A DNA stretch of 62,096 bases, filler included, from Vermamoeba vermiformis (taxonomy: Eukaryota), in assembly GCA_045837725.1 (NCBI GenBank). It is 3 parts of 3 records of this genome, joined end to end, with 100 filler letters (N's around TTAATTAATTAA, not from the genome) between each part and the next. Parts side by side here need not be neighbours in the genome. Positions count along the whole stretch, not along the records: positions 31,553 to 43,257 come from JBEWZL010000112.1; positions 43,358 to 62,096 come from JBEWZL010000117.1; 1 more part is not named here. One strand, given 5' to 3'. The translations under genes and the position numbers were made by a program. Below, piece after piece: positions 1 to 62,096 of this stretch. Every line of letters begins with the position of its first letter. Within the stretch, counting starts at the first letter, position 1. The notes beneath the pieces are model-generated. The model was not told where the DNA came from and did no database searches. It saw only the letters and a list, made by a program, of their open reading frames with translations.

Positions 1-82
1 TCAATAACATTAGAAGATCTAAAAACGACGTTTATCTTAAAGACTACTGAAGCAGTAGTTTGCGAATTAATAAGGGATATCT

Positions 83-1830
83 TCAATATTCTTTGCTTTC
101 TTTACATTCTTCCTCATTCTGGATCTGTAGTGTAACGGATGCATCGTACGAAGTTTTGATCAACTTGCCTTTGTACGAATCAATATCAAACGAAGCGGTA
201 CCATTGTCTTTGACCGAGAACCGATTTTCTATTTCTTTTCCACGAATAGTCGTCGTCAAATGGAAAAAGCCAACCGCTCTGCCGTCCGTCTTATGTTTAT
301 GCGAGCTACCATCGAATCTGATTTTCAGATCCGCTCCGTTTAGTGTAACCGATTGGCCCTTCATTAACGTAAACTCTTCGTTAAAATTAACCTTTGGAGA
401 GTCAATCACTTTGATTTTAAGGTTGAATTTCGGTGCGTCATTGACAGGCGATTGGACCGACTTGCATTCAATTGAATATGCAATTGCAAATTCCTCTAAA
501 TCCTTTTCAACCATTCTGCTTAAATACCCAGTAATTTGATCTTGACCTGCGACATCCAAAGTACACCACAGATCGAAAAGTCTTGGTGGCACAAAATTAA
601 CGATTTGCATAGTGACCAATTTAGTATTATCCTTCATTCTTATAATCTCATCGAATGATAGAGTAACTTCGCCAAGTTCAACTTCACGCCTGTAAGATAG
701 ATCCGGATCAGCCTTAAAAATTCAATTTTTTTTGTTTTCACTTACGTTGTCTGCTTCTTAATTATAATAGTGGCAGCATCCTGAGTCGATCCTTGCAAAT
801 TAAAAATGAAATCTCCACGTTTGCACCATTTGTTATTATCTCCAAAAGAAACGCTTTCGATAACGTCAAACGAACTATTCCAAATAAAAAAGTCCACGTG
901 TTTCTCTCCGATCGATCCAAGAGTAAGATAATAATCCGATCCATTATGAGAGTGTTTTAATACCGTCTCAAAGTTCAGTTGTGTAGCCGCATTAAATTTA
1001 AGTTCTGCTGGAGCGGATTTGGTCGCCTTAGAGACATTGTATTTGTAGCTAAGTTCATTAGTACATTGTGCCTCGATCAAGTGGAATTTAACGTCGTATA
1101 ATCTATAAGAAGAAGCGTCAGCAAGTTGTTGTTTGAATTTTAAATCCGATCGTGTACATCCAAATTCCGTTTAATTTTAAAATTGATCTAATACTTACGT
1201 AAATGATTCCCCAACGTTTATTTCTATCGGCGCATATGTTTTGCTAGCATAACCAACCCTCATATTCACATTTCGAACGCCTTTAGTAACTGGATCGCTT
1301 CCAACGTGCGAGGGCATTATTGCGATCGTGCGACCATTATATTTTACCCACGTATGCCCTTTGAATGCTATTTGTTCTGTCGATCCGTCTTTTAAGGTTA
1401 TTGTCTCTGAAGAGCCGAGTTAGTTTCTACAGTTAATTTTCAAATTATTGTCGCAATTAAAGAATTATAATAATATATTATCATTTTAAGGAGGTGCGTT
1501 AATAAATTATGGCTTAATATTAATTTGGGGCACTGCCAGTAATTATTTTACTTTTAAAAAATACTTTAATTCAGAAAATTCCTGTTGTCGTAGGAATGCA
1601 GCCAAGAAGAAAGCAATTGCAGGTATTAATGATAATAGATTATTTTTATAATAAATAAAGCGAGCAAATATTAACCATAGCAACAATTGGTAAACAGATC
1701 ACATACTATCTTCGGCAGGAAAATTAGGTGGCCAGAAACCTTTCGTGTTTTTAATGCCCATCGTAGAACACTTGCAAAGACTCTTGTTCGTGTATCTTGC
1801 GAGATAAATAATCACAAAAAAAGAAAATTT
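83..1830 (-). CDS. Multi-exon protein of unknown function, tandem paralog A (5' end approximate)
   Basis: ORFs 83-637 and 742-1080 are joined by GT-AG introns. Upstream exons include ETITLKDG...GESFT (~1200-1410) and MGIKNTKGFWPPNFP (~1705-1765). Colinear with and similar to paralog B. Confidence 0.7.
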
Positions 1831-2124
1831 GTGCCCTGATTCGAAGAAAGACCTCGTGGCCTTAAGGTGAGAAGAGTTATATTTTCAGCTTTGCTTGGTG
1901 TAACAATAGGCAAGGAAATGATATTATCACCATGACCTCGGTTCTGCGCGCAGTGTGCTATCTTTGAGGATCGCATCCGTATCGCAAAAAAAGTAAGTTT
2001 TTCGAGTGTGTAGAGCTCTTTAACGTGAGCTTAGTGGTTGAAGTCAATCGAACTTGAGAAAAGGATGATTTATTATACAAGTGTACAGTACGTTACGACC
2101 GTTCAGGGTTCGATAATAATAGCT

Positions 2125-3870
2125 CTATATTCTTTTGGTTCTTTTGTTCGGAGGCCGTGAAATGATCAACGTAACAGACTGATCGTACTTAGTTCGGAGC
2201 AACTGGCCTGCAAAAGAATCGATTTCAAATGCAGCAGTGCCGTCCTTGTTGACCGAATATCGTACTTGTGACTCTTTTCCATTTACTGTCGTTGTCAAAT
2301 GGAAAAATCCAACGGGGCCACCTCCATCAGCTTTGTGTTTATGCGAGCTACCATCGAATCTGATCTTCAGATCCGTTCCTTTGAATGTAACCGATTGGCC
2401 TTTCATTAACGTAAACTCTTCATTGAAATTAACCATCGGAGAGTCAACGACTTTGATCTCTAAATCATACTTTGGTGATTCATTCTCTGGATGTTGGATC
2501 GATTTGCATCGAACAGAATAAGTTATTGCAAATTCTTGTTTTTCTTTTTCGCGCATGTCCTTAAGATACCCAGTAATTTGATCTAGACCTGCGACATCCA
2601 ATGTGCACCACAGATCGAAGTAACCTGGATGCAAAGGTGCGATTTTAACGACTTGCATAGTAACCAGTTTATCATTATCCTTCACTCTTATAATCTCATC
2701 GAATGATAGAGCAACTTTGCCAAGTGCAACATCACGCCTAACCGAACAATTAGATCTACCGCACAAGTCATCCTTTGATCCGAAGAAACTTACGTAGTCT
2801 GTTTCTTAATATAGAGCTCAGCAGTTTCTTTCGTAGATCCCTTCAAAGTAAAAACGAAATCTCCGACTTTGAACCATTTGTTAGATCTAAAAGAGACGGT
2901 TTCAACGAGGTCTAGCACGCCATTCCAAATAAAGAACTCAACGTGTCGTTCTCCGATCGATCCAAGGGTAAGATAGAAGTAAGAATCGTTGTCGTAATAT
3001 CTCATAACTGTTTTGAAGTCAAATTGCGTCGTAGTATTTAACTGAAGGTCGACGGGATCGGATTTGACAGCTTTTGAAGCGATATGTTTGGTAGTTATGC
3101 CAGTAGGAGCGTTTTGAGCTTCATACAATTCAATTTTTACATCGAATAATCTATAGAAAGCGTATTATTAGAAAATTTGCTTGTGGCTGAAAATAAACTC
3201 GACGCAGGAAATTTTTAAATCCAGATTCGATTATTGAATGAGCCAACACTTACGTAAATGATTCTCCAACATTTACTTCTATCGGTGCGAAAGATCTGCT
3301 TGGATAACCAATGACGTAATGCGTGTAGAGAACTTCTTTGGTACGCGGATCGGTAGAATAATGAGAAGGCATAATTGCAATCGTGCGATTGTTGTATTTT
3401 ATCCAAATATGTTCATTTAACTCAAACTTTGCTGCTGGTCCATTGCCCAGAGTTATTGTCTCTGATCGGTAAGCGTCAATTCAAATGTTCTAATGGTAAA
3501 TTATTTCAACAATAAATTTATACAACTAGTTGTGAACCATATTAGTATTTGTTAATTTTTGGTTGTGGATGCGACGGTTTGATAATTTTCAATTTAATTT
3601 TTTTATAATTACTAAGTATTCTAATTCCACTCCTATTGCTTTTATTGTAAAATCCTCAACACGAGCGTATTATTTTGTAGTTAAATAATTGCTAATTGAA
3701 CTTAAGAGAGCAGATGACGTACTATCTTCAGAAGGAAAGTTCGGCGGCCAGAAAGCTTTGGAGTTTTTGATGCCCATTGCAAATGTCCCTTTAGCGTATA
3801 GTTACCAGGGCTTGATATTGTCCCAGTGTCTCGTGTAACGGTAAGATTTATTGAAATTGGTTCGTGTTCT
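2125..3870 (-). CDS. Multi-exon protein of unknown function, tandem paralog B (5' end approximate)
   Basis: ORFs 2125-2766 and 2790-3128 share FDLWCTLDVAG, NFNEEFTLMKGQSVT and LKIRFDGSSHKHK with paralog A. Exon MGIKNSKAFWPPNFP lies at ~3720-3780. Confidence 0.7.
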
Positions 3871-4080
3871 TTGACGAAGGTGCTCCGCGATTGGTTGGTT
3901 TAAAAATAGAATGGCCATCTAAAAATATAAAAAGGTGGCACGTATTAAGGTCATTATATAACCAACAACAGATAGATTACAACAAGAGGTGGCTTACCTA
4001 TACACCCAACCGTAAGATATCCGTTAACAAACAACAAATCCGTTTCGTACAACAACATCCGCTACTCAACACCATCAACA

Positions 4081-5260
4081 ATGCAAGCTTCATTTAAAGT
4101 TCAATTCAACGGCAAATTCCGTCGCTTTTCTTTGGAAGAAATGACCTTCGAGAACCTGGTCAACGAGATCGGAAAGAAATTCGGCTTGGATCGATCTGTC
4201 CTCATCGTTTCCTACCTTGACGACGAAGGTGACCGCATCAACATCAACTCCACCTTCGAGCTCAACGAGGCGGTTCAATATGCCTTGCCTGCCAAGTGCT
4301 TGAAGCTTTTGGTCGACGTGCCCAAGGCCGAAACTAGCAATGTCGAACCCTTGGTTACCGCTGCTCCAGAGGTCAAAGAGCAAAGCACCAACGAGCCTCA
4401 GCCTACTGAAGAGGAAGACACCGAGCTTACTGAAGTCGTGGTTGAGAAGAGACTTCGTCGCAAGCAACGTGTTCCCACGGCCAAGAAGTCTTTGTCCCGT
4501 CAACGAGGCCGTAAAGTTCCCAAGCGCGAGAAGACCTTGCTACGCCGAAAAGTGAACAAAATCAAGAAAGAGAAGCGTGTGACTAAAGCTCCTCGTTCTA
4601 TCAAGAACAAGAAAGTCCGTGGCCCTCGTCCATTTTTGGCACGTGTCATCGCTCACGTAAATCTCCCGACTGGTCAAGAGATCGCTCCGAATGTTGACTT
4701 CGTCAAGGCCTGGAAACTTCGCAACACTGGTACTTTGCCTTGGACTCCCGAGTTCAAAGTCGTGCGAGTATCTAAGGGCGAGAACGTATTGAACGCTCCC
4801 GACTCTGTGGTGCTCAATCGCGAAGTTGCTCCTGGCACTGAATGCGAGATCAACATTCCTTTGCGCGCTCCAAATCAGCCTGGCACTTACGAGAGTGCTT
4901 GGAGACTCGTCAATGGCGAGGGAAAACGCTTTGGTCGACGGTAAGTTCTACGACTACAATCTTTTTTTACTTGACTCATTCTAATGACTGTCTAGACTTG
5001 TCTGCAAATTAGTGGTCGTTGAAACCAACTCAACTGCTGAACAAGATCAAGACGAGGTTAGCGATAAGAAATTAAGAGCCGCTGAGCGCAAGCAACAACG
5101 CGCTGAAAAATTCGCCAAGTATGACGACCAATTGACTAAGATCCGAGCTTTGGGCTTGAAGACTACTGCTCGTCATGTTCGTCTCTTGGAAAAGTTCAAC
5201 GGCAATGTCGATCAAGTCATTGCAACTATCGCTTCAAAGAAGACCGCTAAGTTAGCTTAA
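4081..5260 (+). CDS. NBR1/p62-like autophagy receptor (PB1 - NBR1 FW - UBA-like)
   Basis: PB1 motif (FKVQFNGKFRRF...YLDDEGDRINI), FW domain (FVKAWKLRNTGTLPW...PGTYESAWRL) and a C-terminal UBA-like helical exon. One intron at ~4941-4996. Confidence 0.85.
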
Positions 5261-5622
5261 CCAAGCTTTGGCTATTAGATCTCAACGAGCAAAGATGTTA
5301 GCTTAGATTTCGATACAGACAATAAATGAGTATTAGCCAAAAAATCTAGTAATTTATTTGATTACGAGTTAAGAGTATTTTCGTAACTATGGTCTCTGAA
5401 ATTTTCTTCCGGAAGGCAGATCTGAGCTGGATCCACGTCACAATTAGTGCCGCGTGTCTTAAAACCCTGAATATTACGCGCAGAGGAAGTGGTTGTTACG
5501 AGACACCTGTTTTTAGATTTCGGAAAAATAACTTCCGGTTTTATTGTTACGGATCTCAATCCATTTAGACAAAAAAGGGTAATTGCTTTATTACACTCCC
5601 ATTTAAATACAAGTGAACACAA

Positions 5623-7435
5623 ATGATCATACTTATAATCATAGCCGGAGTTTGCGTGTATATAGGCTACAAGCTCAAGAAGATTGCTGATAAATACAAG
5701 CACATCCCGGGAATTTCTATGCTCGAGTTCTTCCGGGATGCGCGAGATCTGCCTCTACGAACAGCTTTGTATAACGAAAAATTCGCCAAAATAGTAACAC
5801 CTGCCGTGACATTTGTTTTAGCGACGCATCCGGACAGCGCAAAGGTAAAATTCAATTAAATTTATTTTACGATTTTAATGTTGCATTTTAGTTCGTGCTA
5901 ACCGATACGGAAAGCTTCCCCAAGACTGAATTAGATACTTTTAAAAACTCTACGCGGATCTTCAGTAACAACATTGTGTTTTCGAACGGAGAGCAATGGA
6001 GGTGAGTGAGAGCGTTAATTTGTGTACGTTGATAATTAATTAATGTAATTAAGGCAATATCGAAACGTCTTGTCACCTCCATTCCATTTTGACGCTGTCA
6101 AGAAATGGATCCCTGACTTTTACAATTTGACTGTCGAATTGATGCAGCAGTGGGAGAAGATCTCAGATAAGCCTATTGATGTCGTTCACTGGATTCCTTT
6201 GTTCACATTAGACGTGCTCGGCGTGACAGTTCTGAGTCGAAATTTCAATGCGATGAAAGGCGAAGAAAGCGAGGACTTGGAAGCCGTTAATAATATTATT
6301 GGAAATTCAAACAAGCCTAAAATGATATTACTTGGCATGGTACGCACCAATTTACTGCCTATACTTCTCTAACCGTACTACAGCTCGAGAAAAAACTTGG
6401 GTTAAACATAGTCAAAAAAGTCAACGATTCAATCGATTACATTACTGGCTCAATGCTTGATATCATTAATGTACGTACTATCAATTTTGCATCATATAGA
6501 GCTAATCCTATTATTTTAGGCCCGTAAGGCAATGAAGATTAAAGACGGCAGTCATGCGCACTTTGATTTGATTGACGTCATGTTGAGCGCTCATGACCCC
6601 AACTGGAGCGAGAAAGAAGTAAGTACCGAGCCATATAATACATATTAGGTATCGTCTAAAATACATTTTACCTATTAGCTCGTCTCAAATGCGTTTGTCA
6701 TGTTCGTGGCTGGCCACGAAACTACCGCCACTGCACTCGGCTGGATGTTCTATTATTTAGCCACTCTGCCTGACATTCAACAGAAACTCAAAGAAGAAGT
6801 TGATCGTGTGCTTAAAGGACAACCTATTACTCAAGACAATATCAGAGAGGTACGCTTCAGATCGCTGGATCTGACCTGCAGCTCAACTTCCGGATCTAAC
6901 GTGTTTCTTTTAGCTGACATACATGAGCAACGTTATTAAGGAAAATCTTCGAATTCAACCACCTGTTTCTTACCTTCCTACTCGTGTTGTCAAGGAAGAC
7001 ATTGAATTTGAAGGAAAGATTCTTCCTAAAGGTGTAAGCAGTCATAAGACCGAAGTTATTGTAGTATATAGCTGATATCTATTGCCAGCTTCAAATAGGG
7101 CTGAACATTTACGCTATTCATCGCGACCCCAAGCTCTGGCCGGAACCGCAGAAGTTCGATCCAGAACGTTTTACAAAACCAACAGTTCCATTCAGTTTTC
7201 TTCCATTCTCATTGAAATCACGTGCATGGTGAGTACGCGAAACCTATAATATCATGTTAGTACTAACATGCTATGCGATAGTCTTGGTAACCAGTTCTCG
7301 CTTGTGGAACAGACAGTGTTTCTTGCCACACTGATGCAACATTTCAAAGTCACGTTGAGTTCTCATACTCCTGCACCAGAGGTTGGGGGTGTTAATAAGG
7401 TCGGAGATCTTAAAGTCAACTTGACTAAGTGGTAA
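5623..7435 (+). CDS. Cytochrome P450 (multi-exon)
   Basis: N-terminal TM anchor, I-helix AGHETT, ExxR (ENLR), FDPERF and heme motif FSLKSRAC. Confidence 0.93.
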
Positions 7436-7570
7436 AATAAAAACTATTTCGAGATCAGTTCGGCAAAGAAAATTCAGACCATTTTCTCCGCTCAACAGCG
7501 ACAAAAATATCTTGCGCGCTCGGTCATTTATATTTACGTACAGAATCGAAGACCACGTGCGAGACTGAGA

Positions 7571-9376
7571 ATGGTAAGAGTTAAAACAAGACGTATTTGT
7601 TTGAAAATTTGTCTACGTGCTTGGCTGATCTCAGAGCGTCTCTGTTCAATCAAATTAATTTCATTAAAATATTTGCACAATAATAGATATTTTTTTATTT
7701 ATATTATCAAACGAGAATTAATAATAAAAGTTAATTATTTTCTCATCTAGGAATCATTGCCTCCAGAGATTTTAGAACATTTGTTCACGTTTTTAGATGG
7801 ACCAAATGAGCGATCTGCACGATTAGTCAGCTTATTATGGTTTAAATCGGTCAAGATTTCACAATTCAAGTTTAACGATCTTGGTCCTAATATTTTTTCT
7901 TGGCTTATGAATCGTTTATCGAAGTATAACTATCCACTCGATATATCAATGCATATTATACCACGTAGTGTATCAACAAAACAGTTTATCGATCAAATAT
8001 GCCGACTTACACAACTCAAATCCGTTCAGATCAACCCACGCTCATTAGCACAAGATAGCGACGAAGATTATTGGCTGAAATTATCAACATTGATCAATTT
8101 AGAGAGCTGGAAAGTTATAGGATCCTGGGGATATGAGCTATTAAGCAAGTTTCCTCGACTTAAGAAGATCCACTTGCCAAATCTAACTTGCCTGCCTAAT
8201 AATAGGTTACAACTTGAAGAATTATCAGTCGATATTAAACAAAGAGTCGATTTGATAGCAAAATTACCTTGCTCATTAAATTCGTTGAAATTAACATTCG
8301 AAGCAACATCCGAAGACCACGATCTGAACCATTTAACCAATTTGACGCAACTTAATATTGCAAATAAGAACGATTCGTATGGAGGAATTGATATCAGAAA
8401 TATTACATCGCTCCAAAGCCTTCGAGTATCAAGTTTGAACATACCGTACATCCACAAAAATGTAAATCTGACAGAGCTCCATTTCTACATGGATCCATAC
8501 GAGTTTCTAAATACAGTAGATATATTAGAAGAGATTAGACCATTAACAAGGCTACAGTGCTTGTCATTACAGGAGTCAATTGCCTGCAACGCAAGCTCGA
8601 ATCCATTTTCAACTCACTCCAGACTGACTTACTTATCCTTAAAAGTAACAGGGGATTTATCACTATTATGCGATTCAATTAAGGAACTTCATTTGTATAT
8701 TTCCAACAGTTTTGATCATGAAAGTTTGACGCATCTAACAAATCTCGAAACTTTGAGTCTTTTCGAAGCTTCCAAGAGTACAGATTATTCCAAATACGGA
8801 AATTTCATAAATAGCTTTACGAAATTGAAGCATTTGCAACTTAACATCTCCGATGACATAGAAGAAAATATTCGATTAGAAAGTATTTCAAATTTGACAG
8901 ATCTCGAACAGCTAACGTTGAGAAGAGCAACATTACAGTCAAATGATTACATATACCTCACAACTTTACAAACGTTGCAAATAGAAGCAGCAGATCTGCC
9001 TGACGAAGGCTTTAATAATTTGTCGCACTTGAAAAATCTTACTCAGCTGCAGTTATACGTTGTTTACGACAATAATACAAATTTAGCAAAAAAGAAAATA
9101 GATTACAGTGTAATTTCACAACTGCCGCTTAGAAAACTGATTTCTTGGCCAGGCATCGAAGAAACGAATCTGATCCAAAGTGTCGCCAAATTGACACGTC
9201 TTTATCGTTTAGGAATTTCGCAAATTAATAGTGAAGATGAAGTGCTCATGCTGACTCATTTGCAGCATTTGCGACACTTGGAGGTCTACACAGAATCGAG
9301 GGTCAGCTCAACGTTTACACGATTGACGCAACTTGAAACTTTTCCGCATCAGCTGAAACGGTACCGAACATATTAA
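7571..9376 (+). CDS. F-box + leucine-rich repeat protein
   Basis: LPPEILEHLFTFL F-box followed by many LxxLxxLxL repeats. The start is probably an ATG-only micro-exon at 7571 (ATG|gtaag). Confidence 0.85.
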
Positions 9377-9700
9377 AAGTATCATAGTTAAGCAATTTGC
9401 CAGATGTTTTTGAAAAGAAAATTAATCACGCGATTGAAACTACAAAAAAAACTAGGCAGTGATTGATTTGTTAAACTTTTGTTCAATTTAAATGTCTCAA
9501 TAAAAGCAGCTTCTTATTGAATGTATGTTCGTTGTCCTAATAATCAGTTAGTATCAGCTTAATCTACTACCCGAATGACATTTTAAAATTAAACAACAAA
9601 AAGTGTCAAATTCGTAATTATTCAAACCTTTAACCCCTTAACAAAATAGCAACAAGTCCCGAAACATACTTTTTTCTGTAATCGAATCATATTTAGCTCG

Positions 9701-11417
9701 ATGGCTTACAATTCAACGAAGCCACATCTGGGGGTTATCGTCCTTGGTCACGACGCCGCAGGAAAATCAACAATTGCTGGACGGTTACTAAGAGAGTGCG
9801 GAAGACTACATGAATCTGTGTTTCGTAAGTTAAATAAAGAAGCTGGTCTCGCGGGCCAATTTTATAAATTTTAAAAAAAAAGCAAAATAAATCAAATTCT
9901 TTAAAAATTCGTTAATATTCTAATATTGTAGGCCACGTAGTTTTATGTATAACTCGAAGCTAATAATAATCACCATTTTTCTTCCTTTTTTAACGTGTCA
10001 TTAAGGGCGAATTGAAGAGGACGCTCGTCGTGATAACAAACTCACTTCTTTATACGCGTACATCATGGAAAGGCTCAAATATGGAAGCGGAGATTACCTG
10101 ACAGCTGACATCCAGCCGTATAAATTTTATTCGACCAAGCACTCATTCAGCACTATTGACGCATCCGAGAACCACAACTTAATCAAAAATATGATCACTG
10201 GCACTTCACACGCCGACGTCGCAATGATGGTAGTGTCTGCTGCAAAGGGCGAGCCTGGGATCCGCGAGCCAGGCCAGACACTTGAACACGCGTTCTTGGC
10301 GTACACTTTGGGCATCAGACAAGTGCTCGTATTGGTCAATAAAATGGACTCTGATACGGCCAATTACAGCCAAGAGCGCTATGAAGAGGTTAGACAAGAG
10401 ATCTCTGCTTACTTGAGCATCGTAGGGTAAGTGTTGAGTCACCTCAGATCCGTTACACAAGTTTGTTTTGACACGTGTCAAATATACATTTGGTTCGCAG
10501 TATGACATTTGTTAGTATTAATAGTAACATCGATTTTTACTACTAATGCTTGTCATCGATGTTCAGTTTGACACGTCATACTCATGAATTATTTTTAGGT
10601 ACGCTCCTGAGATGATTACGTTCATGCCAGTCAGTGGCTGGACAGGCGAAAATGTCACAACAAAGTCAGACAAGTTGTCGTGGTACAACGGGCCTACGTT
10701 GTTAGAAGCCCTTGATACGCTTGAAAAGACCGATCTCAAAGACCTTCCGTTGCGTGTGTCCGTGCAAGACGTGTACCGAATTGGTGGAATTGGCACTGTA
10801 GTCGTTGGCCGAGTCGAGACAGGTGTGCTCACGGTAAAGGACCAAATCACAGTGGCTCCTGGAAATTTGAACAGTTACGTCAAATCTATCGAAAAGTGCT
10901 ATGAAACTGTTGACGAGGCTATACCTGGTGACGTCATCAGCTTTAGTATTCGCGGTCTTTCAAGAAAAGATGTGCGTCGTGGATCCGTTATCGGACACAC
11001 CTACAACGAGCCTCCGTATGAAGCCATTGACTTTGTCGCTCAAATTCGTAAGTTTCATTATATAATACCTTATTATATGAAGCTATTGTAATACTTGGTT
11101 TAGTTATTCTGAACGACCCTGGTGAGATGCGTGAAGGTTACACGCCATTGGTTGAATGTCACGCAAGTCACGTGCAATGCAAATTCACTGAATTATTGGC
11201 TAAGTACGATAAGCGCTCTGGAGAAGTAGTAGAGGCTGCGCCGAATATCAAAATGTTGCAAAAAGGTGATTGGGCATTGGTCCGTTTAGAGCCAATCAGA
11301 GCTATGATCGTCGAGCCGTTCACTGAATTTGCTCCGTTGGGTCGAGTCGTTGTGCGTGCCGGGCAACAGACAATCGCTATCGGTGTGATCAAATCTGTCA
11401 ACAAGAAGAGTAACTAG
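9701..11417 (+). CDS. Divergent EF-1alpha-like translational GTPase paralog
   Basis: GHDAAGKST P-loop, IKNMITGTSHAD, NKMD, PVSGWTGEN, PLRVSVQDVYRIGGIGTVVVGRVETG and a domain III ending PLGRVVVR...IAIGVIK. Confidence 0.9.
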
Positions 11418-11551
11418 TATCAAGAAGCATCTTAAAGTGTTGATTTTAAGTTACTTGTAAATAAAGTCTGTAAATAGAACTGACTCAGTCAGATCCGACA
11501 TTTCATGAAAACTTAAAGCATACTCCAGAGTAAGCAAGGAAATATGAAATT

Positions 11552-13125
11552 TCATTTCTTCACTTTACAATGCATAGCGTGTGATGCTACAGATCCAATC
11601 AGCACGTGATCTTTATATTGCGCTGCAGTACTGCCACCAGAGAGTTGTTCACCGGTATTTGAGTAAACAATCGTAAAGTTCAATTTGCCGACCTAATTCA
11701 AAGTATTATAATTAATTCGCTACATATAGTGAAGATTGATTTACCTCATTTTGTTTCCACACTCTAAACGGAGATTGTTCCGTCTTTCCAAACATGTACA
11801 TGAACACATCCACAATTTTCGGATGCGCACTCACCCAAAGCAATCCGTTCTCGTCGATATCGATATTATCCAATCCTAATAATTATTTTTAGCACAATAT
11901 TTGAACACAGTAATCTATCTGTCAGTACCTCGATCGATGAAAGCAGATTCGACAAAAGTGAGATTGCGCGAGACCGGATCCATTTTGTAAGCCAGCATGT
12001 GGCCGCTAAGAGTTAACGCAACATACACCATATTGGTATCGGGAATATAATTAATACCTACAGAAAAAAAAGAGCTTAGTTTAGTTGTCAGATCCAAAGT
12101 TAACGACACGTGTCAAGGTGTCACTTTGTGCCACTGAGTTACCGTTAGGAGATGCAATATTCTCGATTGCTTTTCTGCATTGCTTTGTCTCGACATTGCA
12201 ATAAGATACGTATGCGATACTAAGTCCAAATACATCTTCTAACATGGCAAATGTCCCGTGATCTCGACGACTTATACCGTGGTCAGATGTCACCAAGAAC
12301 TCGTGATCACTAATGGCTTTGACGTCGTTGATATTAATTAATAACTCGTGTGACACAGCAGTAACATAATGCCTAATAATATTGGTTATTAATACTTTGG
12401 CTGGTACGGATTCAAAAACAGATCTTGAGACGGATTTCTGTTGGATATATTCCTTTCGAATACTTACAATTCATCGTTCTTGACTTTAAATATCTCAACG
12501 CTATCTCGGGCATGAGATTTGTTCATGCTGTGATTAATCACAAAGAGTAATAATTCGTCACCTACAAAAAATCTTTTAGTAAATCTAATAGAGTATTATA
12601 AATATGATCAGAATAATACCTGCGTGATGTAAACTAAGTCCATGAGGCAGTTCTTGTAATTCGTAGGGGTAATTTTTGAGTGTCATCTTTGTTAATTTTT
12701 CGCTCGCAAGATCTAACTTGTAAATGCCTGCTTTTGATTTAGCGCTTCTCGGCTTGATATGTTGATACATTAATTAATGTATTATAGTATGTACAGCGTA
12801 CCACTAGGGGAGCAGAGGAAATGTAGGCGATCCCAGTTTTGTGGTCGATTTCCAGGTCTTCAGAGCCAATTAATTCTATTTTAAAGATTAATATCGCATT
12901 TTAACCTTCGGTTTGCTAATTTTTTTGGCTTAATTAGCATTTGTTGCGAATTTTTAAAATTAATTTGTCGCAATCTTTTACGGATCCTCTTAGCTTACCT
13001 TCTATTATATTGCAATCTGTAAATTGAGAATAATTTTCAATTTTTAAGCCGACATTGAATCGATAAATAGCTTGCTGAGCAATAAACGCAACTAACAGCG
13101 GCACAAAAATCAATAGTCCACGCAT
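11552..13125 (-). CDS. Paraoxonase/arylesterase-like six-bladed propeller hydrolase
   Basis: Signal peptide, GSEDLEID, PHGLS, INDV, SPNGI and DNIDID...LWVSAHP motifs across the exons. Confidence 0.85.
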
Positions 13126-13275
13126 GCTATTAAATAGAACACCAACAATTAGGTTGTATTGTGCTATGTAACATATGAAAGTCAAAAATCAAAAGAACTG
13201 CATCAAGTTGTTCATTTTACGACTTTAATCACGTGTCGGGGATTTTGGGATCTCGAAATGAAAATTAGTGTTTAT

Positions 13276-15109
13276 TTACCACTTAGTCAAAGTCAATTTG
13301 AGATCTCCGACTCTATTAATAGCAGAGACTGATGGTGGGGGCGTGTGTGAACTGACACTGACTTTGAAATGTTGCATCAGCGTGGCAAGAAACACTGTCT
13401 GTTCCACAAGTGAAAACTGGTTACCAAGACTATCGCATCGCATGTTAGTACTAAAGTTATATTATAGGTGCCGAGTACTCACCATGCACGTGATTTCAAT
13501 GAGAATGGAAGAAAACTGAATGGAACTGTTGGTTTTGTAAAACGTTCTGGATCGAACTCCTGCGGTTCAGGCCAGAACTCGGGGTTATGATGGATAGCAT
13601 AAATATTCAATCCAATACGTGCCTATAATATCAAATTTCAAAAAATTATTCATAGATGGCTGCTTCTGTCACTTACGCCTTGCGGAATGACCATTCGTCC
13701 TTCAAACTCAGTATCGACTTTCATTTCACGACTAGGAATCCAAGCGACTGGTGGTTGAATGCGAAGATTTTCCTTAATAACGTTGCTCATGTATTTTAAC
13801 TGAAAAAAAAGTTAGCTTAAGATCCGATCCAATCAGATCTAGCGATCTGAAACGTACCTCGCTAATATTGTCTTGAGAGATAGGCTGTCCTTTAAGCACG
13901 CGATCAACTTCTTCTTTGAGTTTCTGTTGAATGTCAGGCAAAGTGGCTAAATGGTAGACCATCCAACCCAACGCGGTCGACGTAGTTTCGTGGCCAGCCA
14001 AGAACATGATAAATGCATTTGAGACGAGCTATTGTTACAAAAGTGTTATAGGTGGGACCTAGAATAACTATGCAAATTGATACGGACCTCTTTCTCTTTC
14101 CAAGTCGGATCATGAGCGTTCAACATGACGTCAATCAAGTCAAAATGCTCGCTGTCATTTTTCTTGACTTTGCGAGCCTAAGACAACATTATGAATATAG
14201 CGCATGTATAATAAGGTACACCTACATTAATAATATCAAGCATTGAGTTGTAGATGTAGTCGATAGAGTCATTAATTTTTTTGTTCAAGTTCAGGAACGG
14301 AAATTTTCGCTCGATCTGACGAAATAGTTAGTGACACGAGCATCGAGGTAAACACTTGCATTGACTTACGGCGCCCTTAATTAACATTTTAGGAGAAGCA
14401 GGCTTTCCAATAATATTATTCACGGCTTCCAAGTCCTCGCTTTCTTCACCTTTCATCGCATTGAAATTTCGACTCAGAACCGTCACGCCAAGCACGTCTA
14501 GTGTGAATAGAGGCAGCCAATGAATGGCATCTACGGGCTTATCGTAGATTTTATCCCACTGTTGCATAAGTTCAAGCGACAATTTGTAAAAGTCCGGGAT
14601 CCATTTCTTGACAGCGTCAAAATGGAATGGAGGCGACAAAACGTTTCGATATTGTCTTAAATAGTGGAAAAATTAGATAAATACGATAAATATGCTTATT
14701 AAAACTTGCCTCCATTGCTCTCCGTTCGCGAACACGATGTTGTCGCTGAAGATCTTTTCTGAATTTTTGTATGTAGTCAAAGTGGTCTTAGGAAAGTTTT
14801 CTGGATCATTTAATACGAACTAAAAGTGAGAAAATCAATAATTTGGTTAAAATTGAATCGAGTATTGAATTTTACCTTTGCGCTGTCGGGATGCGTAGCA
14901 AGAACAAAAGTAACCACGGGTGTGATAATTTTAGCAAATTTTTCTTTAGAATATTTACCAGTTTTAATAGGAATATCCTTCGCATCCGTAAAGAACTCCC
15001 GAAGCGAGATGCCGGGAATGGACGCGTATTTCTCAGCTACCTTCTGGAATTTAATATAGAAATATACAACTATTCCAGCGATAGAAGCTATTATAATATA
15101 TACAATCAT
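13276..15109 (-). CDS. Cytochrome P450, close paralog of 5623-7435
   Basis: AGHETT, ENLR, FDPERF and FSLKSRAC, with the same exon structure as the first P450. Confidence 0.93.
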
Positions 15110-15238
15110 CTTGATCACTAATTGCGAATTAATGAAAAAACCAAAAAAAATTAATTTATTGTTTTTCCGTCGTAATAAATTTACTTCCGCCTCATACAAA
15201 CGGAGCGAAAACTGGTCTATTTTATTAATTTGGATAAC

Positions 15239-17238
15239 TTATACGGTATTAAGCTCAACATATACTTCAGCAAAGTAACGCACGCTGACGCCGGAAAAGT
15301 CAGCCCTGACGCAATCAAGTGTCACCCATTTGAAGCGTTGTAATAATGCGCTGATGAATACGGTCTGTTCCACCAATGAGAATTGATTTCCGATGCTAAA
15401 AATATAAATGGGGTTAGTTTAGTGTATCAAACGGCAAATGTGTCATAAGATTTGATCGGGCTATTATTATACGATCTTCTCATTGCAGTATTGTAAGCGA
15501 TAGGTATATCGGTATATATAATAAGGAAATGAAATTGTTAGGTAAAATTCCGTAGATCCGGAGATAGAACTGAAAAAATTTCGTTGAACGTACCAGGCAC
15601 GAGATTTCATTCCAAAAGGCAAGTACGCAAATGGATGTCTCTTTGTAGCGTTTTCAGACTTTAAGAACCGTTCTGGATCGAATTTCTCCGGTTCTGGCCA
15701 ATATTTTGGGTTCATGTGGACACCGTACGGACTGAGCCAAATCATGGTCTAAAATAGACATTAGTAAGCATATGACTATGACAACTATGCCTATATTTAG
15801 TCACATACGCCTTTCTTAACCGTCAGGCCGTTGATTTCCGTGTCTTCATTCGCTATTCTCGTCGGAATAATGCCCACAACAGTGTCGTATCGCATGGATT
15901 CTTTGAGTGTTGCAGTAACATACGGCAACTTTGAAACGCATCGTTAATGACTCTAAAGGTATTACTATATATGGTAGTGCTTACCAATCGCAAATCTTCG
16001 GCTGTCATTGTTCGGCCTTGCAAGACTGTTTTGACTTCGTCACGGCACTTTTGTTGGATTTCAGTGAACTGTCCCAAGTGTTTCATGAAAAAGGTCAGTG
16101 ACGTAGCTGTTGTCTCGAACCCCGCCAAGAATATGCTGACTATATTAGCGATGAGCTATAAATAGAAACGTCAGTTCGGATCCGAAAAGTGGTTGGTGGA
16201 CAACAGATCCGTACCTCATCTTCGGTGAAGTTTGAAGGACTTGTTAACATGACATCGATGACACTTTGAGTAGGTTCGCTGTTTTGCAATTCTTTTCTGC
16301 GGTTATCGATCATCGCGGTAAAATATTGCAACAATTCTTCGCACTTTCTTTTCGTAGCAAACGCTAAGTTGTAACCGGTCAAATTTTCAATCTAAGCATT
16401 TTAAATTAATAAAAATGTTATATGAATATATAATCGTGCTTTTCCAGCGATAAATTGCCCAGGGCTCGTAAGACCAGCGATTAATTCGGTAACCATATCA
16501 GCAGTTTTATCTTCTTTGCCTTTTAACGCATCAAAATTCGTATGAAATACAGTATGACCTATAATATTAACTATTAGTATTAATTCATGGAAATATTGAA
16601 TTTTAACCTAGCGCATCTATTGTCAGTCTCGTTAATAAAGGAACAATATCAAATCGTTGGCCTAGATGTTTGCTCATTTCCGTTAAAAATATGTCGTCTA
16701 GCTCGTTGAAGAAAGGAATCCATTTCTTAATGACGTCGAAGTGGAAGTGATGGCTCAGTGATTCGCGGTAACGGCTGTGGATCCGACGCGAAATTTCAGA
16801 ATTTGAAAATTAAAATAATTAGAGCAATACGTACCGCCATGGCGTTCCATTCTCACTGACTATCGATGGAATAAATACCTTCTTAAGAATTTTTGTTGCC
16901 GGAAGTGGAGCTTTGATAAAAAGCTCGGGATCCGATAAAATGATCTAAAATTCAGCGCTTAGTATCCGTTTATAAAGCTTTAATGGCTTAAATCTTACCT
17001 TGACGTCATCAGGTTCTTTGAGGATAATAGCGGTTTGTCCAGGAAGGCCGAGTTGAATGAATCTGGATTTGCTGCTCTTGATCCTCGCGTAAAGCCAATG
17101 CAACTTGCCTTTGTTTAAGAGGAATTCGAACAAAGAGATATTTTCTAAGAAATCAGAGGCATACTTATGAGATTTAGCTCGTATAACAAGCAATCCCAAG
17201 ACCGCTATAAGAACAAATATAACTATTAGCAGATTCAT
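15239..17238 (-). CDS. Cytochrome P450 (more divergent paralog)
   Basis: TM anchor, AGFETT, ESMR, FDPERF and FGMKSRAC. Confidence 0.92.
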
Positions 17239-17532
17239 TCTCAGAAGGAGTGGATCTGACGTTGGATTGTGCTATTATGCTTATATAAAGCATGCAAAAT
17301 GAGAGAATAAGATATTAAGTTCGGTTAATTGGTCGCATAATTTTTGTAACAGCCTATAATTAGCTCAGCTCGATAAATTCGGCTTGCTAACTGTTCAAAA
17401 ACAAACTTTAGCACAAAAAATCATTAAGTACCTAAACAGCGCATAGAAATATCGATGTTTCTTTTTGGATCCTTCTTTGCTTTCGCAACGAAAAAGTTTG
17501 GATTTGAACTAAAGCGAAATTTTGGATTTTAA

Positions 17533-17830
17533 ATGGCGTAAGGAGCGATTAATAATGCAACCAGAAAGAATTTTGTTTAATAAGAAATTCAGTACTTACA
17601 AGCCGAAGAAAGAAGAAGACCCGCTGAAGGAATTAGTTTTAGAATGCGAATTCCCGCCGCCAAATCCAGTCAAGTACTGGGACCTGTCTAATTGTAATCG
17701 ATTAATTACATATGGATATTGCGGATACGGAGATAATTGTAGATGGCGACACCCACCCATGGAAGAATTGATCGAGATTTGGAAAGCGAAAGATGCACAG
17801 CAGAAGCCAAACATCGTGGAAAATAGCTGA
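17533..17830 (+). CDS. Small CCCH zinc-finger protein (copy 1; start uncertain)
   Basis: CNRLITYGYCGYGDNCRWRHP matches C-x8-C-x5-C-x3-H. Confidence 0.75.
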
Positions 17831-17971
17831 TTAAGCAATAAATAATATACAACACTTTAAAACAACAAAGATGTAAAATCCGCATAAATTTTGTACAAAA
17901 TCGAAAATTTGTAAATGATGGCACTTGCCTGTCATAAAGTTCAGAATTCTAAATCTTCAAACCAAATCGCG

Positions 17972-18235
17972 ATGAACTCACTCACCCCTCAACGCACCCA
18001 ATTTACTAACACCCTAATTAAAGAAGAAGAACCGCTGAAGGAATTAGTTTTAGAATGCGAATTCCCACCGTCACCGCCAAATCCAGTCAAGGTTATTATC
18101 CCATCTAATTGCAATCCATTAGTTACATATGGATATTGTCGATTCGGAGATAAATGTAGATGGCGACACCCGCCCATGGAAGAATTGATCGAGATTTGGA
18201 AAGTGAGAGATAAACAGCAGAAGCCAAACAAATAG
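17972..18235 (+). CDS. Small CCCH zinc-finger protein (copy 2)
   Basis: CNPLVTYGYCRFGDKCRWRHP. Tandem duplicate of copy 1, including 3' flank similarity. Confidence 0.75.
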   Translation: MNSLTPQRTQFTNTLIKEEEPLKELVLECEFPPSPPNPVKVIIPSNCNPLVTYGYCRFGDKCRWRHPPMEELIEIWKVRDKQQKPNK

Positions 18236-18383
18236 CTGATTAAGCCAAAAATAATATACAATAATTAAAAACAAGAATGATGTAAAAATATCTGCCCACA
18301 TAAATTTGTAAAATAAAAAAATCTATTTTGTTTGTGTTTGTTGGATTTGACCATAAGTCGCTAATTATATTACATACCTTACA

Positions 18384-20086
18384 ATGGACGTTCAAAGTTT
18401 GTTCTCAGTTAAAGGCAAAGTCGCTTTGATTACTGGTGGAAGTCGTGGCTTGGGATTGGCGGTAAGATTTCAAACTGAAGTTACGCTGCGCACCATCGTA
18501 CAAACTTATTAAATATATTAATATATACATGTTCATTAGTGTTCGCTATTAGTATTGTTGTGCCTTGTAAATATTTAACGGTCAAATTGTTTTTATTTCA
18601 ATTACGGAAATTTTTGGGCTGCAATCAGAAATTAACAATAAGGACTGTATTATATAGAAATAATATTACTATTTATTTTGAACAATATAATCTCGCATTT
18701 GTAATTTTGGTATTTTTTATTTTACCCAAGATCCAAAATTTTGTTGCCTCAAGATCCGGTGCTTACTTACTAATGTTATTATTATATAGATGGCCGAAGC
18801 ACTCGTAACTAATGGAGCTAAAGTGTACATTAGCTCTCGTAAAGCCAGTGAATGCGAATCCGCTGTAAAAACTTTGGACAAGATCGGTAAATATCAATAA
18901 CAATGAATAATTTGCTATATCAGAATATCAAAATACATTCAAATATACTAATTAAACAATATATTATAGTCCCTGGTCAAGCTAAGGCATTGCCAGCGGA
19001 TGTGTCGACCGAAGAAGGATGCAAGAAACTTGCCGAAGACTTAAAAAAACACGAAAACAAGCTTGATTTCTTAATTAACAATGCAGGTATGTTATGTTAA
19101 TATTATATATGGTAATATATTCTCGATCGTTTATCTGATCTGAAATTTTTAGGCGCTACATGGGGAGCTGATTTCTTTTCTTATCCAAATGAAGCTTGGG
19201 ACAAAATCCACGCTATTAACGTTAAGGTAATTATTATATAAACCTATTTAATAATTAAATATCAATATTACGTGATTGGAACTGGAATCCGGATTTAGTT
19301 CCGGATGTGGATCTTGAATTAAGCACAAAATTATTAAAAACGATACAGTATTTTTATTAGCGCCATTAATTTATCATAATTAATCATATCGATCTAATTA
19401 TTGGAGCTCTAATCTAAGAGGGAATTTTTTACGTGATGGATCCAACTGACAGGTGTCACATTTAGGCCATTTTCTTCTTGACACGTGAGTGCCACGCACT
19501 GCTCAAGGCAGCAGGTACGCCAGAAGACCCCGCCCGCGTGATCAACACGAGTTCAGTGGCTGGATTGGGCGTGACTGAAGCGTGGGTCATTGCGTACGCC
19601 GCGAGCAAATCAGCGGTCAATCAAGTCACCAGAATTTTGGCCAGACATTTAGGAAACGATAATATTGCTGTCAATGCTATTGCCCCGGGCATGTTCCCCA
19701 CAAAAATGTCAAAGGTAAGTCTACTTCTCAAATTTTCTTTCTCAGATCTGAGAACTAAATTTCGGATCCGCTCCAATTTTTTTTTTCGGAAAAGTTGATT
19801 TAAATGAAATAATTATTAGAGGGGTAGGAACTAATGTATTATATAACTTAGGGTATTATTGAAATGACTGGCGAGCGATACAAAGATTCAACAGTCTTCA
19901 AGCGTTACGGCCATCCGAATGACATTGCAGGTGTGACTTTGTATTTATGTTCCAAGGTACGTGCTTGATCTTAACTTATATATGTATTATTTTTATTAAT
20001 GAATGGTAATATAGGCTTCTGCTTACGTTACTGGTATTGTCATCCCAGTTGACGGCGGATCTTTGGTAGCTACTGCAAATTTGTAA
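18384..20086 (+). CDS. Short-chain dehydrogenase/reductase
   Basis: TGGSRGLG, NNAG, YAASK, VNAIAPG and VDGG motifs over about 7 exons. Confidence 0.93.
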
Positions 20087-20288
20087 GTTAGTCGTATCCA
20101 TACTGTAGCTTAAATGTTAATAATAAATCACAAATTTACTATGGCTGCTTGTTGTTGGTAGCTCCGTTATTAAAGTCTTCGTTGGTAGAAAAAAAACTAG
20201 TATTCCTTGCGGATGTTGTTGAAACTGTTTCAAAAGTTAAAAAAACATTTATTTTATTAGCTTGCTGATTATCAGATAAGCAATAATC

Positions 20289-23200
20289 TTAATTCATATA
20301 AACTTCCATGCGCAACAACTTTGAGTGCGTATCGCCGGGCATTCTGAACTGGATCATGCCCGAAAACATGATCAACGCACGTGCTTCAGTTTTCAATCGT
20401 TCCAAGAACTATAAAAGCATTAAAATTAATATATAACCATATCATAGTTTCAAGACTGGCAGTCTTAATAAAAATTAACTGGAGTGATTATTCAGGAATG
20501 TTTAGTAAGGTATATTTTGTTACCTGAACGCGGCTAGGATCAACAGCGGCTTCAGCTTTGACGTTCGTATAAATCTTAAATAGGCAAGTCATCGTTGCGA
20601 GCAAAATTTCTGCAAAGTTTCGTCTGATGGACTCGCTCAATGTCTTAAAGTTATTGACCTTATCTTCCAATTCTTTCGTATTGAAAGGAATAATATTCAA
20701 TGACTTGATCAACTATGGCATGAAAATATTAAAATTAGCAAATTTACTAAATTAGGAAATAAAATTTTGTTGTACGTACCTCACTGGCCTCGTAGTATCT
20801 TCCATTGTTGTAATAATCGAAGAAAGCTAACAAAGCCTTGAGTTGCTTAAAAGTAATCATATTATGCTCGTCAATCTTGTTCATCATTTCTGGGCGCGCC
20901 TGTGAAAAAAATTTTTCGGATCAGATCCGGATCTTGTACCAATATTTTCGGTCTTAGTGATAGTCATATTATATACATACCAATTCACGTTTGTACTTCT
21001 CGACGAGGACATTTGAAAGCTCGATCAATTTGCTGCGTTCGAGAGCTGTGGTGTTGCCCAAATTGCTCAAATCATCGCTGGAGACCAACACGCGACCCAA
21101 ACACTTGTTCATGAGCAACATCACCTTATCGTAGTGCTGTATAATAATTGATATTAGGACCGAATGTAGGGATTAATGGTAGTAGCCGGCAGGTACGTTA
21201 AAGCACGTGCTATAAAATTTCCAAAAAAGGAAATGCAGTCTGTACGAACCTGCGACAAGTCATAGAGTTTAATCGCTTCTTCGTATTTGCCGTTGTTTTC
21301 ACTGTCATTTGCAGCCAATTCGACAATATGTTGCCATTGTTCACGGCTGACAAACTTCTCCAAATCACCTTCAGCGCGAGATCCATCTGGCTGAGTACGG
21401 CCCAACAAAGTATCGAAATCTCCCGTAGTCAATACGAGATCTTTAATAGCATGATTTCTACGAAAAAAAGTTAATTTTGAGCTCAGGATAGTTTAAGTCC
21501 TAAAGAGGAAATTTCCATTTTTGGTAAATCATAATACTTACCTGATTGCCTCGTCTTGAATAAGGAACAAATAGTGCAGTGCGGCAAGTGAATCAGTGAC
21601 CATAAAACTCTTCACGTACTGCGTCAACAACTTGATGAAATTGCAGTACGGCAATCTGTTGTTTTCACCGAACACTATGACGGAAGTTAGGACATAATTT
21701 CCTTATTTGGCAATTCTATCGATGTTCACTTACAAGGCGATGCAACTGTTGGCGGCTGTCGCAAAATTCCGTAGTAATAGAGGCAATGCGCGAAATGAAG
21801 ATTTTCAACGAAGAATTGACCGGTGCTTTCGAGGTATTGAATGGCCTAAAAATAGCATCAAATTAGCACTACTCCATCAAGTATCAAGATTTCCTTATTT
21901 GGAAACCAAAATAAATTTCAACGGTCAGATCAATATTTTTTGGGTTCGGAAAAGATTCTGGTCCTATTTCCTTTTAAGGCAAGTGTCTTTTGTACTTACG
22001 ACTTCAAATTGCTGCGTCAACAACAAGATCTGGAAGTACAACAGCGGATGTTGTCCGTCCTTGTTGAAGTGAGCAGGGCCGTACTCGCGCAACAACGATT
22101 GAAGGCGCGGCAGTGACAGCACTGAGACTGCGGGGGCTACTTCTTCGACTGAAGTGATCATATTCAACTGTGAATAGGAGGATTGATTAGCACATTTCTA
22201 GACGATATAAATACAACCGTTGTTTAGGAATAAATTTCATAGTGCTCAGAAGAAGCGGAAAAAAATTTGTTCACTGAACGAAGAAAATACAAATTTGGTG
22301 GAAAAATATTTGCGACGCGTGAAAGTTTTGCAATATAATTTTGGTATTTGGGCTTTGATAAAAAAATATTATATGGCAAGGGTCCTTATTTTATGCTTTT
22401 TTCCTTATATTACGTACCTTGAACCACATAAAATCTTGAGTCGTCCATCGTCTAATAGCGTTGTACGACTTGGTGGCATCACAACGACCGAGCAAATTGA
22501 ACACGATCGATTTGTACGGATCTTGATCGTTTCTCAACTGTCTGTATTCTTGCAATATTTGCACTGCAATCTGATCGGGCAATTTTCTGTCGCGATTGTC
22601 CGTGTACGATTTCATGTACGTCACAAAGTTCGCGAGCACTGGTACTGACGCGGCGTATTGAATAGCTGCGTTCAAATCTCCGCATCGAATGCAGTAGTAG
22701 ATCACTGCCCACATGGGATAACCGTCAGGTGATTTCTAAATTAGGAAATAAATGTTAGGCGAACGGTCAAAAAATATTTGCAATGGTATTACTTAAATGT
22801 TAAAGTATAAGCGGTAATATACGTATTATTATAACATATATTATTAATATCGGGGATCAATTTGTTCAAAAAAATGTCCGTGAAAAAATTTTGGATGTGG
22901 GATCAAGTACCTCGTATTCATCAGGGAAGGGCTGTGTAGGAATATTAAACAATATGTTCAAGTAGCCCTTGACGAACGCAATCGTTGTCGGACGACCTCC
23001 GAGCTGTGCCTTTTGCAGATTGTTCTTGGTCATGGTCTGAATGATGTTGTTGTACTGCTCTTCCAAAAAGTCACGTGCGCCTTTCAAGAAATATCTTTTC
23101 ACTTCACTCGGATTAACTTTTAAGTCTTGCTCGAAATCTCGCTCGTTGCGGCTCGGCGATCGTCTGTATTGCCAAATATGGTCAATAAATGAATTTTTGC

Positions 23201-24641
23201 AAACTTTTTTCACGCATCGATATGCCGGTTAAAAGTTCGATTTTTGTTGTAATGATTTCCTTTTATGGTAAGTGATACTTACGTAATAGTGCCGTCAGGC
23301 AAAACACCTCCTTCGCCGATCATTTTTCGCAGCAGATCAAAACAGTCAATCAACTCCAACTTGCGTTGCTAAAAAACGAACAAATTAATAAAATTGATAA
23401 AAAAATATCCGTAATAAACCGAGCAAATCAGAAATTGCAATTAAAGTTAAAAGAAATTGACTGCGTTTGTAAGATCTCAAGATCCAAAATTGTAATCGTT
23501 AAGTCAATTGAGAGTAGTATATTATACGCACCATATTCTTATCTTCAAAATTTTTAGCGACATCTAGCAATCGAGTAGCAAGGCCGAAAGGTTTCTTTTG
23601 CAGTCTGAAGTTGTTCAAGTCGCAAATAACCTTGGCGTAGTGCAACATTTTCATGTCCATTGAGGTTTGGAAATTTACTAAATTAAAGTCCGTTAATAAA
23701 ATTGATAAAATTATCGACTACAGCACGATAGAAAAAAATTATTGAGACGAAAGATCAATTTGCACCATAGTTATATTGAAAGTAATAGTACTATAGAGTA
23801 TAATACGCTATATTATATACCTTTGGGCTTCTCTTTTGTTTTTTGCAAGCCTTCCCAAGCAGGACCAGTCTGCGTTAACATTTCGATAATTTCGCGCTTT
23901 TTCTCTTCCCATTCGTCTTCCATACGTGAGATAAAATTCGAGTTATATTGTTCAATAGTCTATATACACAAATTATACGAGTGTTAGTTGGCCGCTAATG
24001 ACATGTAACGGAGATCGAGATCCGATCGAAAAAATAATTTTAAAAATAATGAAAAAATTCAATAATTATATTTTTGTTATAATTAATATTACCTCTTTCT
24101 TAGCTTCTTCAATTGCGCTCAATACAATCAATTCGTGTTCATGCTTCAAATAACTTTCGAGATCGGTCTCTGAGATCGATTCCAATGGTTCAAAAGTTGT
24201 TTTTAAATCGATAGAACTCAAATTCTGAGTTAATTTTTCAGTATCAAAGCCTTGGCGGGCCAATAGTATTTGTCTGTAATAAAATAATGTTAGTAACGCT
24301 GATATTTTTTTTCATCTGATCCTTCAGCCTCAATAAAATTACTATAATTATTTAGATATTATTAGCATAAATTAAACATTTGTTTATTAAGAATTATTAG
24401 GGAGACAGACCAGAAAAAAATATGCGCGCGATCTTCAACATTTAAATTTTTCGAGCATAATGGGGACTTACGCTTTGGGGTGTGATTTTTTCTCTTCTTG
24501 GCTGACTTTTTGAACTAAATTCCTCGAAGCTTCATCGATCTGTTCAATATTTCGTTGGATGAGGAATCCTTGATCTTGGAACTGAGTCGTGAGCTGCTTG
24601 GATTGTTCCAATAGCTTATTAAAATTGACTTTTTTGGACAT
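20289..24641 (-). CDS. NUP93: Nucleoporin Nup93/Nic96
   Basis: TTFEPLESISETDLESYLKHEHE, WAVIYYCIRCG, DPYK, QDFMWFK and YFQILLLTQQFE motifs. Confidence 0.93.
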
Positions 24642-25059
24642 TATTTATGCTGGTACTACGCAGGGTAATAATAATGGACCGTTGTGGTGTTGGCTGAAAA
24701 GATCTGCGGACGAATAAAATTGCAGTGTCCTAATTATTTAAACAATACAATAGAAATGAGACAAATAGTGCACATGTATCATAAAATTGTTTACAGGTTC
24801 CAAATCGATTCAGAAAAAGCCAGCACTTGTTGACAACTTTTCGCGCACTTTTTTGATCTGCCGATCCAACGGTCTTTTTACTATCGACATCAGGTATAAA
24901 TTAATGAATTTTAATATAATTTGTTATAATTGGCTGATTTGTTGCCGTAGATAATATCTAAGCCGGAGATGTGCAGTAATTTCACTGAAAATTAATGTAG
25001 ACAACTCCGGAACAGTGTTTCTAGCGACTTTATGCGCCCATTTTATTATCACTAGCAAT

Positions 25060-26842
25060 ATGAATACATCAAACGTAAAATACACGCTGAAGCCTGGCAC
25101 TGTATTGATCTACCGTGAAGAAGGTACTTTCAAAAACCTTTAGCGCTTATAAATTACGCTGCGCACAACAATATAATCTTTACTTTTATTATTTACATTG
25201 TGCTATATGAAAAATAGCTATGAAAGCGTTAAAGCAAATGAATCTATTTATTGAAAATTGCGAAACTCCTTACACGCAAACTAACTTTTATTTGGTTCCT
25301 AGGCCGACTTAATTATAAGAACAATAAAAGCTCAGCTTGGACCGCGGATATTTCGTTTTGGATCACGCAAAAGGAGACTGATCGAGTCAAAATTTGGTTT
25401 AGAAGGTAATCAAGCTTGACCAATTCATTATAGCAGCGCATAATTGAACATGTATATTTAAATAATACTATTATACTATGTATTCAAATATTAATTTTTC
25501 ATTGTTCTATGCAGGATCAATCGAATTTTCTCAATAATTAATGGCCAGTTGATTGAACAAACCAAGCCGCGACAAAAGATCGGATATTTCTACTTAAAAG
25601 ATGATGGAGCAGTAGTTTACAACACTAAAATGGGTACGGACTTCGATCCACAAGAAATTTTTTCAGCCTTGGCTACGAATCCGACTTTAGAGTAAGTGCA
25701 TCATTAATAAGCGACTTCTAAGGACTATAAAGATGTATTAATAAGGGCATATTATATACAGAACGGAATGGAAAGTTACAAACACTCTTTTGGAAAAAGA
25801 ATTCGTGTACACTTTCAAAAGTTCGGATCAAGACATTTTATTGCTTGAATCGAGGGTAAGAATCCGATAAATAGCATATATGAAACATATTCTAATATAT
25901 CTGTAGTTTGAAGGCCCAATAGATCGGATCCACTTACGAACTTGTTCGCAAAAGATCAGATTCGACTTGAAGAAATGCTTGCCCGTCGAAATATCAAGCC
26001 AAATTAGCGAAGGATATCCAGTACCATCTACTAAAGAGTCATTAACCAAGCTTATCGATATAACAACGATTGATGAACAAACTTGTTTAGCGATCGAGAA
26101 AGAATTTCAACTTTGTCTGGATGCAACATTAGAATACGAAGTGTTTTGCAACAAATTGGATAAAATAAGCACTATTGTACAGACTTTGATCGATAAGGCC
26201 AAAGATATATTAGTTTCAACAAAAAAGAAGTTGGATTTGGATCTGACCAAAGAAATTCTCGACGGATTTACTCAAATGCACGAAGATAATATTGATCATA
26301 TGAAATGGGATTTCGCGGAAATAATAGAAACGAAAGGTATGGAATTAACGCCATGGCAATTACACTGCTTTGAAGATAAAGAAAAAATCGTAAATTCAGC
26401 AGACCTGCTTGGTAAGCCTTTAACTTTAATACCGCATTCAAATATTATTTATATTAATACAATTATAGGTAAAGTCGTTATACTAGATTTTTGGCATCGA
26501 GATTGCTCTTACTGCATAAAAATGATGCCGAGCATGAAAGCCATCGTCAATCAGTTTCAAACCGAGATTCAGCAAGATAAATTGGTAGTATATGGCGTAA
26601 ATACAGATGCTAAGCAAAGCGATGCAATCATAGTCCTAAACAATATGAAATTGAATTATCCGAATCTGATCGGATCCAAAAAATTCGCTACAAAGTGCTA
26701 CGTTCGTTCTTATCCAACGATATACGTCTTAAATAAGCAAGGCATAATCAAAGACGTGTATAAAGGCGCTCATGTCGATTTTGAGAACGAACTCTCAAAC
26801 TCGATCCGTGTATTGTTGCAGCATGAGGCAAACGAAGGATAA
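25060..26842 (+). CDS. TlpA/thioredoxin-fold protein with long N-terminal region (5' end uncertain)
   Basis: GKVVILDFWHRDCSYC (CxxC) and YVRSYPTIYVLNKQG in the last exon. Confidence 0.75.
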
Positions 26843-27030
26843 TAACTAACTTTGTACCACGAATGTACCATTATATTAAATACTAACTCTATTATTTTTT
26901 CTTGTATTCCAATTCCATTTTAATGAAGCTAGACCAGCAACAAATTTCGTCTGTTTAATAAAAATTCAAAAATTTACAATGTACAAGGGCTTATAATACA
27001 CTTCTAGGTACAATAGTTGACCAGCTACTA

Positions 27031-29467
27031 TTACTGGACTATTTGAATGAGATTTTGCTCTAGGAGCAGATCCACAGCGTCTTTATACGCAAGCTGCAAA
27101 GACTCATCGGCACTCGTCGTACTTTCCCCAAGACCACCACTAACGCCAAGACACGGGTCCAGCCGAATTGGCAAAATGACCTATGAAAATTTCCTAATTA
27201 GGCAAATACTTATCAACATCAAATTTCTTTTCGTTTACCTTCGTAATGAACGTAGTTGTTTCGCCATTGTTCCACCTTGCCGTATCAATCCCTAATAAAG
27301 TTATTAATAACTTATGTCATAAGATATGCTATAAAATTTCCTTACTTATTTGCGAAGAAGATTGGCCAATCGAACTGATCCATTTATCGATGACTTGTTT
27401 CGGACTATTACCTTCGGAGATTTCATTTTGAGCGATTTGAACGACGTTCGGAGTTTCGTGCCACAATTCAAGAACGTTCAAACTATTCTCTTCGACGATC
27501 ATTTGCGTATTTTCTAATTGCATCGGCACTGGTCTATTAAAATTTAACGCAACAGGGCTTAAAGAATTCTTCGAATTGTTATTATTGTTCTTTGGTGGCG
27601 GGGAATTCATGTTGACATCTTTCTTGAGCTCGAGTTCCATGCCTTCAAAGAACTCATCGATGCGATTTAACTTGGCTTCGTAAGGCTCTGGCTCTATCTC
27701 TTTGAAGTGATGGCCGTACTTGGATTCAACTTTCTAAACCAAGGACGTTAGTACTATACGTGTATTTTCTGCCAGACAGCAACGCTGAAAACAAATTTGC
27801 TGTGGACCGCAAGGCCGTTAATTTCTTTCATTCACAAGTACCACGAAGAAATGTCTTAAGGACGTCAAATTGACACGTGTCATACAGAGTTGAGTGAGTA
27901 CGCTTACCTCTTCAATACTCTGAGTCAAGGCCACAAAGTCGCTGATCGTCGTGAACAATCGACTCATGCCCACAGGCACATCGCTGCTGTCGTGGCCCAT
28001 AACTGTCGCGACAACTTCTTGTTCCGTGTAGTCCGTTCTGTTGTCAAAGTCCATCACGCGTTGTCCGCACAGTTGTGAGCTGAGCAGCAGAAATTGACCG
28101 GAGCTAATCACGCACGTGTTGTTCGCTTTTTTCTGTCGTTTGAGGACCACGCCGTACTTGAAGAACGGTGCAAAATCAGCCCAATTAACATCTTCTTCTT
28201 CTCGGATCCTTTTTGCAATCTAATTATATGCGTCAATAAAACAAGTTCGGTTTGGATTCCGAAAAGTTCAAAAAAAAATCCACTCGTTCTATTTTGAGTA
28301 GCTTCCGTAATTAAAAATCATCCAAAAAAGGAAATTTCAATGTTTTTGCCGTTTTTAAAGTTGTCGCAGAAACTTACAAGGTCCGAGGGCAAATTTTGAA
28401 TGGCTTGATGACCGAGCACTGCGCGACCAAGAACTGACTTGCTGTTTCTTCGGGCATAAGCAGCTCGCAAGAAAATGTTTTGCTAGCGTCAAGTATGAGC
28501 TATTGTGGCATATTATTATATCGTTAGACTTACTGTAACGTCAAGTTCGGTCGGCAAAGTGAAGATCCGGCAGTCAAAAAAAGCGACGTTGCTGTTGACT
28601 TTTTCGATGAGCTATTAACATGATTAGATTATATATATACCATATAAGCGTTATATATTATATGAAATGATCTTACGTCTTTTTCAGTTGCGCTGTCGAA
28701 TTGTTGCCTCGCTAAATGGAAGTTGAACCTATTTTTGGAAAAAAGGACTTTAATCCAGAATCTTAAATAACTCTCGATATGACTTACCTAACGCTGCAAT
28801 AGCCCGATATCATCGAGACTAAGCGCAAAACTCGCTCTTTATTGTTTTCATTTTTCTGAAAGATCTGATCGAGAAAATTGGTGGTTAGCCAAATTGAATC
28901 ATTATGGTACGTAAGGCTTACTAAAGATATCTCGTCGGTTTGAACATAAGCTGAAACGCAATGAAATCTAATGATGGCGTCTTGAGCAGTCAAAATCATT
29001 GCGGTATCCACTGAAAACTAGCGTTAGAAGCAAATAAAGATGTTAATAAGCGTTTATTGGTACCTCTATAGTCGTTGGGTTTACGAAAGCCTTTCATAAA
29101 GTTCGAGAATCGGTTGCCATCCAATCTGGCGATGAAAGGTTTTGGATCTGAAAATAGAAAATTAAAATCTAAATTCAAAATAATTTATAGACGTCAAAAA
29201 ACCGCTCTATAACGTTTATATATGGATATAGTATCATAATCATGCGATGAATAATTTTTCTAAAATATCTATGTCAAGATTTCTCGGATCCAGATCAATT
29301 TCTCTGACGTACCTAAAATGAATTTAAATTCGGATTCATATTCCTTCATTTTTTGCTCCATTTGGCGGATGACATTGTCCGCTCCTTTCGGACTTCCATT
29401 CGATCTGAATTAATAATTCTGTCAGCCTCCAGAGCTTGTTTACGTCTGAAACTTACTTAGAACTCAT
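27031..29467 (-). CDS. Thg1-like 3'-5' polymerase / tRNA-His guanylyltransferase family protein with C-terminal dsRBM-like extension
   Basis: MKEYES, FIARLDGNRFSNF, AYVQTDEISL, AFFDCRIF and FKYG motifs. Spliced C-terminal exons end LAYKDAVDLLLEQNLIQIVQ*. Confidence 0.85.
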
Positions 29468-29776
29468 GGCCTATGCGTTACTAATATAGAAACGTATTAA
29501 CATTAGTTGCTTTTGGTTGGCGAGAAAAAATAAATGAAATAAATTTAGCGATCCTTTTTTGGTACTAAGGTTTGGCGCAACAAGGGCTTTTGATATTCAA
29601 GTCTCTCTTTGTTAAGGTAGCGTACAATTCCAGTTTATTAATAACTACTATTAAAATAACAACAAAGCAACCACCGGTCAACAAAAGAGTAACACGTGAC
29701 AAGGTTTATTTGATCGAATTAGCAGAATGCCAGGAGGGCAACTACAGCCAATGAACCAAGACCTAATATATTGGCA

Positions 29777-31452
29777 TTAGCATGAGATTACCAAAATAAC
29801 AATAAGATAGGATAACAATAACGAACCGAAAGTTGTAGCGCCAGAAGTGCGCGCGCTAGGGCTGTTAGAAGCTGAAGGACCGTTAGATGAGCCTGATGGC
29901 GTAGCAGAAGGAGTAATAGTATCGGAGAGTGGCGCAGCACCATTGGCGAGTTGTTTGAAGCCTCCTTGGACTTGCCAGCCAGGGTTGGTATCCATCGTGA
30001 ATTCCTACATTGAGTTAGTCTTAGTATTCTTCAGATAAGAGTGATATACTTACGTATGCACCGACAGTGGGAGGGTTGTTACGAGGCAAGCCGTTGAAAT
30101 CTGTTTCAGTCGAGTGAGATGCGTCACCAGCTTTAATAAGTGCGGATGCGACAGCAGGATAAAGGTTGTTGTTGGCTGCATTAGCAAAGACTTGAGCAAC
30201 AGTTGAGGATAATAAGAAGTTTGAGCTGGGGATGGTAGGCACAGATCCCAAGTAACCGTTATTTGTAACGGTAACACCTTCGAAATTGGATCAGTTCTTC
30301 GAAATTTCATCGGAAAGATGTGAGTACTACAACTTACTGTTGAATGGGCCTCCGTTAATCGCAGCGGTACCAGGGCAATAGAAAACGTTGTTTGAGATCA
30401 CGGAGTTGGTCGTACTGCTTTCAACATTCAAGCATCTGGCCGCGCTGTTGGTGCTATAGACCGTGTTATGGATCATAACGATGTTACGAGGATTAGTCGT
30501 AACTGAGTTGACAGAGATGTAAATTCCAGCGGCCTCTATTTAAGGGGATTAGAAACGATCAAAAACAAAATCAGAAACTTGGATGTGCATCCAAGAAAAC
30601 TGATCAAGAAAAAAGAATTGAATTATGCTTACTAGGGCCCCAACCAATAACAAGATTATTTCTAACAATAGCACCAGCAGTCACTTGAATGCCGTTGTCG
30701 CTTTGAGTTCCCAAAGCAACGTTGCCTTCAATGAGATTGACTCCGCGATCATAGTCGTCGTAGAGAAGCACACAAACACCAGGAATATTCTTGCAGACGT
30801 TATGGCGGACGATGTTGTTGTGAGATCCGGTCTTGATTTGGAAGCCGGATGCGCCTGAGCCTGAGCCATCAGTCGTTGTATCGTGGCAGTAGTTGAACTC
30901 AACAATAGAATTGAACGTTCTGCAACCATCGGCTGAACAGCCCATATAGACGCATTCACCGCTAAGCTCTGAAATTTCATTAGTCAGTCAAAGTTCTCCA
31001 TCCAAACTCCGCTCGAGGGCGAATCACGATTAATTCTTGTTGCTTTTTACGTACTTGTGCCACTGAACTCGCTGTATCTCAAAGTAATGTTCTCGTAGGT
31101 TCTACCGCCGTCGTTGGCGCTGAAAGCGTTGGCACCAATATCGTGGATGTAAATGCTGTCGAACACAACGTGCGAAGTATCTGCCATAATTCATTAGATA
31201 ATTAATAAAATTATTTTCCTAATAATACAGATTATTTTTGATTCTGATTCAAAACTTACCTGAAGTTTCGCCCAAACGGACTCCACGACCTCCGCCTGTA
31301 AATTCAATGCCCTTCACCGCAAAATAAGCACCGTTGAGGTTCCAAATATTTTCTTGAGTTGTTTGTTTGAACACTGGACGTCCTTCACCTGAAGCTGCTT
31401 GAACGACGATCGGATTCGTTTCAGTTCCAGTCCAAGTAGCCGCGAACTTTCC
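29777..31452 (-). CDS. Right-handed parallel beta-helix cell-surface protein, probably GPI-anchored (5' end lost at gap)
   Basis: GTETNPIVVQAASGEGRPV, repeated beta-helix turns (FNYCHDT, NNIVRHNV), an S/T/P stalk and a hydrophobic C-terminus. Confidence 0.8.
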
Positions 31453-31552
31453 NNNNNNNNNNNNNNNNNNNNNNNNNNNNNNNNNNNNNNNNNNNNTTAA
31501 TTAATTAANNNNNNNNNNNNNNNNNNNNNNNNNNNNNNNNNNNNNNNNNNNN
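31453..31552. other. Artificial contig linker (N44-TTAATTAATTAA-N44)
   Basis: Exactly 100 nt with a central six-frame stop cassette; identical to 43258-43357. Confidence 0.97.
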
Positions 31553-32731
31553 GCTATCTCCAATAACACCGCAGAGCCAAGAAAAAGTGCCATTTTGTTG
31601 TTTCAAATGCTCTTCAGTCACGAGCAGGGCACTGCCGTTGAATGCTCTAAGAACAAATTAAACCTTTAGTTAGTTCGGTTATTCGGTCAAAATTTGCATT
31701 GATTACTTGAACACGCGGAACTCGAAGTTAATGCTGATTGGTTCATCGACATTTGAGACCAGTGAATGGGCGTGAATTGTAATCACGTTGTCATTTTCAT
31801 TCGTTTTCCAAGTGCAATTGTATTGAAATCCACTGGCCACTGATTAAAATAAATTTATTATTATTTCCCAGCATTATTCATATATATATTTTTTTAAACT
31901 TACGTCCTATCTCACATCGTTGATGCGCGTAAAACGTAATAGAATAGACTGCACTCGGTGCAATTCTTCGGACGTCATATAATAATAAGATAGCGTAAGC
32001 CTCTGTAGAATCGATGTCCGTTGGGCTTGGATCTTTGAGCGTTGGGCCTTGCCTTTAAAAAATAAAATGTTAGGGGAAACAAGTTTCGGATCCAGCTCCA
32101 AAAAATTGCTTACCAATTAATTATAGGAATGCTCAGCGGTATGTAATGAACATCTTGTCGCAAAGTCAATTCGCGAAGATGATTTGTTCCTTCGAGATCT
32201 GGTCGGCGTTCAATTTCCGCGAGTTCGTTGGCGGAAAATTTTGCATTTTTTGACAACAGCCATTCGATAAGTGCCATTGAACTGATTCTACCATTATACT
32301 GGAGGCATGCGTTGCCTAAAGTACTTTCTAATCGAATTCCATTGATTGTGTTTTGGAGAAGTGGGTTCAATAGAGCGTTGACATCTGTCAAAGTGTCAAA
32401 GTGTCACTTTAAACAACGTTCGTGAAGCATAATGTGGAGCTAAAAATAGCTCAATTACATCATTCATGAATAAATTCGAATGACTCTATTACGGAACCTA
32501 AATATAGTAATAATTGTTACCTGCTCCGCGGCCAATCAGCTCGTCAAAGAATTCAGCAGGATTGACGTTGTACCTGCCCCTGAACTGCGCAATTGCAGCA
32601 ATATATCCCGTGGTAGGCACCAATGGCGTGTGTTCTACGAGGACTCTGAACTCGGGTAAATACCAATGATAGCAACTTAATTCCAGTGGTGCCAACTAAA
32701 CACAAATGAGCGTTTGGAGTAATTTATAATA

Positions 32732-32894
32732 ATAGTCAGTTACATATTTTGTCCCAACGTTGCGTATTTTGTCCCAACGATAATCTCGAAGCAATCTCCT
32801 GTTATCTTTTTCGCGCGCGATTTATTTGTCCGTTTTTAATTATATTCCATTAGGAGATAAAATTGTCGTTGGGACAAAATGTGTAACTGACTAT
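32732..32894. mobile_element. ~160-bp MITE in an intron
   Basis: 28-bp TIRs: ATAGTCAGTTACATATTTTGTCCCAACG (32732-32759) and CGTTGGGACAAAATGTGTAACTGACTAT (32867-32894), one mismatch. An internal extra copy of TATTTTGTCCCAACG is present. Confidence 0.8.
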
Positions 32895-33294
32895 AAAATG
32901 CGATCTTATACGTACTTTGTAATTCAATGGAATTTTTAGGTTTTTGTCAGGACAAGTGCCGGTCAAATTGAACGGATACGTCTCTTTGTGTTGAAGCAGA
33001 TCTGACAGAAATTGCGCTGCTGTGCAAGATAACTATCGAAAATATTTAAAAATGGATATTAAATAGTAGTATGAATTATGTTGAGGCTTACCAGGCGAAA
33101 TTTTGGAGCGAAAGCCGAGATCTTGCTCGACAAAATTATCCGAAGCAAGATATGACTATATTTGGATGCAAAACGCATTATCTTGTCGATTAAGCTGTCT
33201 TTTTCAATTGTTACAGGCTTTGAATCAACTACTAACTTGTTTTCAAGTGATCGAATGCTGATCCACAAAAAGCTTTGAAAATCATTGTTGATGA

Positions 33295-33331
33295 ATCGAA
33301 AAGTATTGTAAAAACGCATTTGAGTAAATTT
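33295..33331 (+). repeat. Left terminal inverted repeat
   Basis: ATCGAAAAGTATTGTAAAAACGCATTTGAGTAAATTT. Confidence 0.9.
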
Positions 33332-33353
33332 CGCACTTTTATAAGACAACTGG

Positions 33354-36300
33354 TTATTTTTTCCTTCTTTTCTGTTCATACTCTGCCCATTCCTGGTTTT
33401 TGCTTTGGTCAGCATCAATGAAGCAATTTCGTGGTTCCCACGATTGCTCTCCATTTTCCCACAGAACCAACCATTCTAATCTGTTTCCATTCTTCCTATG
33501 GTCAACTACTCTTTTGACAATCCATTCCTCTTGGTCTTGAAAAGAATTAGTATTGGTTCAAATAGTTGCCAACAGCATACCCTGAGTGAAATCTCGTTTG
33601 CGCTTTTTGGTTAACACTTCTACCTCTGGTTTTGAGCTAGTACTAATTATTGGGGCAGGCACTTCTGGTTTCACTTGCCCAATGGAGAACATTGCTTCAG
33701 AACTTTGAATCGGTTCGTATTGTGCCAGAGCTTCAAAATATTCAATTGCCTAAACTAGCCTTAAGAAACGGTTTCAAAGTTGAAAGCTTACTTGTTTTGA
33801 CAAGAATTTCTGAGCCTTGCTAACAATAGTTTGAATCAAATCGGCAGAAGGGCAAGTGGGTTGTATCACAGAAGGCTGACCAGATGGAGCTGCGCTGAAA
33901 AGTTCATCTTTAACTTCTGTCCATTCATTATCCAGTGACTGTTTCTTATACAAAAGAGAAGGAGTGTTGTCAAGTCCAGGTTTGATCCAAAATGCATACT
34001 TGTCCTTATGTCCACTTATTGACTGTGAAAAGCCAAGAAACCATTTCTTCCATGAATATACTGGCCATTGTAATTCACGAATGAGAATGTCTTTTGGATA
34101 GATGGCTCTGGCAAATTCCACTGCTTGGTCCATAGTTTCTATAACTTTCCATCGAAAGTAAGTGTGGAATAACTGAAACAATCTATCAATGTCTTCATGG
34201 GTATGTCCAGGTTGAAGGTAGTGAATGAATATTTCATCGAACCAGTTATGGTGCACTAAAGCTGCTGCAAACTGTAGCAGATACTGGTTCTTTCCTTCTG
34301 CGGCACTGTTATCTACTTGCAAGTAAAGAGTTCTTGGTCTCTTGCCTGGGTCTAGAGTGAGAAGTGACTCTTTTAGGTGATGGAAAAGCAGTGAAATGTA
34401 AAAGTCTGAATCTGCTACATAATCTGTTTCCTTGAAAAACACCAATTCTCTCTTGTTCAGACCATGGTTGATGAAGCCAACAAAACTGACAGGTAGGAAA
34501 GTTACATTTGTCCATTCTTTTGGCATTGGATGAAAATGAGGCAACCAAAATGAGCCACTTTTGTCCGTAATGACACTCATCTTGAGGTGAGGCTGCTTGA
34601 TAGCAATATCTGTTCGAACTCGATAACCTTGTCTATCTCTGGTAATATAGGCTATATGATCTTGCATTTGTTGCTTAAGAGCTGAAAGAGTTTTTTCACA
34701 CAGACCAGATTGAAGTCGCTTCTGTTTAATTAATAGGCATGTTGAGCACTTTCCCAGTCTGGTTTCTTTCGGTCTTTTAACATTCTAAATTGATAATTAG
34801 TATTAATAGGATTCAAGTTAATGTACCTTAAATTGCTTGTGCCTCACTTGCTTGAATGTCTCAAAACTGGGAATATCTTCAGTTGGCCGTTGCAGTTTGC
34901 ACTCTTCTGCAAAAAGTTTGTACCACTCTTTGTTTCTGAAGCTAGCAATTACAACCATATTCTATTTTATACACAAACTTACGTTAAATGAGATGGTAAG
35001 TGAATTTCATCCTTTGTAGGAACATAGTCTCCATAGGTTTCACAATAAGCTGAAATCCATGCTGCAACAGAGTCTCTCTTTGGAGTATCATATACTCGAA
35101 AGTAATTACCATGTAGAGTTGCAGTACTGCCATTAAGGTGCATTTGCTTGCAGTGAATCACTTTCTGAACGGCTACACCATAGATCCGACAGAAAGCCAA
35201 CTGACAAACTGACATTCCATTGATCAAAAACACAACTGAAGGATCTGATATATTCATGTTGGTTCCCATAAATTTCAATAGCCAAGTTGTTTTTTCACTT
35301 TCATTCATGTCAGCTACCATTTTGCGACATTTGAGAATCTGTTGATACGTAAACAATGAAGTGCACCTTGCATTACAACAGCTATCTTGTTGAACTGGTG
35401 TAAACAAGTTAGAGGTGTTTTTTTAGAAGCGAAAACATACCCTTTGTTATTGACTGTTCACTCACTAGTTTGTCTTTCTTTGCATGTTGGGCTTTCTGAG
35501 AGGGAACTTTCACGGCTGTGAGCTCTCTGAAAAATGAGCGAGAGATGAGTGGCTCCTCTTCAGCTTTTGATATAATGGATTGAAACAATGCAATTCCATT
35601 AACTTCTTTCTTAGTTGCCAGGTCCTATTTAGATTGTCAATACTGGAATACAGACAAATGTCAACAGACCTGCTGCTTAATGTACACCAAATGATCAATG
35701 TATTGTTTGTTTTTGCTAACATTGATATCTTCATTCACTCGATAGGCTATACCATTGTTTTGCATCCCATCATAAAAGTATGTGGTGTTGTTGTTAAGAA
35801 AGTAACACGTGGTGTGCACCCCATCACACATCAAAGCACTTAGTAGACTATATGAGCTATCTCCAAAGTGGAGAGTTGGTTCAATTTGTAAATTAATATT
35901 GGTGAACTGTCTCTTATATCTGCCCAACTCCACTGTGAGAACGGTTGGAAGGTGCATTGTTCCTAACACATTTGTAAGAATATATCTTTGACATCACTGG
36001 AGTTTCTTACGATGTTCCACTGCAAATTCTCCACAAAATTCACACGGCATAGGCATTTTTTGGCAATAGTCTATCAAATGGTGAATTGAAGCCTGAACGG
36101 AGAGTGTACTGTCAGAAAGTTTCTCAGCAACATAAACAGTTGGGTTGTTGAATTGTTTGATAGTTAAGGGGCAGCGGCAATTTGATCTGTGCTCTTCAGA
36201 AGTGCAAAAAAGGGTTGCTTCAGCTGTGGGCAAGGTTTTGATAGCAGCAGACAGTATTGCTCCAATAGAAACGTATGATTGGCACGGAGTCCATCCAGCT

Positions 36301-36564
36301 ACTGGTCCAAGAGCTTCAATTAAATCAACTTTCAATTGATGTAATGCTGAGCTTGATAATGGTGCAAATTGAATCCAGGTTGCAAGCAAGCGAAAGAAAT
36401 TACTAGTCAGCTGCAAATCAGGAATACACTGCAGTGTTAGGCGAAGCACCAGGGCAACAGTTTCAATAGTGCACAGATCTTTCATTCCTAGTTTCTAGGT
36501 TAGTACTACTAATGAGGAAGCTCACCAAGTCCTACCAGCTGAGCCCCACAGGAATCCTTGAAAT
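33354..36564 (-). CDS. USP(C19)-like peptidase + Sola1-like DDD transposase + chromodomain fusion (spliced; true start upstream of 36564 not found)
   Basis: Exons splice in frame across introns including 35963-36010, 35625-35669, 35395-35440, 33750-33791 and 33536-33580. Transposase motifs: VCQLAFCRIYGV, RPKETRLGKCSTC, VITDK, LYLQVDNSAAEGKNQY, QPGHTHEDIDRLF. The last exon (33354-33535) reads EEWIVKRVVDHRKNGNRLEWLVLWENGEQSWEP. Confidence 0.85.
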
Positions 36565-37655
36565 CTAAAAAAGACAAGTCAGTCACTAACTTGAGCAGTG
36601 ATTTTTCAACGAGCCAACAATATAATATATAAACTATAAATGATTAACAATATTCAATTATCAATGAAATAGTGTTCGGCAAAGTCGTAGACCAGAGGTG
36701 CAAAAGTTGGTGCAAAGTTTGTTTCGACATCATCGCTGAGTCATTTTTCAGACAGTCGAATATCATTGAATTAGGCATAATGTGGTGTATTAAGTGCATA
36801 TATTAAGTTAGTTTTGTTCGGCAAACAGTTGCGCAATGGGAGGACTCAACAACCGAACTGTAACTACCAGTCAAGATTTTTCATTTGATAAGTAATTGCA
36901 CGTTTATATTATGCACAATTAATACTTCATATAATTACTCTTTAGGAAGTTCGGCAAAGTAGTGTTGGAAAGTGGTTAAAGTTGGATCTGACTGCCGGCA
37001 GAACTTGTATTCCACAGTAAGCCATGCAAAGGCTACAAATGTCAAATAGGACAATATATTCATTTATCTATCTTTTCTGAGTTATCTGATTGCTGTATAT
37101 GGAGTTACAAGTGCATTTAACTTGGTTGCCGAACATTTTACTGAGGGCACGGGGTAGTTGGCATTAAAGATAAGCTATAAACAAAGCATAAACAAAACAA
37201 AGCCCATAAGTGCATTATATACTATATTAATATCATCATATAATATTAACAGCACTGAATAATTATTAGAAATGACTTGCGAGGCAGATATGAAATTGTG
37301 CCGATCACTTTTTTCATTAAATTGTCAATTCCTTCATTAGGATATTATTAGAGCTGTACTTTAAAGCCCTTTTAATTATTAATAACTCAAAAGAATAATT
37401 TCTAATGACTTCCGAAGAGGGAGGAAAATCAAATCTGACCCGGCTTACCTTGAATTAATCTCCATAGTGTTTTGAATAAAATGACCAATGATATTGATGT
37501 TATTATTAATAGTAGCTGTAGTAGTTGTGGGTTATCTTGTTGATAGTAATAAGAAAATGGCTTGGTAAATTGGCTCGTGCCCAAAGCCCTGGTAACTTCC
37601 TTTTTTGGGAGAACAAAATCAGAAGTTGCTCGGAAGTCATTAGATAACCACAACA

Positions 37656-39114
37656 ATGGCTAATAACCCAGAAAACTCTATTATTGAAGTACCAACAACC
37701 CCCTGAAGATGCAAGCCCTCCCGAGCAAAAGACTGAAACTGATTCCTCAGATCTGAATCCATCTCGGAAGTCATTAGGTATGAGATATTACCTTTAATAA
37801 TTAGGATATAATAGTAAAATAATATACATTAGCTTAATGTAAGCTTAATTTCATTTTTCAATAGCTGACAATTCTGCCGATGATTCAAATCTAGCTCGAT
37901 CCAAAGAAAAAAGCTCAGATCAACTCCTCAATACTATAGGTAATAAATAATTACACTACTATCTAAAATATAATATTATAATGCATTATTATAGAAGATA
38001 AAGCCATTAGCTTGGACGGCCAAGAAAAGCCTGTCGCCGATCCAGTTTCATCCGAACAAGACAAGAGTAAGTCCTACTGTTTGTACACTTCTACAATAGT
38101 TAACTCTCACTGCAGAGGACATCACTGAGTACTTCATTTACTTCGGAGAGCCTTGGGAAAAGAAGTGTTATTATAAAGTGACTCGAAGAGTGGACAACTT
38201 CTGCATCGAGGCAGGAGACTTGGTTGCCTTGAAATCAAATGCTGGGCTCCACACTGTCCTTCTCATTAAGAGAAACAAACAATACAACAAAGTCCTTCTT
38301 GCCGACCCAACTCTAGCAAAGGTCATCGAGGTCAAGTTCAGCGAGGTCCTGACAATCCACGGCAAAACAAGCTCTGGGCAACAGCCCCAACTGGACATAT
38401 TATTCAAGGAGTACATCAGTGCAAAGGTAACCTAGCTATCTATCAAGATAAAAGCTTATTCACCTTGTAGAAAAAAAAGTTATCTCCGGCAAAGTCCAAA
38501 TTAAAGCCCAAAGAAATGCATCCAAAGAGTGCAACTCGTACCCAACCACCTCGTTCTTCTCGTTCTCCTCCTGTGAAGAGTGTGCCAGTAATCAAAAAAG
38601 GTATAATCAAAAACATCAGTAGTATTGTCTAATAACCTTGAACTTAGAGCTAAAGCAAGCAATCCCTCAGGCACTGCGTCGAAGAAAGGAGCGCAAGCCA
38701 GCTCCAAAGATATTACCTGACTCCTCATCCTCTGACTCGGAGAGCTCTGTTAGTGTCAAGCCAAAGCCAAAGCAACAAAAGAAAGTGATGGAGGCTCCAA
38801 AGCTCAAGCCAGAGACGCTGCTCAAACCAACCCAACCATTGATTGATAGTGCTCTTCAAAATGCACCGTCTCTTTCTAATCAAGATTGTTCTCCAAATCC
38901 GATTGCTTTGGAACCTGCCACGCACAATGTCACTCAACTGTTCAACGTACCATTCCAGCTTCAAAAACTACTAGAGCTTCAACAAGTGCACCATCGGCAT
39001 GCAATGGCACAACAACAGGCTAATTTCATGTTGTTGTTACAACAGCAACAGCAAGCTGAGTCTCAAGAGGCATTCAGTGCAGTAGTGCAAACCTTCTCGA
39101 AATTAAATAATTAG
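37656..39114 (+). CDS. Transposon-borne multi-exon protein: acidic N-terminus, possible BAH/SH3-like barrel, basic linker, Q-rich tail (5' end uncertain, possible frameshift)
   Basis: Short GT-AG introns link exons up to YYKVTRRVDNFCIEAGDLVALKS... and ORF 38638-39114. The ATG at 37656 runs into a stop after a C5 run. Confidence 0.55.
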
Positions 39115-39226
39115 TTCCTGACGTTCTGCGAAATTCTTGCTAGTTAAATAAAATGAGAAACTTCTAGAAGTAATAGATTTCGTTGATTTTTTGTCAAAAT
39201 TTCGCTGAATTTCTAAAATAGTAGGG

Positions 39227-39233
39227 TATAAAA
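39227..39233 (+). promoter_or_regulatory. Candidate TATA box of the NEIL1-like gene
   Basis: GGGTATAAAAGG about 60 nt upstream of the ATG at 39289. Confidence 0.5.
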
Positions 39234-39288
39234 GGAGAATTCTTAGCAAACTGTCATTTTTAAATTGATTCTAAAGACAACACAACAA

Positions 39289-40332
39289 ATGCCAGAATAC
39301 CTTGAAAACAAGCTAGATGCAAGTGCCATCAATGCCAAAGCAAAGGGCCACAAGTTCAACTCAATCTCCACTGGTCCATACAAAGTACCTACTTCTTCAG
39401 AGCCCCTACCTACCATGAATGGACAGTATACTCTCTCTGCCTCTGCCATTGGAAAGTGGCTTATTATCAAGCTGCGGCAAAAACGTCAACTTAAGCACAC
39501 TCTCTACATCTCTCTCAGCATGAAAGGACAAGTTGTGTTTCTTACCCCTGAACAGTATGAAGCTGAAAGCAAATTTGTGGCTATTGCTTTCCATCGTGCA
39601 GATGGCTTGGTCATTGGACTCTTCCACAAGCCCAGCAACCACATTGTTATATATGTGGATTACAAGCCTGACACTCTTTCACATGACTTCTTCCTTGAAC
39701 CATCAGCATTCAAAAAGCACCTGCAACAGAAGTTGAAAGCTACCCGCAAGAACCTGGCTACTACTCCTCTCTGTGTATTGATGCTGGATCAAGACTTCTT
39801 TCCTGGAGTTGGAAACTATCTGCGTGCTGAAACTCTCCATAAGGCAAACATTCCACCTTTCACTCCTGCTAGCCTCCTGAACGAACCTCAGTTTTTGCAA
39901 ACTCTGTTGGATGCTCTACATGCAATTGTGATGGAATTCATTGCCAAGTTACCAGATCACTACAACATGCAAGATGCTCAAATGAAAACTTGGTTTGAGA
40001 ATGATTTCCTGAAGGTGTATGGCAAACAAGACTCCCAACGTGCCTTTGACTCCAGTGGAAAGAAGATTTGGTGGAAAGGACCAGGGGGACAGCTTCCCTA
40101 TGTACCAACAGAAGATGTATCCAAAGAATCTGTTGGTCCTTATAGTGGATGGGCAATGGAGCTGGAACAAACTGAAATTACTCACCAGGACAAGCAAGCT
40201 CTTCACTATGCAGTGCGCAAAGGAAAGCGTGGACGACCTAGAGTGATACGCAACTCTATTGGAAGACCAAGCCTGGGCCGCCCTCAATACAATAATAGAA
40301 GAGCAAAGCAAAAGTTTATGTACCGTAAATAA
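39289..40332 (+). CDS. Intronless NEIL1-like (Fpg/Nei) DNA glycosylase/AP lyase with C-terminal AT-hook
   Basis: N-terminal MPE, YTLSASAIGKWL, SMKG, H2TH motif LDQDFFPGVGNYLRAETLHKANIPPF, zincless finger LKVYG...DSSGKKIWWKGPGG and KRGRPR. Confidence 0.9.
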   Translation: MPEYLENKLDASAINAKAKGHKFNSISTGPYKVPTSSEPLPTMNGQYTLSASAIGKWLIIKLRQKRQLKHTLYISLSMKGQVVFLTPEQYEAESKFVAIAFHRADGLVIGLFHKPSNHIVIYVDYKPDTLSHDFFLEPSAFKKHLQQKLKATRKNLATTPLCVLMLDQDFFPGVGNYLRAETLHKANIPPFTPASLLNEPQFLQTLLDALHAIVMEFIAKLPDHYNMQDAQMKTWFENDFLKVYGKQDSQRAFDSSGKKIWWKGPGGQLPYVPTEDVSKESVGPYSGWAMELEQTEITHQDKQALHYAVRKGKRGRPRVIRNSIGRPSLGRPQYNNRRAKQKFMYRK

Positions 40333-40335
40333 ACT

Positions 40336-40372
40336 AAATGTACCCAAATGCACTTTTACAATACCTTTCGAT
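40336..40372 (-). repeat. Right terminal inverted repeat
   Basis: Reverse complement ATCGAAAGGTATTGTAAAAGTGCATTTGGGTACATTT matches the left TIR at 32/37. Confidence 0.9.
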
Positions 40373-41495
40373 ATGAACTTCCACTCCGCCGTACTATCTT
40401 TCTCCAGATTTTCATATGCCTAAGTAAATTTAGCACATATCAAGCGCTTTTAATAAAGTTTCAGTTTCGATCTGCGGATTGACTTACTTTAACAAAATAA
40501 TCGAATACAGAAACTGCGTTACATTCAACCATGTCTTCGAAATTAATCTCGGGATCGGCAGATTTTTTTACTCGTACAAAAGGGTTTGGTGTCTTTGCAA
40601 AAATATCAGGCCCAAAGCACGCATGTAAATACGTAACATCGTCGAACGCGAATGCACGCTATCAATGCTATTAATACCAGATATAATAATAATGCTCATA
40701 ATATTACTTTTTTGAGGCTTTTCTTGAACCAGTATTCGAGATCTTGTTTGAGTGTGTGATCTTGTTTTCGGAGTCTTCAATAATTTATTAGCTAATTAAA
40801 TAATTATTAATGGCGAAATAAATGCAAGATTCTTACGGTTGTATGGTAAATTGATACATTTGTAACTCCATTTTCAAATCAATCATAAAATAAAGCTTCT
40901 TGCATGATCGAGCAAGCGTTGATTTGCTCAATATACCACTATTAATTATAATAATTTTAATAAGCTCATTGGGAAGGCCAATAAGAGTTGACGACGGCTG
41001 TTCCGATGGCGGATTTGATGCATCACGTTTGAGTTGCTTCTTTTTAGCAACTTCTTTTGCATCAAACTGCTTGAACTTCGAGGAAAGGCTCGGTGTCGTG
41101 TTTTTGTTGCGCTTCATTTGATTTAAATGATAACTGAACTATCAGCCACAATTGTTGCGTTCCAGAAAAAACAAGAAGCCACGAAGGGGACGCGTAACGG
41201 GGTGCGTATAAATTAATATGATTGGTGCGTGTCCAAGAACGTGATGGTGTAACTTTTATTTATTAGGCAATTAACCGGCTAAATAACGGTAACAAAAGGA
41301 ATTATAAATACAACAAAAAATTGGATAAATATGAATAAATAATAGAATAAATATGTCAACAGGTTTGTCACAGATCAGTTAGATTTACTCGACTACTGAT
41401 CAACAGGCCTTTGATATTTTATTATAAAGTGGATGACTTTCACGTTGTCCAGACCAAATCGCTTGGTTTTATTACGATTCTTGCTTTAGTGAAAA

Positions 41496-43120
41496 CTACT
41501 GCAAATATGACATATCAAAGTTGATCTCGTAAATGTCATATCTATTTATCGCGAGGGCTTTGGTGTCATTAATGATGAAAATATCTACTAGCTCTTTGTT
41601 GATGTAACCAATGATCGCTCGTTTGCTGATCGAAAAGAAAATTCGACGAGGATTACCATTGCGGTAAGTTCGACACGTTAAAATGTCTCTATTTAACCAA
41701 CAACATTGTGCGCACATTTTTTCTGGCAAGCTTATCGAGAGGTAGGGGTCATGCAAGTGCTCAATATTGTCTGGTACAGTGTTTGCATCGTTTATGCGAG
41801 TAGTTGACAATTCATGAACAGTGAATACTCCAGATTCTGAGAAAAAAGTCGGTAAAATTCGGTTAAGTTGCAGTCTTACTTGGTAATGTGCAGTAATATG
41901 GTGAACCCGGGAATACAACAAGATCGTTCCAAGCTTTGAAATAGTCGTTCACATCTTTAGTCGGCTGTTGCTGGTAGGATTGGCGGTGAATAATTTTCCG
42001 CGAATTGACATCTAATATTTCTATTTCTAGTGCCACGCCTGGGTACCGAAATATCTTCAAGTAGGACCCATTTTCATTCTCAAATAGCTGCATCCCGCAA
42101 TTGAAATGTTCTTTTTGTTTTTCATTAAGCTGCCCGTTGTAAAGGTCAATAATTTTCAGATTAATGCAATCGATCTCGAATATTGAGTAAGTTGCATTCA
42201 CTAGGTCGTGACTAATGGCGTATGTGACAGGTCTTAACGTTGATGAGATGTAGTCACAAGGAACCGACAACTCGAATGTAGCTACGTCGTTCCCTGTTGT
42301 TATCGATCGGAAATTTAACTTCGCAGAATTATTCTCTTCGTAAGCAATTCCAATCCAAATATCACCTAAAAAAAAGGTAAGTATTACAAGCAAGAGCAGA
42401 ATTACGTTGGCGTTTACCATATATAAGGGATTGATCTCCTGGTTGCGTGCTTAGGCACGTGACATCTCGTTCATGAACCAAAACGTCACCTTCAACGCGG
42501 AAAAATTTCATGGTACTTTCCTCCGTAAGCAATCCGATCGTCTGATCTATTAGTATGCGGCTTATATTAGAAAGTCATGAGAATAATGCAAAGTACTTGC
42601 CAGTTATGTTAAAAAACGGCTCGTACAAGGTAGGCATCGGTAGTGTTGCTGTTATAATCGCTGTTGTTGCGTTGTACACAAGTAAATCTTTGTCTAAATA
42701 TAAAATTAAATCTTTTCTCCATGGAACTTGATAGCTGCTCGGCAGTGCGTTGTGTGGATTCGGTTTTCCATTTGTCAAAGTGAAGTAGGAGACTGAATGT
42801 CCTTCGTCCACGAGCGAATCTATCACAATGAGGCGTCGGAATTGTTGGTTCATATCTTCTTTTAATACGAGGGTGTATGACAGTGGGAATGCCGACTGGA
42901 TGCGTTTAATCCAGGCGAAGCTAAACCGATCAGACAACCACGAATTGAACTTTTTGCATACTGTACGCAATATAAATATTCTCTTGATAGACAGAAAAAT
43001 AGTTACGTTGAGAAACGCGTCTTTGCTGGAGAATAAAGCATTTTCAGATCTGCTCGAAAAATAAGATCTTAACTTAGTGGTAGTAATTAAAATCCTCAAT
43101 TTTACTTACATGTCTTCCAT
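41496..43120 (-). CDS. F-box-like protein with beta-rich C-terminal region
   Basis: FSSKDAFLNVTIFLSIKRIFILRTVCKKFNSW is F-box-like. Three ORFs are joined by introns, with an ATG micro-exon at 43120. Confidence 0.65.
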
Positions 43121-43257
43121 AAATCGTGTTGAATCGCTAATTTGTCAGCACCTGAATGGTGCGCTCTGTCGAGGTGTCAGAAAAAAATGAGAAACAAATT
43201 AATAACTGTAGATTTTAGATAATAGTACATAAGATATACAACAACGATATGTATGAG

Positions 43258-43357
43258 NNNNNNNNNNNNNNNNNNNNNNNNNNNNNNNNNNNNNNNNNNN
43301 NTTAATTAATTAANNNNNNNNNNNNNNNNNNNNNNNNNNNNNNNNNNNNNNNNNNNN
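43258..43357. other. Artificial contig linker (N44-TTAATTAATTAA-N44)
   Basis: Same 100-nt cassette as 31453-31552. Confidence 0.97.
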
Positions 43358-43699
43358 TGAAAGTTAATACAAGTGCAGTTGAAACAAAATTCTTCAAGAT
43401 TGAAGTTGAATTCATATGAGCACTGCATGCCACTCTTCATATTGAGGTGAAGCTCAGGAGGCACATCAACTGTTATGTCATCAATATTTTTTAACCTGTA
43501 ATGAAGTAAACTTAGGATCTGCAGTCACTATCAGTTAGGTGAACAGGCATTGATCTCTATCATCTTAAAAGTTACCACACGTGATTCAGTCCCATCATAC
43601 AGTCCCAAGAGTGCATATTCCCTGACTTTAGGCCCAAGAATGGGGTCAAGAATGGTGACTACTGTGTTTACTTTCATGTCAAACTTACAGATGGCAGTT

Positions 43700-43900
43700 C
43701 AGTATGTACTCAACTTTCCTTAACTTAGTATCTTCAATCCTTTCTTAGTGTTTGATTGAATTGCTCAATTTGACCATTTGTCTGAAGGTGCCTAGGAGCT
43801 GACTTGATCTTCTTGTACCCAATTGCTCTCTTAGCTTCTGACATTGCATGTGAATTGATAAGTTGTTGATGCTGCTTTGCTCTAGTGATAAGCAATTCTC
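43700..43900 (-). pseudogene. Decayed retroviral-type (rve) integrase fragment
   Basis: Reverse translation AIGYKKIKSAPRHLQTNGQIEQFNQTLRK resembles the HPQxNGxxERxNRTL motif. Stops are nearby and the region is almost free of CpG. Confidence 0.65.
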
Positions 43901-44078
43901 ATTTGCTAATTAAAGCAAGCAATAGTATCATTTAATGCATCCTTCTTTGTAATCATATCTAATTGGATTGACTTTATATAGAATAGGGTTGGGGCTAGGC
44001 CCAACCTCAATAAACCACATGTTTTTAACAAATTAAATATTTATTTTAGGGTCCAACTGGACTACAAGCTTGCGTCTG

Positions 44079-44292
44079 GGTGCGAGCCACGCACTAAGAC
44101 AGCACACAAGACTTGGACGGTGCGAGCCACGCACCAGGAAAGTGTCCAAGACTTGGACGGTGCGAGCCATGCACCAAGACAGCACACAAGACTTGGACGG
44201 TGCGAGCACGCACCAGGAAAGTGTCCAAGACTTGGACGGTGCAAGCCATGCACCAAGACAGCACACAAGACTTGGACGGTGCGAGCACGCAC
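44079..44292. repeat. Tandem 39-40 bp hairpin repeat, 5 full units plus a partial, alternating A/B variants
   Basis: GGTGCGAGCCACGCAC-x-CAAGACTTGGAC units at 44079, 44119, 44159, 44199, 44238 and 44278. Confidence 0.93.
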
Positions 44293-44583
44293 TATTCTAC
44301 TTAAAAGGCTAGGGCTGGGATTATACGATGGGCATGAAACGCCCGGGATTGATGCGAAAACCATGCCCAAAAAATCGTGGCAAGAAAATGAAGCAAAATA
44401 GCCAAAAACGAACATGAGCATTATATATAGCCTTAGGAGTAGGCTGGTTTAGGTTTATAGGCTTTTGGCATTAAATGATACATTTTATATATATTTAGGG
44501 TTGCCCACCCTATGGGTTATGGGGTTGTTGGTGGCCCTTCAGGGGGTTTCTTGCGATTTGTGGGGTGTGACCTCCTTTCACCT

Positions 44584-45163
44584 GGAGGATGTTGTCCAAC
44601 AGGATGCGACCTCATTTTGATAGGAGGTTGTTGTCTGATGGGATGCGACCTGGTTTAGACAGAAGGTTGTTGTCCAATGGGATGCAACCTCGTTTTGATA
44701 GGAGGTTGTTGTCCGACGGGATACAACCTCGTTCGACAAGGCAGGTTGTTGTCCAGGAGGATGCAACCTCTTTCGGCAAGGCAGGTTGTTGTCCAGGAGG
44801 ATGCGACCTCATTTGACAAGGGAGGTTGTTGTCCAGTGGGATCCAACCTCATTCGAGAAGGGAGGTTGTTGTCCAGTGGGATGCGACCTCATTCGAGAAG
44901 GCAAATTGTTGCCCAACGGGATGCAACCTGGTTCAGACGGAAGGTTGTTGTCCAGTGGGATGCGACCTCGTTTTGATAGGAGGTTGTTGTCCGATGGGAT
45001 ACAACCTCGTTTCGATAGGAGGTTGTTGTCCGACAGGATGCAACCTGGTTTAGACAGAAGGTTGTTGTCCAACAGGATATGACCTTGTTTTGACAGGAGG
45101 TTGTTGTCGGAAGGGATGCTACCTAATTTGCATGTGAGGTTGTTGTCCAGGAGGATGTAATCT
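44584..45163. repeat. Tandem array of 15 imperfect palindromic 39-40 bp units
   Basis: Consensus GAGGTTGTTGTCC-N4-GGATGCRACCTC plus a ~10-bp variable linker. Confidence 0.93.
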
Positions 45164-45394
45164 ATATATTACACAGTTTGTATTATGAAAAATTTAGTTT
45201 ATTGGAGTTGTAGTGTTGAGCAATTTTTTTGAATTTTTTAGACAGTTTTCTTCTGAAAAATCGATTCATCTTCGAAATTGATTCTGTTTCACCATCATCC
45301 TCACTCTCCGTCTCATCTCCATCTGAATATTTGAGTTCGCTCAAGTGTCTGCACCGTTGAAATTATTTTACTGATTATTATTGCAACGGGAAAC

Positions 45395-46476
45395 TTACAA
45401 TTTGAGAACATGAGTAAGTGAGACAAAAATGTCAAACTGAAGGGGTTGCTGTTTCAACCAAGTCCAAAATATTGAATTGGTTTGAACAGTCTTTGAAGGC
45501 TGGCCAGAGTTTAACCAATTTGAAGGCAAGCTGGAGGGGAGAACACAGGTTGTGAAGCACTCAAACACTGTCAAGGGCGTACAAACCAACAAACAATGAA
45601 CTTTCTTGTTTTCGAATGTTGTCCGGTTGAAAACTTGAACATATCGCATGGCTGCTTGCTGCCATCCAGTGCAATAAAATTGAAGGTAGTCAAAGTCGTG
45701 TTCAACAAAATTGCAGAGCTGTCGCAAGTATTCAGTGCAAACACTAATTAACAGACTTTGATTTGCCTCAGTGCTTAAGAATTGGAAAGCATTTTGCCAT
45801 GGAGGTATACCTGGTTAATGTATCAGTAGTAGTAGAAGTAGTTTGCATTGAAGACAGCTTTTTTGTACCAAAGTAATGAGCCAAGCGCTGAAGAATTTCG
45901 TTTGTAATTAGCTCACCAAAGCCATTAAACAGTTCTGAGCACAGCAATTCAAACAAAGTTAAGTGTCTTCCAATATTGCCCACACGTGTAGCAAGTAGGT
46001 GGGTGAACAAACCATTTTCCATCCTAATATCTGGGCCCAGTTTATTGTTCCATTGTAATGCTGGCAGTACAGTAATTGCAGGCCCACTATGAGGAGTGCG
46101 TGGCAAGAAAATGAGGACTTGATCAACTCCGTCAAAGCTCATAATTGTAAAAGCCCATGAGTTAAAATTTTTTAATGCATTAACTTGGCAATAAATGACA
46201 ATATCTTCACTCGCTAGCTGAACTATAATTGCCGAGCCATCTGCCAAAATCAGTGCAAGCTGCTGTCCACGTGAGTAGATCTAGTTTACAATTATTAAAA
46301 TCAAGTGCGTGACTTCTATCAATTAAACCTACCAATTCTACCCGTAAGTAATACGTCTCTCTTTGTAGTAAAGTTGTAACTTTGCCGTTACTGCTGTAAA
46401 GTCGAACCAAGATCCTTCGAAGAATGCGCGCTGACAGCCAACGTTGCAAGCACTTATAGTCCACGTATTCGGCCAC
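45395..46476 (-). CDS. Degenerate NEIL1/Fpg-like protein, probably catalytically inactive (intron-containing; ends uncertain)
   Basis: AEYVDY aligns with MPEYLE, and DGSAIIVQL with IGKWLIIKL. Also KLGPDI, LFELLCSELFNGFGELITNEILQRL (H2TH) and YVQVFNR. Confidence 0.6.
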
Positions 46477-47315
46477 TAAATATATTTAATTAGTACGTTG
46501 AGCAGAGGCAGAGATCAGCGCATTTTGGATGCGCTACGATTTATAAACTTAATTAACCTATTGCATTAATAATAACGCTATTGCTCACTTACATGTTAGT
46601 AAAAATCCTCGATGCAGTGGCGTATTGTACTCCCAGCAAGGAATATTACCAAGATCACGTTCGCCGTGATCGGTGGTTGCTCGCCCAACGAGGGCAAGGA
46701 GTGTCGCCGTCGAAGCAACAATTTATTAAATATTTACTTACTCATAAAAGCGCGTTGTGAACGAATTGTGCACTCCTGTTTCAGATTGCTAAAATAGTAA
46801 GTCCGGTAACATTCCGTTTATTCGCAATTGTTGTAATAATTGTTATATTTTTAATTAGTAACCACCAGTGCCATATGTTTTGTGTAAGTTCTACCACGGG
46901 CTCGATGGTCCGTTGATAATGCAACTTCGTTTGGTTGCACGAATCTCGCTGAGTCCGCTGACTCGGCGAGCTTCATTTTCTAACAAGGAGTGCGTTAGCT
47001 CCATTTTCTTTATGGCGAATCGCCGTACTAATTTCTTTTTGAAGATGGGCGAATCCTGTCTTCAATTGAATTTAGTCACGAATTAATGGTAAATAATTGG
47101 CAGTTTATGCTGCTACGTTACCTTGAATTTATTGCTGCCGTGTTATTATTTATTTGGGCTTACAGGCCTAAAGAAATTTTGATCTCGAGATCTTGAAATT
47201 TTATTTATTTATTTTACCAAACAGAATTCCTTAGGCATACAATATATTATTTACAAATACACAAATAATAATAATATTGTTTATAATTAAATTCCAGCTG
47301 ACTTGGTTTTTCAGA

Positions 47316-48692
47316 TGACTTCGGTACTACAAGCGTTATCGTTGAAGTCAAAAGTCGATATCTACTTGGACTTTCTTGTGAAGGCTCGAAACAGAATATG
47401 GTTCGAAACAGACTTTCCGGATACCTTAGTGCGACAGATTCAACAGCATCCTGAATGGGTCACACGCGAGGATTTCGTCTTTTACTTCGTGTTTTTCGCA
47501 TATCATAAAATGCTACCGCCGTTGGATTTGGCGAAGCTGTATTATCCTACGTGGTACTTCACGTACCGCAATCAGATCGCTGCAACGCTCTCTTTGGACG
47601 TCAATAGCCAGCAATGGGCTGACTTCAACACCATCTTCAACACCTTTCCGTACCGTTTACAATCCGCGATGCAAATGTGCGCCGTGCGAGCTGCCAGTCA
47701 TCCCGCAATCGGAGGAGCTCAAGTTCAAACGCAATTTTATTTACTTTGGTGCGCTCTTCGCTTCAAAATGTCTTATTGGCAATCCGATAACACTCTGCGC
47801 GTGCTATTGGACGAGTTAGAAAAAGAAGACGCGAAATGCAACTACGATTCGCCGTTGTTCACGCTGGATCACAAAAACTGCTTAGCGCCACCACTTCAAG
47901 GTATGCCCACAATACTAATGAAAATACTAACCAACTATCAAGGTGTCCAACTCCCCAATTATTCTGTGTCTAAATCGCAGCAAAAGAAGAACAAGAAGAA
48001 AACGCCGAGTAACATCTATTACGAGCGTGTTGGCTTCGTACAAGAATGCAACAGATTAGGTTATCGTTGGTTTCATCCGCCAGAATTTAACAGAGCAAGG
48101 GCGATATACGAGATTGCTGAAAAAAAACGAAAGTTGGATGCCGATTCGACAAAAACTTCTGGCACTCCAAAACGTAGAAAGGTTAGTACCACTACTTTAT
48201 GATTTAAACGTCGGTTTTAATAAATTTAGTTGGAAGGCACAGAGTGCTATTCTAGCAATCAAGAAAACTACGCGCCGTTCGAGCAAATCGAGCACGATGC
48301 AGAAGTTGAAGCATTTTCTCACAGCCCTGTCTACCAGCCAATGTACGAGATGCCTGTAAGTATTATTAGTAACTTATTATCGAAGCAATTTACTGATACG
48401 GGTCCAGGATTCACCAAACGTGCCCCTCTCTCCCCCATCCGAACCAGAGACAGCGATTGCTTCCCCACCCCACCGTAACACCGAAAATGAGTCGTTAATC
48501 GACGCAGCATTTAAAGCTGTTACGGTTATTGAAGTCAGTGCGGCAGACACTCGCAAGATGCTTGAAGAGAACGCGTCTTACTTGGCAGCAGCAACCAGCG
48601 ACTTATTATGGTGCGTTGGACCGGGAGAAGGAGTAAGATTGCAAGAGATACTAATGCAAACATTGGCGTGGGTAGGTAACGAATTGTATTGA
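47316..48692 (+). CDS. Unknown-domain protein (paralog 1); may be spliced to the downstream LRR-like exons
   Basis: Long open exon 47316-48180 with downstream splice sites. Motifs are shared with the gene at 59364-60093. Confidence 0.65.
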
Positions 48693-48983
48693 CAACAGTG
48701 CTGATCCTTTCTCAGTACAGAGATCGAGCGAAGTTTGAGTTTTGCTGGACCCCCGAACTAGAGACTCGCGTTGCTAACCTTACAGAGGACCAGGCACACG
48801 CAACTTTGCTGAAAGAATATATAGTAAGTTCTCAATTCTCAAGGATTTGTTTTGTATCGTGATTAACTCTCTATCCTTCCAGCGGTCAACGGTGGGGCTT
48901 GAACTACTAACGACACTTCGCCTCTATGTAAGTTAGTAATTGCTACCGTGGGCGACTAATAAGTGTAGCCAAAATCAGGAAGG

Positions 48984-50529
48984 TTGAAGGCCTATTTGAC
49001 CGGCAAAAGAATATATGACACGTGCAACCCGCTACCCTTCGTGCGCGGAATTTGGGCAACCCCAAGTGTTTGCTGGCTTATCATCATATGGGAGCTATTG
49101 GAGATACCCTCTGCGATAGTAACCTTTGCTCAGACTTGCAAACAGGCGCTCCAGATCGTCTGTGCTTGCTTCTCCGTTTGTCCTTCTTGGCAGCGCTTCA
49201 AAATCTTCGCTAAGTTTGCTTCGGTCGGCATCAAACTCAAACTTATGGAACACAAGCATATACTTGGGCACCACTTCATTGCTGATAATCTACATTCATT
49301 TCGTGATGGCGCAAGCCCGTATTCCCAACTGCGCGAGCTGCATTTCCACCACGTTACTCTCATGCCCGACGACATTTCCGAGATTATAAGGTGTTGCACT
49401 ACTATCAAGTCTTTGGCGTTTCATGGTGCAACACTAATTCCCGAGTCACAAGCAAAGCTGAAGCAGATGTGAGTAAATCTGATAAGATCAATATCGGTAA
49501 TTAACTAATTGACCGTCGTTAGGCTATCACAAATACGATCACTTCAAATTACGGATCCTAACACTGTCTATGCAAGAGATAGGGTAAATATCTCCCAAAA
49601 TCTCCTGCCGATCTGCTTTCCAAATCTGGCTGCTCTCTCGCTCCGAAATATGACCATGGCTACACAAACGTACAACATGCCCTGCAATTTGTCTACAAAG
49701 CTTCTTTTCTTAGACTTGCGTACAAAGGGCTTTGTAAACAATTTCTACGGGTTTTTGAAGATTCGAAATCCATCCACCACCGACGTTCTCCAGGAACTCT
49801 ACAAGCTCTTTCCCAATATTCGTGGCTTACGCTTGCCATTGGCTGATCGCCCTACGAGAGAGAGAGGTGTAGTTAAGATATTTTTTCCTCCACCACCTGC
49901 GTCTTTGGAGTACTTGGAGCTGCACGGCTACGCGGATCCGGTTGGTGTGGAACTAGACCTTTGGCAAGTCAATATGGGGCAACGATTGCACTACCTAAGC
50001 TTCGTCGATATATTCATTCGCCTAACGCCCAGACCAACGCATCTCATCCCGAGTTACGGAGACGACGATAATTTAACGCGAAAATATTGGTCGCTATATG
50101 TTGGGGGTAGCACTCACCAACTAAACAGGCGGATATTCGAAGCAATAGTCAAGCAGAGACCGTAAGAACTCAATTGCAATTAGTAAAAATTTGTTAACGT
50201 CTAATTTTAGATTCTCGTGGAAATACAAAGAAGGGGTAGAGCCGCGTCTTATAGGGCCTCCTGCATCGTTTTCGCAACTGTTCGATGTAGCACAAAAGAT
50301 TGCCGTGAACTCCTCACCAGATTTAGAACGGAAGGTGCTTATAGAGAGAATTTCGCACGAACGCTGCTTCATGCCCGATATTCCGGATTTCAGGATAGCT
50401 TCAGATGCCGTCAAGACAGAATATAGGTGGCTGATGAAGGTGGCTCCCGGTGCGTTTGTTGTTGAGCAGGATAAATTCGAAAGTAAGAAACAATGGTTCG
50501 ATTGTTTTGTAACGGACTATCGCTCATAA
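48984..50529 (+). CDS. F-box/LRR-like exons (gene probably extends to the acidic exon ending ~51384)
   Basis: FAQTCKQ, QLRELHFHHV, IKSLAFHG, FPNLAALSL, FPNIRGLRL and SLEYLELHG. Confidence 0.55.
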
Positions 50530-51604
50530 ACTTGATATAAATAGGCCAATCATGTTGCGGCCGGCTTTTTTCGTCGTTTGTTCGTTTTTTTTCGTTTCGG
50601 CCACTTTTCTTCATTGTTACATTTTTTGGATACAAGCCAAGGCCACAAAAGTAAGTATCGTAAATACACAGCACAAGGGCCGTTGTCCTTGATGGTTGAG
50701 CTCGATTGTTCAATCAATTAGAGTACTTATTTCCGCGAAGGAAAAGGTACGCATCCGTCTGAGCTTTAATTAACTATTTAACGCCGTAGTGGACGTACTA
50801 AAGAAAGTAAAGAAGCTGGCAGCCAAGCGCAAGCGCGATTCTGGTCACGTGTCTCGCGGCAGTACACCATCATCCCACCGATCCACGAAACGAAGAAAAC
50901 TTTCTCTCTCACCTCGCGGTTTCATACCCTTACGCAAGCACAAAGTGAGCGGTAGTCCAAAGCTTAGTACGGTAAGATTAAAAGTTTCAAATCGGAGATT
51001 TTGGCGCGCTTTACTTAACTCCAATTTTAGGACTCGTCCACGGATGCGGTCGACCTACCTACCTCGCACAAGGGAGAAGACCACTCTGTGGAGGCTGACA
51101 GCGATCCACCTCCTGTCCGTTCAATACCTCCACGCCAAGCGAAAGTCTCGCGATATCTTGCCTACGGCGAGTCTTCATCCGGTCTCTCTAGCCCACTGTC
51201 TTCTGCTCCTAGTGATATGGATGAAGAGGAAGAGCTTGCTGAGTCTGATGATTTAGACTCCCCGGAGCTTGCTCGCAAGGACTGGGATGATCTACGAAAC
51301 CAAGATCAAGATCAGCCGACCCGCTCGGATGAGGAATTTGTGGAGCCTGACAACATTGGTAACGATGAAGAAGCTTTTTTTTAGGGTTAGGGTTATATTC
51401 TCCATCCGGATGAATCACCCTAAAAACCTTCTCCAGTTTTACTATTACAATGCGCATGAGTTCTCTAATAATGCGCATGAGTTCGCTTAATTAGTACAAA
51501 ATTGTACCAAGAGTATGTTGAAAAATAAAGTTTATTTTACAGTTACAGTACGTTGTACATGAAATTTCTATGTCAATTCCCATTATATGGGATTTGATTC
51601 AACT

Positions 51605-52070
51605 CATTCGCATGTAGACATCAGCATGAGGACATTCGCATGAAGACATCAGCATGAGAACATTCGCATGCTTCATCCGAATGACTGACACTAATGGGGC
51701 ATGCGCATGTAAATTAAACATGCGAATGTATTTACTATCATGCGAATGCAGTAACGGACTGTCTGCCATGCGAATGTACTCGCTGCCATGCGAGTGTGAT
51801 CACTTGACTGTCATGCAAATGTACTCGCTGTCATGCGAATGCAATCACTTGACTGTCATGCGAATGTACTTGACTGTAATGCTGTCATGCGAATGTACTT
51901 GGCTGTCATGCGAATGTACTTGACTGTCATGCGAATGCAGTAACGGACTGTCTGCCATGCGAATGTACTCGCTGCCATGCGAATGCGATCACTTGACTGT
52001 CATGCGAATGTACCCGCTGCCATGGTGATCACTTGACTGTCATGCGAATGTAATCACTGTCATGCGGAGT
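51605..52070. repeat. Bidirectional array of the decamer CATGCGAATG
   Basis: Three reverse copies (51605, 51632, 51661), a central CATGCGCATG palindrome near 51700, then about 15 forward copies or variants from 51719 to 52061 at mostly 20-29 bp spacing. Confidence 0.92.
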
Positions 52071-52575
52071 GACACGTGTCAAATATCTCACCTTTGCGCG
52101 GTGGCACATTCAAATACTCGTCGCTCAGTCGGCAGCGGAATTAACGCGGAACTTTGGTCTGGTGGTGTCAATCGGCTGTTCTCCAGTCTCGCTCTCCTGT
52201 GCCGTGCTGTCCTCACTCGTGCTATTATTAGCCTCAGTGGCACTCTCCGTCTCTTTCTTCACCACGCGCTTGGGTCGCATGATGAGTGCGCGCGTGCGAC
52301 TCTGCACCAGGGCACATTTCTCCGCAATCTCCGCACTCGAGATGACGGGTCAAGTACTCGCTGTGCTCGCTCAGCTACGTGCTGCTGTCACTGCGAGTGT
52401 ACTGTGGCCACCACGAGTAGAAATCGTTGCTCGTGCGCATGTGAAGCACCACCAAATAAACTAGAAAAAACAAGTAAATAAGAGTTTGAAGTAAATACAT
52501 ACATAATATTTATTAATTGTTTTTGTTTTTTTTTTGAATTTGATATTAAATATATATAAAATACTCGTGGACAAA

Positions 52576-55483
52576 TTACATCGTCTTTTGTCTCTTCTCC
52601 TCTCGCTCTTGTTCGAGAAGTTTTGCCAAGGAGAACGTAGTAATCTTTCTCTTCTTCTCGGGGTTGGCAGCGGCGGGTGCATTGTTAGACGGAGTACTAC
52701 CATCGTTGTTGACCATGACAGGAACAGGCTTGTTGTACGAAACCTTCGGAACAGGCACCGGTGTAGGTGATGGCATCACTGGCACAGGCAAGGGGACTTT
52801 TTGCTCTCGTTGTCCTAGTATGACCTTTGGACGACAGTACTTGACGACGGTGTTGGGCTTAGGTTTGCTTGGTTTCGGAGTCTTGCGAGCACTCTCGATG
52901 GACGTAGTTCTCCGGCTACAGTCACCGTACACAAGCTTACGGGATGGCCCTGGCTTCAAGTTCGTGTTTGCGCCAGTTCGCATGTTGGTGTTTGCGTCGG
53001 TTTTCAGGTTGGTATTTGTGCTTGTGTCCTTGTTCGTTTCCCATTCAGGTGGAGCATTCAAATCCAAAGGAGGCGTTGAGGGTGCGTTCGAATCCTCAGC
53101 AACAATCGAGTTGATCGTATGGGTAGGAGAGTCAGACGAAGAAAGTGAACTGTGAGCAGCGTGGTAAGAATCAGACTCAAGAGCATCATCAGAATCAGAG
53201 ACGATATGAGAAGATTCGATGGACTCGCACTCGGCATCACTCTCGTCGCTGTCCTCGCTGGCCTCACTTTCTTCGCTTTCTTCGCTTTCTTCGCTTTCTT
53301 CACTCTCGTCATCACTTCGGTCCTCGTCGCTCTTGTCGTCATCACCGGAATTAGCGCCAGAACCTCCTGATTCGCCTCCCGAGCTGGATCCATCAGCAGA
53401 GTCGCGTGAGCTTTCATCATGGCTCTCCTTCGAATCAGATGAAAAACCAGAAGACAGCTCCATAGAGCTGCTGTCAAGGCTGGACTTTTTTGTCGAGTAG
53501 CAACCTCCGATTGTAGCCCAGTACGTGTTGACGAGTGACATGAACGCAAGTAGCTTGGGCCCAGGCAAAGTTTGCTTGGTGCCATCTTTGAACAAGACTT
53601 CGAAGCAAACGGACTGTCTCTTGCCAACGAACTTGTGACCAACGATTCGGTCAATACTGTCTGCAAAGTCGTCATGAGTCTTGTCGTAGCGCTTCTCAAA
53701 CTTGTTGATGACGCTCGCCATGGCCTCGGAAGGAGCTATTCCAACCGTCTCGTTGACCTCCTTCAGCGTCTTTTCGTTGACACCAGCACGTTGAACTCTG
53801 TCGTAGTGCGTGCTCATAACGGCAGGTGAAGTATTGATCAGTGCTGCGTGCTTCTCGCTGAAAAACTTCGAGATGTCGTTGTTCAAGTGATGTTCGGTCA
53901 GAAAAGAGACCAGCGCACGACGGAAATAAGCGCAGCTGATCGCTCTTCCTGGGAAGTAACTCGCAACGACATTGCTCACCACCTTCGAGAGTGTAGTGAA
54001 GTCTAAACGAGCGAAGGTTAGCGACAAGATGAGTTTGAAACAATTACTTACTAGGTGCGTTACCGTCTCGATTGACCCACATGGACTCAACTCCTTCGTT
54101 ACGAACCAGAGGCAAGTAGTGCTCGAACCAAATTCGCAACGGTACTGCAAACGCTGCAGGCAGCAAGAAGAAATCTGTCTTGGCTCGCTTGACTTTTTCC
54201 GGTGGTGGGAAGAACTTGACAGTGTTTCCCTCGAAGACAATGTTCTAATTAAATAATTAGTAAAGTATTGATTAACGGAGCCGATTTGTAGTTCGTACCG
54301 ACACCGTCATTGAAGCCGTGAACTGTCGTCGTTGTCCTCCAAGATACATCATTCCAAGGACGAACAAGTTGCCCATGAAGTTGAACATTCCTTGTCGCGA
54401 CAAAGCTGAACTTTGTCGCTCTTTCGTCAAGAACTTGTCATCCAAGTTGATGTAATACACCAACTTGTCACAGATGTACGCGTTCAACTGCCGTAGCTCG
54501 TCTTGATGAAGCCACTGCCCAAGTAACATCAGGTTCTCAATCACCATTTTATTCGCGTTAGCCTTGGCTTCGTCTTTCGCTTCTGCAGGTCAAAATAGTA
54601 TCAGAATCGTAATCGTACAGAATATGTTCGCAACTTACTTGCACAAGGAGCACGCAGCAAGTCCTCCACTGCATCAATCCGTGCCCTGTAATTGGCAAAC
54701 TCTTCGAGACCCTATTACAGAATTAGATTACACCCCATGACCACAAGTAGTTACTTACGTGAAGATACTTCAAGAACATTCGAATAATCTTCAGGCAATT
54801 TGCAATCGTGCTTGCAGACTTGCCCGTGGATTCGTACCACCGCGGAAAAGCGGCCGCCACGCGAACGTCCAGTAGATGACGAAGGTCTACTACGACTGGT
54901 TTCACTTCTGTATCGACAAAACGAAAGAAGATGCCAAGCATAGAACGAGTTTCGGCGCCGCGATCAGAGCCTGTGTTGGACAAGTGCTTCTCTTTCACCT
55001 TGAGTTCGTCTGCGGCAGAGGATTTTTTCCTGGTCTTGCGCTCACGTTTGATGTAAGTATCGAACAACTTCGGTACCTTGAAGTACTTGACCGAGACTTG
55101 ATCAAGCGAGAGAGCATTAATTCGTAGCGGCTTTCCTGTTCTTGAATCCCCTATTAATAAAGTTAACAAACTTAACCACCGGGACTAATTAGTCTTAAAC
55201 TTACTTTCGGCAACAGCAAACTCCTTAGTTGCTAAGTCTTCAGGTACATCTTCCATATCAACGACTACAGGAGCGTCGCTATATTGAAGCAAAGCCTTTT
55301 TGACGTTACTGAGCTCAGTGCGAAGCCTTTTAATCTCCGGCGAATCTGCTTAGACTGTAAGACTCGGTTACAGAATTACTGAAAGGCTTACCATTCATTG
55401 TCGCTGTAGACTCTTTTTTCTGATCCGCGTCCTACAAATTGTCAACAAAAATTTTTAAAATTCTGTTGTGTTACCTTCTCCAT
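52576..55483 (-). CDS. Intron-containing tyrosine recombinase with chromodomain-like module and acidic/Ser-rich tail
   Basis: SAM-like KSASTIANCLKIIRMFLKYL. Catalytic region: GGQRRQ (R), PPEKVKR (K; in a spliced frame absent from the ORF track), MWVNRDGNAP, AYFRRA (R) and LINTSPAVMSTHYDR (Y). Followed by IDRIVGHKFVGKRQSVCFEVLFKDG...LVNTYW. Confidence 0.82.
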
Positions 55484-55615
55484 GATTGCGAAAGATAAAG
55501 ATTGAAAAAACGCCTACGAAAAAAAAAATTGTTAACCACGTGACTTTTGACGAACTAAAATTTATAAGTCCAAATATAGTACGTTCTGAAAATAAAATTA
55601 AGTAATCTCACAAGC

Positions 55616-55990
55616 ATGGAACCACACAACCAAACTCCACTCCTCGATCAATACTACGGCAGTGATATGAGCGACGAGACAGTTGAGCAGGCATATCTTA
55701 AGATTGAGGAGCTGCTTAGCTACGCACGAGAGGACAGTAACAACACCATTCTTGTTGGCGACGGCGATGATATTGAGTGCGAACAAACCTTACCCTATGA
55801 ACACGAGAACGACGAGAACGACGAGAAGAACGAACGGGAAGTATTATCATGGCAAATCAAGGATCCGCGCACGTGGTTAGAGAAAGATATAAATAAATCG
55901 CCACGCACATGGTTTGAAGACAATTTTATCATGAAATTGCCTGAAGAAGAACGAGAAGAAGTCCGACGGAAATACAACAACGGTAACTAA
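55616..55990 (+). CDS. Small acidic hypothetical protein
   Basis: ATG-initiated 124-aa ORF divergent from the recombinase, with internal repeat PRTWLEKD/PRTWFEDN. Confidence 0.6.
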   Translation: MEPHNQTPLLDQYYGSDMSDETVEQAYLKIEELLSYAREDSNNTILVGDGDDIECEQTLPYEHENDENDEKNEREVLSWQIKDPRTWLEKDINKSPRTWFEDNFIMKLPEEEREEVRRKYNNGN

Positions 55991-56060
55991 AAATAACTCC
56001 GCCGGATAACCTCCGGTACAAAAATGTTAGCGATTAATAAATTATGCATTTAATTACAGA

Positions 56061-57212
56061 AATGGGAGAGAAGTAAGTCTTACCTCATTCTAGTCTTAAT
56101 TTTAACATGCCATAGCGAACTGCGATGCTTATGTTCGAAAGAACACGGACACTTTTACGTGCACTCAAAAGATTTTTCCGAGCAATGGTTTGGTAGAGGT
56201 GCGTTAGCTGGATTGCTCGGAATGACAAAGAACTCTTTCTGTTCTAAGCTATCGATCTACGTGCTCAATTGCCCGGCTGGCTGCGCACCGTTCAACACGC
56301 GCAAAGTCTTTCATTCTAGCGGCAACGGCAGCCCAATACGCCCAGAACGTTACTATACGTTGGAAGAAGCCAACGATATACTGAGACAATGGCTTACGCG
56401 CCCAGGAGGGAAAAAGGATTGGGTAAAGAGATTGCACGAGGCCAACGATTTTTTGAAAAACTTACCGAGGGTGCAGCTCGTTGTTGTAATCCAACGATCA
56501 GAAGACAAGAAGTACTTCCAAATAGCACGCCAACAGCAAGTGCCGCTTGATGAGCGCGACACGCAGAACAAGCCTAAACCAGAAGCTTTTAACGACGATT
56601 GTGGTGAAGCGGACTCCGAAGGATATTCTGCCGAAGCAATTGCTGCACTGACCGAGATGCAATCGGACTCGGCCGCCGATGAACTTGCCAAACCAGAGAT
56701 AGAATCTAGCGTCGGCCACGTGATTGACCAAATACAGCAGTCCTCGGAGATACATGCTCCCGGTGTTGTTGGGGCAACACCAGAGTTTGCGGAATCTAGC
56801 GTTGCCCACGTGATTGACCAAAAACAGCAATCCACGGAGATACGTGATCTCGGTGCTGCCAACACCGTGCCAGAAATCATCGATGTTGATGAGTTTGTGA
56901 TTCCTACTAAAGGTAACGTTAGTACTCTGTTACGATCGCATATTGATTAATTTGTCAGCGGAAAAAAATTGGAAGCAATCTTCAATCGAAGCTATGCTGA
57001 AAAATAAGGACACGGACTCAAAACAAAAGAAAAAGACGAAGAAAAGAAAATTAACCGTCGGTCTATCAAACCCATCGCCCCTCCCTTTCAAGAAGCCCCG
57101 TAATGTAAACAAGCATAAGAAGGATAAGAAGGCAAAGAACGCTTCTGAATCAGACATGCCCGAGTACGAAGATGATGATTTTGCGGTACTATTTCCACCG
57201 AACATTAAGTAA
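56061..57212 (+). CDS. Hypothetical nuclear protein with Bro-N/HTH-like N-terminus, internal repeat and basic NLS-like tail
   Basis: ATG micro-exon at 56061, QWFGRGALAGLLGMTK...YYTLEEA, two copies of ESSVxHVIDQxQQSxEI and KQKKKTKKRK. Confidence 0.55.
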
Positions 57213-57295
57213 TTTTAAATTGAAATAAACGCAAAGTTATTGATTTGTAAATCGTAAACTTTCAGCGCGTGTTGTTTCGCATCGCACTCACACAA

Positions 57296-57958
57296 ATGTC
57301 AACGCAAGCGAGTATATTCGCGCAAGTAATGGTTTATTTGTAAATACTTTTCGACTGTAATTCAACGCACTAACCCGTCTTGCTAGCAAAACGAAACCAG
57401 TTATAGAAATAAGGTAGGTTAGGTTGTCTTAAATTACTAACAAGCAACAGGACAGACGATGTATTGGCCAACGACGAACTCGGCGTGTATTTAGTTAACC
57501 AAGAAGACAATGTTTACCTATCGCTCGACTTCGTATTGAAAATATTGCCGGAAGGGATCGTATTCCACGATACTTCTCGTGTCACATTGATTAAAGTGCC
57601 CGGTTATGTTAACTTGCTTCGTGTAATTAACGTGCCGGATCTGGATGTGATGATAAGGAAATTAGTTGCGGAAGTAAGTATTTTTACATCGAATTAGTGC
57701 CTCGTTGTAACGCCTCTGTTGCAGGTGAGCGACCCGGAAGTTCAGTTGCAGAACATTAAAAAAAATTTGCAAGATTACAACATTTACGGCTACTTACACG
57801 TGTGTCTGGATGCCGGAGAACCAAGACTCATTGGCACGTATGACATGTTCCAGGGAGACTATAACAGAACAGGTCATGTATCCGAAAGCATGGAATTAAC
57901 CTTCGATGGTTATGGTCCTGAGGGCACGCAGTATAACCTGATAAACCTCGACGAGTGA
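57296..57958 (+). CDS. Small multi-exon protein, possibly Bro-N-like
   Basis: EDNVYLSLDFVLKIL...KVPGYVNLLRVINVPDLDVMI, with short GT-AG introns. Confidence 0.5.
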
Positions 57959-59363
57959 CCTGAAATTCATTATATGAACGAACCACAAAATAAATGTTTG
58001 CTTTAACTTACCTTTGCGGCGAGCTCGTAAATCCGTTTGGTGCAGCAATTCTGTTTGGATTAACGCCATACACGTTTCGTTTAGTTACACACTCGTTTGA
58101 ATGTGTCTATTATAATAATCAACTCGTGTTGGAGTTTGCTGGTACTATCACTAAACTCGTGTTTGAGTTTGTTGTAAATAGCAGCTGATCGAATCTGATC
58201 AGAATTGTGACCTAAAAATAACTTCATTTGCGATAAACAAATATTTGTTAAAGATTAGCCTGTTACAGCTAATAGTATTTATTAAATCGTTTACAAATTG
58301 CAAACGAAAACAAAATTATAGAAGTGTTCGGATGTGACCAAGCCAAACGATTCGGAACGGGTCCAAATTAAGCTAGTAATTGTTTGCCCGCTGTAAAACA
58401 GCGCAGGCTTGCTTTAACTATTGCAATACTCGTGGCATTGCGTACGAGAGAGCCAGAAAGCAGCTCTCTAGAAGATCAGACTTACTTGCCGGGCCAAAGC
58501 CCCAGACTCCGGTGGTAACTCGCAACTGCTATTTAGGCTCGTTCCAAGTAACAGGTCATTTGTTTCTAAATAATAACAATTAATTAAAAGGCGATCAGAC
58601 AAAAATTATTAAAATTTAATTTCAGGTTAAAATATTACCTGAAACTAGAGTCTTTTGACTTCAGCTTGCTTTCAATCAATTTGATATATTCGTTTGTGAA
58701 CAGACTCGGAGAGCTGGGGATCGGTTTGGGTGCTCGATTTGACGGAATCTTCTTTGCGTGCCTCGATCGAAAGCAACGCGCAATAAGAGGACACTAAAAT
58801 TTGTGTGAAAAAATAAATAAGCAGATCAGTTGTGGTTGATCTGTCTGAAAAAAAAATGGTAAAAAATAAAATTTCGGATCAAAGTTAATGTCCGGCGATT
58901 GAATAAATTTAATGACGACAATTCAGCCACATTCAAGTTTCGCTGTTTACAAGGCGGTGCAGTAGAATTATTCCGAGGATCAGATTTGATCAAACGAGTG
59001 AAATCTGCCGCGTTTCACCATGTTTTTTGCAACTTTCGTCATTGTAACAATTTTGCCTAATGAGTGAACACAGAAGATTCTCGGAGTTGCCTTTGGCCAA
59101 TACGTAAGTACCAAACGCAGCATGATTAACTCCGAATTCGCGATCAGGGTTATTAAACCTGACAATTTAATTATATAAAGCACCGAAATACGGTCAATTT
59201 TAATTTATAATACGAGCAAGTCATGACTTGCTTATTTAAAATATTAAAAAAAAAATTGAAATTGAATCCCCAGAAATAATTTTTTTCCTACCCAATTAAA
59301 TACACGAGTGACCTATTCGTGTTGGTTAATTAATTTATTTGTTTGCTATTGCGAACATATTGA

Positions 59364-62096
59364 GTGAATCCGGATCGACATCTCACCTTTAATAGAGGTG
59401 TACCTTCACGCGCAGTAACAGAAAGTAACATTGCTTTCTATTTGGACTTTTTTATGGAAACCAAAGGGGCGCGCATCTCCAAGGCCCTCAAAGATCAATT
59501 TATAGAAGACGTTCGGATGCAATTCGAACTCTACAGCGAAAAATATCGCAAAATTCCTTTATTTTTATTTGTTTTAACGTATTATGGTACGTAGTATGAA
59601 CTTAACAAATAGAATATATAACTGACGTTTCCACTTAGCGTACCAAGGATTTTTGGATTTGCCGACTATGCCCAAAAATTCGTACCAATATCCTTTGTGG
59701 TTCGAAGGATACAAAGACGCAATGACCAGAAAGCTTGGCTTGGTGGCTAGAAACGGAACGGAATGGACCTATGTCAATGAAATTTCGAGTCGAATGCCTC
59801 GAATTATTGACACATTAATTAAATGGTCCTTTGAATGGCACCAGCAGAACGCATCTCTCGAACACCAGCAACTACCGACAGAAGAAAAGAGAAAACGGGT
59901 GTACTATCAAGTGTTTTGTGCCTTACAGTACCACCCGAAGTTTTGTTTCAACAAGCACAACTTCTTTGTCTTGTTGAATCGTAGGGATGGCGCTATAACG
60001 CCAGATTATACTTGTCCGTTCTTTACGCGAAGTTCTTATGGACCCGAGCCTCTAGGTGTGTATTTACTTCGTCTATCAGAAAAAGCTAATTGACGTATGT
60101 AGTTGATTACAACCCGCCCTCCGGAGCAAAGGAATTAGGCTCTGGTGACCCGAACCACGTAACAAGTAAGCTATTTAATTCCATTTATTTAAACCCGCCT
60201 AACTTTCTGGTAGTACTTAAGCCAGAAGACCAGAACGCTGCTGTGTACTTTTTGAAAGATCCGTTTAAACAAAACTCTTGGAGTAAGAAACGAACAATTG
60301 TACGTACTCTCCCGTGACAGCGTGTATACACAGTACTAATCAATTAACAGGACCAATTGACACCGCCCTTGGTCGTGCAGCGGGAGCTTCCTCCTGCGTT
60401 TTGAAAGTCCGCAGACGCTTCGACTTACAACATGGTCATTGAAGACGAGCCCTCTAACTTCTCGTCATCCTTTCCATATCCAATTGTGAAGCCTGGCGCT
60501 GTAGTCAATCAAGTCGTGCCGTTATACCAACGCGAAGCCTCATTAAACAATAAAGAACGGAAAGAACCTTCAGTTTATTCACAAGCCCAAACTGATCGAC
60601 GCGTTCGCAGCGAGAGCACAGATGTTTCACTTCCGTCGATACAATGCTATTCTCCGATGGATAATACTGAAGTTGTTTTCATAAATGATAGTTCTGCTGA
60701 ACAATTACAGCCATCCCAATACAGTATTCAGTTCGGCGACGTTGGATTCGACGGTCAGAGTCCAGTTGGTCCACTGTTCCAATCTACGCACGTATCAAGC
60801 TTCAGTCCAAATCCACGGCATAACTCTTCTCACTGGGCTTATTCTGTACCTATTATAGAGTCAAATCGACGCGATAAAATTTCGGGTCAAACCCGCTCAA
60901 ATCCACCTAACCGTGATCGATCGCAGCAATCTCGCCATAACCATACTGCGTCACGTACTGCATCAGACAATATCGTGCCGCATCAAACTCGGCACAACGT
61001 ACATTCAACCGAAAACAGCGTTGGGCCACCACATGCAACCGAATATAGTAACGAACAGCCGCAGACTAGGACATATGATATTAACCAGCACAGCGTTGGA
61101 AAGCCTCACCTTGCGCATCGTAACACCGCGCCTGTTACTCAATACAAATCCCCTGCTCAATATGGCGCCGTATCGTCGCGTGTTACTAGTTATAACATGG
61201 CGCCATCTCACACCAGCCAATACAGCGCAGCTCCTACTAAACGCAATCCCCTACCACCACGTGCTACTCAACCCTACGCATCTCACGATATTCGACGGAC
61301 CAACTCCAGTACAGCCACTCATGACACCAATAGCAGCAATGGTAGTGCTCAGCACAGGGCTTTACAACCAAGTGCCACTCAACACAACGCAGCGCCGCCT
61401 CATAACAGTTTAGGCAATCCAAGTGACGTACAACCGCGTGCTGCTCATGCCAATGATGCATCGTCTTACAGTGTTCGTCCCAGTGCTTCATCTGCTCACC
61501 ACATCGCTGTGCCACCGCGTGCCGTAAACCACGATGCAGCACCACCTCTGGACACGCCTCACGATGCTTCAGCTGCACAGCACATCGCTGAGCCACCGCG
61601 TACTGCACAGCACTATGCAGCATTGCCTCGTGACACTCGTAACAACACTTCAGCTACGCAGCACACCACTGTGCCACCACGCGCAGCACAGCACGATGCA
61701 GCACCACCCGTATCTAATACAAATGGCGTTAGTGCTTCGGGATTTTCTTCTTCAAGTCTCGTAGCAATGGAACTCGATCATGATGATAGCGCTAACCTTC
61801 AGTCGGTTCCAGAAACGTTCGTTCACACGCACGAGACTGGCGTTAACCCTGTGACAAAGGATCTAACCTGCATCAGTGCTCCAGCTTCGAAAGAACACGC
61901 TCAGACTGGCTCTGTGCAAATGCGACCTGAAAGTGAGGGTGTTCCTAGCTTTCAGCTTGCACCTTCAACGCTGGCAACTTCCGACTCAGTCCCGTGCTCC
62001 ACAGCTTCTTCGAGTTCAATTGCAATAGAGGCGAAGTACTTCTCTTTTCCCTCTGTCTTACCGCCGATAAGCACGGGATCAAATGCACGCAGCCCT
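59364..62096 (+). CDS. Unknown-domain protein (paralog 2) with long P/Q/S/Y-rich low-complexity tail, running off the window
   Basis: Exons 59364-59590 and ~59640-60055 resemble 47316-48180. Later exons are low complexity. Confidence 0.55.

Follow-up and report, generated by a model that had tools for sequence, protein, structure and literature searches.

Within the window, the whole stretch of 62,096 nucleotides of Vermamoeba vermiformis DNA that was analysed, positions 33295-40372 form an element of 7,078 bp with three genes inside it: a transposase gene on the minus strand and, on the plus strand, gene 2 and a gene for a NEIL1-like DNA glycosylase. The element and its three genes are confirmed as real, and it is almost certain that this is a true mobile element. 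The explanation we lean towards, taken as a whole, is that it is one copy of an autonomous cut-and-paste DNA transposon whose two accessory genes are maintained by selection for the element's own benefit. The chromodomain of the transposase would tether the enzyme to methylated-histone chromatin, either for target choice or for finding the element's own silenced copies, and the AT-hook glycosylase, probably with the gene 2 protein, would excise modified or damaged bases from the AT-rich DNA of the element. By reversing silencing marks of the host, or mutagenic damage, such base excision would allow copies to stay expressible and intact. That the accessory genes are functional for the element is highly probable; the specific counter-silencing role of base excision is put forward tentatively and is open to considerable doubt. 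The features, with positions along the window, are as follows.

33291-33294, no strand: left flanking ATGA, read directly, identical to 40373-40376; putative target-site duplication
33295-33331, plus strand: left terminal inverted repeat (TIR), 37 nt, imperfect, 86% complementary to the right arm
33354-36485, minus strand: transposase gene, 940 aa, 8 exons, stop included (36485-36011, 35962-35670, 35624-35441, 35394-34983, 34941-34827, 34784-33792, 33749-33581, 33535-33354)
33357-33533, minus strand: C-terminal chromodomain of the transposase
33792-34784, minus strand: catalytic core exon, DUF7869, with D567, D651 and D693 (GHTHEDID)
34983-35394, minus strand: Cys-rich region, CCxxxC ... C, common to the DUF7869 family, presumed DNA-binding part
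35670-36485, minus strand: N-terminal domain, residues 1-256, possibly USP/UCH-like
36486-37656, no strand: central spacer that separates the transposase gene from the divergent gene 2/glycosylase pair and contains repeat motifs
37657-39114, plus strand: gene 2, 6 exons, stop at 39112-39114
37778-37864, 37940-37994, 38067-38115, 38427-38470 and 38601-38647, plus strand: predicted introns of gene 2
38118-38426, plus strand: conserved domain of gene 2, ~103 aa
39289-40332, plus strand: NEIL1-like Fpg/Nei DNA glycosylase, 347 aa, intronless, with an AT-hook tail (KRGRPR, GRP)
40336-40372, minus strand: right TIR, 37 nt, complementary to the left arm
40373-40376, no strand: right flanking ATGA, read directly

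A 28-nt piece of the left TIR arm finds matches, at up to three mismatches, at the two arms only, and none of 100 shuffles gave two matches. Between the transposase stop (33354-33356) and the left TIR lie 22 nt, and 3 nt separate the right TIR from the glycosylase stop (40330-40332), the same distances that an earlier note on this DNA had given. In two diverged metagenome contigs that reach the right end (L001 and L004), the similarity breaks off at this same TIR end, exactly at 40372, and different flanks follow, CTTT and TATG. The central spacer carries TGTTCGGCAAA three times in direct and once in inverted orientation, together with a perfect 15-nt inverted pair (37401-37415 and 37630-37644), and a block conserved in three diverged contigs (L001-L003) covers 37581-37662.

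The insertion shows presence/absence polymorphism: an allele without the element was found both in X1, DNA of the source organism, and in X4, the joint that skips the element (33293 to 40373) having a depth of 282.7 and 5.2 respectively. This allele reads ...TTGATG|ATGAACT... and keeps seven of the eight flanking letters; given that a clean empty site with one ATGA would be 3 nt shorter, the 4-bp duplication is only putative. The 37-bp TIRs and both ATGA flanks described earlier stand. Both ATGA copies minus one base are, however, what is expected of imprecise end-joining after excision, which would give a repair helper a task, and the glycosylase/AP-lyase, perhaps with gene 2, might then help to complete transposition and have nothing to do with epigenetic marks. 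At the donor or the target site it could clean up DNA ends or gaps; alternatively it could process abasic or oxidised sites in intermediates, with the AT-hooks keeping it on the AT-rich element ends. This would agree with the established bifunctional lyase activity of Fpg/Nei enzymes, with NEIL1 as the closest solved relative, and with the nuclease/helicase cargo of other superfamilies, of which we take Academ to be an example. It is nevertheless unlikely: base excision is not a requirement of any known cut-and-paste mechanism, a glycosylase domain occurs in the same protein in none of 63 long DUF7869 relatives, and many DUF7869 elements evidently transpose without a glycosylase.

The element family is young, multi-copy and recently mobile, and a chance arrangement is not the case. 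In X1, pieces of the element, each a single contig piece, have depths of 4,091-4,927 against 651-736 for the flanks, about 6-7 times as much and even across the transposase, gene 2 and the glycosylase. In X4, contigs with other flanks begin or end precisely at 33295 and at 40372/40373, and in one that carries 1,014 nt of other flank the match begins exactly at 33295. These other copies, together with the TIRs and the intact transposase, bear out the earlier view of a complete autonomous TIR transposon. A 4,887-nt contig (P0015) represents a second copy or allele, with 292 codons identical and the intron interior different. Near-identical copies differ at 77 variants; among the 40 listed, 26 are exonic (17 synonymous and 9 not), and 7 of the 14 listed non-coding variants fall in transposase introns 3 and 4, which together measure 87 nt. 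In RNA-seq, two runs labelled with the same species matched an 8.1-kb stretch with only 1 and 3 partial reads, at 90-95% likeness; the flanks were likewise without reads and so do not serve as a positive control for strain identity.

Given that 361 of the 508 X1 contigs placed on the sequence have 99% identity or more, that the reading frames of the three genes are mostly undamaged and that the close-copy exon variants listed are mostly synonymous, it might be argued that the glycosylase serves to keep copies intact, by repairing deaminated or oxidised bases put into repeats by host defence, whether through a RIP-like or deaminase-type process or through oxidative damage in heterochromatin. 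We regard this as quite improbable: recent bursts explain the near-identity equally well, C>T and T>C are both common in the variant list in both runs, and a host deaminase defence is not known here.

For the transposase, predicted splicing of seven introns, all GT..AG (48, 45, 46, 41, 42, 42 and 45 nt), gives one open frame. Its core is an RNase-H-type D-D-D catalytic domain of the large DUF7869 family (Pfam 4.7e-39). A search of the protein library at E<=1e-3 gave 2,406 relatives, and an alignment of 63-65 long relatives shows both the D-D-D residues to be invariant and a family consensus of CCxxxC...GxxVC; a Pfam search with the Cys-rich region gave no match. The previously proposed fusion to a chromodomain is upheld, with the chromodomain at the C-terminus: chromodomain proteins make up 21 of 30 PDB matches (the best being cpSRP43, HP1, CDYL and CBX at 4e-4 to 0.02), and Pfam Chromo matches at 9.8e-4 with 19.4 bits, which falls short of the 25.1-bit cut-off. 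In the PDB alignment it seems to keep only two of three aromatics at the positions we take to form the cage, and a Pfam chromodomain occurs in none of the 63 long DUF7869 relatives. The N-terminal domain contains C-x-C and C-x-x-C followed by a stretch rich in beta structure that includes H208 and D223. The earlier assignment as USP-like was not sustained: Pfam and PDB searches gave no match, the AF2 model has a pLDDT of 37, and the single weak lead is the first ESM-Atlas match (0.95, 194 shared features), to a cluster with PF00443 UCH in 11% of its members.

By published description the element resembles the Sola superfamily, and within it the Sola1 group. Sola elements (Bao et al. 2009, as described in excerpts of PMC10741241) measure 2-9 kb, encode a DDD transposase and possess TIRs and a 4-bp flanking repeat, all of which match. 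There is still a serious possibility, although we would not favour it, that the resemblance to Sola1 is a resemblance only and that the element belongs to another or unnamed DDD superfamily defined by DUF7869: the literature searched does not mention DUF7869 or PF25273, and the empty allele lacks a clean 4-bp duplication. Besides the match to the Sola description, the presence of DUF7869 relatives in Mytilus and Naegleria (P0054 being a Naegleria lovaniensis DUF7869 protein) speaks against this, as bivalves have Sola1, which in excerpts of PMC10294476 is among the longest DDE/D elements with a mean of 5,445 bp in bivalves. The element differs from Sola in adding the glycosylase, gene 2, the chromodomain and the N-terminal domain; none of the four is mentioned for Sola in the excerpted text of PMC5751038, PMC10741241 and PMC10294476, and the literature searched for Sola and glycosylase together has nothing on such cargo.

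Gene 2 stays in an open frame between 37648 and 39111 when its predicted introns are spliced out, and its protein consists of a conserved beta-rich domain of ~100 aa and a Q-rich C-terminal helix. In the window copy the conserved ATG (37657) is shifted by one base against the rest of the reading frame, with a frameshift after codon 15 at a C5 run (37699-37703). A variant 1 nt shorter, which restores the frame, has a depth of 3,139 out of 15,117 in X1 and of 5.84 out of 5.84 in X4; in L001, too, exon 1 of gene 2 has a problem with the frame. The domain, with a fold predicted as all-beta plus one helix, shows 61-69% identity in L001 and L002 and a pN/pS of 0.27-0.37. Searches of Pfam, PDB and Atlas gave it no assignment and its AF2 model has a pLDDT of 50, a low-confidence fold, so that the BAH/SH3-like identity once suggested is left without any match.

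The glycosylase kept the NEIL1-like identity it had been given. Pfam recognises a Fapy_DNA_glyco N-terminal domain (1.3e-5) and H2TH (1e-7), and in a PDB profile search human NEIL1 is far ahead at E ~1e-12, other Fpg/Nei structures following at 1e-7 or worse. It shares with human NEIL1 (PDB 1TDH, 5ITX and others) the N-terminal Pro-Glu, the Lys of SASA-x-GK, the H2TH motif and, aligned to the zincless finger, a Cys-free finger (profile positions 155-269), but it is distant, transposon-encoded and has an AT-hook tail. A Lys stands in place of the presumed key finger Arg of NEIL1 (GKKIWW against GRTIWF). P2, E3 and K56 are invariant in the window enzyme and four relatives; the catalytic residues are intact and the enzyme is predicted from its sequence to be bifunctional and NEIL1-like. 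Against the proposed counter-silencing role, NEIL1-type enzymes ordinarily serve in the repair of oxidative damage.

These relatives come from four metagenome contigs (L001-L004, up to 7,136-7,611 nt) at ~68-70% DNA identity, all with the same glycosylase at 67-70% protein identity. The three full-length ones retain the AT-hook tail (KRGRP, GRP), the fourth being cut short, and the L004 gene is frameshifted. In L001-L003 gene 2 precedes the glycosylase, as it does in the window, and has an intron in the same place; this two-gene module is thus conserved in diverged relatives. From the length of these contigs and a 74%-identical transposase fragment (P0017) we infer that transposase and cargo are probably linked in diverged relatives too. 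Comparison of the glycosylases gives a pS of 0.65-0.74, a pN of 0.18-0.21 and a dN/dS of 0.07-0.16 with synonymous sites saturated, which, with the pN/pS of the gene 2 domain, indicates purifying selection on the cargo. Neither of two outcomes named earlier as counting against the proposal was found: the cargo does not evolve neutrally, and further copies do carry it, X1 depth being uniform over the three genes and L001-L003 keeping both cargo genes. It could be that both plus-strand genes are functionless host passengers captured once in a single copy, as DNA transposons do capture host fragments and gene 2 is frameshifted in the window. However, this is highly improbable and was rejected: at least four other lineages share the module under purifying selection, depth is uniform over the whole element, and word-based searches gave four matches, all of the same family, with no cellular homologue closer than the transposon copies.

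Accessory genes kept for the element's own benefit have some parallels, and the literature searched describes no transposon with a NEIL1-like glycosylase and gene 2 as cargo. VANC of Arabidopsis VANDAL21 is an anti-silencing protein. The Harbinger-derived HDP1/2 act in active demethylation (excerpts of PMC5339849). Both VANC and HDP1/2 are encoded by transposons or descend from them and work against epigenetic silencing, but neither is a base-acting enzyme or related in sequence to the cargo described here. Nearer in kind are several fungal DNA transposon lineages (KDZ and others) that carry TET/JBP dioxygenases: in excerpts of PMC12730594 these are cut-and-paste elements with a base-acting enzyme read as removing silencing marks, although that enzyme oxidises bases whereas an Fpg/Nei glycosylase excises them, and the transposase families and hosts are also unlike. 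That the present element reads marks, removes ubiquitin and excises modified bases to escape silencing, as was first proposed, we would only infer. In chromoviruses (Ty3/gypsy), the chromodomain of the integrase steers new insertions into heterochromatin (Gao 2008, cited in excerpts of PMC6839031). There too the chromodomain is at the C-terminus of the inserting enzyme, but chromoviruses are LTR retrotransposons with an integrase and this element has a DDD transposase. Some MULE transposases carry Ulp1/C48 cysteine-protease domains, and a possible USP-like Cys/His domain fused to the transposase would resemble them, although it would belong to another protease clan, if the candidate USP call is right at all. 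Peptidase_C48 was found in one of the 63 long DUF7869 relatives.

The 7,078-bp element at 33295-40372 is an autonomous DNA transposon in which a predicted base-excision cargo kept by selection, for which the literature searched gave no precedent, is combined with an unusual fusion to a predicted chromodomain. The inverted repeat that the earlier note had claimed as its boundary is real (33295-33331 and 40336-40372, 37 nt, 86% complementary): at up to 3 mismatches, 28 nt of the left arm find no match other than at the two terminal inverted repeat (TIR) places, and 100 shuffles gave none. Direct reading likewise confirmed ATGA immediately outside both TIR arms at the window copy. Evidence from outside the window was drawn from public collections, in which two diverged relatives of the element, the metagenome loci L001 and L004, reach the right end; likeness stops exactly at 40372 within a recognisably conserved TIR, and the flanks that follow are different (CTTT and TATG). 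The genes run almost to the repeats, as had been claimed, with the transposase stop 22 nt from the TIR and the glycosylase ending 3 nt before the right TIR.

Genes of the element, in coordinates of the whole stretch
36485 (ATG) to 33354-33356 (stop), minus strand: transposase gene, 8 exons, intact 940-aa frame after splicing
37648-39111, plus strand: gene 2, open frame with five introns
39289-40332, plus strand: glycosylase gene, single exon

The genetic code is standard. Introns are of the GT..AG type and short, and many of them have, close to the 3' end, a CTAAC/CTAAT-like box; the seven of the transposase gene measure 48, 45, 46, 41, 42, 42 and 45 nt. These intron models were predicted from sequence and gain indirect support in two ways: first, the 77 variants between near-identical copies, tallied here for the 40 listed, include 7 in transposase introns 3 and 4, which make up 87 nt together, 3 in the introns of gene 2 and 26 in exons (17 synonymous versus 9 non-synonymous). 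Second, in each relative the codon that ends the gene 2 domain exon is followed immediately by GT, at the same place as in the window. Reading the in-frame stops by another genetic code was considered and rejected, given that each stop lies inside a 41-48-nt GT..AG intron and that variants collect there. A candidate acceptor just upstream of the transposase ATG makes an additional 5' exon possible.

Contigs of X1, the DNA run of the source organism, and of X4, a water metagenome, were mapped to 32800-40900 together with the raw reads of two RNA runs. Depth in X1 is 651-736 in the flanks and 4,091-4,927 over single contig pieces inside the element, and is much alike over the transposase, the spacer, gene 2 and the glycosylase; depth is not copy number, and the 6-7-fold ratio is read only as several near-identical full-length copies. 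Contigs of X4 start or stop exactly at 33295 and 40372/40373 and continue into other flanks, indicating copies at other sites. A transposase match, P0015, lies on a 4,887-nt contig and equals the window over 292 codons, with two base differences in the following intron that mark it as another copy or another allele. One X1 contig follows the element as far as 35860 and then runs into TTAGGG repeats, and it seems that a truncated copy abuts, or is capped by, telomere-type repeats.

An allele that lacks the element also exists, given the joint from 33293 to 40373 that skips it in both X1 (depth 282.7, one contig with 25 nt on the shorter side) and X4 (depth 5.2, 53 nt). Its sequence, TTGATG followed directly by ATGAACT (TTGATGATGAACT), holds both ATGA copies minus one base and exceeds a clean empty site by 3 nt. 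One possibility is that excision left this allele as a footprint, with the ends joined at 1 nt of microhomology. The evidence leans towards the ancestral site, with insertion having then proceeded without a clean 4-bp duplication, since the same form occurs in two runs and a clean empty site in neither. Recent mobility follows from either reading, and the element looks recently active, its transposase being intact, its copies nearly identical and its presence polymorphic, which makes it experimentally testable. What the earlier note had described as a complete transposon holds up as an autonomous TIR element with an intact predicted DDD transposase, several recent copies and a presence/absence polymorphism. 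Chance inverted repeats around host genes were rejected as an explanation on the basis of the shuffles, the ending of L001 and L004 at the TIR, and the X1 and X4 contigs.

Exon 6 of the transposase gene matches Pfam DUF7869 (4.7e-39), and a full HMMER scan with the transposase returned 2,406 library proteins at E<=1e-3. Among the matches listed, P0015 is 100% identical, the fragment P0017 74% and two proteins 40%, the others mostly 26-43%; Thecamoeba transcripts, a nemertean, Mytilus and Naegleria lovaniensis are the sources of the named relatives. The columns invariant in 63-65 long DUF7869 relatives are C, C, H, D, P, D-N, H-x-H and D, and the three invariant Asp columns correspond to D567, D651 and D693 (GHTHEDID; spacing 83 and 41), by which the transposase has a predicted D-D-D core. 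No related transposase locus was found in the genome-contig collection, and the search among longer proteins gave two distant matches only. A bacterial MAG (Vulcanimicrobiaceae) includes one DUF7869 protein (P0020) on a contig of 2,690 nt, probably through eukaryotic contamination of the bin.

The last 59 residues of the transposase are a predicted chromodomain by their best PDB matches, which are cpSRP43 (4e-4), HP1 (2e-3) and CDYL (3e-3), followed by CBX; the Pfam Chromo match (E 9.8e-4, 19.4 bits) is below the cut-off of 25.1. In the alignment to what we take to be the positions of the three-residue aromatic methyl-lysine cage of HP1, the W of EEWIV and the W of VLWEN occupy two positions and the third falls in a gap. 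Pfam found a chromodomain or UCH in 0 of 63 long DUF7869 relatives, which makes the fusion an unusual one for the family; one of the 63 carries a Ulp1 protease.

Sola elements are described in passages of PMC10741241 as having a DDD transposase, a 4-bp target-site duplication (TSD), a length of 2-9 kb and TIRs of 11-1,124 bp. The element matches the DDD, TIR (37 nt) and size (7,078 bp) features; as to the TSD, it shows a 4-bp flanking repeat at its one complete copy, whereas the element-less allele is 3 nt longer than a clean site. Circumstantial support for Sola1 comes from the presence of DUF7869 in Mytilus, given that Sola1 is reported in bivalves in part of PMC10294476. Membership of Sola1, for which homology to Sola1 (rather than Sola2 or Sola3) reference transposases is the defining feature, is somewhat favoured as an assignment by feature description. 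No mention of DUF7869 or PF25273 was found in the papers searched, and the element would add a characterised member to a very large but unannotated transposase family.

The claim that the transposase begins with a USP-like domain fared less clearly. Residues 1-256 show, by eye, an early Cys, C-x-C and C-x-x-C pairs and a beta-rich part with H208 and D223, from which C5, H208 and D223 were chosen, also by eye, as candidate triad residues. The ESM Atlas search with exon 2 gave a first match of 0.95 with 194 shared features, in a cluster with UCH in 11% of its members, and a 100% UCH cluster at rank 24 (score 0.87). Against this, Pfam at E<=10 found no family in exon 1, exon 2 or the read-through, PDB at E<=10 returned no USP and nothing relevant for the transposase N-terminus, and a word-based homologue search with exon 2 gave no candidate. 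An AF2 model from a single sequence (exon 1 and the retained intron, with X at the stop, and exon 2) reached pLDDT 37 and was unusable. The USP-like N-terminus is a lead rather than a finding, its chances evenly balanced or a little better.

For the glycosylase, the NEIL1-like assignment with an AT-hook was borne out at the level of sequence. Pfam recognises the Fapy_DNA_glyco N-terminal domain (26.2 bits against a cut-off of 25.5) and H2TH slightly under its cut-off (E 1e-7, 32.2 bits against 34.7). In a PDB search with a five-member profile the human NEIL1 matched at about 1e-12, well ahead of mimivirus Nei (1.7e-7), bacterial and plant Fpg (1e-6 and worse), NEIL3 and NEIL2. M1-P2-E3 and K56 (GKW) are invariant in the window copy and four relatives, and the SASA-x-GK stretch aligns to the N-terminus of NEIL1. 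The C-terminal part holds no Cys4, and its LKVYGK..GKKIWWKGPGG aligns to LRCYGM..GRTIWFQGDPG of NEIL1; the match runs through the Cys-free zincless finger that NEIL1 has in place of a Cys4 zinc finger. The protein thus has the sequence features of the NEIL1 type, namely the putative catalytic residues, Fapy and H2TH domains and a zincless finger. An AT-hook has an R-G-R-P core flanked by basic residues, and the tail of the glycosylase contains GKRGRPRV and IGRPSLGRP; GK(R/K)GRP and GKGRPG are kept in the full-length relatives P0003, P0004 and P0005, P0006 being cut short. A TATAAAAGG box at 39224-39234, about 55 nt upstream of the ATG and inside the 174-nt spacer after gene 2, suggests that the glycosylase may have its own promoter.

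Gene 2 would encode a protein of about 391 aa from a conserved ATG, with an acidic Ser-rich start, a conserved domain of about 103 aa, a basic Lys/Ser/Pro-rich linker and a Q-rich C-terminal helix. The earlier call of a BAH/SH3-like protein is unsupported, given that Pfam, PDB and Atlas yielded neither family nor fold for the domain: Pfam has no credible match, the PDB profile search gave only chance-level matches to alpha-hemolysin (E 0.16), and the Atlas scores were 0.90 or lower, all with unnamed bacterial clusters. An AF2 model of the domain from a 3-sequence alignment (pLDDT 50) has six to seven strands and one helix and is too poor for a fold search; the predicted topology is compatible with a small barrel, though it is not evidence for one. 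The ATG at 37657 is kept in L001 and L002; in the window copy a C5 run at 37699-37703 puts it one base out of frame. With one base fewer, a variant restores MANNPENSIIEVPTTPEDASPP..., parallel to the intact exon 1 of L002, and is present at a depth of 3,139 of 15,117 in X1 and as the sole form in X4. Given this frameshift and the frame-restoring variant, gene 2 of the window copy is probably defective and intact versions exist in the family.

Four relatives of the glycosylase, at 67-70% identity, have clusters on contigs of up to 7,136, 7,139, 7,167 and 7,611 nt, about the size of the element. Of the proteins on these contigs, P0003 and P0007 belong to those of 7,136-7,139 nt, P0004 to that of 7,167 nt and P0009 to that of 7,611 nt. 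Related glycosylase loci were absent from the genome-contig and viral-contig collections. One metagenome scan gave four loci, of which L001-L003 share the gene order of the window, with gene 2 lying upstream of the glycosylase. Between lineages the glycosylase has pS 0.65-0.74, pN 0.18-0.21 and dN/dS 0.07-0.16. The gene 2 domain is 61-69% identical in L001-L003, with pN/pS 0.27-0.37 and synonymous sites near saturation, and the helix is 63% identical in L002 and L003; the linker is unconserved. The two accessory genes are kept by purifying selection. The transposase of the diverged relatives is known only from the 74% fragment P0017, and the loci read showed no transposase beside the cargo. 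The glycosylase of L004 is frameshifted (L004:239-924), its frame changing after the LDQDFFP motif on a low-coverage contig, and gene 2 exon 1 of L001 (L001:205-340) is not in one frame from its ATG, which suggests that some relatives are decaying or mis-assembled.

Few transposons are known to carry anti-silencing tools of their own, VANC being one example. TET/JBP in fungal transposons are another example of anti-silencing cargo, as described in part of PMC12730594. It is conceivable, albeit unlikely, that the present family is a self-contained de-silencing kit, in which the chromodomain lets the transposase read histone methylation, a divergent USP-like domain may let it edit ubiquitin marks, and the NEIL1-type glycosylase, aimed by its AT-hooks and a partner, excises modified bases installed by the host. 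In the mode of action that is taken as most likely, the chromodomain would tie the transposase to methylated-histone chromatin, the same arrangement as in the chromoviral integrase, whose chromodomains bind such chromatin (Gao 2008, cited in a passage of PMC6839031). In this mode of action the glycosylase with its AT-hooks, perhaps aided by the gene 2 protein, would remove modified or damaged bases from the DNA of the element, a role paralleled by that proposed for the TET/JBP cargo (PMC12730594). The conserved glycosylase could instead take part in transposition-coupled repair, or it could protect the copies of the element against a mutagenic defence. If the de-silencing reading is true, the element would carry the base-excision counterpart of the fungal TET/JBP cargo and the first transposon-encoded DNA glycosylase acting against genome defence; among the papers listed by the literature searches, none concerned a transposon-encoded Fpg/Nei glycosylase. 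A base-excision enzyme under strong purifying selection in a mobile element, in lineages with saturated synonymous sites, is a new kind of cargo. It offers a handle on which DNA base lesions or modifications limit the survival of transposons, and on whether NEIL-type enzymes act in epigenetic erasure outside animals.

In the two RNA runs, of about 1.85 billion letters each, 1 and 3 partial reads of 90-95% likeness were found and, at face value, the element is not expressed in these samples; the flanks are equally empty in both runs, so that strain identity has no positive control. The central spacer (36673-37135, 37271-37777) contains TGTTCGGCAAA three times at a spacing of 133-142 nt and once inverted, together with a perfect 15-nt inverted pair (TCTAATGACTTCCGA and TCGGAAGTCATTAGA). 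These repeats are candidate regulatory or transposase-binding sites. Gene 2 exon 1 ends in a related motif, CGGAAGTCATTAG, which is kept in L001 and L002.

Elsewhere in the window, host genes at 3976-4944, 7751-9376, 10005-11091 and 25907-26842 encode an NBR1-like protein (PB1 and N_BRCA1_IG), an LRR protein, an EF-Tu-family translational GTPase split by an intron and a thioredoxin-like protein. Many of the remaining long ORFs lack a Pfam match, and a scan of the window turned up neither an Rfam family at gathering score nor a tRNA. The run of N at about 31453-31552 interrupts ORFs at 30000-31500 that resemble parallel beta-helix repeat proteins. About 400 nt to the left of the element, a 28-nt inverted pair (32732-32759 and 32867-32894, 96%) bounds a unit of about 163 bp, and contigs from each of X1 and X4 depart from the window at 32893 into other sequence, which suggests that the unit at 32732-32894 is a small polymorphic MITE-like insertion.

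What the first reader, a model, noticed from the sequence alone, without database searches (positions are those of the whole stretch)
39289..40332. Transposon-borne NEIL1-like glycosylase with altered recognition residues and an AT-hook
Seen: catalytic Pro2, Glu3 and the GK lysine are kept. From recalled human NEIL1, PEGPE becomes PEYLE, the void-filling DIRRFG loop becomes HKPSNH, and the finger Arg (GRTIW) becomes Lys. The tail has KRGRPR and two further GRP motifs. The gene is intronless among intron-rich neighbours, suggesting retrocopy or horizontal capture. Inference: shifted substrate specificity (modified cytosines, mismatches or transposition intermediates).
Basis: partly seen in the sequence, partly recalled or inferred. 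Interest (0 to 1): 0.8.

Follow-up and report, generated by a model that had tools for sequence, protein, structure and literature searches.

The report
Transposon carrying its own NEIL1-like glycosylase
A 7.1-kb cut-and-paste DNA transposon, present in about a dozen near-identical copies and stripped of CpG sites unlike its host, carries an intact, conserved DNA-repair glycosylase gene that may help it resist DNA-methylation silencing.

Summary
ORF 39289-40332 (+) encodes a 347-aa NEIL1-type Fpg/Nei glycosylase. Pro2, Glu3, Glu6, Lys56 and Met78 are kept. The tail has one canonical AT-hook and two more GRP motifs.

It lies inside a 7,078-bp element (33295-40372) with these features:
- It is bounded by 37-nt inverted repeats.
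- It encodes a 938-aa, 8-exon DUF7869 (RNase-H-like DDE fold) transposase with a possible C-terminal chromodomain, and a second unknown gene.
- Its depth is about 12x that of the flanks in one DNA run.
- The empty site is seen in two runs, and another insertion site in one.

Four homologous loci (63-69% aa identity) keep the ORF, the upstream gene and the terminal repeat; dN/dS is about 0.07-0.16.

Of the "altered residues":
- PEYLE is ordinary for the family.
- The finger Arg-to-Lys change is typical of this clade but conservative.
- The loss of the Arg/Phe orphan-base loop (HKPSNH) is real and invariant in the family.

New here: CpG observed/expected is 0.41 in the element (0.25 in the ORF) against 1.18 in host DNA.

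Best reading: a catalytically competent accessory glycosylase/AP lyase. It most likely acts against CpG-methylation silencing or decay of the element. That function is inferred, not shown. I found no report of a transposon-encoded Fpg/Nei enzyme.

The parts
33291..33294 (.). Left flank ATGA. It is repeated directly at 40373-40376 and may be a 4-bp target-site duplication.
   Evidence: Read. The empty-site contig keeps ATGATGA, so the duplication length is unresolved: a duplication of at most 1 bp, or an excision footprint.
33295..33331 (+). Left terminal inverted repeat (ATCGAAAAGTATTGTAAAA...).
   Evidence: pair I4: 37 nt, 86% complementary to 40336-40372. In one search the 19-nt terminal pattern occurs only at the two ends (0 of 100 shuffles gave 2 matches). 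In one search, X4 record 9 matches only from 33295 onward, with a different flank before it.
33354..36485 (-). Transposase gene. It has 8 exons (36485-36011, 35962-35670, 35624-35441, 35394-34983, 34935-34827, 34784-33792, 33749-33581, 33535-33354) and 7 GT..AG introns of 42-48 nt, giving an open 938-aa frame.
   Evidence: Gene model. It was built by eye and checked only for an open frame; no RNA supports it.
33792..34784 (-). Exon 6, the DUF7869 catalytic core. Candidate acidic triad: D74, D158 and E197/D198/D200 (exon numbering).
   Evidence: Pfam DUF7869 E 4.7e-39. Acidic residues conserved in 4-5 of 5 homologs. The AF2 strand/helix order is RNase-H-like (pLDDT 68). Structure hits: Metnase Z 8.5, Mos1 Z 8.3, IstA and retroviral integrases.
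33354..33535 (-). Last transposase exon, a chromodomain-like C-terminus. Its stop codon lies 23 nt inside the left repeat.
   Evidence: Pfam Chromo E 9.8e-4, 19.4 bits, below the 25.1 cut-off.
36486..37994 (.). Region between the divergent genes, with no coding call. Part of it (37027-37808) has about twice the depth of the rest of the element.
   Evidence: table 2: about 15,440 there against 4,700-9,400 elsewhere. Unexplained.
37995..39114 (+). Second accessory gene (ORF-B). Exons 37995-38066, 38100-38426, 38471-38600 and 38648-39114 give 331 aa of open frame; the start is not found. It has a conserved ~95-aa domain, a Lys/Ser/Pro-rich linker and a Gln-rich helical end.
   Evidence: It is conserved upstream of the glycosylase in L001 and L002. 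No family was found.
39227..39234 (+). TATAAAAG, 55 nt before the ATG. A possible promoter of the glycosylase gene's own.
   Evidence: Read. This is an inference.
39289..40332 (+). NEIL1-like glycosylase ORF of 347 aa with no intron.
   Evidence: Homologs at 67-70% identity. dN/dS 0.07-0.16.
39625..39642 (+). HKPSNH (residues 113-118). It replaces the Arg/Phe void-filling loop between two strands.
   Evidence: AF2 strands 108-112 and 120-124. Invariant in the family. MAFFT places this loop differently, but in either placement the R-x-F pair is absent.
40060..40062 (+). Lys258 at the place of the zincless-finger Arg (NEIL1 Arg277).
   Evidence: HMMER alignment. Column counts.
40225..40284 (+). 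AT-hook KRGRPR (residues 313-318) and two further GRP motifs (325-327, 330-332) in a disordered basic tail.
   Evidence: Tail pLDDT is below 50. The same kind of tail is seen in distant relatives P0006, P0009, P0056 and P0097.
40328..40333 (+). AATAAA overlapping the stop codon, a possible poly(A) signal.
   Evidence: Read. This is an inference.
40336..40372 (-). Right terminal inverted repeat.
   Evidence: It is conserved in L001 and L004, and similarity stops exactly at its outer end. In one search, X4 record 15 leaves the window sequence at 40373.

Best explanation
**Shown.**
- The ORF is an accessory gene of an autonomous terminal-inverted-repeat DNA transposon, 33295-40372 (7,078 bp).
- The element is multi-copy and polymorphic in its insertion sites.
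- The protein is a NEIL1-type member of the Fpg/Nei fold. It has every residue needed for Schiff-base chemistry: the N-terminal Pro2, plus Glu3 and Lys56. It also has the Met wedge, the H2TH motif and a zincless finger.
- It has evolved under purifying selection across a diverged family of such elements.

**Inferred.**
- It is an active bifunctional glycosylase/AP lyase, held on AT-rich DNA by its AT-hook tail.
- It lacks the Arg/Phe loop that in NEIL1 holds the orphan base. In that respect it resembles NEIL2 and NEIL3, so it probably works on abasic sites or on bases in unwound, bubble or single-stranded DNA rather than by strict duplex read-out.
- The element, unlike the host DNA around it, is strongly and specifically CpG-depleted. 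It therefore appears to live under cytosine methylation.

**Most likely job.** Base excision in the element's own interest: removing oxidised or deaminated 5-methylcytosine, or cutting the abasic sites left by other glycosylases. This would drive demethylation and reactivation of silenced copies. It would be the glycosylase counterpart of the TET/JBP dioxygenases carried by fungal DNA transposons.

**Confidence.** About 0.9 for identity and transposon carriage. About 0.4 for the anti-methylation function; the confidence figure below refers to that function.
For: **Transposon.**
- 37-nt inverted repeats lie at both ends.
- In run X1, single contigs inside the element have depth 4,288-4,927 with 0-2 mismatches. 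The four flank contigs have 350-452 (table 8).
- A contig that skips 33294-40372 is seen in X1 (depth 282.7) and in X4 (5.2) (table 5).
- X4 contigs enter and leave the element exactly at 33295 and 40373 with other flanks (tables 7 and 8).
- The terminal repeat is conserved in L001 and L004, and similarity ends at its tip.
- The transposase frame is intact at 938 aa. It has a DUF7869 core with RNase-H-like order and DDE transposase/integrase structure hits.
- Linkage is kept in a 67-72% identical family: L001 and L002 hold ORF-B plus the glycosylase. P0003 (glycosylase) and P0181 (transposase) both come from a Logan contig of 7,167 nt. That this is one and the same contig is my inference.

**Enzyme.** establish the fold. 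Residue counts are. dN/dS is 0.07-0.16 in 4 pairs.

**Loop.**

**Methylation context.**
- CpG o/e is 0.41 in the element (110 observed, 270.5 expected) and 0.25 in the ORF. Host DNA is 1.18, and 83 host windows of the same size range from 0.90 to 1.37.
- GpC is normal (1.19) and TpG+CpA is raised (1.27).
- The related loci L001-L004 score 0.22-0.32.
- A second, unrelated repeat-rich stretch (43001-46000) is also CpG-poor. This argues for a host process aimed at repeats.

**Precedents.**
- TET/JBP genes in fungal DNA transposons (PMC12730594: abstract and passages).
- NEIL1 excising 5caC, and NEIL-dependent reactivation of methylated reporters (PMC5566547 and PMC4117777: titles and abstract starts only).
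Against: - No enzyme assay exists. No methylation data exist for this organism, and no DNMT or TET could be looked for because no genome is held.
- CpG depletion shows that the glycosylase has not prevented CpG decay.
- The depletion could instead be a signature carried in from another genome by horizontal transfer. L001's short flank is also lowish (0.58 over 1,161 nt).
- In metagenome X4 the element's contig depth (3.8-8.3) is hardly above the flank's (4.1). High copy number is therefore shown in one run only.
- The X1 empty-site contig has only 25 nt on its shorter side, and reads were laid at 90% likeness. The tool warns about both conditions. The X4 contig has 53 nt.
- The target-site duplication is unresolved.
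- The loop placement rests on a model with pLDDT 72-76 there.
- NEIL1's direct action on 5caC is itself debated, according to the abstract start of PMC5566547.
Confidence: 0.4

Rival explanations
1. Transposition helper. The glycosylase/AP lyase processes DNA made during cut-and-paste transposition, such as damaged or abasic ends, gaps at donor and target sites, or single-stranded and bubble intermediates. It thereby raises transposition or donor-site repair and has no link to methylation.
For: The Arg/Phe orphan-base loop is lost, as in NEIL2 and NEIL3, which favour AP sites and single-stranded DNA. The gene is tightly linked to the transposase across the family. The AT-hook could bind the AT-rich terminal repeats.
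Against: Known DDE cut-and-paste chemistry needs no base excision (general knowledge). This reading does not explain the CpG-specific depletion. No other superfamily is reported to carry such a gene in the searches I ran.
Confidence: 0.22
2. Self-maintenance. The enzyme is an ordinary oxidative- or deamination-damage glycosylase that the element carries to keep its own copies from mutational decay. An example would be removing T or 5hmU opposite G, or oxidised pyrimidines, locally through AT-hook tethering.
For: It has the full NEIL1 catalytic set and the conserved Tyr225-containing YNMQD stretch. The copies are near-identical.
Against: CpG has decayed to 0.25-0.41 o/e anyway. A diffusible enzyme would repair host DNA as well, so the selective benefit to the element is weak (argument).
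Confidence: 0.12
3. Passenger with no role for the element. A host or foreign gene was captured by chance, or a host-beneficial gene merely sits between repeats.
For: The ORF is intronless among intron-bearing co-resident genes. It appears to have its own TATA box and poly(A) signal.
Against: It is kept intact with dN/dS 0.07-0.16 in elements whose proteins are about 30% diverged. It is present at the same about 12-fold depth as the transposase. It sits inside the repeats in three independent loci. The insertion is polymorphic, so it is not a fixed host locus.
Confidence: 0.08
4. Non-catalytic DNA binder. The fold is used only to recognise lesions or to bend DNA, together with the AT-hooks, as an architectural or targeting factor.
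For: The void-filling loop is altered and the finger has Lys instead of Arg. The basic AT-hook tail is long.
Against: Pro2 directly after Met, Glu3, Glu6 and Lys56 are invariant in 6 of 6 members. A binder would have no need to keep them.
Confidence: 0.06

Closest known systems
Human and other metazoan NEIL1 (Fpg/Nei family, zincless-finger subgroup)
   Same: Best sequence and structure match. It shares Pro2/Glu3/Lys catalysis, the Met wedge, H2TH, a zincless two-strand finger without cysteines, and a disordered basic C-terminal tail.
   Different: Only 22-25% identity. In the tree it is not nested in the clade that holds Hydra and Branchiostoma NEIL1 (55 of 179 proteins at hand were used). 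The Arg118/Phe120 loop is replaced by HKPSNH, and the finger Arg is Lys. It has an extra VGPxxGW segment and AT-hooks. It is carried by a transposon in many copies.
NEIL2 and NEIL3
   Same: Both lack the second void-filling loop residues and prefer AP sites, bubbles or single strands (passages of PMC10711445). The protein here also lacks the Arg/Phe pair.
   Different: Their loop is truncated and they have zinc fingers. Here the loop is kept in length but changed in sequence, and the finger is zincless. Sequence similarity is much weaker (E 5.5e-4 to 0.1).
Fungal DNA transposons that encode TET/JBP dioxygenases (Kyakuja, Dileera, Zisupton, hAT, Harbinger, EnSpm, Helitron and others)
   Same: These are autonomous DNA transposons carrying an enzyme of the cytosine-demethylation pathway beside the transposase, often with a third gene. 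They are proposed to escape methylation-based silencing (PMC12730594, abstract and passages).
   Different: The enzyme class differs: an oxidase there, a base-excision enzyme here. The transposase here is DUF7869, and Pfam gave no KDZ hit. The host is not known to be a fungus. The supplementary tables of that paper could not be seen.
Giant-virus Nei/Fpg (mimivirus L720 and relatives)
   Same: Fpg/Nei genes carried by a mobile or viral genome of microbial eukaryotes.
   Different: Weaker matches (4mb7 E 5.1e-5; BFVD TM 0.49-0.54 on the query). There is no AT-hook tail. No relative was found in viral contigs.
VANC anti-silencing proteins of VANDAL (Mutator) elements; plant DME/ROS1 5mC glycosylases
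   Same: VANC shows the concept of a transposon-encoded factor that removes methylation from its own copies (listing of PMC5735166). DME/ROS1 show demethylation by base excision (recalled).
   Different: VANC is not an enzyme of this kind. DME/ROS1 are HhH-GPD glycosylases and host genes.

Membership tests
Fpg/Nei DNA glycosylase family, NEIL1-like subgroup | N-terminal Pro directly after the initiator Met (the nucleophile), followed by the catalytic Glu | tested here: met
   MPE in 6 of 6 family members. P2 is present in 52 of 55 and E3 in 53 of 55 other relatives in the same columns.
Fpg/Nei DNA glycosylase family, NEIL1-like subgroup | Conserved Lys of the GK motif (NEIL1 Lys54) | tested here: met
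   K56 in 6 of 6 family members; K in 53 of 55 others. It aligns to the NEIL1 GK.
Fpg/Nei DNA glycosylase family, NEIL1-like subgroup | Two-domain fold with an H2TH motif | tested here: met
   Foldseek gives NEIL1 E 7e-17 and TM 0.74-0.78 on the target. G173, G175, N176, R179 and E181 are conserved. Pfam H2TH scores 32.3 bits, just below its 34.7 cut-off, while the N-domain's 26.3 bits clears its 25.5 cut-off.
Fpg/Nei DNA glycosylase family, NEIL1-like subgroup | Zincless finger (a two-strand hairpin without the four Cys) carrying an Arg | tested here: inconclusive
   Hairpin at 250-253 and 259-262. There is no Cys in 245-270. The Arg position holds Lys in 5 of 6 family members, whereas 54 of 55 others have Arg.
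Fpg/Nei DNA glycosylase family, NEIL1-like subgroup | Void-filling triad Met81 / Arg118 / Phe120 | tested here: not met
   The Met is kept (M78). The Arg/Phe loop is HKPSNH in 6 of 6 family members, whereas 41 of 55 others keep a D-x-R-x-F-G-like motif. The residue roles come from PMC10711445. NEIL2 and NEIL3 also fail this feature and are still family members.
Fpg/Nei DNA glycosylase family, NEIL1-like subgroup | Glycosylase and beta,delta-lyase activity | not testable with these tools
   This needs a protein assay.
Class II (terminal-inverted-repeat, DDE) DNA transposon | Terminal inverted repeats at the exact ends of the mobile unit | tested here: met
   The junctions fall at 33295 and at 40372/3.
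Class II (terminal-inverted-repeat, DDE) DNA transposon | Several copies, and sites both with and without the element | tested here: met
   about 12-fold contig depth in X1, an empty-site contig in X1 and X4, and other flanks in X4. A 100% identical transposase fragment lies on another contig (P0180). Copy number is not raised in X4.
Class II (terminal-inverted-repeat, DDE) DNA transposon | RNase-H-like DDE/DDD transposase | tested here: inconclusive
   The strand/helix order and conserved D74, D158 and E197/D198/D200 fit. The best structure hits are DDE transposases and integrases, but only at Z 7-8.5 and Foldseek E 7e-4, on a model of pLDDT 68. There was no sequence hit to solved structures.
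Class II (terminal-inverted-repeat, DDE) DNA transposon | Target-site duplication of fixed length | tested here: inconclusive
   ATGA flanks both ends. The empty site reads ..GATG|ATGAAC.., a net insertion of 7,079 bp. Only one complete copy could be seen, so the superfamily cannot be assigned.
AT-hook | R-G-R-P core flanked by basic residues | tested here: met
   GKRGRPRV at 312-319. It is conserved as K(R/K)GRP in 4 of 4 homologs that reach this region. Pfam listed no AT_hook match at E up to 1, as is common for so short a motif.
Chromodomain (transposase C-terminus) | Match to the Pfam Chromo profile | tested here: inconclusive
   E 9.8e-4 and 19.4 bits, against a cut-off of 25.1.

The most novel reading that the evidence does not exclude
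This is the first transposon-encoded base-excision 'demethylase'. The proposal is that a family of DUF7869 DNA transposons in a microbial or small aquatic eukaryote is methylated at CpG by its host. The elements fight back with their own NEIL1-derived glycosylase/AP lyase. The enzyme is tethered to the element's AT-rich DNA by AT-hooks and has lost the orphan-base clamp, so it can act in unwound or transcribed DNA. The wider clade with the same VGPxxGW and AT-hook tail (P0006, P0009, P0056, P0097) would then be a previously unseen, transposon-associated branch of Fpg/Nei.
Probability: 0.3. Interest if true: 0.85.

Novelty: new variant of a known kind. Interest (0 to 1): 0.7.

Why it matters
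- Transposons are known to carry TET/JBP oxidases in fungi and non-enzymatic anti-silencers in plants. I did not find a transposon that carries the excision step of demethylation, a glycosylase, in four full-text searches.
- If the function holds, arms races over DNA methylation recruit base-excision repair on the parasite's side.
- It would also offer a compact, naturally DNA-tethered NEIL variant with a changed opposite-strand read-out for enzymology.
- It gives the Pfam family DUF7869 a concrete mobile element with defined ends.
- The sharp CpG contrast (0.41 against 1.18) is by itself a usable marker of repeat-targeted methylation in an organism for which no methylome was seen here.

Tried and rejected
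**Expression.** No RNA holder was listed. Two RNA raw-read runs of the same species label gave 4 and 8 partly fitting reads at 90-95% likeness over all 11.7 kb. The flanks were as blank as the element, so there is no positive control and no conclusion.

**Whole genome.** None is held. Copy census, host NEIL1, DNMT and TET could therefore not be searched.

**Earlier findings.** Nothing by place, sequence or words.

**Viral origin.** No relative was found in viral contigs. The one exact hit of the 19-nt terminal pattern (L005) shows no similarity beyond the pattern and is about what chance predicts.

**ORF-B function.** Pfam, a profile search of solved structures (best E 0.19) and the protein atlas (best score 0.86) gave nothing credible.

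**DUF7869.**
- The term occurs in no paper of the library.
- There was no sequence hit to solved structures.
- The superfamily is left open. A link to Sola (4-bp duplication, from recall) was considered but not tested.

**Host taxon.** An EF-1-alpha-like exon gave about 55% identity to many eukaryotes and nothing close with a name. The taxon is left undetermined.

**Target-site duplication.** Only one full copy was available, so it stays unresolved.

**A second H2TH-like gene.** ORF 45768-46280 (-) looked like one by eye. Pfam and BLASTP show no support.

**Other copies in the window.** None.

**Not run.** A complex prediction was not run, because no binding claim is made.

Searches were slips and were corrected.
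Full report
**1. What is at the coordinates.**

The + strand frame 39289-40332 is open for 347 codons plus a stop and begins MPEYLENK.
- Pfam finds the Fpg/Nei N-terminal domain (E 1.2e-5, above its cut-off) and H2TH (E 9.9e-8, 32.3 bits, just under the 34.7 cut-off).
- Among solved structures, human NEIL1 is the best sequence match (9.5e-11). It is ahead of plant FPG (2e-5), mimivirus L720 (5.1e-5), NEIL2 (5.5e-4), E. coli Nei (0.04) and NEIL3 (0.09).
- An AlphaFold2 model built on 66 aligned relatives has mean pLDDT 81.5. Residues 1-276 are well ordered. The tail is disordered apart from one helix.
- All listed top Foldseek matches in the PDB are human NEIL1 (E 7e-17 down to 3e-12, TM 0.74-0.78 on the target, about 276 columns).
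- Giant-virus Fpg models match more weakly (E 8e-11 to 1e-9, TM 0.49-0.52 on the query).

**2. The window is a composite.**

Two N44-TTAATTAATTAA-N44 linkers show that it is three contigs laid end to end: 1-31452, 31553-43257 and 43358-62096. Only the middle 11.7 kb is true context for the finding.

**3. The gene sits in a transposon.**
- A 37-nt inverted repeat (86% complementary) lies at 33295-33331 and 40336-40372. The right arm starts 3 nt after the stop codon. Its first 19 nt occur nowhere else in the window (0 of 100 shuffles gave two matches).
- I laid contigs of a DNA run of the same organism label (X1) and of a water metagenome (X4) on the middle contig.
- In X1, four single contigs inside the unit have depths 4,849, 4,686, 4,927 and 4,288 with 0-2 mismatches. 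Four flank contigs have 452, 381, 350 and 352. That is about twelve-fold.
- The glycosylase ORF itself (record 5, 39667-40025) shares the high depth.
- One contig in each run joins 33293 to 40373 and skips 7,079 bases. This is the empty site (X1 depth 282.7 with 25 nt on the short side; X4 depth 5.2 with 53 nt).
- In X4, one contig matches the window only from 33295 onward. Another leaves it at 40373 into different sequence. That means a copy elsewhere.
- Caveats:
  - Reads were laid at 90% likeness, and the X1 joint has a short side.
  - In X4 the element's depth (3.8-8.3) is barely above the flank's (4.1). Amplification is therefore shown for X1 only.
- A 100% identical transposase fragment on another 4,887-nt contig (P0180) is a further copy.

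**4. Other genes of the element.**
- On the minus strand, seven GT..AG introns of 42-48 nt join eight exons into an unbroken 938-aa frame from ATG 36485 to the stop at 33354. The model was made by eye and has no RNA support.
- Exon 6 is Pfam DUF7869 (E 4.7e-39).
- In five homologs, D74, D158 and the HTHEDID stretch are conserved.
- An AF2 model of that exon (pLDDT 68) places these residues at the end of strand 1, at the end of strand 4, and on the helix after strand 5. That is the RNase-H-like order.
- The best structural matches are DDE transposases and integrases: Metnase Z 8.5, SIV integrase 8.4, Mos1 8.3 and IstA 7.9; Foldseek gives IstA 7e-4. These scores are at the level where the tool warns of common arrangements, so I call the fold probable, not proven.
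- The last exon looks like a chromodomain (E 9.8e-4, below cut-off).
- On the plus strand, upstream of the glycosylase, at least four exons give 331 aa of a second gene, ORF-B. It has no recognisable family.
- A TATAAAAG lies 55 nt before the glycosylase ATG. An AATAAA overlaps its stop.

**5. The arrangement is conserved.**
- Four homologs at 67-70% identity are all of similar length and begin MPEY.
- Four metagenome loci hold the gene. L001 and L002 also hold ORF-B upstream.
- In L001 and L004 the right terminal repeat follows the stop codon. Similarity to the window ends exactly at its tip, with different flanks.
- A 72%-identical DUF7869 protein (P0181) and the glycosylase homolog P0003 both stem from a Logan contig of 7,167 nt. 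That is close to the element's length, and they are probably one contig (inference).
- Pairwise dN/dS of the glycosylase ORF is 0.10, 0.15, 0.16 and 0.07 in four pairs. dS is saturated. One further pair had pS too high to correct, and one pair was identical.

**6. Where it stands in the family.**
- A profile of the five sequences was run against 1.84 billion representatives. It found 998 proteins at E up to 1e-3 but only two at up to 1e-30: the family's own representative, and P0006 (2.9e-32).
- P0006, P0009, P0056/P0159 and P0097 share the post-finger VGPxxGW segment and AT-hook tails.
- I built a quick maximum-likelihood tree of 55 rows: 49 hits covering both domains, plus 6 partial ones, out of the 179 proteins at hand. 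These relatives and the family form one side of a branch (SH-aLRT 91). That side is apart from the clade holding Hydra and Branchiostoma NEIL1 (96) and from a large clade that includes a bacterial Nei-like protein (98). The branches are long and the tool warns of possible long-branch attraction (names).

**7. The 'altered residues'.**

Counts on the 66-row alignment:
- Position 5 is Ala in 25 and Pro in 18 of 55 other relatives, so PEYLE is unremarkable. Glu6 is kept.
- The finger position is Arg in 54 of 55 others. It is Lys in 5 of 6 family members and in 4 of 5 AT-hook relatives. This is a clade mark, though conservative.
- A D-x-R-x-F-G-like motif is present in 41 of 55 others and in 0 of 6 family members. 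The family has the invariant HKPSNH instead.
- The model puts HKPSNH in the loop between strands 108-112 and 120-124. MAFFT places it otherwise. Either way the Arg/Phe pair is missing.
- According to passages of PMC10711445, this loop gives NEIL1 its wedge Phe120 and the Arg118 that holds the orphan base. It is truncated in NEIL2 and NEIL3, which favour AP sites or single strands.

**8. New observation: CpG.**
- CpG observed/expected is 0.41 in the element (110 found, 270.5 expected) and 0.25 in the ORF. All other DNA of the window scores 1.18.
- None of 83 host windows of 7,078 nt falls below 0.90.
- GpC is normal, and TpG+CpA is raised.
- In 1-kb steps the drop begins and ends at the element's borders.
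- The related loci L001-L004 score 0.22-0.32. L001's 1.2-kb flank scores 0.58.
- A second CpG-poor stretch (43001-46000, 0.34-0.66) holds unrelated 39/40-nt tandem arrays.
- The simplest reading is that the host methylates repeats at CpG and that these decay by deamination. An imported composition is the alternative.

**9. Reading.**
- Identity and transposon carriage are well supported.
- The function is inferred. I favour a role against methylation-based silencing, by analogy with TET/JBP-bearing fungal transposons (PMC12730594) and with reports that link NEIL enzymes to removal of oxidised 5mC (PMC5566547 and PMC4117777, listings only).
- The rivals are: help with transposition intermediates, plain self-repair, a functionless passenger, and a non-catalytic binder.
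- Four literature searches listed no transposon-encoded Fpg/Nei enzyme. Supplementary tables were not available.

Noticed in passing
window 31453-31552 and 43258-43357: N44-TTAATTAATTAA-N44 linkers. The window is three separate contigs joined artificially, so neighbours across these points are not real neighbours.
   Followed up: yes
window 32729-32897: A 164-bp piece bounded by 28-nt inverted repeats (32732-32759 / 32867-32894) is skipped in contigs of X1 and X4 (joints 32728>32893 and 32733>32898). It is probably a small non-autonomous transposon that is polymorphic in insertion.
   Followed up: partly
window 43358-46000: A second CpG-poor stretch (o/e 0.34-0.66 in 1-kb steps) at the start of the third contig. 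It holds tandem arrays of 40-nt units (44079-44292) and 39-nt units (44584-45157). It is unrelated in sequence to the element.
   Followed up: partly
window 37027-37808: This non-coding part of the element has about twice the summed contig depth of the rest in X1 (about 15,440). Several X4 contigs break at 37528-37566. It may be a sub-repeat shared with other or shorter elements.
   Followed up: no
window 9650-11417: A multi-exon EF-1-alpha-like GTPase gene. It is only about 55% identical to named EF-1-alpha proteins of many eukaryotes, and 70% identical to one unnamed metatranscriptome protein. It is a divergent paralog or comes from a poorly sampled lineage.
   Followed up: partly
window 40833-43099 (- strand): The element's right flank holds three ORFs with weak F-box / F-box-associated hits (E 0.009-0.03). 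These are probably members of an expanded host family.
   Followed up: no
window 45768-46280 (- strand): This ORF has a stretch that looks like an H2TH motif by eye (..LFNGFGELITNEILQRL..). Pfam and BLASTP against the glycosylase give no support.
   Followed up: yes
proteins P0006, P0009, P0056/P0159, P0097: These distant Fpg/Nei relatives share the VGPxxGW segment and AT-hook tail. In the predictions most lack the N-terminal domain, so they may be last exons of intron-bearing genes or fragments. Their genomic context could not be fetched.
   Followed up: partly

Follow-up and report, generated by a model that had tools for sequence, protein, structure and literature searches.

Do two unrelated mobile elements of Vermamoeba vermiformis share a single clade of NEIL1-like DNA glycosylases? 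An earlier note on the window (the whole stretch of 62,096 nucleotides analysed here) proposed this for genes on its second and third contigs. The window comprises three eukaryotic contigs, and the artificial joining that the note described is borne out by N runs at 31453-31552 and 43258-43357 with a TTAATTAATTAA linker between contigs. We find the note's observation partly confirmed and its interpretation partly supported. With a probability of roughly 70%, the second contig contains a complete 7,078-bp cut-and-paste-type DNA transposon (33295-40372) with 37-nt terminal inverted repeats (TIRs), a 4-bp target duplication and three conserved genes, and the third-contig gene is separate, related at family level and without a demonstrable recombinase link. 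The features of the second contig are as follows.

33291-33294, no strand: left target-site duplication ATGA, read directly as ...TTGATGA followed by ATCGAAAAG; these four bases recur just past the right end
33295-33331, plus strand: left TIR, 37 nt, with 32 of 37 bases complementary to 40336-40372
33774-35422, minus strand: presumed transposase gene, multi-exon (DUF7869 domain ORF 33774-34784, N-terminal ORF 34979-35422)
35661-36494, minus strand: two ORFs in the same frame, split by TGA, within the element and upstream of the transposase ORFs
38100-39114, plus strand: conserved accessory gene ORFx (beta-rich domain 38100-38435, then a basic/Ser-rich linker and Q-rich helix 38623-39114)
39289-40332, plus strand: intact NEIL1-like (Fpg/Nei) DNA glycosylase gene, 347 aa, starting MPEYLE, with an RGRP/GRP AT-hook-like tail
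40336-40372, minus strand: right TIR, 37 nt, beginning 3 nt past the glycosylase stop codon
40373-40376, no strand: right target-site duplication ATGA, read directly as ...CTTTCGAT followed by ATGAACTT

The ends of the element are supported within the window and by metagenome copies. A terminus-derived pattern has two sites in the window, both of them element ends (0.00 expected by chance). The right end of metagenome locus L004 resembles the window's left TIR as well, at 87%. In the metagenome copies L001 and L004, similarity runs to the shared terminal ...TTTTACAATACCTTTCGAT and then stops at once, with different flanks; the two copies show 63-67% protein identity to the window element and lose similarity at the identical terminus. 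Loci L001-L004 cover the right part of the element only, and no other copy with both ends and a transposase was seen. Taken alone, the 4-bp ATGA duplication is weak support: with the boundary fixed, it has a chance of about 1 in 256. F-box-like ORFs (weak Pfam matches, E 0.008-0.025) flank the element outside its TIRs.

The second contig had been described as encoding a DDD transposase-chromodomain protein. We detect DUF7869 in ORF 33774-34784 (minus strand; Pfam E 4.7e-39), formally a domain of unknown function. This protein is presumed to be a DDE/D transposase from its place within the TIRs and a D...DN...GHTHEDID pattern read by eye; a search of the PDB gave no sequence relative. Short introns of GTAAGT...TACTAAT...TTTAG type separate its ORFs, and these canonical introns keep the gene open. 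The chromodomain could not be confirmed: none was found on this contig by Pfam or PDB sequence search. The segment taken for it may be ORFx, whose protein is 58-69% identical in L001-L003 (dN 0.28, dS 2.2 against L001) and has no match in Pfam or PDB; its AlphaFold model (pLDDT 43) was left out of the analysis. The ORFs at 35661-36494 (minus strand) have no Pfam match.

The glycosylase gene of this element is intact, as the earlier note had stated. Its product matches the Fapy_DNA_glyco N-domain (E 1.2e-5, 26.3 bits against a cut-off of 25.5) and, just below the cut-off of 34.7, H2TH (E 9.9e-8, 32.3 bits), both in Pfam. Its best solved relatives are NEIL1 chains (PDB, E ~1e-12), in an alignment that spans the zincless finger. 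Pro2, Glu3, the GK lysine and the H2TH G-x-G-N-Y are retained in all five members of its clade. The zincless-finger Arg, present in 74 of 80 family members, is replaced by Lys in three of the four aligned clade members; P0004 has R, not K. The wider subfamily has VGPWxGW and two GRP hooks in common. The clade is small: among 998 matches at E<=1e-3 from 1.84 billion representatives, only 2 reach E<=1e-30.

The third contig carries a NEIL1-like gene of a different kind, for which we propose the following four-exon model.

45395-46589, minus strand: NEIL1-like gene, 323 aa, starting MAEYVD
46589, minus strand: A of the putative start codon, a split ATG
46588-46476, minus strand: candidate intron 0, 113 nt
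46475-46333, minus strand: exon 1
46332-46281, minus strand: intron 1, 52 nt, GT-AG, well supported by frame and collinearity
46280-45869, minus strand: exon 2
45868-45811, minus strand: intron 2, 58 nt, GT-AG, well supported by frame and collinearity
45810-45395, minus strand: exon 3, ending TAA

A profile was built from 80 NEIL1-like proteins and used to rank 1139 window ORFs. With no splice sites chosen yet, two third-contig ORFs already rank second and third, and they align in collinear order to profile positions 119-180 and 181-244. The spliced protein, whose introns were picked with the profile alignment in view and whose start codon requires the third, candidate intron, scores 27.4 bits (E 1.4e-7); a V-start version aligns to profile positions 17-243 of 320. 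AEYVD is encoded at 46473-46459 (minus strand). Three RNA runs of the same species label contributed 0, 1 and 0 reads on this contig. The protein matches the same family profile as NEIL1 but differs from it in having lost Pro2 (now Ala), the Lys, and the H2TH Asn and Tyr: it has Q, E and L at positions where K (79/80), N (80/80) and Y (79/80) are the family residues. We read it from its sequence as an open, intron-containing, catalytically altered NEIL1-like gene separate from the second-contig gene, with a probably inactive product. The description of this gene as degenerate does not fit its frames, which are joined by canonical GT-AG introns with no frameshift.

Two further features of the third contig bear on its proposed mobility.

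52576-55184, minus strand: multi-exon gene, probably for a Crypton-like tyrosine recombinase, whose C-terminal tail is acidic/Ser-rich
53482-53679, minus strand: segment previously read as a chromodomain, IDRIVGHKFVGKRQSVCFEVLFKDGTKQTL...

Cryptons are tyrosine-recombinase DNA transposons of eukaryotes, and their gene contains introns. The recombinase-like gene is likewise eukaryotic and intron-containing, with no reverse transcriptase nearby, and the Crypton motif order R...K...xxR...H...Y can be read in it by eye, although Tyr replaces the His of HxxR. Two candidate introns with canonical ends (54298-54245 and 54051-54003) connect exons reading GGQRRQ ... EKVKRAKTD ... AYFRRA ... HAALINTSPAVMSTHY. 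ORF 54723-55184 matches Phage_int_SAM_1 at E 0.049 (Pfam), and its language-model neighbours fall in the integrase clan: Phage_integrase (0.85), NDC10_II (0.84) and DUF3435 (0.84). Searches gave no Pfam integrase, DUF3435 or NDC10_II match and none in PDB or PHROGs. The tyrosine recombinase claimed for this contig is thus plausible but weakly supported. The chromodomain claimed with it was not recovered: segment 53482-53679 has no Chromo match in Pfam at E up to 10, and its sole PDB match, the KDM4B Tudor domain, is not significant (E 0.72).

Could the third-contig NEIL1-like gene be cargo of a Crypton-like element, captured independently and not close kin of the second-contig gene? The two genes lie on the same strand, 6.1 kb apart, in agreement with the ~6 kb given earlier; minisatellite arrays stand directly downstream of both (44048-45202 and 51605-52066); and the NEIL1-like gene is an orphan without relatives by word-index search, as is often the case for fast-evolving element genes. 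However, the sequences of the two arrays are unrelated, and at least three other ORFs lie between the genes, one of them LRR/F-box-like (weak Pfam LRR match, E 0.0025), a type that also occurs outside the TIRs of the second-contig element. No direct or inverted repeat brackets both genes, and no repeat, boundary or second locus tying them together was found. We regard this capture as unlikely.

Somewhat less likely is the proposal of the earlier note itself, that a DDE-type transposon and a tyrosine-recombinase element share, by transfer, one EY-marked, mobile-element-specific NEIL1 clade, of which the third-contig copy would be a decayed member. In both proteins the N-terminal x-E is followed in register by Y, and both have K-K in the zincless finger where most relatives have G-R-T, the third-contig C-terminus being aligned by eye. 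A precedent also exists in which enzyme genes passed from one transposon superfamily to another (PMC12730594). Under LG+G4, the third-contig protein attaches beside the second-contig clade (SH-aLRT 34), but this branch vanishes under LG+C20, which groups the protein with P0030/P0044 instead (support 2). The two lineages have long branches, and the position of the protein in the tree is unstable. The profiles, too, give the claimed grouping of the two homologs no support. The second-contig-clade profile gives the third-contig protein -0.3 bits (E 28), removing that clade from the family profile lifts the score from 27.4 to 29.6 bits, and an AT-hook-subfamily profile scores 15.2 bits, below 46 of 60 random 5-sequence NEIL1-like profiles. 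We detect no similarity between the two proteins by tblastn or hhalign, and the third-contig protein is 15-16% identical to the second-contig clade and up to 21% to other NEIL1-likes.

The EY motif, called unusual, is uncommon but not unique: among 153 proteins collected, 94 start MPE, nine of these continue with Y, and six of the nine are representatives outside the second-contig clade. P0004, inside the clade, has R instead of K, the third-contig gene lacks VGPWxGW and the AT-hook tail, and no boundary connects it with the recombinase gene. These comparisons point to homology at family level only. A small transposon-borne NEIL1-like clade does exist on the second-contig side, but its sharing with the third-contig gene is unsupported.

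The second-contig glycosylase clade is truly transposon-borne: its gene lies inside verified TIR ends, occupies an unchanged position across independent copies and shows purifying selection. DNA transposons are known to capture host gene fragments, and by that precedent the gene might belong to the host, either taken up recently by the element or simply residing in it, as a passenger that does nothing for the transposon. This is very doubtful. The gene has the same position and orientation beside the right TIR in the window, L001 and L004 at ~68-70% nucleotide identity; it is intronless and ends 3 nt before the TIR. The full-length ORFs of L001 and L002 are free of stops (dN 0.21-0.25, dS 1.6-3.2, dN/dS ~0.07-0.15), and this purifying selection indicates a true transposon gene. 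No recent host donor is apparent, the nearest non-clade relative being at E 2.9e-32.

Least credible is that the third-contig gene is a dead pseudogene, or that its frame is open by chance and its similarity spurious: its start codon needs the third intron, no single ORF has a Pfam, PDB or homologue match, invariant or nearly invariant residues are lost and its AlphaFold model has pLDDT 36, but the best of 2000 shuffles reaches 8.1 bits against its E of 1.4e-7 (0/2000 reach 10 bits), all 60 random small NEIL1-like profiles score it positively (5.4-34.4 bits), its 323 stop-free codons span three frames and canonical introns with branch-site-like motifs, and an independent language-model search places exon 2 nearest H2TH/Fapy clusters (0.86; 9 of the 10 best family-bearing matches agree).

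The transposon-borne NEIL1-like glycosylase is the real finding of this analysis. Because the N-terminal Pro-Glu, catalytic Lys and H2TH motif are retained, we consider the protein most likely to be a working bifunctional glycosylase/AP lyase that benefits the element encoding it. In the mechanism we favour, the AT hooks, perhaps with ORFx, would guide it to AT-rich element DNA, where it might excise bases whose modification or damage would lead to silencing or mutation of the element. By analogy, its role could be the base-excision counterpart of the TET/JBP dioxygenases carried by fungal DNA transposons. Alternatively, it could act on DNA ends and gaps in transposition, processing or repairing them.

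A transposon carrying its own DNA-repair glycosylase appears to be unreported. In fungi, many DNA-transposon lineages, several of them unrelated, carry TET/JBP genes, for which escape from methylation-based silencing was proposed (Kojima 2025, PMC12730594). Like the second-contig element, these are cut-and-paste transposons with a conserved accessory gene for a base-modifying or repair-pathway enzyme, there a dioxygenase and here a glycosylase. Their spread across lineages is the pattern proposed earlier for this window, where cross-class sharing is unsupported. The accessible text of that paper names KDZ, hAT, Harbinger, IS3EU, EnSpm, Plavaka and Helitron transposases, with DUF7869 not shown among them, and uses "glycosylase" once, for host TDG.

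Kolobok lineages and other DNA transposons carry accessory nucleases and helicases (Mob DNA 2022, PMC9587614). As in the second-contig element, Kolobok combines TIRs, a second DNA-processing protein and 4-bp target duplications, although these are TTAA-specific rather than ATGA. The accessory proteins in the accessible text of that paper are a DnaQ exonuclease, a PD-(D/E)xK nuclease, a His-Me finger nuclease, a RecQ helicase and KolX, with no mention of a glycosylase.

Among glycosylases, NEIL1 (structures e.g. 1TDH, 5ITX) shares with the second-contig protein the N-terminal Pro-Glu, the GK lysine, a zincless finger rather than Cys4, and an H2TH with G-x-G-N-Y-L-R-A-E. The second-contig protein differs in being transposon-encoded, in its VGPYSGW and RGRP/GRP tail, and in the absence of the GMSG and RRFG-type motifs that most relatives have. 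Mimivirus Nei homologues (L720, PDB 4MB7; match E 1.7e-7) are likewise NEIL1-like proteins of a selfish or viral genome, but their carrier is a giant virus and they lack the AT-hook tail.

Contig 2 carries a member of a DNA transposon family in which a NEIL1-like glycosylase gene is conserved. We demonstrate here the element with both its ends and the genes that it contains, as well as constraint on the glycosylase and on a neighboring gene, ORFx. The element spans 7,078 bp (33295-40372) and is delimited by terminal inverted repeats (TIRs), between which lie a DUF7869 ORF, ORFx, and the glycosylase, whose stop codon falls 3 nt before the right TIR.

Features of the contig-2 element
33295-33331 and 40336-40372, inverted: TIRs of 37 nt, with 32 of 37 bases matching
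35661-36494, minus strand: two ORFs in the same frame with a single TGA between them, Cys/His-rich (…CEFCGEF…)
38100-39114: ORFx
39289-40332, plus strand: NEIL1-like glycosylase gene

A pattern derived from the termini matches only the two element ends in the window, with 0.00 matches expected by chance. The sequence ATGA occurs on both outer flanks as a target-site duplication which, for a single insertion, is weak on its own. Further evidence comes from a metagenome scan with A1, an alignment of the contig-2 protein with four close homologues (67-70% identity), which recovered four loci whose encoded clade members have 63-69% identity. One locus (L001) matches the window from approximately position 37558 to exactly 40372, and its remaining 1.16 kb is dissimilar. 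Similarity to another (L004) stops at the same element end, and the end of that locus also matches the left TIR of the window at 87%. At the right end, the only one compared, the window aligns with L001 and L004 to ...CGAT/TGAT/CAAT, after which the sequences differ. Four aligned termini have ...TTTTACAATACCTTTCGAT in common, with immediate divergence beyond. This abrupt loss of similarity in the flanks of matching termini indicates that members of one transposon family inserted independently and carry the glycosylase gene internally.

Both the glycosylase and ORFx are clearly under constraint. Between copies, the glycosylase has a dN of 0.21-0.25 and a dS of 1.6-3.2, giving a ratio of ~0.07-0.15 that is rough since dS is saturated. 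For ORFx compared with L001, dN is 0.28 and dS is 2.2 (saturated). The Logan contigs that encode two of the homologues (P0001 and P0002) measure 7139 and 7167 bp, against 7078 bp for the element, and may be whole-element contigs. We found no further copies of the element or its TIR in the window, and in tblastx and blastn the element had no match on contig 1 or 3.

The DUF7869 ORF (Pfam 4.7e-39) comes in pieces that can be joined by canonical short introns. Its protein has no PDB relative, DUF7869 is not mentioned in the full-text literature searched, and the Pfam family has no assigned function. From its position between the TIRs and a pattern of acidic residues read by eye, we presume that the protein is a DDE/D transposase. 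The element places DUF7869 in a function-linked context. The two Cys/His-rich ORFs have no Pfam match; they may belong to the transposase gene, as an N-terminal part of it, or be what is left of a fourth gene that has decayed.

The contig-2 glycosylase gene is intact, as the earlier note had proposed. It encodes 347 amino acids starting with MPEYLENKL and matches both Pfam domains and NEIL1 structures. The Fpg/Nei N-terminal (Fapy) domain is found at 1.2e-5 (26.3 bits; cut-off 25.5) and H2TH at 9.9e-8 (32.3 bits, under the 34.7 cut-off). Against solved structures, the A1 profile matches NEIL1 at ~1e-12, with an alignment that extends through the zincless finger, and Mimivirus L720 at 1.7e-7. 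The start MPEY[LI]ENKL is invariant in all five clade members and places the N-terminal Pro nucleophile and Glu after the initiator Met. The catalytic Lys of (R)GK is kept (AIGKWL) in a column where 79 of 80 aligned proteins have K, the H2TH G-x-G-N-Y motif reads GVGNYLRAE, and the zincless-finger region aligns to NEIL1 residues 255-287. In the finger Arg column (R in 74 of 80), P0004 has R, and the other three of the four aligned clade members (the window protein, P0002, and P0003) have K. Judged by its Pro-Glu start, catalytic Lys, and H2TH motif, the contig-2 glycosylase is predicted to be an active enzyme.

The contig-2 clade is small and isolated, since a HMMER scan of 1.84 billion representatives returned only 2 proteins at E ≤1e-30 (65 at ≤1e-10 and 998 at ≤1e-3). 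The tail of the contig-2 protein contains RGRP and GRP motifs, which we take to be AT-hook-like. In a wider NEIL1-like subfamily (P0005, P0008, P0055, and P0096), the zincless finger is followed by VGPWxGW and a pair of AT-hook-like GRP motifs, and Lys often replaces the finger Arg. Our analysis of contig 2 delimits a NEIL1-like subfamily with AT hooks.

Contig 3 also encodes a NEIL1-like homologue, and its reading frame is open. The earlier note had described this copy as degenerate; its homology holds, and the supposed frame decay gives way to canonical introns that join an open ORF.

Features of contig 3
45395-46589, minus strand: NEIL1-like gene, proposed four-exon model
52576-55184, minus strand: probable multi-exon tyrosine-recombinase (Crypton-like) gene, proposed from motif order and a SAM-like N-domain

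Single ORFs of 45395-46485 (minus strand) have no Pfam match, homologue, or PDB match. A homologue search with exon 2 examined 33 near-length and 350 longer candidates with common words, none of which scored. Its sole match by phmmer against PDB was AlaRS (E 1.9), which we rejected as a relative. A language-model search with the 170-aa ORF placed it nearest to H2TH/Fapy clusters (0.86), with nine of the ten best family-bearing matches in agreement, which serves as a lead only.

The search that resolved the gene used a profile of the window protein and 79 full-length NEIL1-like representatives, and was run with HMMER filters off on all window ORFs of 30 aa or more (1139). The best ORFs after the contig-2 gene were 45771-46280 (minus strand; E 0.011) and 45398-45814 (minus strand; E 0.75), which align end to end on profile positions 119-180 and 181-244. 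In the genomic sequence, a 58-nt GT...CTGAT...AG intron separates the two aligned parts, and the upstream AEYVD frame is joined through a 52-nt GTAGGT...AG intron. The spliced 323-codon ORF scores 27.0-27.4 bits (E 1.4e-7 to 1.9e-7) over profile positions 17-243 of 320 (V-start version). The best of 2000 shuffled controls reached 8.1 bits, and all 60 random five-sequence NEIL1-like profiles scored the protein positively (5.4-34.4 bits). Together, these results show that the contig-3 gene is a real, open, intron-containing NEIL1-like homologue and not a frameshifted relic. Thus, apparent frameshifts in the Vermamoeba vermiformis genome are, in this gene, short introns.

A TACTAAT...TTTAG acceptor stands directly before TG-GCC-GAA, and a GTGAGC donor lies 113 nt upstream. 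The spliced mRNA would then read ATG GCC GAA TAC (MAEY), in register with MPEY. The contig-3 protein retains Glu3, but Pro2 is replaced by Ala, and the columns with K (79 of 80), N (80 of 80), and Y (79 of 80) hold Q, E, and L in it. These substitutions suggest that this NEIL1-like homologue is probably not an active member of the family, and that canonical catalysis is unlikely. The gene adds a candidate pseudo-glycosylase. An AlphaFold model of exon 2 alone (pLDDT 36.4) was too poor for a fold search. From three RNA runs that carry the same species label, 0, 1, and 0 reads fell on 45250-51400, too few to bear on expression or the introns. Upstream of the gene, intergenic positions 46755-46959 have 0 differences to a 205-nt contig from a run labeled as a different organism (X3); this stretch has no Rfam family and no tRNA. 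Two soil-metagenome runs hold about one-tenth of the sampled words of 45300-47200.

The proposal that the two homologues form one mobile-element NEIL1 clade is unsupported. By tblastn, the contig-3 protein has no match to the contig-2 protein, and hhalign of exon 2 against A1 gives a probability of 0.44%. Identity of the contig-3 protein to the contig-2 clade is 15-16%, and with other representatives it reaches 21%. Built from the contig-2 clade alone, a profile scores the contig-3 protein at -0.3 bits (E 28), and the score from the general profile rises to 29.6 bits once that clade is left out. The AT-hook-subfamily profile gives 15.2 bits, below 46 of the 60 random five-sequence profiles.

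The position of the contig-3 protein in trees is unstable. Trees were restricted to MPE-start proteins of 230-450 aa (79 of 153), with the first 48 by id in the LG+C20 tree. The LG+G4 tree (81 rows) places the protein beside the contig-2 clade with an SH-aLRT of 34 and a terminal branch of 3.25, and the LG+C20 tree (50 rows) joins it to P0030/P0044 with a support of 2. The EY dipeptide occurs in 9 of 94 MPE-start proteins, 6 of them outside the contig-2 clade. At the level of sequence, we see no evidence that the two proteins would be related beyond the family level.

The second mobility gene in the proposal is the recombinase-like gene of contig 3. Its SAM-like N-domain has a Pfam E of 0.049 and is followed by GGQRRQ, EKVKRAKTD, AYFRRA, and HAALINTSPAVMSTHY, in that order. 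Reading across the candidate exons gives R, K, YxxR, H, and Y in order; these exons can be joined by candidate canonical introns of 54 nt and 49 nt. Language-model neighbors include Phage_integrase (0.85), NDC10_II (0.84), and DUF3435 (0.84), with all integrase-clan neighbors below the lead threshold of 0.9. No integrase catalytic domain was found in Pfam, PDB, or PHROGs. On balance, we consider this gene rather likely to be a tyrosine recombinase. A faint Pfam match of DUF7869 to the recombinase ORF (E 0.068) was taken as chance.

Chromodomains had been proposed on both contigs, and none of the three segments concerned (53482-53679 on contig 3, 33777-33977 at the transposase C-terminus, and 38100-38435 in ORFx) has a Chromo match in Pfam at E up to 10. 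In PDB, 53482-53679 matches only the KDM4B Tudor domain (E 0.72), and ORFx has chance matches only. An AlphaFold model of the ORFx domain from 4 sequences (pLDDT 43.0) was too poor for a fold search. The earlier observation is thus partly confirmed: the intact gene of contig 2 stands, the shared clade is not supported, and neither chromodomain is confirmed.

At least three ORFs, one of them LRR/F-box-like (weak Pfam), separate the NEIL-like and recombinase-like genes of contig 3, and no repeat bracketing the two genes was found. Minisatellites lie just downstream of each gene, at 44048-45202 (~39-40 nt period) and 51605-52066 (45/21 nt), and are unrelated in sequence. A third array, at 61475-61708 (period ~81 nt), lies within a long Pro/Ala/His-rich ORF.

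DNA transposons with accessory nucleases, helicases, or TET/JBP dioxygenases are already known, and the contig-2 family adds a glycosylase case to them. We found no report of a transposon-encoded Fpg/Nei glycosylase in the full-text literature, in a search that was not exhaustive. A NEIL1-like enzyme that is conserved and apparently active within a transposon offers a concrete, testable example of base-excision chemistry being directed by a mobile element at its own DNA. Such an enzyme could serve to reverse silencing marks or to help transposition along. We prefer a role in which the contig-2 glycosylase would serve its element by stripping modified or damaged bases from element DNA, by analogy with the fungal DNA transposons that carry TET/JBP genes (PMC12730594). 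Alternatively, the glycosylase might process DNA during transposition, in the manner of the accessory nucleases carried by Kolobok lineages (PMC9587614).

The preferred role, base removal, can be extended to a broader reading that we hold to be doubtful (probability roughly 0.2). Here, transposons would own a base-excision module, comprising an AT-hook NEIL1-like glycosylase and a small beta-barrel “reader,” that erases silencing or mutagenic modifications. The contig-3 gene would be an inactivated offshoot retained by the host as a binder of lesions or modified bases. Under the base-excision-module reading, the contig-2 element would parallel the TET-carrying transposons, with a glycosylase in place of the dioxygenase.

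The window joins contigs at 1-31452, 31553-43257, and 43358-62096 through N runs and a TTAATTAATTAA linker, and has a GC content of ~35-50%. Introns in its genes are short (~40-115 nt) and GT-AG, with GTAAGT-like donors and TACTAAT-like branch sites, which marks the DNA as eukaryotic and fungus-like. No known RNAs were detected across the whole window by Rfam and tRNA scans. ORFs resembling F-box and LRR/FBA proteins (weak Pfam matches, E 0.0025-0.025) occur outside the TIRs of the contig-2 element (40833-43105, minus strand) and between the NEIL-like and recombinase-like genes of contig 3 (48969-50165, plus strand). Their presence on both contigs suggests an expanded host gene family. On contig 1, translations of 83-721 and 2125-2805 (both minus strand) are paralogous, with long identical motifs common to both, which suggests a tandem duplicate of a protein of no known identity. 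Also on contig 1, and read from translation only, are an NBR1/PB1-like ORF (3976-4944) and an EF-1-alpha-like fragment (10588-11091).

What the first reader, a model, noticed from the sequence alone, without database searches (positions are those of the whole stretch)
44079..62096. Contig 3 may be part of a large (>18 kb) tyrosine-recombinase element or endogenous virus-like region
Seen: no housekeeping genes, only a recombinase, a pseudo-glycosylase, Bro-N-like genes, F-box/LRR-like exons, duplicated orphan domains and three structured repeat arrays. The genes have host-type short introns. Established: fungal Starships are large cargo elements moved by a tyrosine recombinase. Inference: an analogous protist element. 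No capsid, packaging ATPase, polymerase or termini are visible here.
Basis: inference. Interest (0 to 1): 0.72.

Follow-up and report, generated by a model that had tools for sequence, protein, structure and literature searches.

The report
Multi-copy tyrosine-recombinase element in repeat-rich contig
The contig is not one 18-kb virus-like element: it holds a smaller multi-copy block, built around an intact intron-bearing recombinase gene of an undescribed family, that looks like a Crypton-type jumping gene among satellites and orphan genes.

Summary
Contig 3 runs from 43358 to 62096; 44079 is only the start of its first satellite. The recombinase is real. It is an intact 8-exon, 852-aa gene (52576-55483, minus strand). 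Its family profile matches a reference tyrosine-recombinase profile at 93-96% probability, against 0.4% or less in controls. A chromodomain-like module follows the catalytic domain. No Pfam model detects the family, and only 12 of 1.84 billion representative proteins match it.

Contig depths in a run of the same organism are uneven. The left part (44.8-51.0 kb) is at about 141-150. The recombinase block (about 51.0-56.8 kb) is at 578-745, with several sequence variants. The right part (56.9-61.9 kb) is at about 251-267. Two water-metagenome runs hold the right 11 kb at 99-100% identity but almost none of the left 6 kb.

The three repeat arrays, the duplicated orphan domain and the short introns are confirmed. 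The "pseudo-glycosylase" and "Bro-N" calls are not, and the F-box/LRR call is weak. No viral hallmark gene was found.

Best reading: a Crypton-like recombinase element of about 6 kb (possibly 11 kb or more), with a divergent partner gene and a dyad-symmetric 10-bp motif array. Ends and mobility are not shown.

The parts
43737..43898 (-). Weak integrase-core (rve_3) remnant near the left end of contig 3
   Evidence: Pfam PF13683, E 0.008, 16.4 bits, below the cut-off of 26.5. Depth in X1 is about 172.
44079..44292 (.). Satellite array, 79/40-bp unit, 2.7/5.4 copies
   Evidence: TRF score 398. Summed depth in X1 is 2361 in this bin, against about 141 in the neighbouring unique DNA.
44584..45157 (.). 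Satellite array, 39/78-bp unit, about 14 copies
   Evidence: TRF score 470-518. Summed depth in X1 is 3802. Also present in X3 and X4 at 12.9 and 10.8.
45398..46485 (-).
   Evidence: No Pfam family at E<=0.1. No PDB sequence match better than E 1.9. No similarity to the Fpg/Nei gene of contig 2. Lies in the depth-141 part.
47315..48202 (+). Orphan gene B, a single ORF of 295 aa from the ATG; shares a domain with gene H; ends in KRRKVS
   Evidence: ORF list. Paralogy with 59626-60090 at E 4e-6. No relative in IMG/VR. C-terminal motif.
48969..50529 (+). Orphan gene C, LRR-like exons; the gene model is uncertain
   Evidence: Sub-threshold PF24758 LRR hit, E 0.0025. Exon chaining by my own script.
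50774..51384 (+). Basic/acidic low-complexity coding exons (gene D or the tail of gene C). The depth step in X1 falls at about 51020, just before the last exon
   Evidence: ORFs, model. An X1 contig of depth 150 ends at 51020, and the next bin averages 594.
51381..51392 (+). TTAGGGTTAGGG, two telomere-type units, at the point where the X3 and X4 contigs begin (51383, 51404)
   Evidence: Only match in the window; 0.03 expected; 3 of 100 shuffles give one or more. Contig starts.
51605..52066 (.). Dyad-symmetric array of the 10-mer CATGCGAATG. Three copies on the minus strand (51605, 51633, 51661), a palindrome CATGCGCATG at 51700-51709, then 14 copies on the plus strand (12 exact) up to 52050. 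Candidate recombinase-binding or terminal region
   Evidence: 23 matches at one mismatch or less in the window against 4.1 expected; 0 of 100 shuffles reach 23; 20 of the 23 lie here. TRF. Summed depth in X1 is 2125. Array-length variants in X3 and X4.
52576..55483 (-). Tyrosine-recombinase-like gene, 8 exons, 852 aa. Order of parts: N-terminal coiled-coil-like stretch, core-binding domain, catalytic domain (R303, K330/K335, R405, Y444), chromodomain-like module (about residues 495-545), acidic Ser-rich tail, KKRKITTFSLAK end
   Evidence: Splice model. Colinear with P0008 and with metagenome loci L001-L003. hhalign against a reference recombinase profile: 92.9% local, 96.0% global; controls 0.4% or less. 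Residue mapping. Chromodomain from the fold of the aligned P0008 segment and from the family profile against PDB.
55484..55615 (.). 132-nt intergenic region between the divergent recombinase and gene F start codons; presumed shared promoter
   Evidence: Sequence. The promoter function is inferred.
55616..57208 (+). Gene F, a conserved orphan partner gene read divergently from the recombinase. Exons about 55616-55982, 56060-72, 56116-56912 and 56959-57208. Contains a coding 90-bp repeat (56702-56865) and a KKRKLT motif
   Evidence: Model. Two homologs, P0134 (76% identity) and P0135 (55%). Its 5' part lies in a contig of depth 578; the contig covering 56863-57876 has depth 267.
57413..57958 (+). 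Orphan ORFs (gene G, or further exons of gene F)
   Evidence: ORFs, chaining model, no Pfam or PHROGs hit.
59364..62096 (+). Gene H, a multi-exon orphan. Its N-terminal domain is paralogous to gene B. Its long low-complexity tail contains an 81-bp coding repeat and runs off the contig end
   Evidence: ORFs, paralogy, TRF 61484-61708. A single X1 contig of depth 251 covers 57891-61876.
51020..56860 (.). Approximate extent of the high-depth (multi-copy) block: array, recombinase gene and the 5' part of gene F. The boundaries are fuzzy (left 51020-51400, right 56470-56860)
   Evidence: Logan contig depths in X1: 745 (52671-53074), 663 (53106-55014) and 578 (56062-56465), against 141-150 to the left and 251-267 to the right. 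Two letters coexist within X1 at 55399, 52362, 56744 and 56778.

Best explanation
Contig 3 is a repeat-rich chromosomal stretch, not one 18-kb element.

Its active-looking core is a multi-copy block of roughly 6 kb (about 51.0-56.8 kb). The block may continue to the right, for 11 kb or more. It has three parts:
1. An intact, intron-bearing gene for a tyrosine-recombinase-like protein fused to a chromodomain-like module.
2. A conserved partner gene (gene F) read divergently from a 132-nt intergenic region.
3. A dyad-symmetric array of a 10-bp motif, about 0.5 kb downstream of the recombinase gene.

I read this as a Crypton-type DNA element. The recombinase would bind the repeated motifs, cut and rejoin DNA through Tyr444, and excise the element as a circle that reintegrates elsewhere. 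The chromatin-reader module would bias insertion to repeat-rich chromatin.

Shown here: the gene is intact, it is homologous to tyrosine recombinases, the fold of the reader module in a homolog, the uneven depth, and the variant copies.
Inferred: mobility, the role of the array, the role of gene F, and chromatin targeting.
For: 1. Gene model. Eight exons with no stop give 852 aa. The model aligns without breaks at the exon junctions to the intronless P0008 (28% identity over 383 aa, E 1e-41) and to metagenome loci.

2. Recombinase homology. A family alignment was compared with a profile of 15 known recombinases: 13 PF00589 proteins of E. coli K-12, lambda Int and Cre.
- hhalign gives 92.9% (P 3.7e-7, 331 columns) in local mode and 96.0% (P 2.3e-9) in global mode.
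- The reversed family alignment gives 0.4%, and 9 column shuffles give 0.1% or less.
- R303, R405 and Y444 align to the XerD catalytic Arg, Arg and Tyr, and a Lys aligns in the hairpin.
- Y and the INTS motif are invariant in 12 of 12 family sequences.
- In the ESM Atlas, 21 of 30 nearest named clusters belong to PF00589 sets, scores 0.93-0.94 (a lead only).

3. No reverse transcriptase or other transposase among 148 ORFs, and the gene has introns. This points to DNA-level propagation.

4. Copy number and variants.
- X1 contig depths are 663-745 over the recombinase gene, 141-150 to the left and 251-267 to the right.
- Two letters coexist within X1 at several places, for example at 55399, 371 of 554.
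- X1, X3 and X4 all carry a 9-nt insertion behind 53873 that the window lacks.

5. Other runs. X3 and X4 hold 51.4-61.5 kb at 99-100% identity in pieces of 299-884 nt. Depth over 45233-50857 is zero in X3 and at most 0.17 in X4, apart from one piece of about 200 nt.

6. Reader module. P0008 residues 610-668 fold as a chromodomain: Rhino chromodomain Z 8.7, rmsd 2.2 over 59 aa; Cbx3 TM 0.82. They align to window residues of about 495-545. Against PDB sequences, 6 of the 10 hits to the family profile are chromodomain proteins, best E 0.009.

7. Partner gene. The homologs of gene F (76% and 55% identity) parallel the closest recombinase homologs (78% and 60%).

8. Motif array: 20 of 23 window matches lie here, and 0 of 100 shuffles reach 23.
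Against: - No termini, target-site duplications, empty sites or circle junctions were seen. No dispersed repeat links contig 3 to contigs 1-2 or to itself.
- Depth of Logan contigs is not a clean copy number, as the tool itself warns. I could not lay reads on contigs 1-2 to fix the single-copy baseline.
- The depth profile is stepped (about 15x at the array, 5x at the recombinase, 1.8x on the right), not a clean box.
- No Pfam recombinase model hits any family member, even at E<=10.
- hhalign against lambda Int relatives alone gave only 2.6%, and against single Cre or Int sequences nothing.
- With database proteins only, leaving out my spliced rows, the profile match drops to 8.9% (P 0.0037).
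- The HxxR histidine is Ala402, and the second histidine is not securely placed, so activity is uncertain.
- Intron positions are shared with a 30%-identical homolog, which would also fit an old host gene.
- The related loci L002 and L003 show neither gene F nor a comparable array.
Confidence: 0.5

Rival explanations
1. A host gene family, not a mobile element. On this reading a domesticated recombinase-derived chromatin protein (recombinase fold, chromo reader, acidic tail and a nuclear-localisation-like end) and its neighbour gene were amplified by segmental duplication in a heterochromatic or subtelomeric region.
For: - The histidine of HxxR is missing in all members.
- Three intron positions are shared with a homolog of about 30% identity.
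- There is a long acidic tail and a KKRKI..LSLAK end.
- A similar [KR]3K[ILV][STC] motif ends four different proteins of the contig: 4 of the 5 matches in the window.
- Genes B and H are paralogs lying on either side of the block.
- The depth profile is stepped, and a TTAGGG dimer sits at the boundary.
- No termini were found.
- Crypton-derived host genes are documented (PMC3212892, passages read).
Against: - R303, R405 and Tyr444 are kept across a family that has diverged to 24-30% identity. Domesticated DUF3504 genes are reported to lose most of the tetrad (PMC3212892, abstract passage).
- Several sequence variants coexist at high depth.
- The family is patchy and rare: 12 of 1.84 billion representatives, all on contigs of 9 kb or less.
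- The block is found without the left flank in two other runs.
Confidence: 0.25
2. A large cargo-carrying recombinase element, analogous to a Starship. It would span at least the right 11 kb, or the whole contig and beyond, with the orphan genes as cargo.
For: - The recombinase carries a C-terminal chromodomain, as does Kirc of Enterprise (PMC8092012, passages read).
- X3 and X4 hold the whole of 51.4-61.5 kb at similar depth, about 3-5.
- All genes are orphans.
- GC is 0.38-0.50, against 0.34-0.45 in contigs 1-2.
- The contig ends inside repeats on both sides, so the true ends could lie outside it.
Against: - In X1 the left 6 kb, the recombinase block and the right 5 kb have three different depths: 141-150, 578-745 and 251-267.
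- There is no DUF3435 domain.
- The recombinase is not at an end of the contig's unit.
- No direct or inverted terminal repeats were found.
- Related loci carry the recombinase gene alone.
Confidence: 0.15
3. An endogenous large DNA virus or a Polinton-like insertion.
For: Only indirect: orphan genes, a GC content that differs from contigs 1-2, and a recombinase of a type that viruses can use to integrate.
Against: - 0 of 148 ORFs reach any Pfam cut-off. That covers capsid, packaging ATPase, polymerase, primase-helicase, protease, Bro-N and KilA-N models.
- No PHROGs hit at E below 0.04 for 13 proteins.
- No relative in IMG/VR for the recombinase or for gene B.
- The genes carry spliceosomal introns.
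Confidence: 0.03

Closest known systems
Crypton DNA transposons (Goodwin et al. 2003, recalled; Kojima & Jurka 2011, PMC3212892, passages read)
   Same: A recombinase-encoding element with no reverse transcriptase. The recombinase gene has introns. Size is a few kb. Copy number is low. Boundaries are hard to see. An extra ORF occurs in some families.
   Different: No GCR1_C, DUF3504 or C48 peptidase domain was detected. The recombinase is fused to a chromodomain-like module. The HxxR histidine is absent. A dyad-symmetric motif array lies beside the gene. No terminal 4-6-bp direct repeats could be defined. The relation to the CryptonF, S, A and I groups was not tested by phylogeny.
Kirc, the captain of Enterprise / Starships (PMC8092012 and PMC11162782, passages read)
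   Same: The same domain order: core-binding domain, recombinase catalytic domain, C-terminal chromodomain. The proposed role of the reader domain in choosing insertion sites is also shared.
   Different: No DUF3435 signal in Pfam. No zinc finger was seen. The multi-copy block is about 6 kb, not tens to hundreds of kb. Cargo mobilisation is not shown.
DIRS / Ngaro / PAT tyrosine-recombinase retrotransposons
   Same: A eukaryotic repeat that encodes a tyrosine recombinase.
   Different: No reverse transcriptase or RNase H among 148 ORFs. Seven introns in the gene. No inverted or split terminal repeats.
Crypton-derived host genes and DUF3504 elements (ZMYM/WOC etc., PMC3212892 passages; Glomhopper, PMC13465315, abstract only)
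   Same: A recombinase fold inside a nuclear protein that has other chromatin or DNA-binding parts. Intron-bearing copies lie in repetitive compartments.
   Different: No DUF3504 hit. Arg, Arg and Tyr of the tetrad are kept here. Depth is multi-copy and variant copies coexist.
Chromoviruses (Gypsy integrases with a chromodomain; recalled, and cited within PMC8092012)
   Same: A mobile-element enzyme fused to a chromodomain as a targeting device.
   Different: The enzyme class (DDE integrase) and the life cycle are different.

Membership tests
Tyrosine recombinase superfamily | Core-binding plus catalytic domain, alignable to known members | tested here: met
   hhalign of the family alignment against a profile of 15 known recombinases gives 92.9% (local, 331 columns, P 3.7e-7) and 96.0% (global). 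The reversed alignment gives 0.4%, and 9 valid shuffles give 0.1% or less. The spliced window protein alone gives 46% (P 2e-4). Database rows alone give 8.9% (P 0.0037).
Tyrosine recombinase superfamily | Match to Pfam PF00589 (Phage_integrase) at its cut-off | tested here: not met
   No PF00589 hit for the window exons, P0001-P0010, P0012 or the L002 ORFs, even at E<=10. Only a sub-threshold PF02899 SAM-like hit, E 0.049.
Tyrosine recombinase superfamily | Catalytic residues R-K-H-R-H/W-Y | tested here: inconclusive
   R303, R405 and Y444 align to the XerD Arg, Arg and Tyr. K332 and K335 align to the two lysines of XerD's KGNK hairpin. K330 is kept in 4 of the 4 sequences that cover it. The first His aligns to Ala402. 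The second His is not securely placed; H429 is present in 10 of 12 sequences.
Tyrosine recombinase superfamily | Recombinase fold of the catalytic domain | tested here: inconclusive
   The AF2 model of P0008 has pLDDT below 50 over residues 346-465 and 62-77 over 500-610. The fold searches were filled by the chromodomain and BAH parts.
Crypton DNA transposons | Encodes a tyrosine recombinase, has no reverse transcriptase, and propagates as DNA (introns kept) | tested here: met
   Recombinase homology. No reverse transcriptase, RNase H or other transposase family among 148 ORFs. Seven introns.
Crypton DNA transposons | Several dispersed copies and insertion polymorphism | tested here: inconclusive
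   The block has about 4-5 times the depth of the left flank and coexisting variants in X1. X3 and X4 hold the block without the left flank. No second copy with its flanks could be read.
Crypton DNA transposons | Short (4-6 bp) terminal direct repeats at defined ends | tested here: inconclusive
   Ends cannot be placed more closely than 51020-51400 and 56470-56860. No informative repeat was found.
Crypton DNA transposons | Group markers: GCR1_C (CryptonF), DUF3504 (CryptonA) | tested here: not met
   No such Pfam hit at E<=10 in the six family sequences scanned (P0008, P0009, window exons and L002 pieces), nor at E<=0.01 in 11 family proteins.
Starships | Captain recombinase with a DUF3435 domain | tested here: not met
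   No DUF3435 hit.
Starships | Captain at the 5' end of a large cargo element bounded by direct repeats or TIRs | not testable with these tools
   The contig ends in repeats on both sides, no termini are seen, and no genome is held.
DIRS/Ngaro retrotransposons | Reverse transcriptase / RNase H ORF and an intronless recombinase | tested here: not met
Endogenous NCLDV / Polinton-like virus | Hallmark genes: major capsid protein, packaging ATPase, DNA polymerase, protease, primase-helicase | tested here: not met
   0 of 148 ORFs of 50 aa or more reach any Pfam cut-off. No IMG/VR relatives for two proteins. Exons under 50 aa were not scanned.
Chromodomain | Three-stranded sheet plus helix fold | tested here: met
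   Shown for the homolog P0008, residues 610-668 (pLDDT about 90): Rhino Z 8.7, rmsd 2.2 over 59 aa; Oxpecker Z 8.4; Cbx3 TM 0.82. The window segment aligns to it. The window protein itself was not folded.
Chromodomain | Aromatic cage for methyl-lysine | tested here: inconclusive
   A Trp at the expected strand position is present in P0005, P0007, P0008, P0009, P0010 and P0012. It is absent in the window protein and in P0001-P0004 and P0006 (alignment). The cage positions are recalled, not computed.
Bro-N / KilA-N | Pfam or PHROGs match | tested here: not met
   The fold of gene F could not be modelled (pLDDT 38.7).
Fpg/Nei DNA glycosylase (within contig 3) | H2TH / Fapy_DNA_glyco domains | tested here: not met
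   No hit for 45398-46485. No similarity to the true Fpg/Nei gene of contig 2. The LGPD and G-x-G..EIL look-alike motifs are my own reading only.

The most novel reading that the evidence does not exclude
This may be a previously undescribed superfamily of eukaryotic tyrosine-recombinase DNA elements. The recombinase would be fused to histone-reader modules: a chromodomain here, a chromodomain plus BAH domain in relatives. It would work with a dedicated divergent partner gene, possibly a directionality or DNA-binding factor. It would act on a dyad-symmetric array of 10-bp sites. Such elements could carry extra orphan genes (11 kb or more) and home to repeat-rich or telomere-adjacent chromatin.
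Probability: 0.2. Interest if true: 0.7.

Novelty: new variant of a known kind. Interest (0 to 1): 0.45.

Why it matters
Recombinase-driven DNA elements in eukaryotes (Cryptons, Starships) are few and are known mostly from fungi, oomycetes and animals. Here is a recombinase family that no Pfam model detects. It is known only from unnamed or 'hypothetical' environmental sequences. It carries chromatin-reader domains, and in one genome it is intact and multi-copy.

If it is mobile, three things follow:
- It widens the range of such elements.
- It offers a compact test system: one protein, a candidate binding array and a candidate partner.
- It gives a second, independent case, after Kirc, of a recombinase targeted by a chromodomain.

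If it is a host gene family, it is another example of recombinase domestication into chromatin proteins.

Tried and rejected
RNA evidence
- RNA run X14 was laid on the contig. Of 268 reads, 266 lay only partly on it, at A/T runs (52509-52541, 59238-59255), so nothing can be said about expression or splicing.
- No RNA holder was listed.

Family and structure searches that gave nothing usable
- Rfam on the whole window: 0 matches.
- PDB sequence searches with the recombinase piece, the 45771-46280 ORF and gene F: nothing below E 0.5.
- ESM Atlas on gene F: best score 0.85. A Phage_Cox cluster scored 0.83, which is below the level of a lead I can use.
- AF2 model of the gene F domain: pLDDT 38.7, so it was not searched.
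- AF2 model of P0008: the catalytic domain was too uncertain to test the recombinase fold.
- hhalign against single Cre and lambda Int sequences: no match. Against lambda-Int relatives only: 2.6%.
- A fragment alignment, A5, misplaced exons 4 and 6 and was dropped.

Chance or uninformative results
- A weak DUF7869 hit of the recombinase exon (E 0.0077). The true DUF7869 protein of contig 2 looks like a DDE enzyme and shows no similarity to it, so I read the hit as chance.
It was repeated with the closer alignment A3.
- L002 has no array downstream of its recombinase gene.
- An X1 'letters between' row joining 47998 to 57166 rests on a short Lys-codon-rich match and was not interpreted.
- One of the 10 column shuffles failed with a format error and is not counted.
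- P0011 (5012 aa, 10 short stretches, E 4e-5) was not examined.
- Earlier findings of this scan: three look-ups, nothing returned.

Full report
LAYOUT
The window is three contigs joined by N spacers: 1-31452, 31553-43257 and 43358-62096. No whole genome is held for it. The finding's start, 44079, is the first base of a tandem array, not the start of the contig. GC in contig 3 is 0.38-0.50 per 2 kb, against 0.34-0.45 in contigs 1-2.

WHAT THE CONTIG HOLDS
Tandem Repeats Finder gives three non-coding arrays and two coding repeats:
- 44079-44292, 79/40-bp unit (non-coding)
- 44584-45157, 39/78-bp unit (non-coding)
- 51605-52066 (non-coding)
- 56702-56865 and 61484-61708 (coding)

I scanned 148 of the 164 stop-to-stop ORFs of 50 aa or more against Pfam. 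The 16 left out lie inside the two satellites. None reaches a gathering cut-off (the main 22 ORFs were also scanned). The best rows are all sub-threshold:
- an LRR model, E 0.0025
- an rve_3 integrase fragment at 43737-43898, E 0.008
- a SAM-like recombinase N-domain, E 0.049

There is no capsid, packaging ATPase, polymerase, Bro-N, KilA-N or glycosylase hit. PHROGs gave nothing below E 0.04 for 13 proteins. IMG/VR holds no relative of the recombinase or of gene B. Rfam gave nothing.

A true Fpg/Nei glycosylase gene does exist, but on contig 2 (39247-40329; H2TH E 1e-7). The contig 3 ORF that resembles one by eye has no similarity to it. The 'pseudo-glycosylase' and 'Bro-N' parts of the observation are therefore not supported, and F-box/LRR is weak.

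The 'duplicated orphan domains' are real. Gene B (47291-48199) and gene H (59626-60090) align at 21% identity over 124 aa, pairwise E 4e-6.

THE RECOMBINASE GENE
On the minus strand, seven GT..AG introns of 43-56 nt join eight exons, from the ATG at 55483 to the stop at 52576. The result is an open 852-aa frame.

The model is supported from outside the window:
- It aligns colinearly, with no gap at any exon junction, to P0008, an 849-aa protein read from a single uninterrupted frame (28% identity over 383 aa, E 1e-41).
- It also aligns to metagenome loci L001-L003.
- The L002 gene has introns at the same places as window introns 4, 6 and 7.

The family is very small:
- A word-based search of 5.8 billion proteins found 2 relatives.
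- A full HMMER pass over 1.84 billion representatives found 12 at E<=1e-3. I did not examine one of them, P0011.
- The 20 cluster members listed for P0001-P0010 are all unnamed or 'hypothetical protein', on contigs of 9 kb or less.

IS IT A TYROSINE RECOMBINASE?
Pfam does not say so. PDB sequence search is blank for the catalytic part. hhalign against single Cre or lambda Int sequences found nothing. Against a profile of lambda-Int relatives only, it gave 2.6%.

I then built a broader reference from 13 PF00589 proteins of E. coli K-12, plus lambda Int and Cre. Against it I ran a family alignment that includes the spliced window and L002 proteins. The results were:
- local mode: 92.9% (P 3.7e-7, 331 columns)
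- global mode: 96.0% (P 2.3e-9)
- reversed family alignment: 0.4%
- 9 valid column shuffles: 0.1% or less
- window protein alone: 46%
- database rows alone: 8.9% (P 0.0037)

The alignment covers both the core-binding and the catalytic domain. It pairs GGQR303 with XerD TGLR, a lysine hairpin (K330/K332/K335) with KGNK, R405 with the Arg of HxxR, and Y444 with the nucleophile Tyr. The histidine of HxxR is Ala402, and no family member has His there. The second His is not placed securely.

In the ESM Atlas, 21 of 30 nearest named clusters belong to PF00589 sets. That is a lead and not a test.

I conclude that the protein is a divergent member of the recombinase fold class with Arg, Lys, Arg and Tyr kept. 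Whether it is active is open.

READER MODULE
The AF2 model of P0008 is poor overall (mean pLDDT 55.5) but confident in two C-terminal domains:
- Residues 610-668 match chromodomains: Rhino Z 8.7, rmsd 2.2 over 59 aa; Oxpecker Z 8.4; Cbx3 TM 0.82.
- Residues 767-845 match BAH domains: AIPP3 Z 8.7; EBS Foldseek E 3e-4.

The chromodomain segment aligns to window residues of about 495-545. Against PDB sequences, 6 of the 10 hits to the family profile are chromodomain proteins, best E 0.009. In place of the BAH domain, the window protein has an acidic, Ser-rich tail. The Trp expected in the aromatic cage is missing in the window's sub-clade (alignment; the cage positions are recalled).

The only recombinase-chromodomain fusion I saw in print is Kirc of Enterprise (PMC8092012, passages; PMC11162782, passages). 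Two literature searches bear on this:
- 'crypton' + 'tyrosine recombinase' + 'chromodomain' gave 8 papers, 6 of them listed.
- 'tyrosine recombinase' + 'BAH domain' + 'transposable' gave 0 papers.

NEIGHBOURS OF THE RECOMBINASE GENE
Gene F starts 132 nt from the recombinase ATG, on the other strand. It has two homologs, at 76% and 55% identity. That mirrors the two closest recombinase homologs, at 78% and 60%. Its fold could not be modelled.

About 0.5 kb downstream of the recombinase stop lies the 51605-52066 array. It has three copies of CATGCGAATG on the minus strand, a palindrome CATGCGCATG at 51700-51709, and then 14 copies on the plus strand. In the whole window there are 23 matches at one mismatch or less, against 4.1 expected. 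None of 100 shuffles reaches 23, and 20 of the 23 matches lie in the array. Its role as a binding or terminal region is my inference.

COPIES AND OTHER RUNS
The stretch 50000-59999 is held by two runs of one sample labelled organism A (0.92 and 0.91 of words) and by three water-metagenome runs of one study (0.57, 0.41, 0.38).

I laid contig 3 on X1, X3, X4 and X14. In X1 the single Logan contigs have these depths:

| Region | Depth |
|---|---|
| 44791-49616 | 141 |
| 49601-51020 | 150 |
| 52671-53074 | 745 |
| 53106-55014 | 663 |
| 56062-56465 | 578 |
| 56863-57876 | 267 |
| 57891-61876 | 251 |

The satellite bins sum to 2361-3802 and the 51.5-52.1 kb bin to 2125.

Within X1, two letters coexist at several places in the block (371 of 554 at 55399; 1006 of 1647 at 52362). 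X1, X3 and X4 all carry a 9-nt insertion behind 53873 that the window lacks.

X3 and X4 cover 51.4-61.5 kb at depth of about 2-7, in pieces that are 99-100% identical to the window. Over 45233-50857 they show zero (X3) or at most 0.17 (X4), apart from a piece of about 200 nt at 46286-46482 that has other flanks. Their contigs begin at 51383 and 51404, next to the only TTAGGGTTAGGG in the window (51381-51392).

The tool warns that summed contig depth is not a copy number, and I could not measure the baseline on contigs 1-2. With that caveat, the block of about 51.0-56.8 kb behaves as a repeat of some 4-5 copies with sequence variants, the right 5 kb as about two copies, and the left 6 kb as the lowest-depth class.

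WHAT WAS NOT FOUND
- No dispersed DNA repeat between contig 3 and contigs 1-2, or within contig 3.
- No terminal direct or inverted repeats around the block.
- No homolog of any other contig 3 ORF beside the recombinase gene in L002 or L003, and no comparable array there.
- RNA reads gave no usable evidence.

READING
The evidence fits best a Crypton-type element. It encodes a tyrosine recombinase, has no reverse transcriptase, keeps its introns, is a few kb long, has low copy number and has ends that are hard to see (PMC3212892, passages). Here it also has a chromatin-reader fusion, a partner gene and a motif array, and it sits in satellite-rich DNA.

A domesticated, duplicated host gene is the main rival. 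The points in its favour are the missing histidine, the shared intron positions, the nuclear-localisation-like ends shared by four proteins of the contig, and paralogs B and H on either side of the block.

A larger cargo element is possible only for the right 11 kb or beyond the contig. A viral origin has no support.

Noticed in passing
window 33777-34784 (-), contig 2: ORF with a strong DUF7869 match (E 4.7e-39). It has DDE-transposase-like motifs (my own reading of ...VDN...GHTHEDID...). This is probably another transposon family in the same assembly.
   Followed up: partly
window 39247-40329 (+), contig 2: Fpg/Nei-type DNA glycosylase ORF (H2TH E 1e-7, Fapy_DNA_glyco E 1.3e-5).
   Followed up: partly
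window 51381-51392: Two telomere-type TTAGGG units directly after the stop codon of gene D. They sit at the point where the contigs of two metagenome runs begin (51383, 51404).
   Followed up: partly
window 48170, 50888, 52656 (-), 57039: The motif [KR]3-K-[ILV]-[STC] ends four different predicted proteins of contig 3 (genes B, D, the recombinase and F). That is 4 of the 5 matches in all six frames of the window. Recombinase relatives end in a similar KK.KI.LSL motif.
   Followed up: partly
P0008, P0009, P0010 (relatives): These relatives carry a C-terminal BAH-like domain after the chromodomain, where the window protein has an acidic Ser-rich tail.
   Followed up: yes
window behind 53873: All three DNA runs laid (X1, X3, X4) have a 9-nt in-frame insertion that the window lacks. 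P0001 and P0002 show extra residues at the same place. The window copy is therefore a minority variant or a separate copy.
   Followed up: partly
window 46286-46482: A piece of about 200 nt is present in X3 and X4 at depth 15 and 4 with a different left flank, while the DNA around it is absent there. It is probably a separate small repeat.
   Followed up: no
window 86-3480 and 5617-7432 vs 13279-16809, contig 1: Protein-level paralogs within contig 1: a tandem pair at 54-68% identity, and an inverted duplicate block at up to 79% identity.
   Followed up: no
L002 29-447: Three copies of a unit of about 150 bp lie at the 5' end of the metagenome contig that carries the recombinase homolog. L001-L003 come from different assemblies and are 99.7-99.9% identical.
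   Followed up: partly
window 52062-52481 (+): GC-rich ORFs of 131-139 aa lie between the array and the 3' end of the recombinase gene, in the bin with summed depth 1640. X1 has loose ends at 52066, 52172 and 52350, which point to other contexts for this stretch.
   Followed up: no
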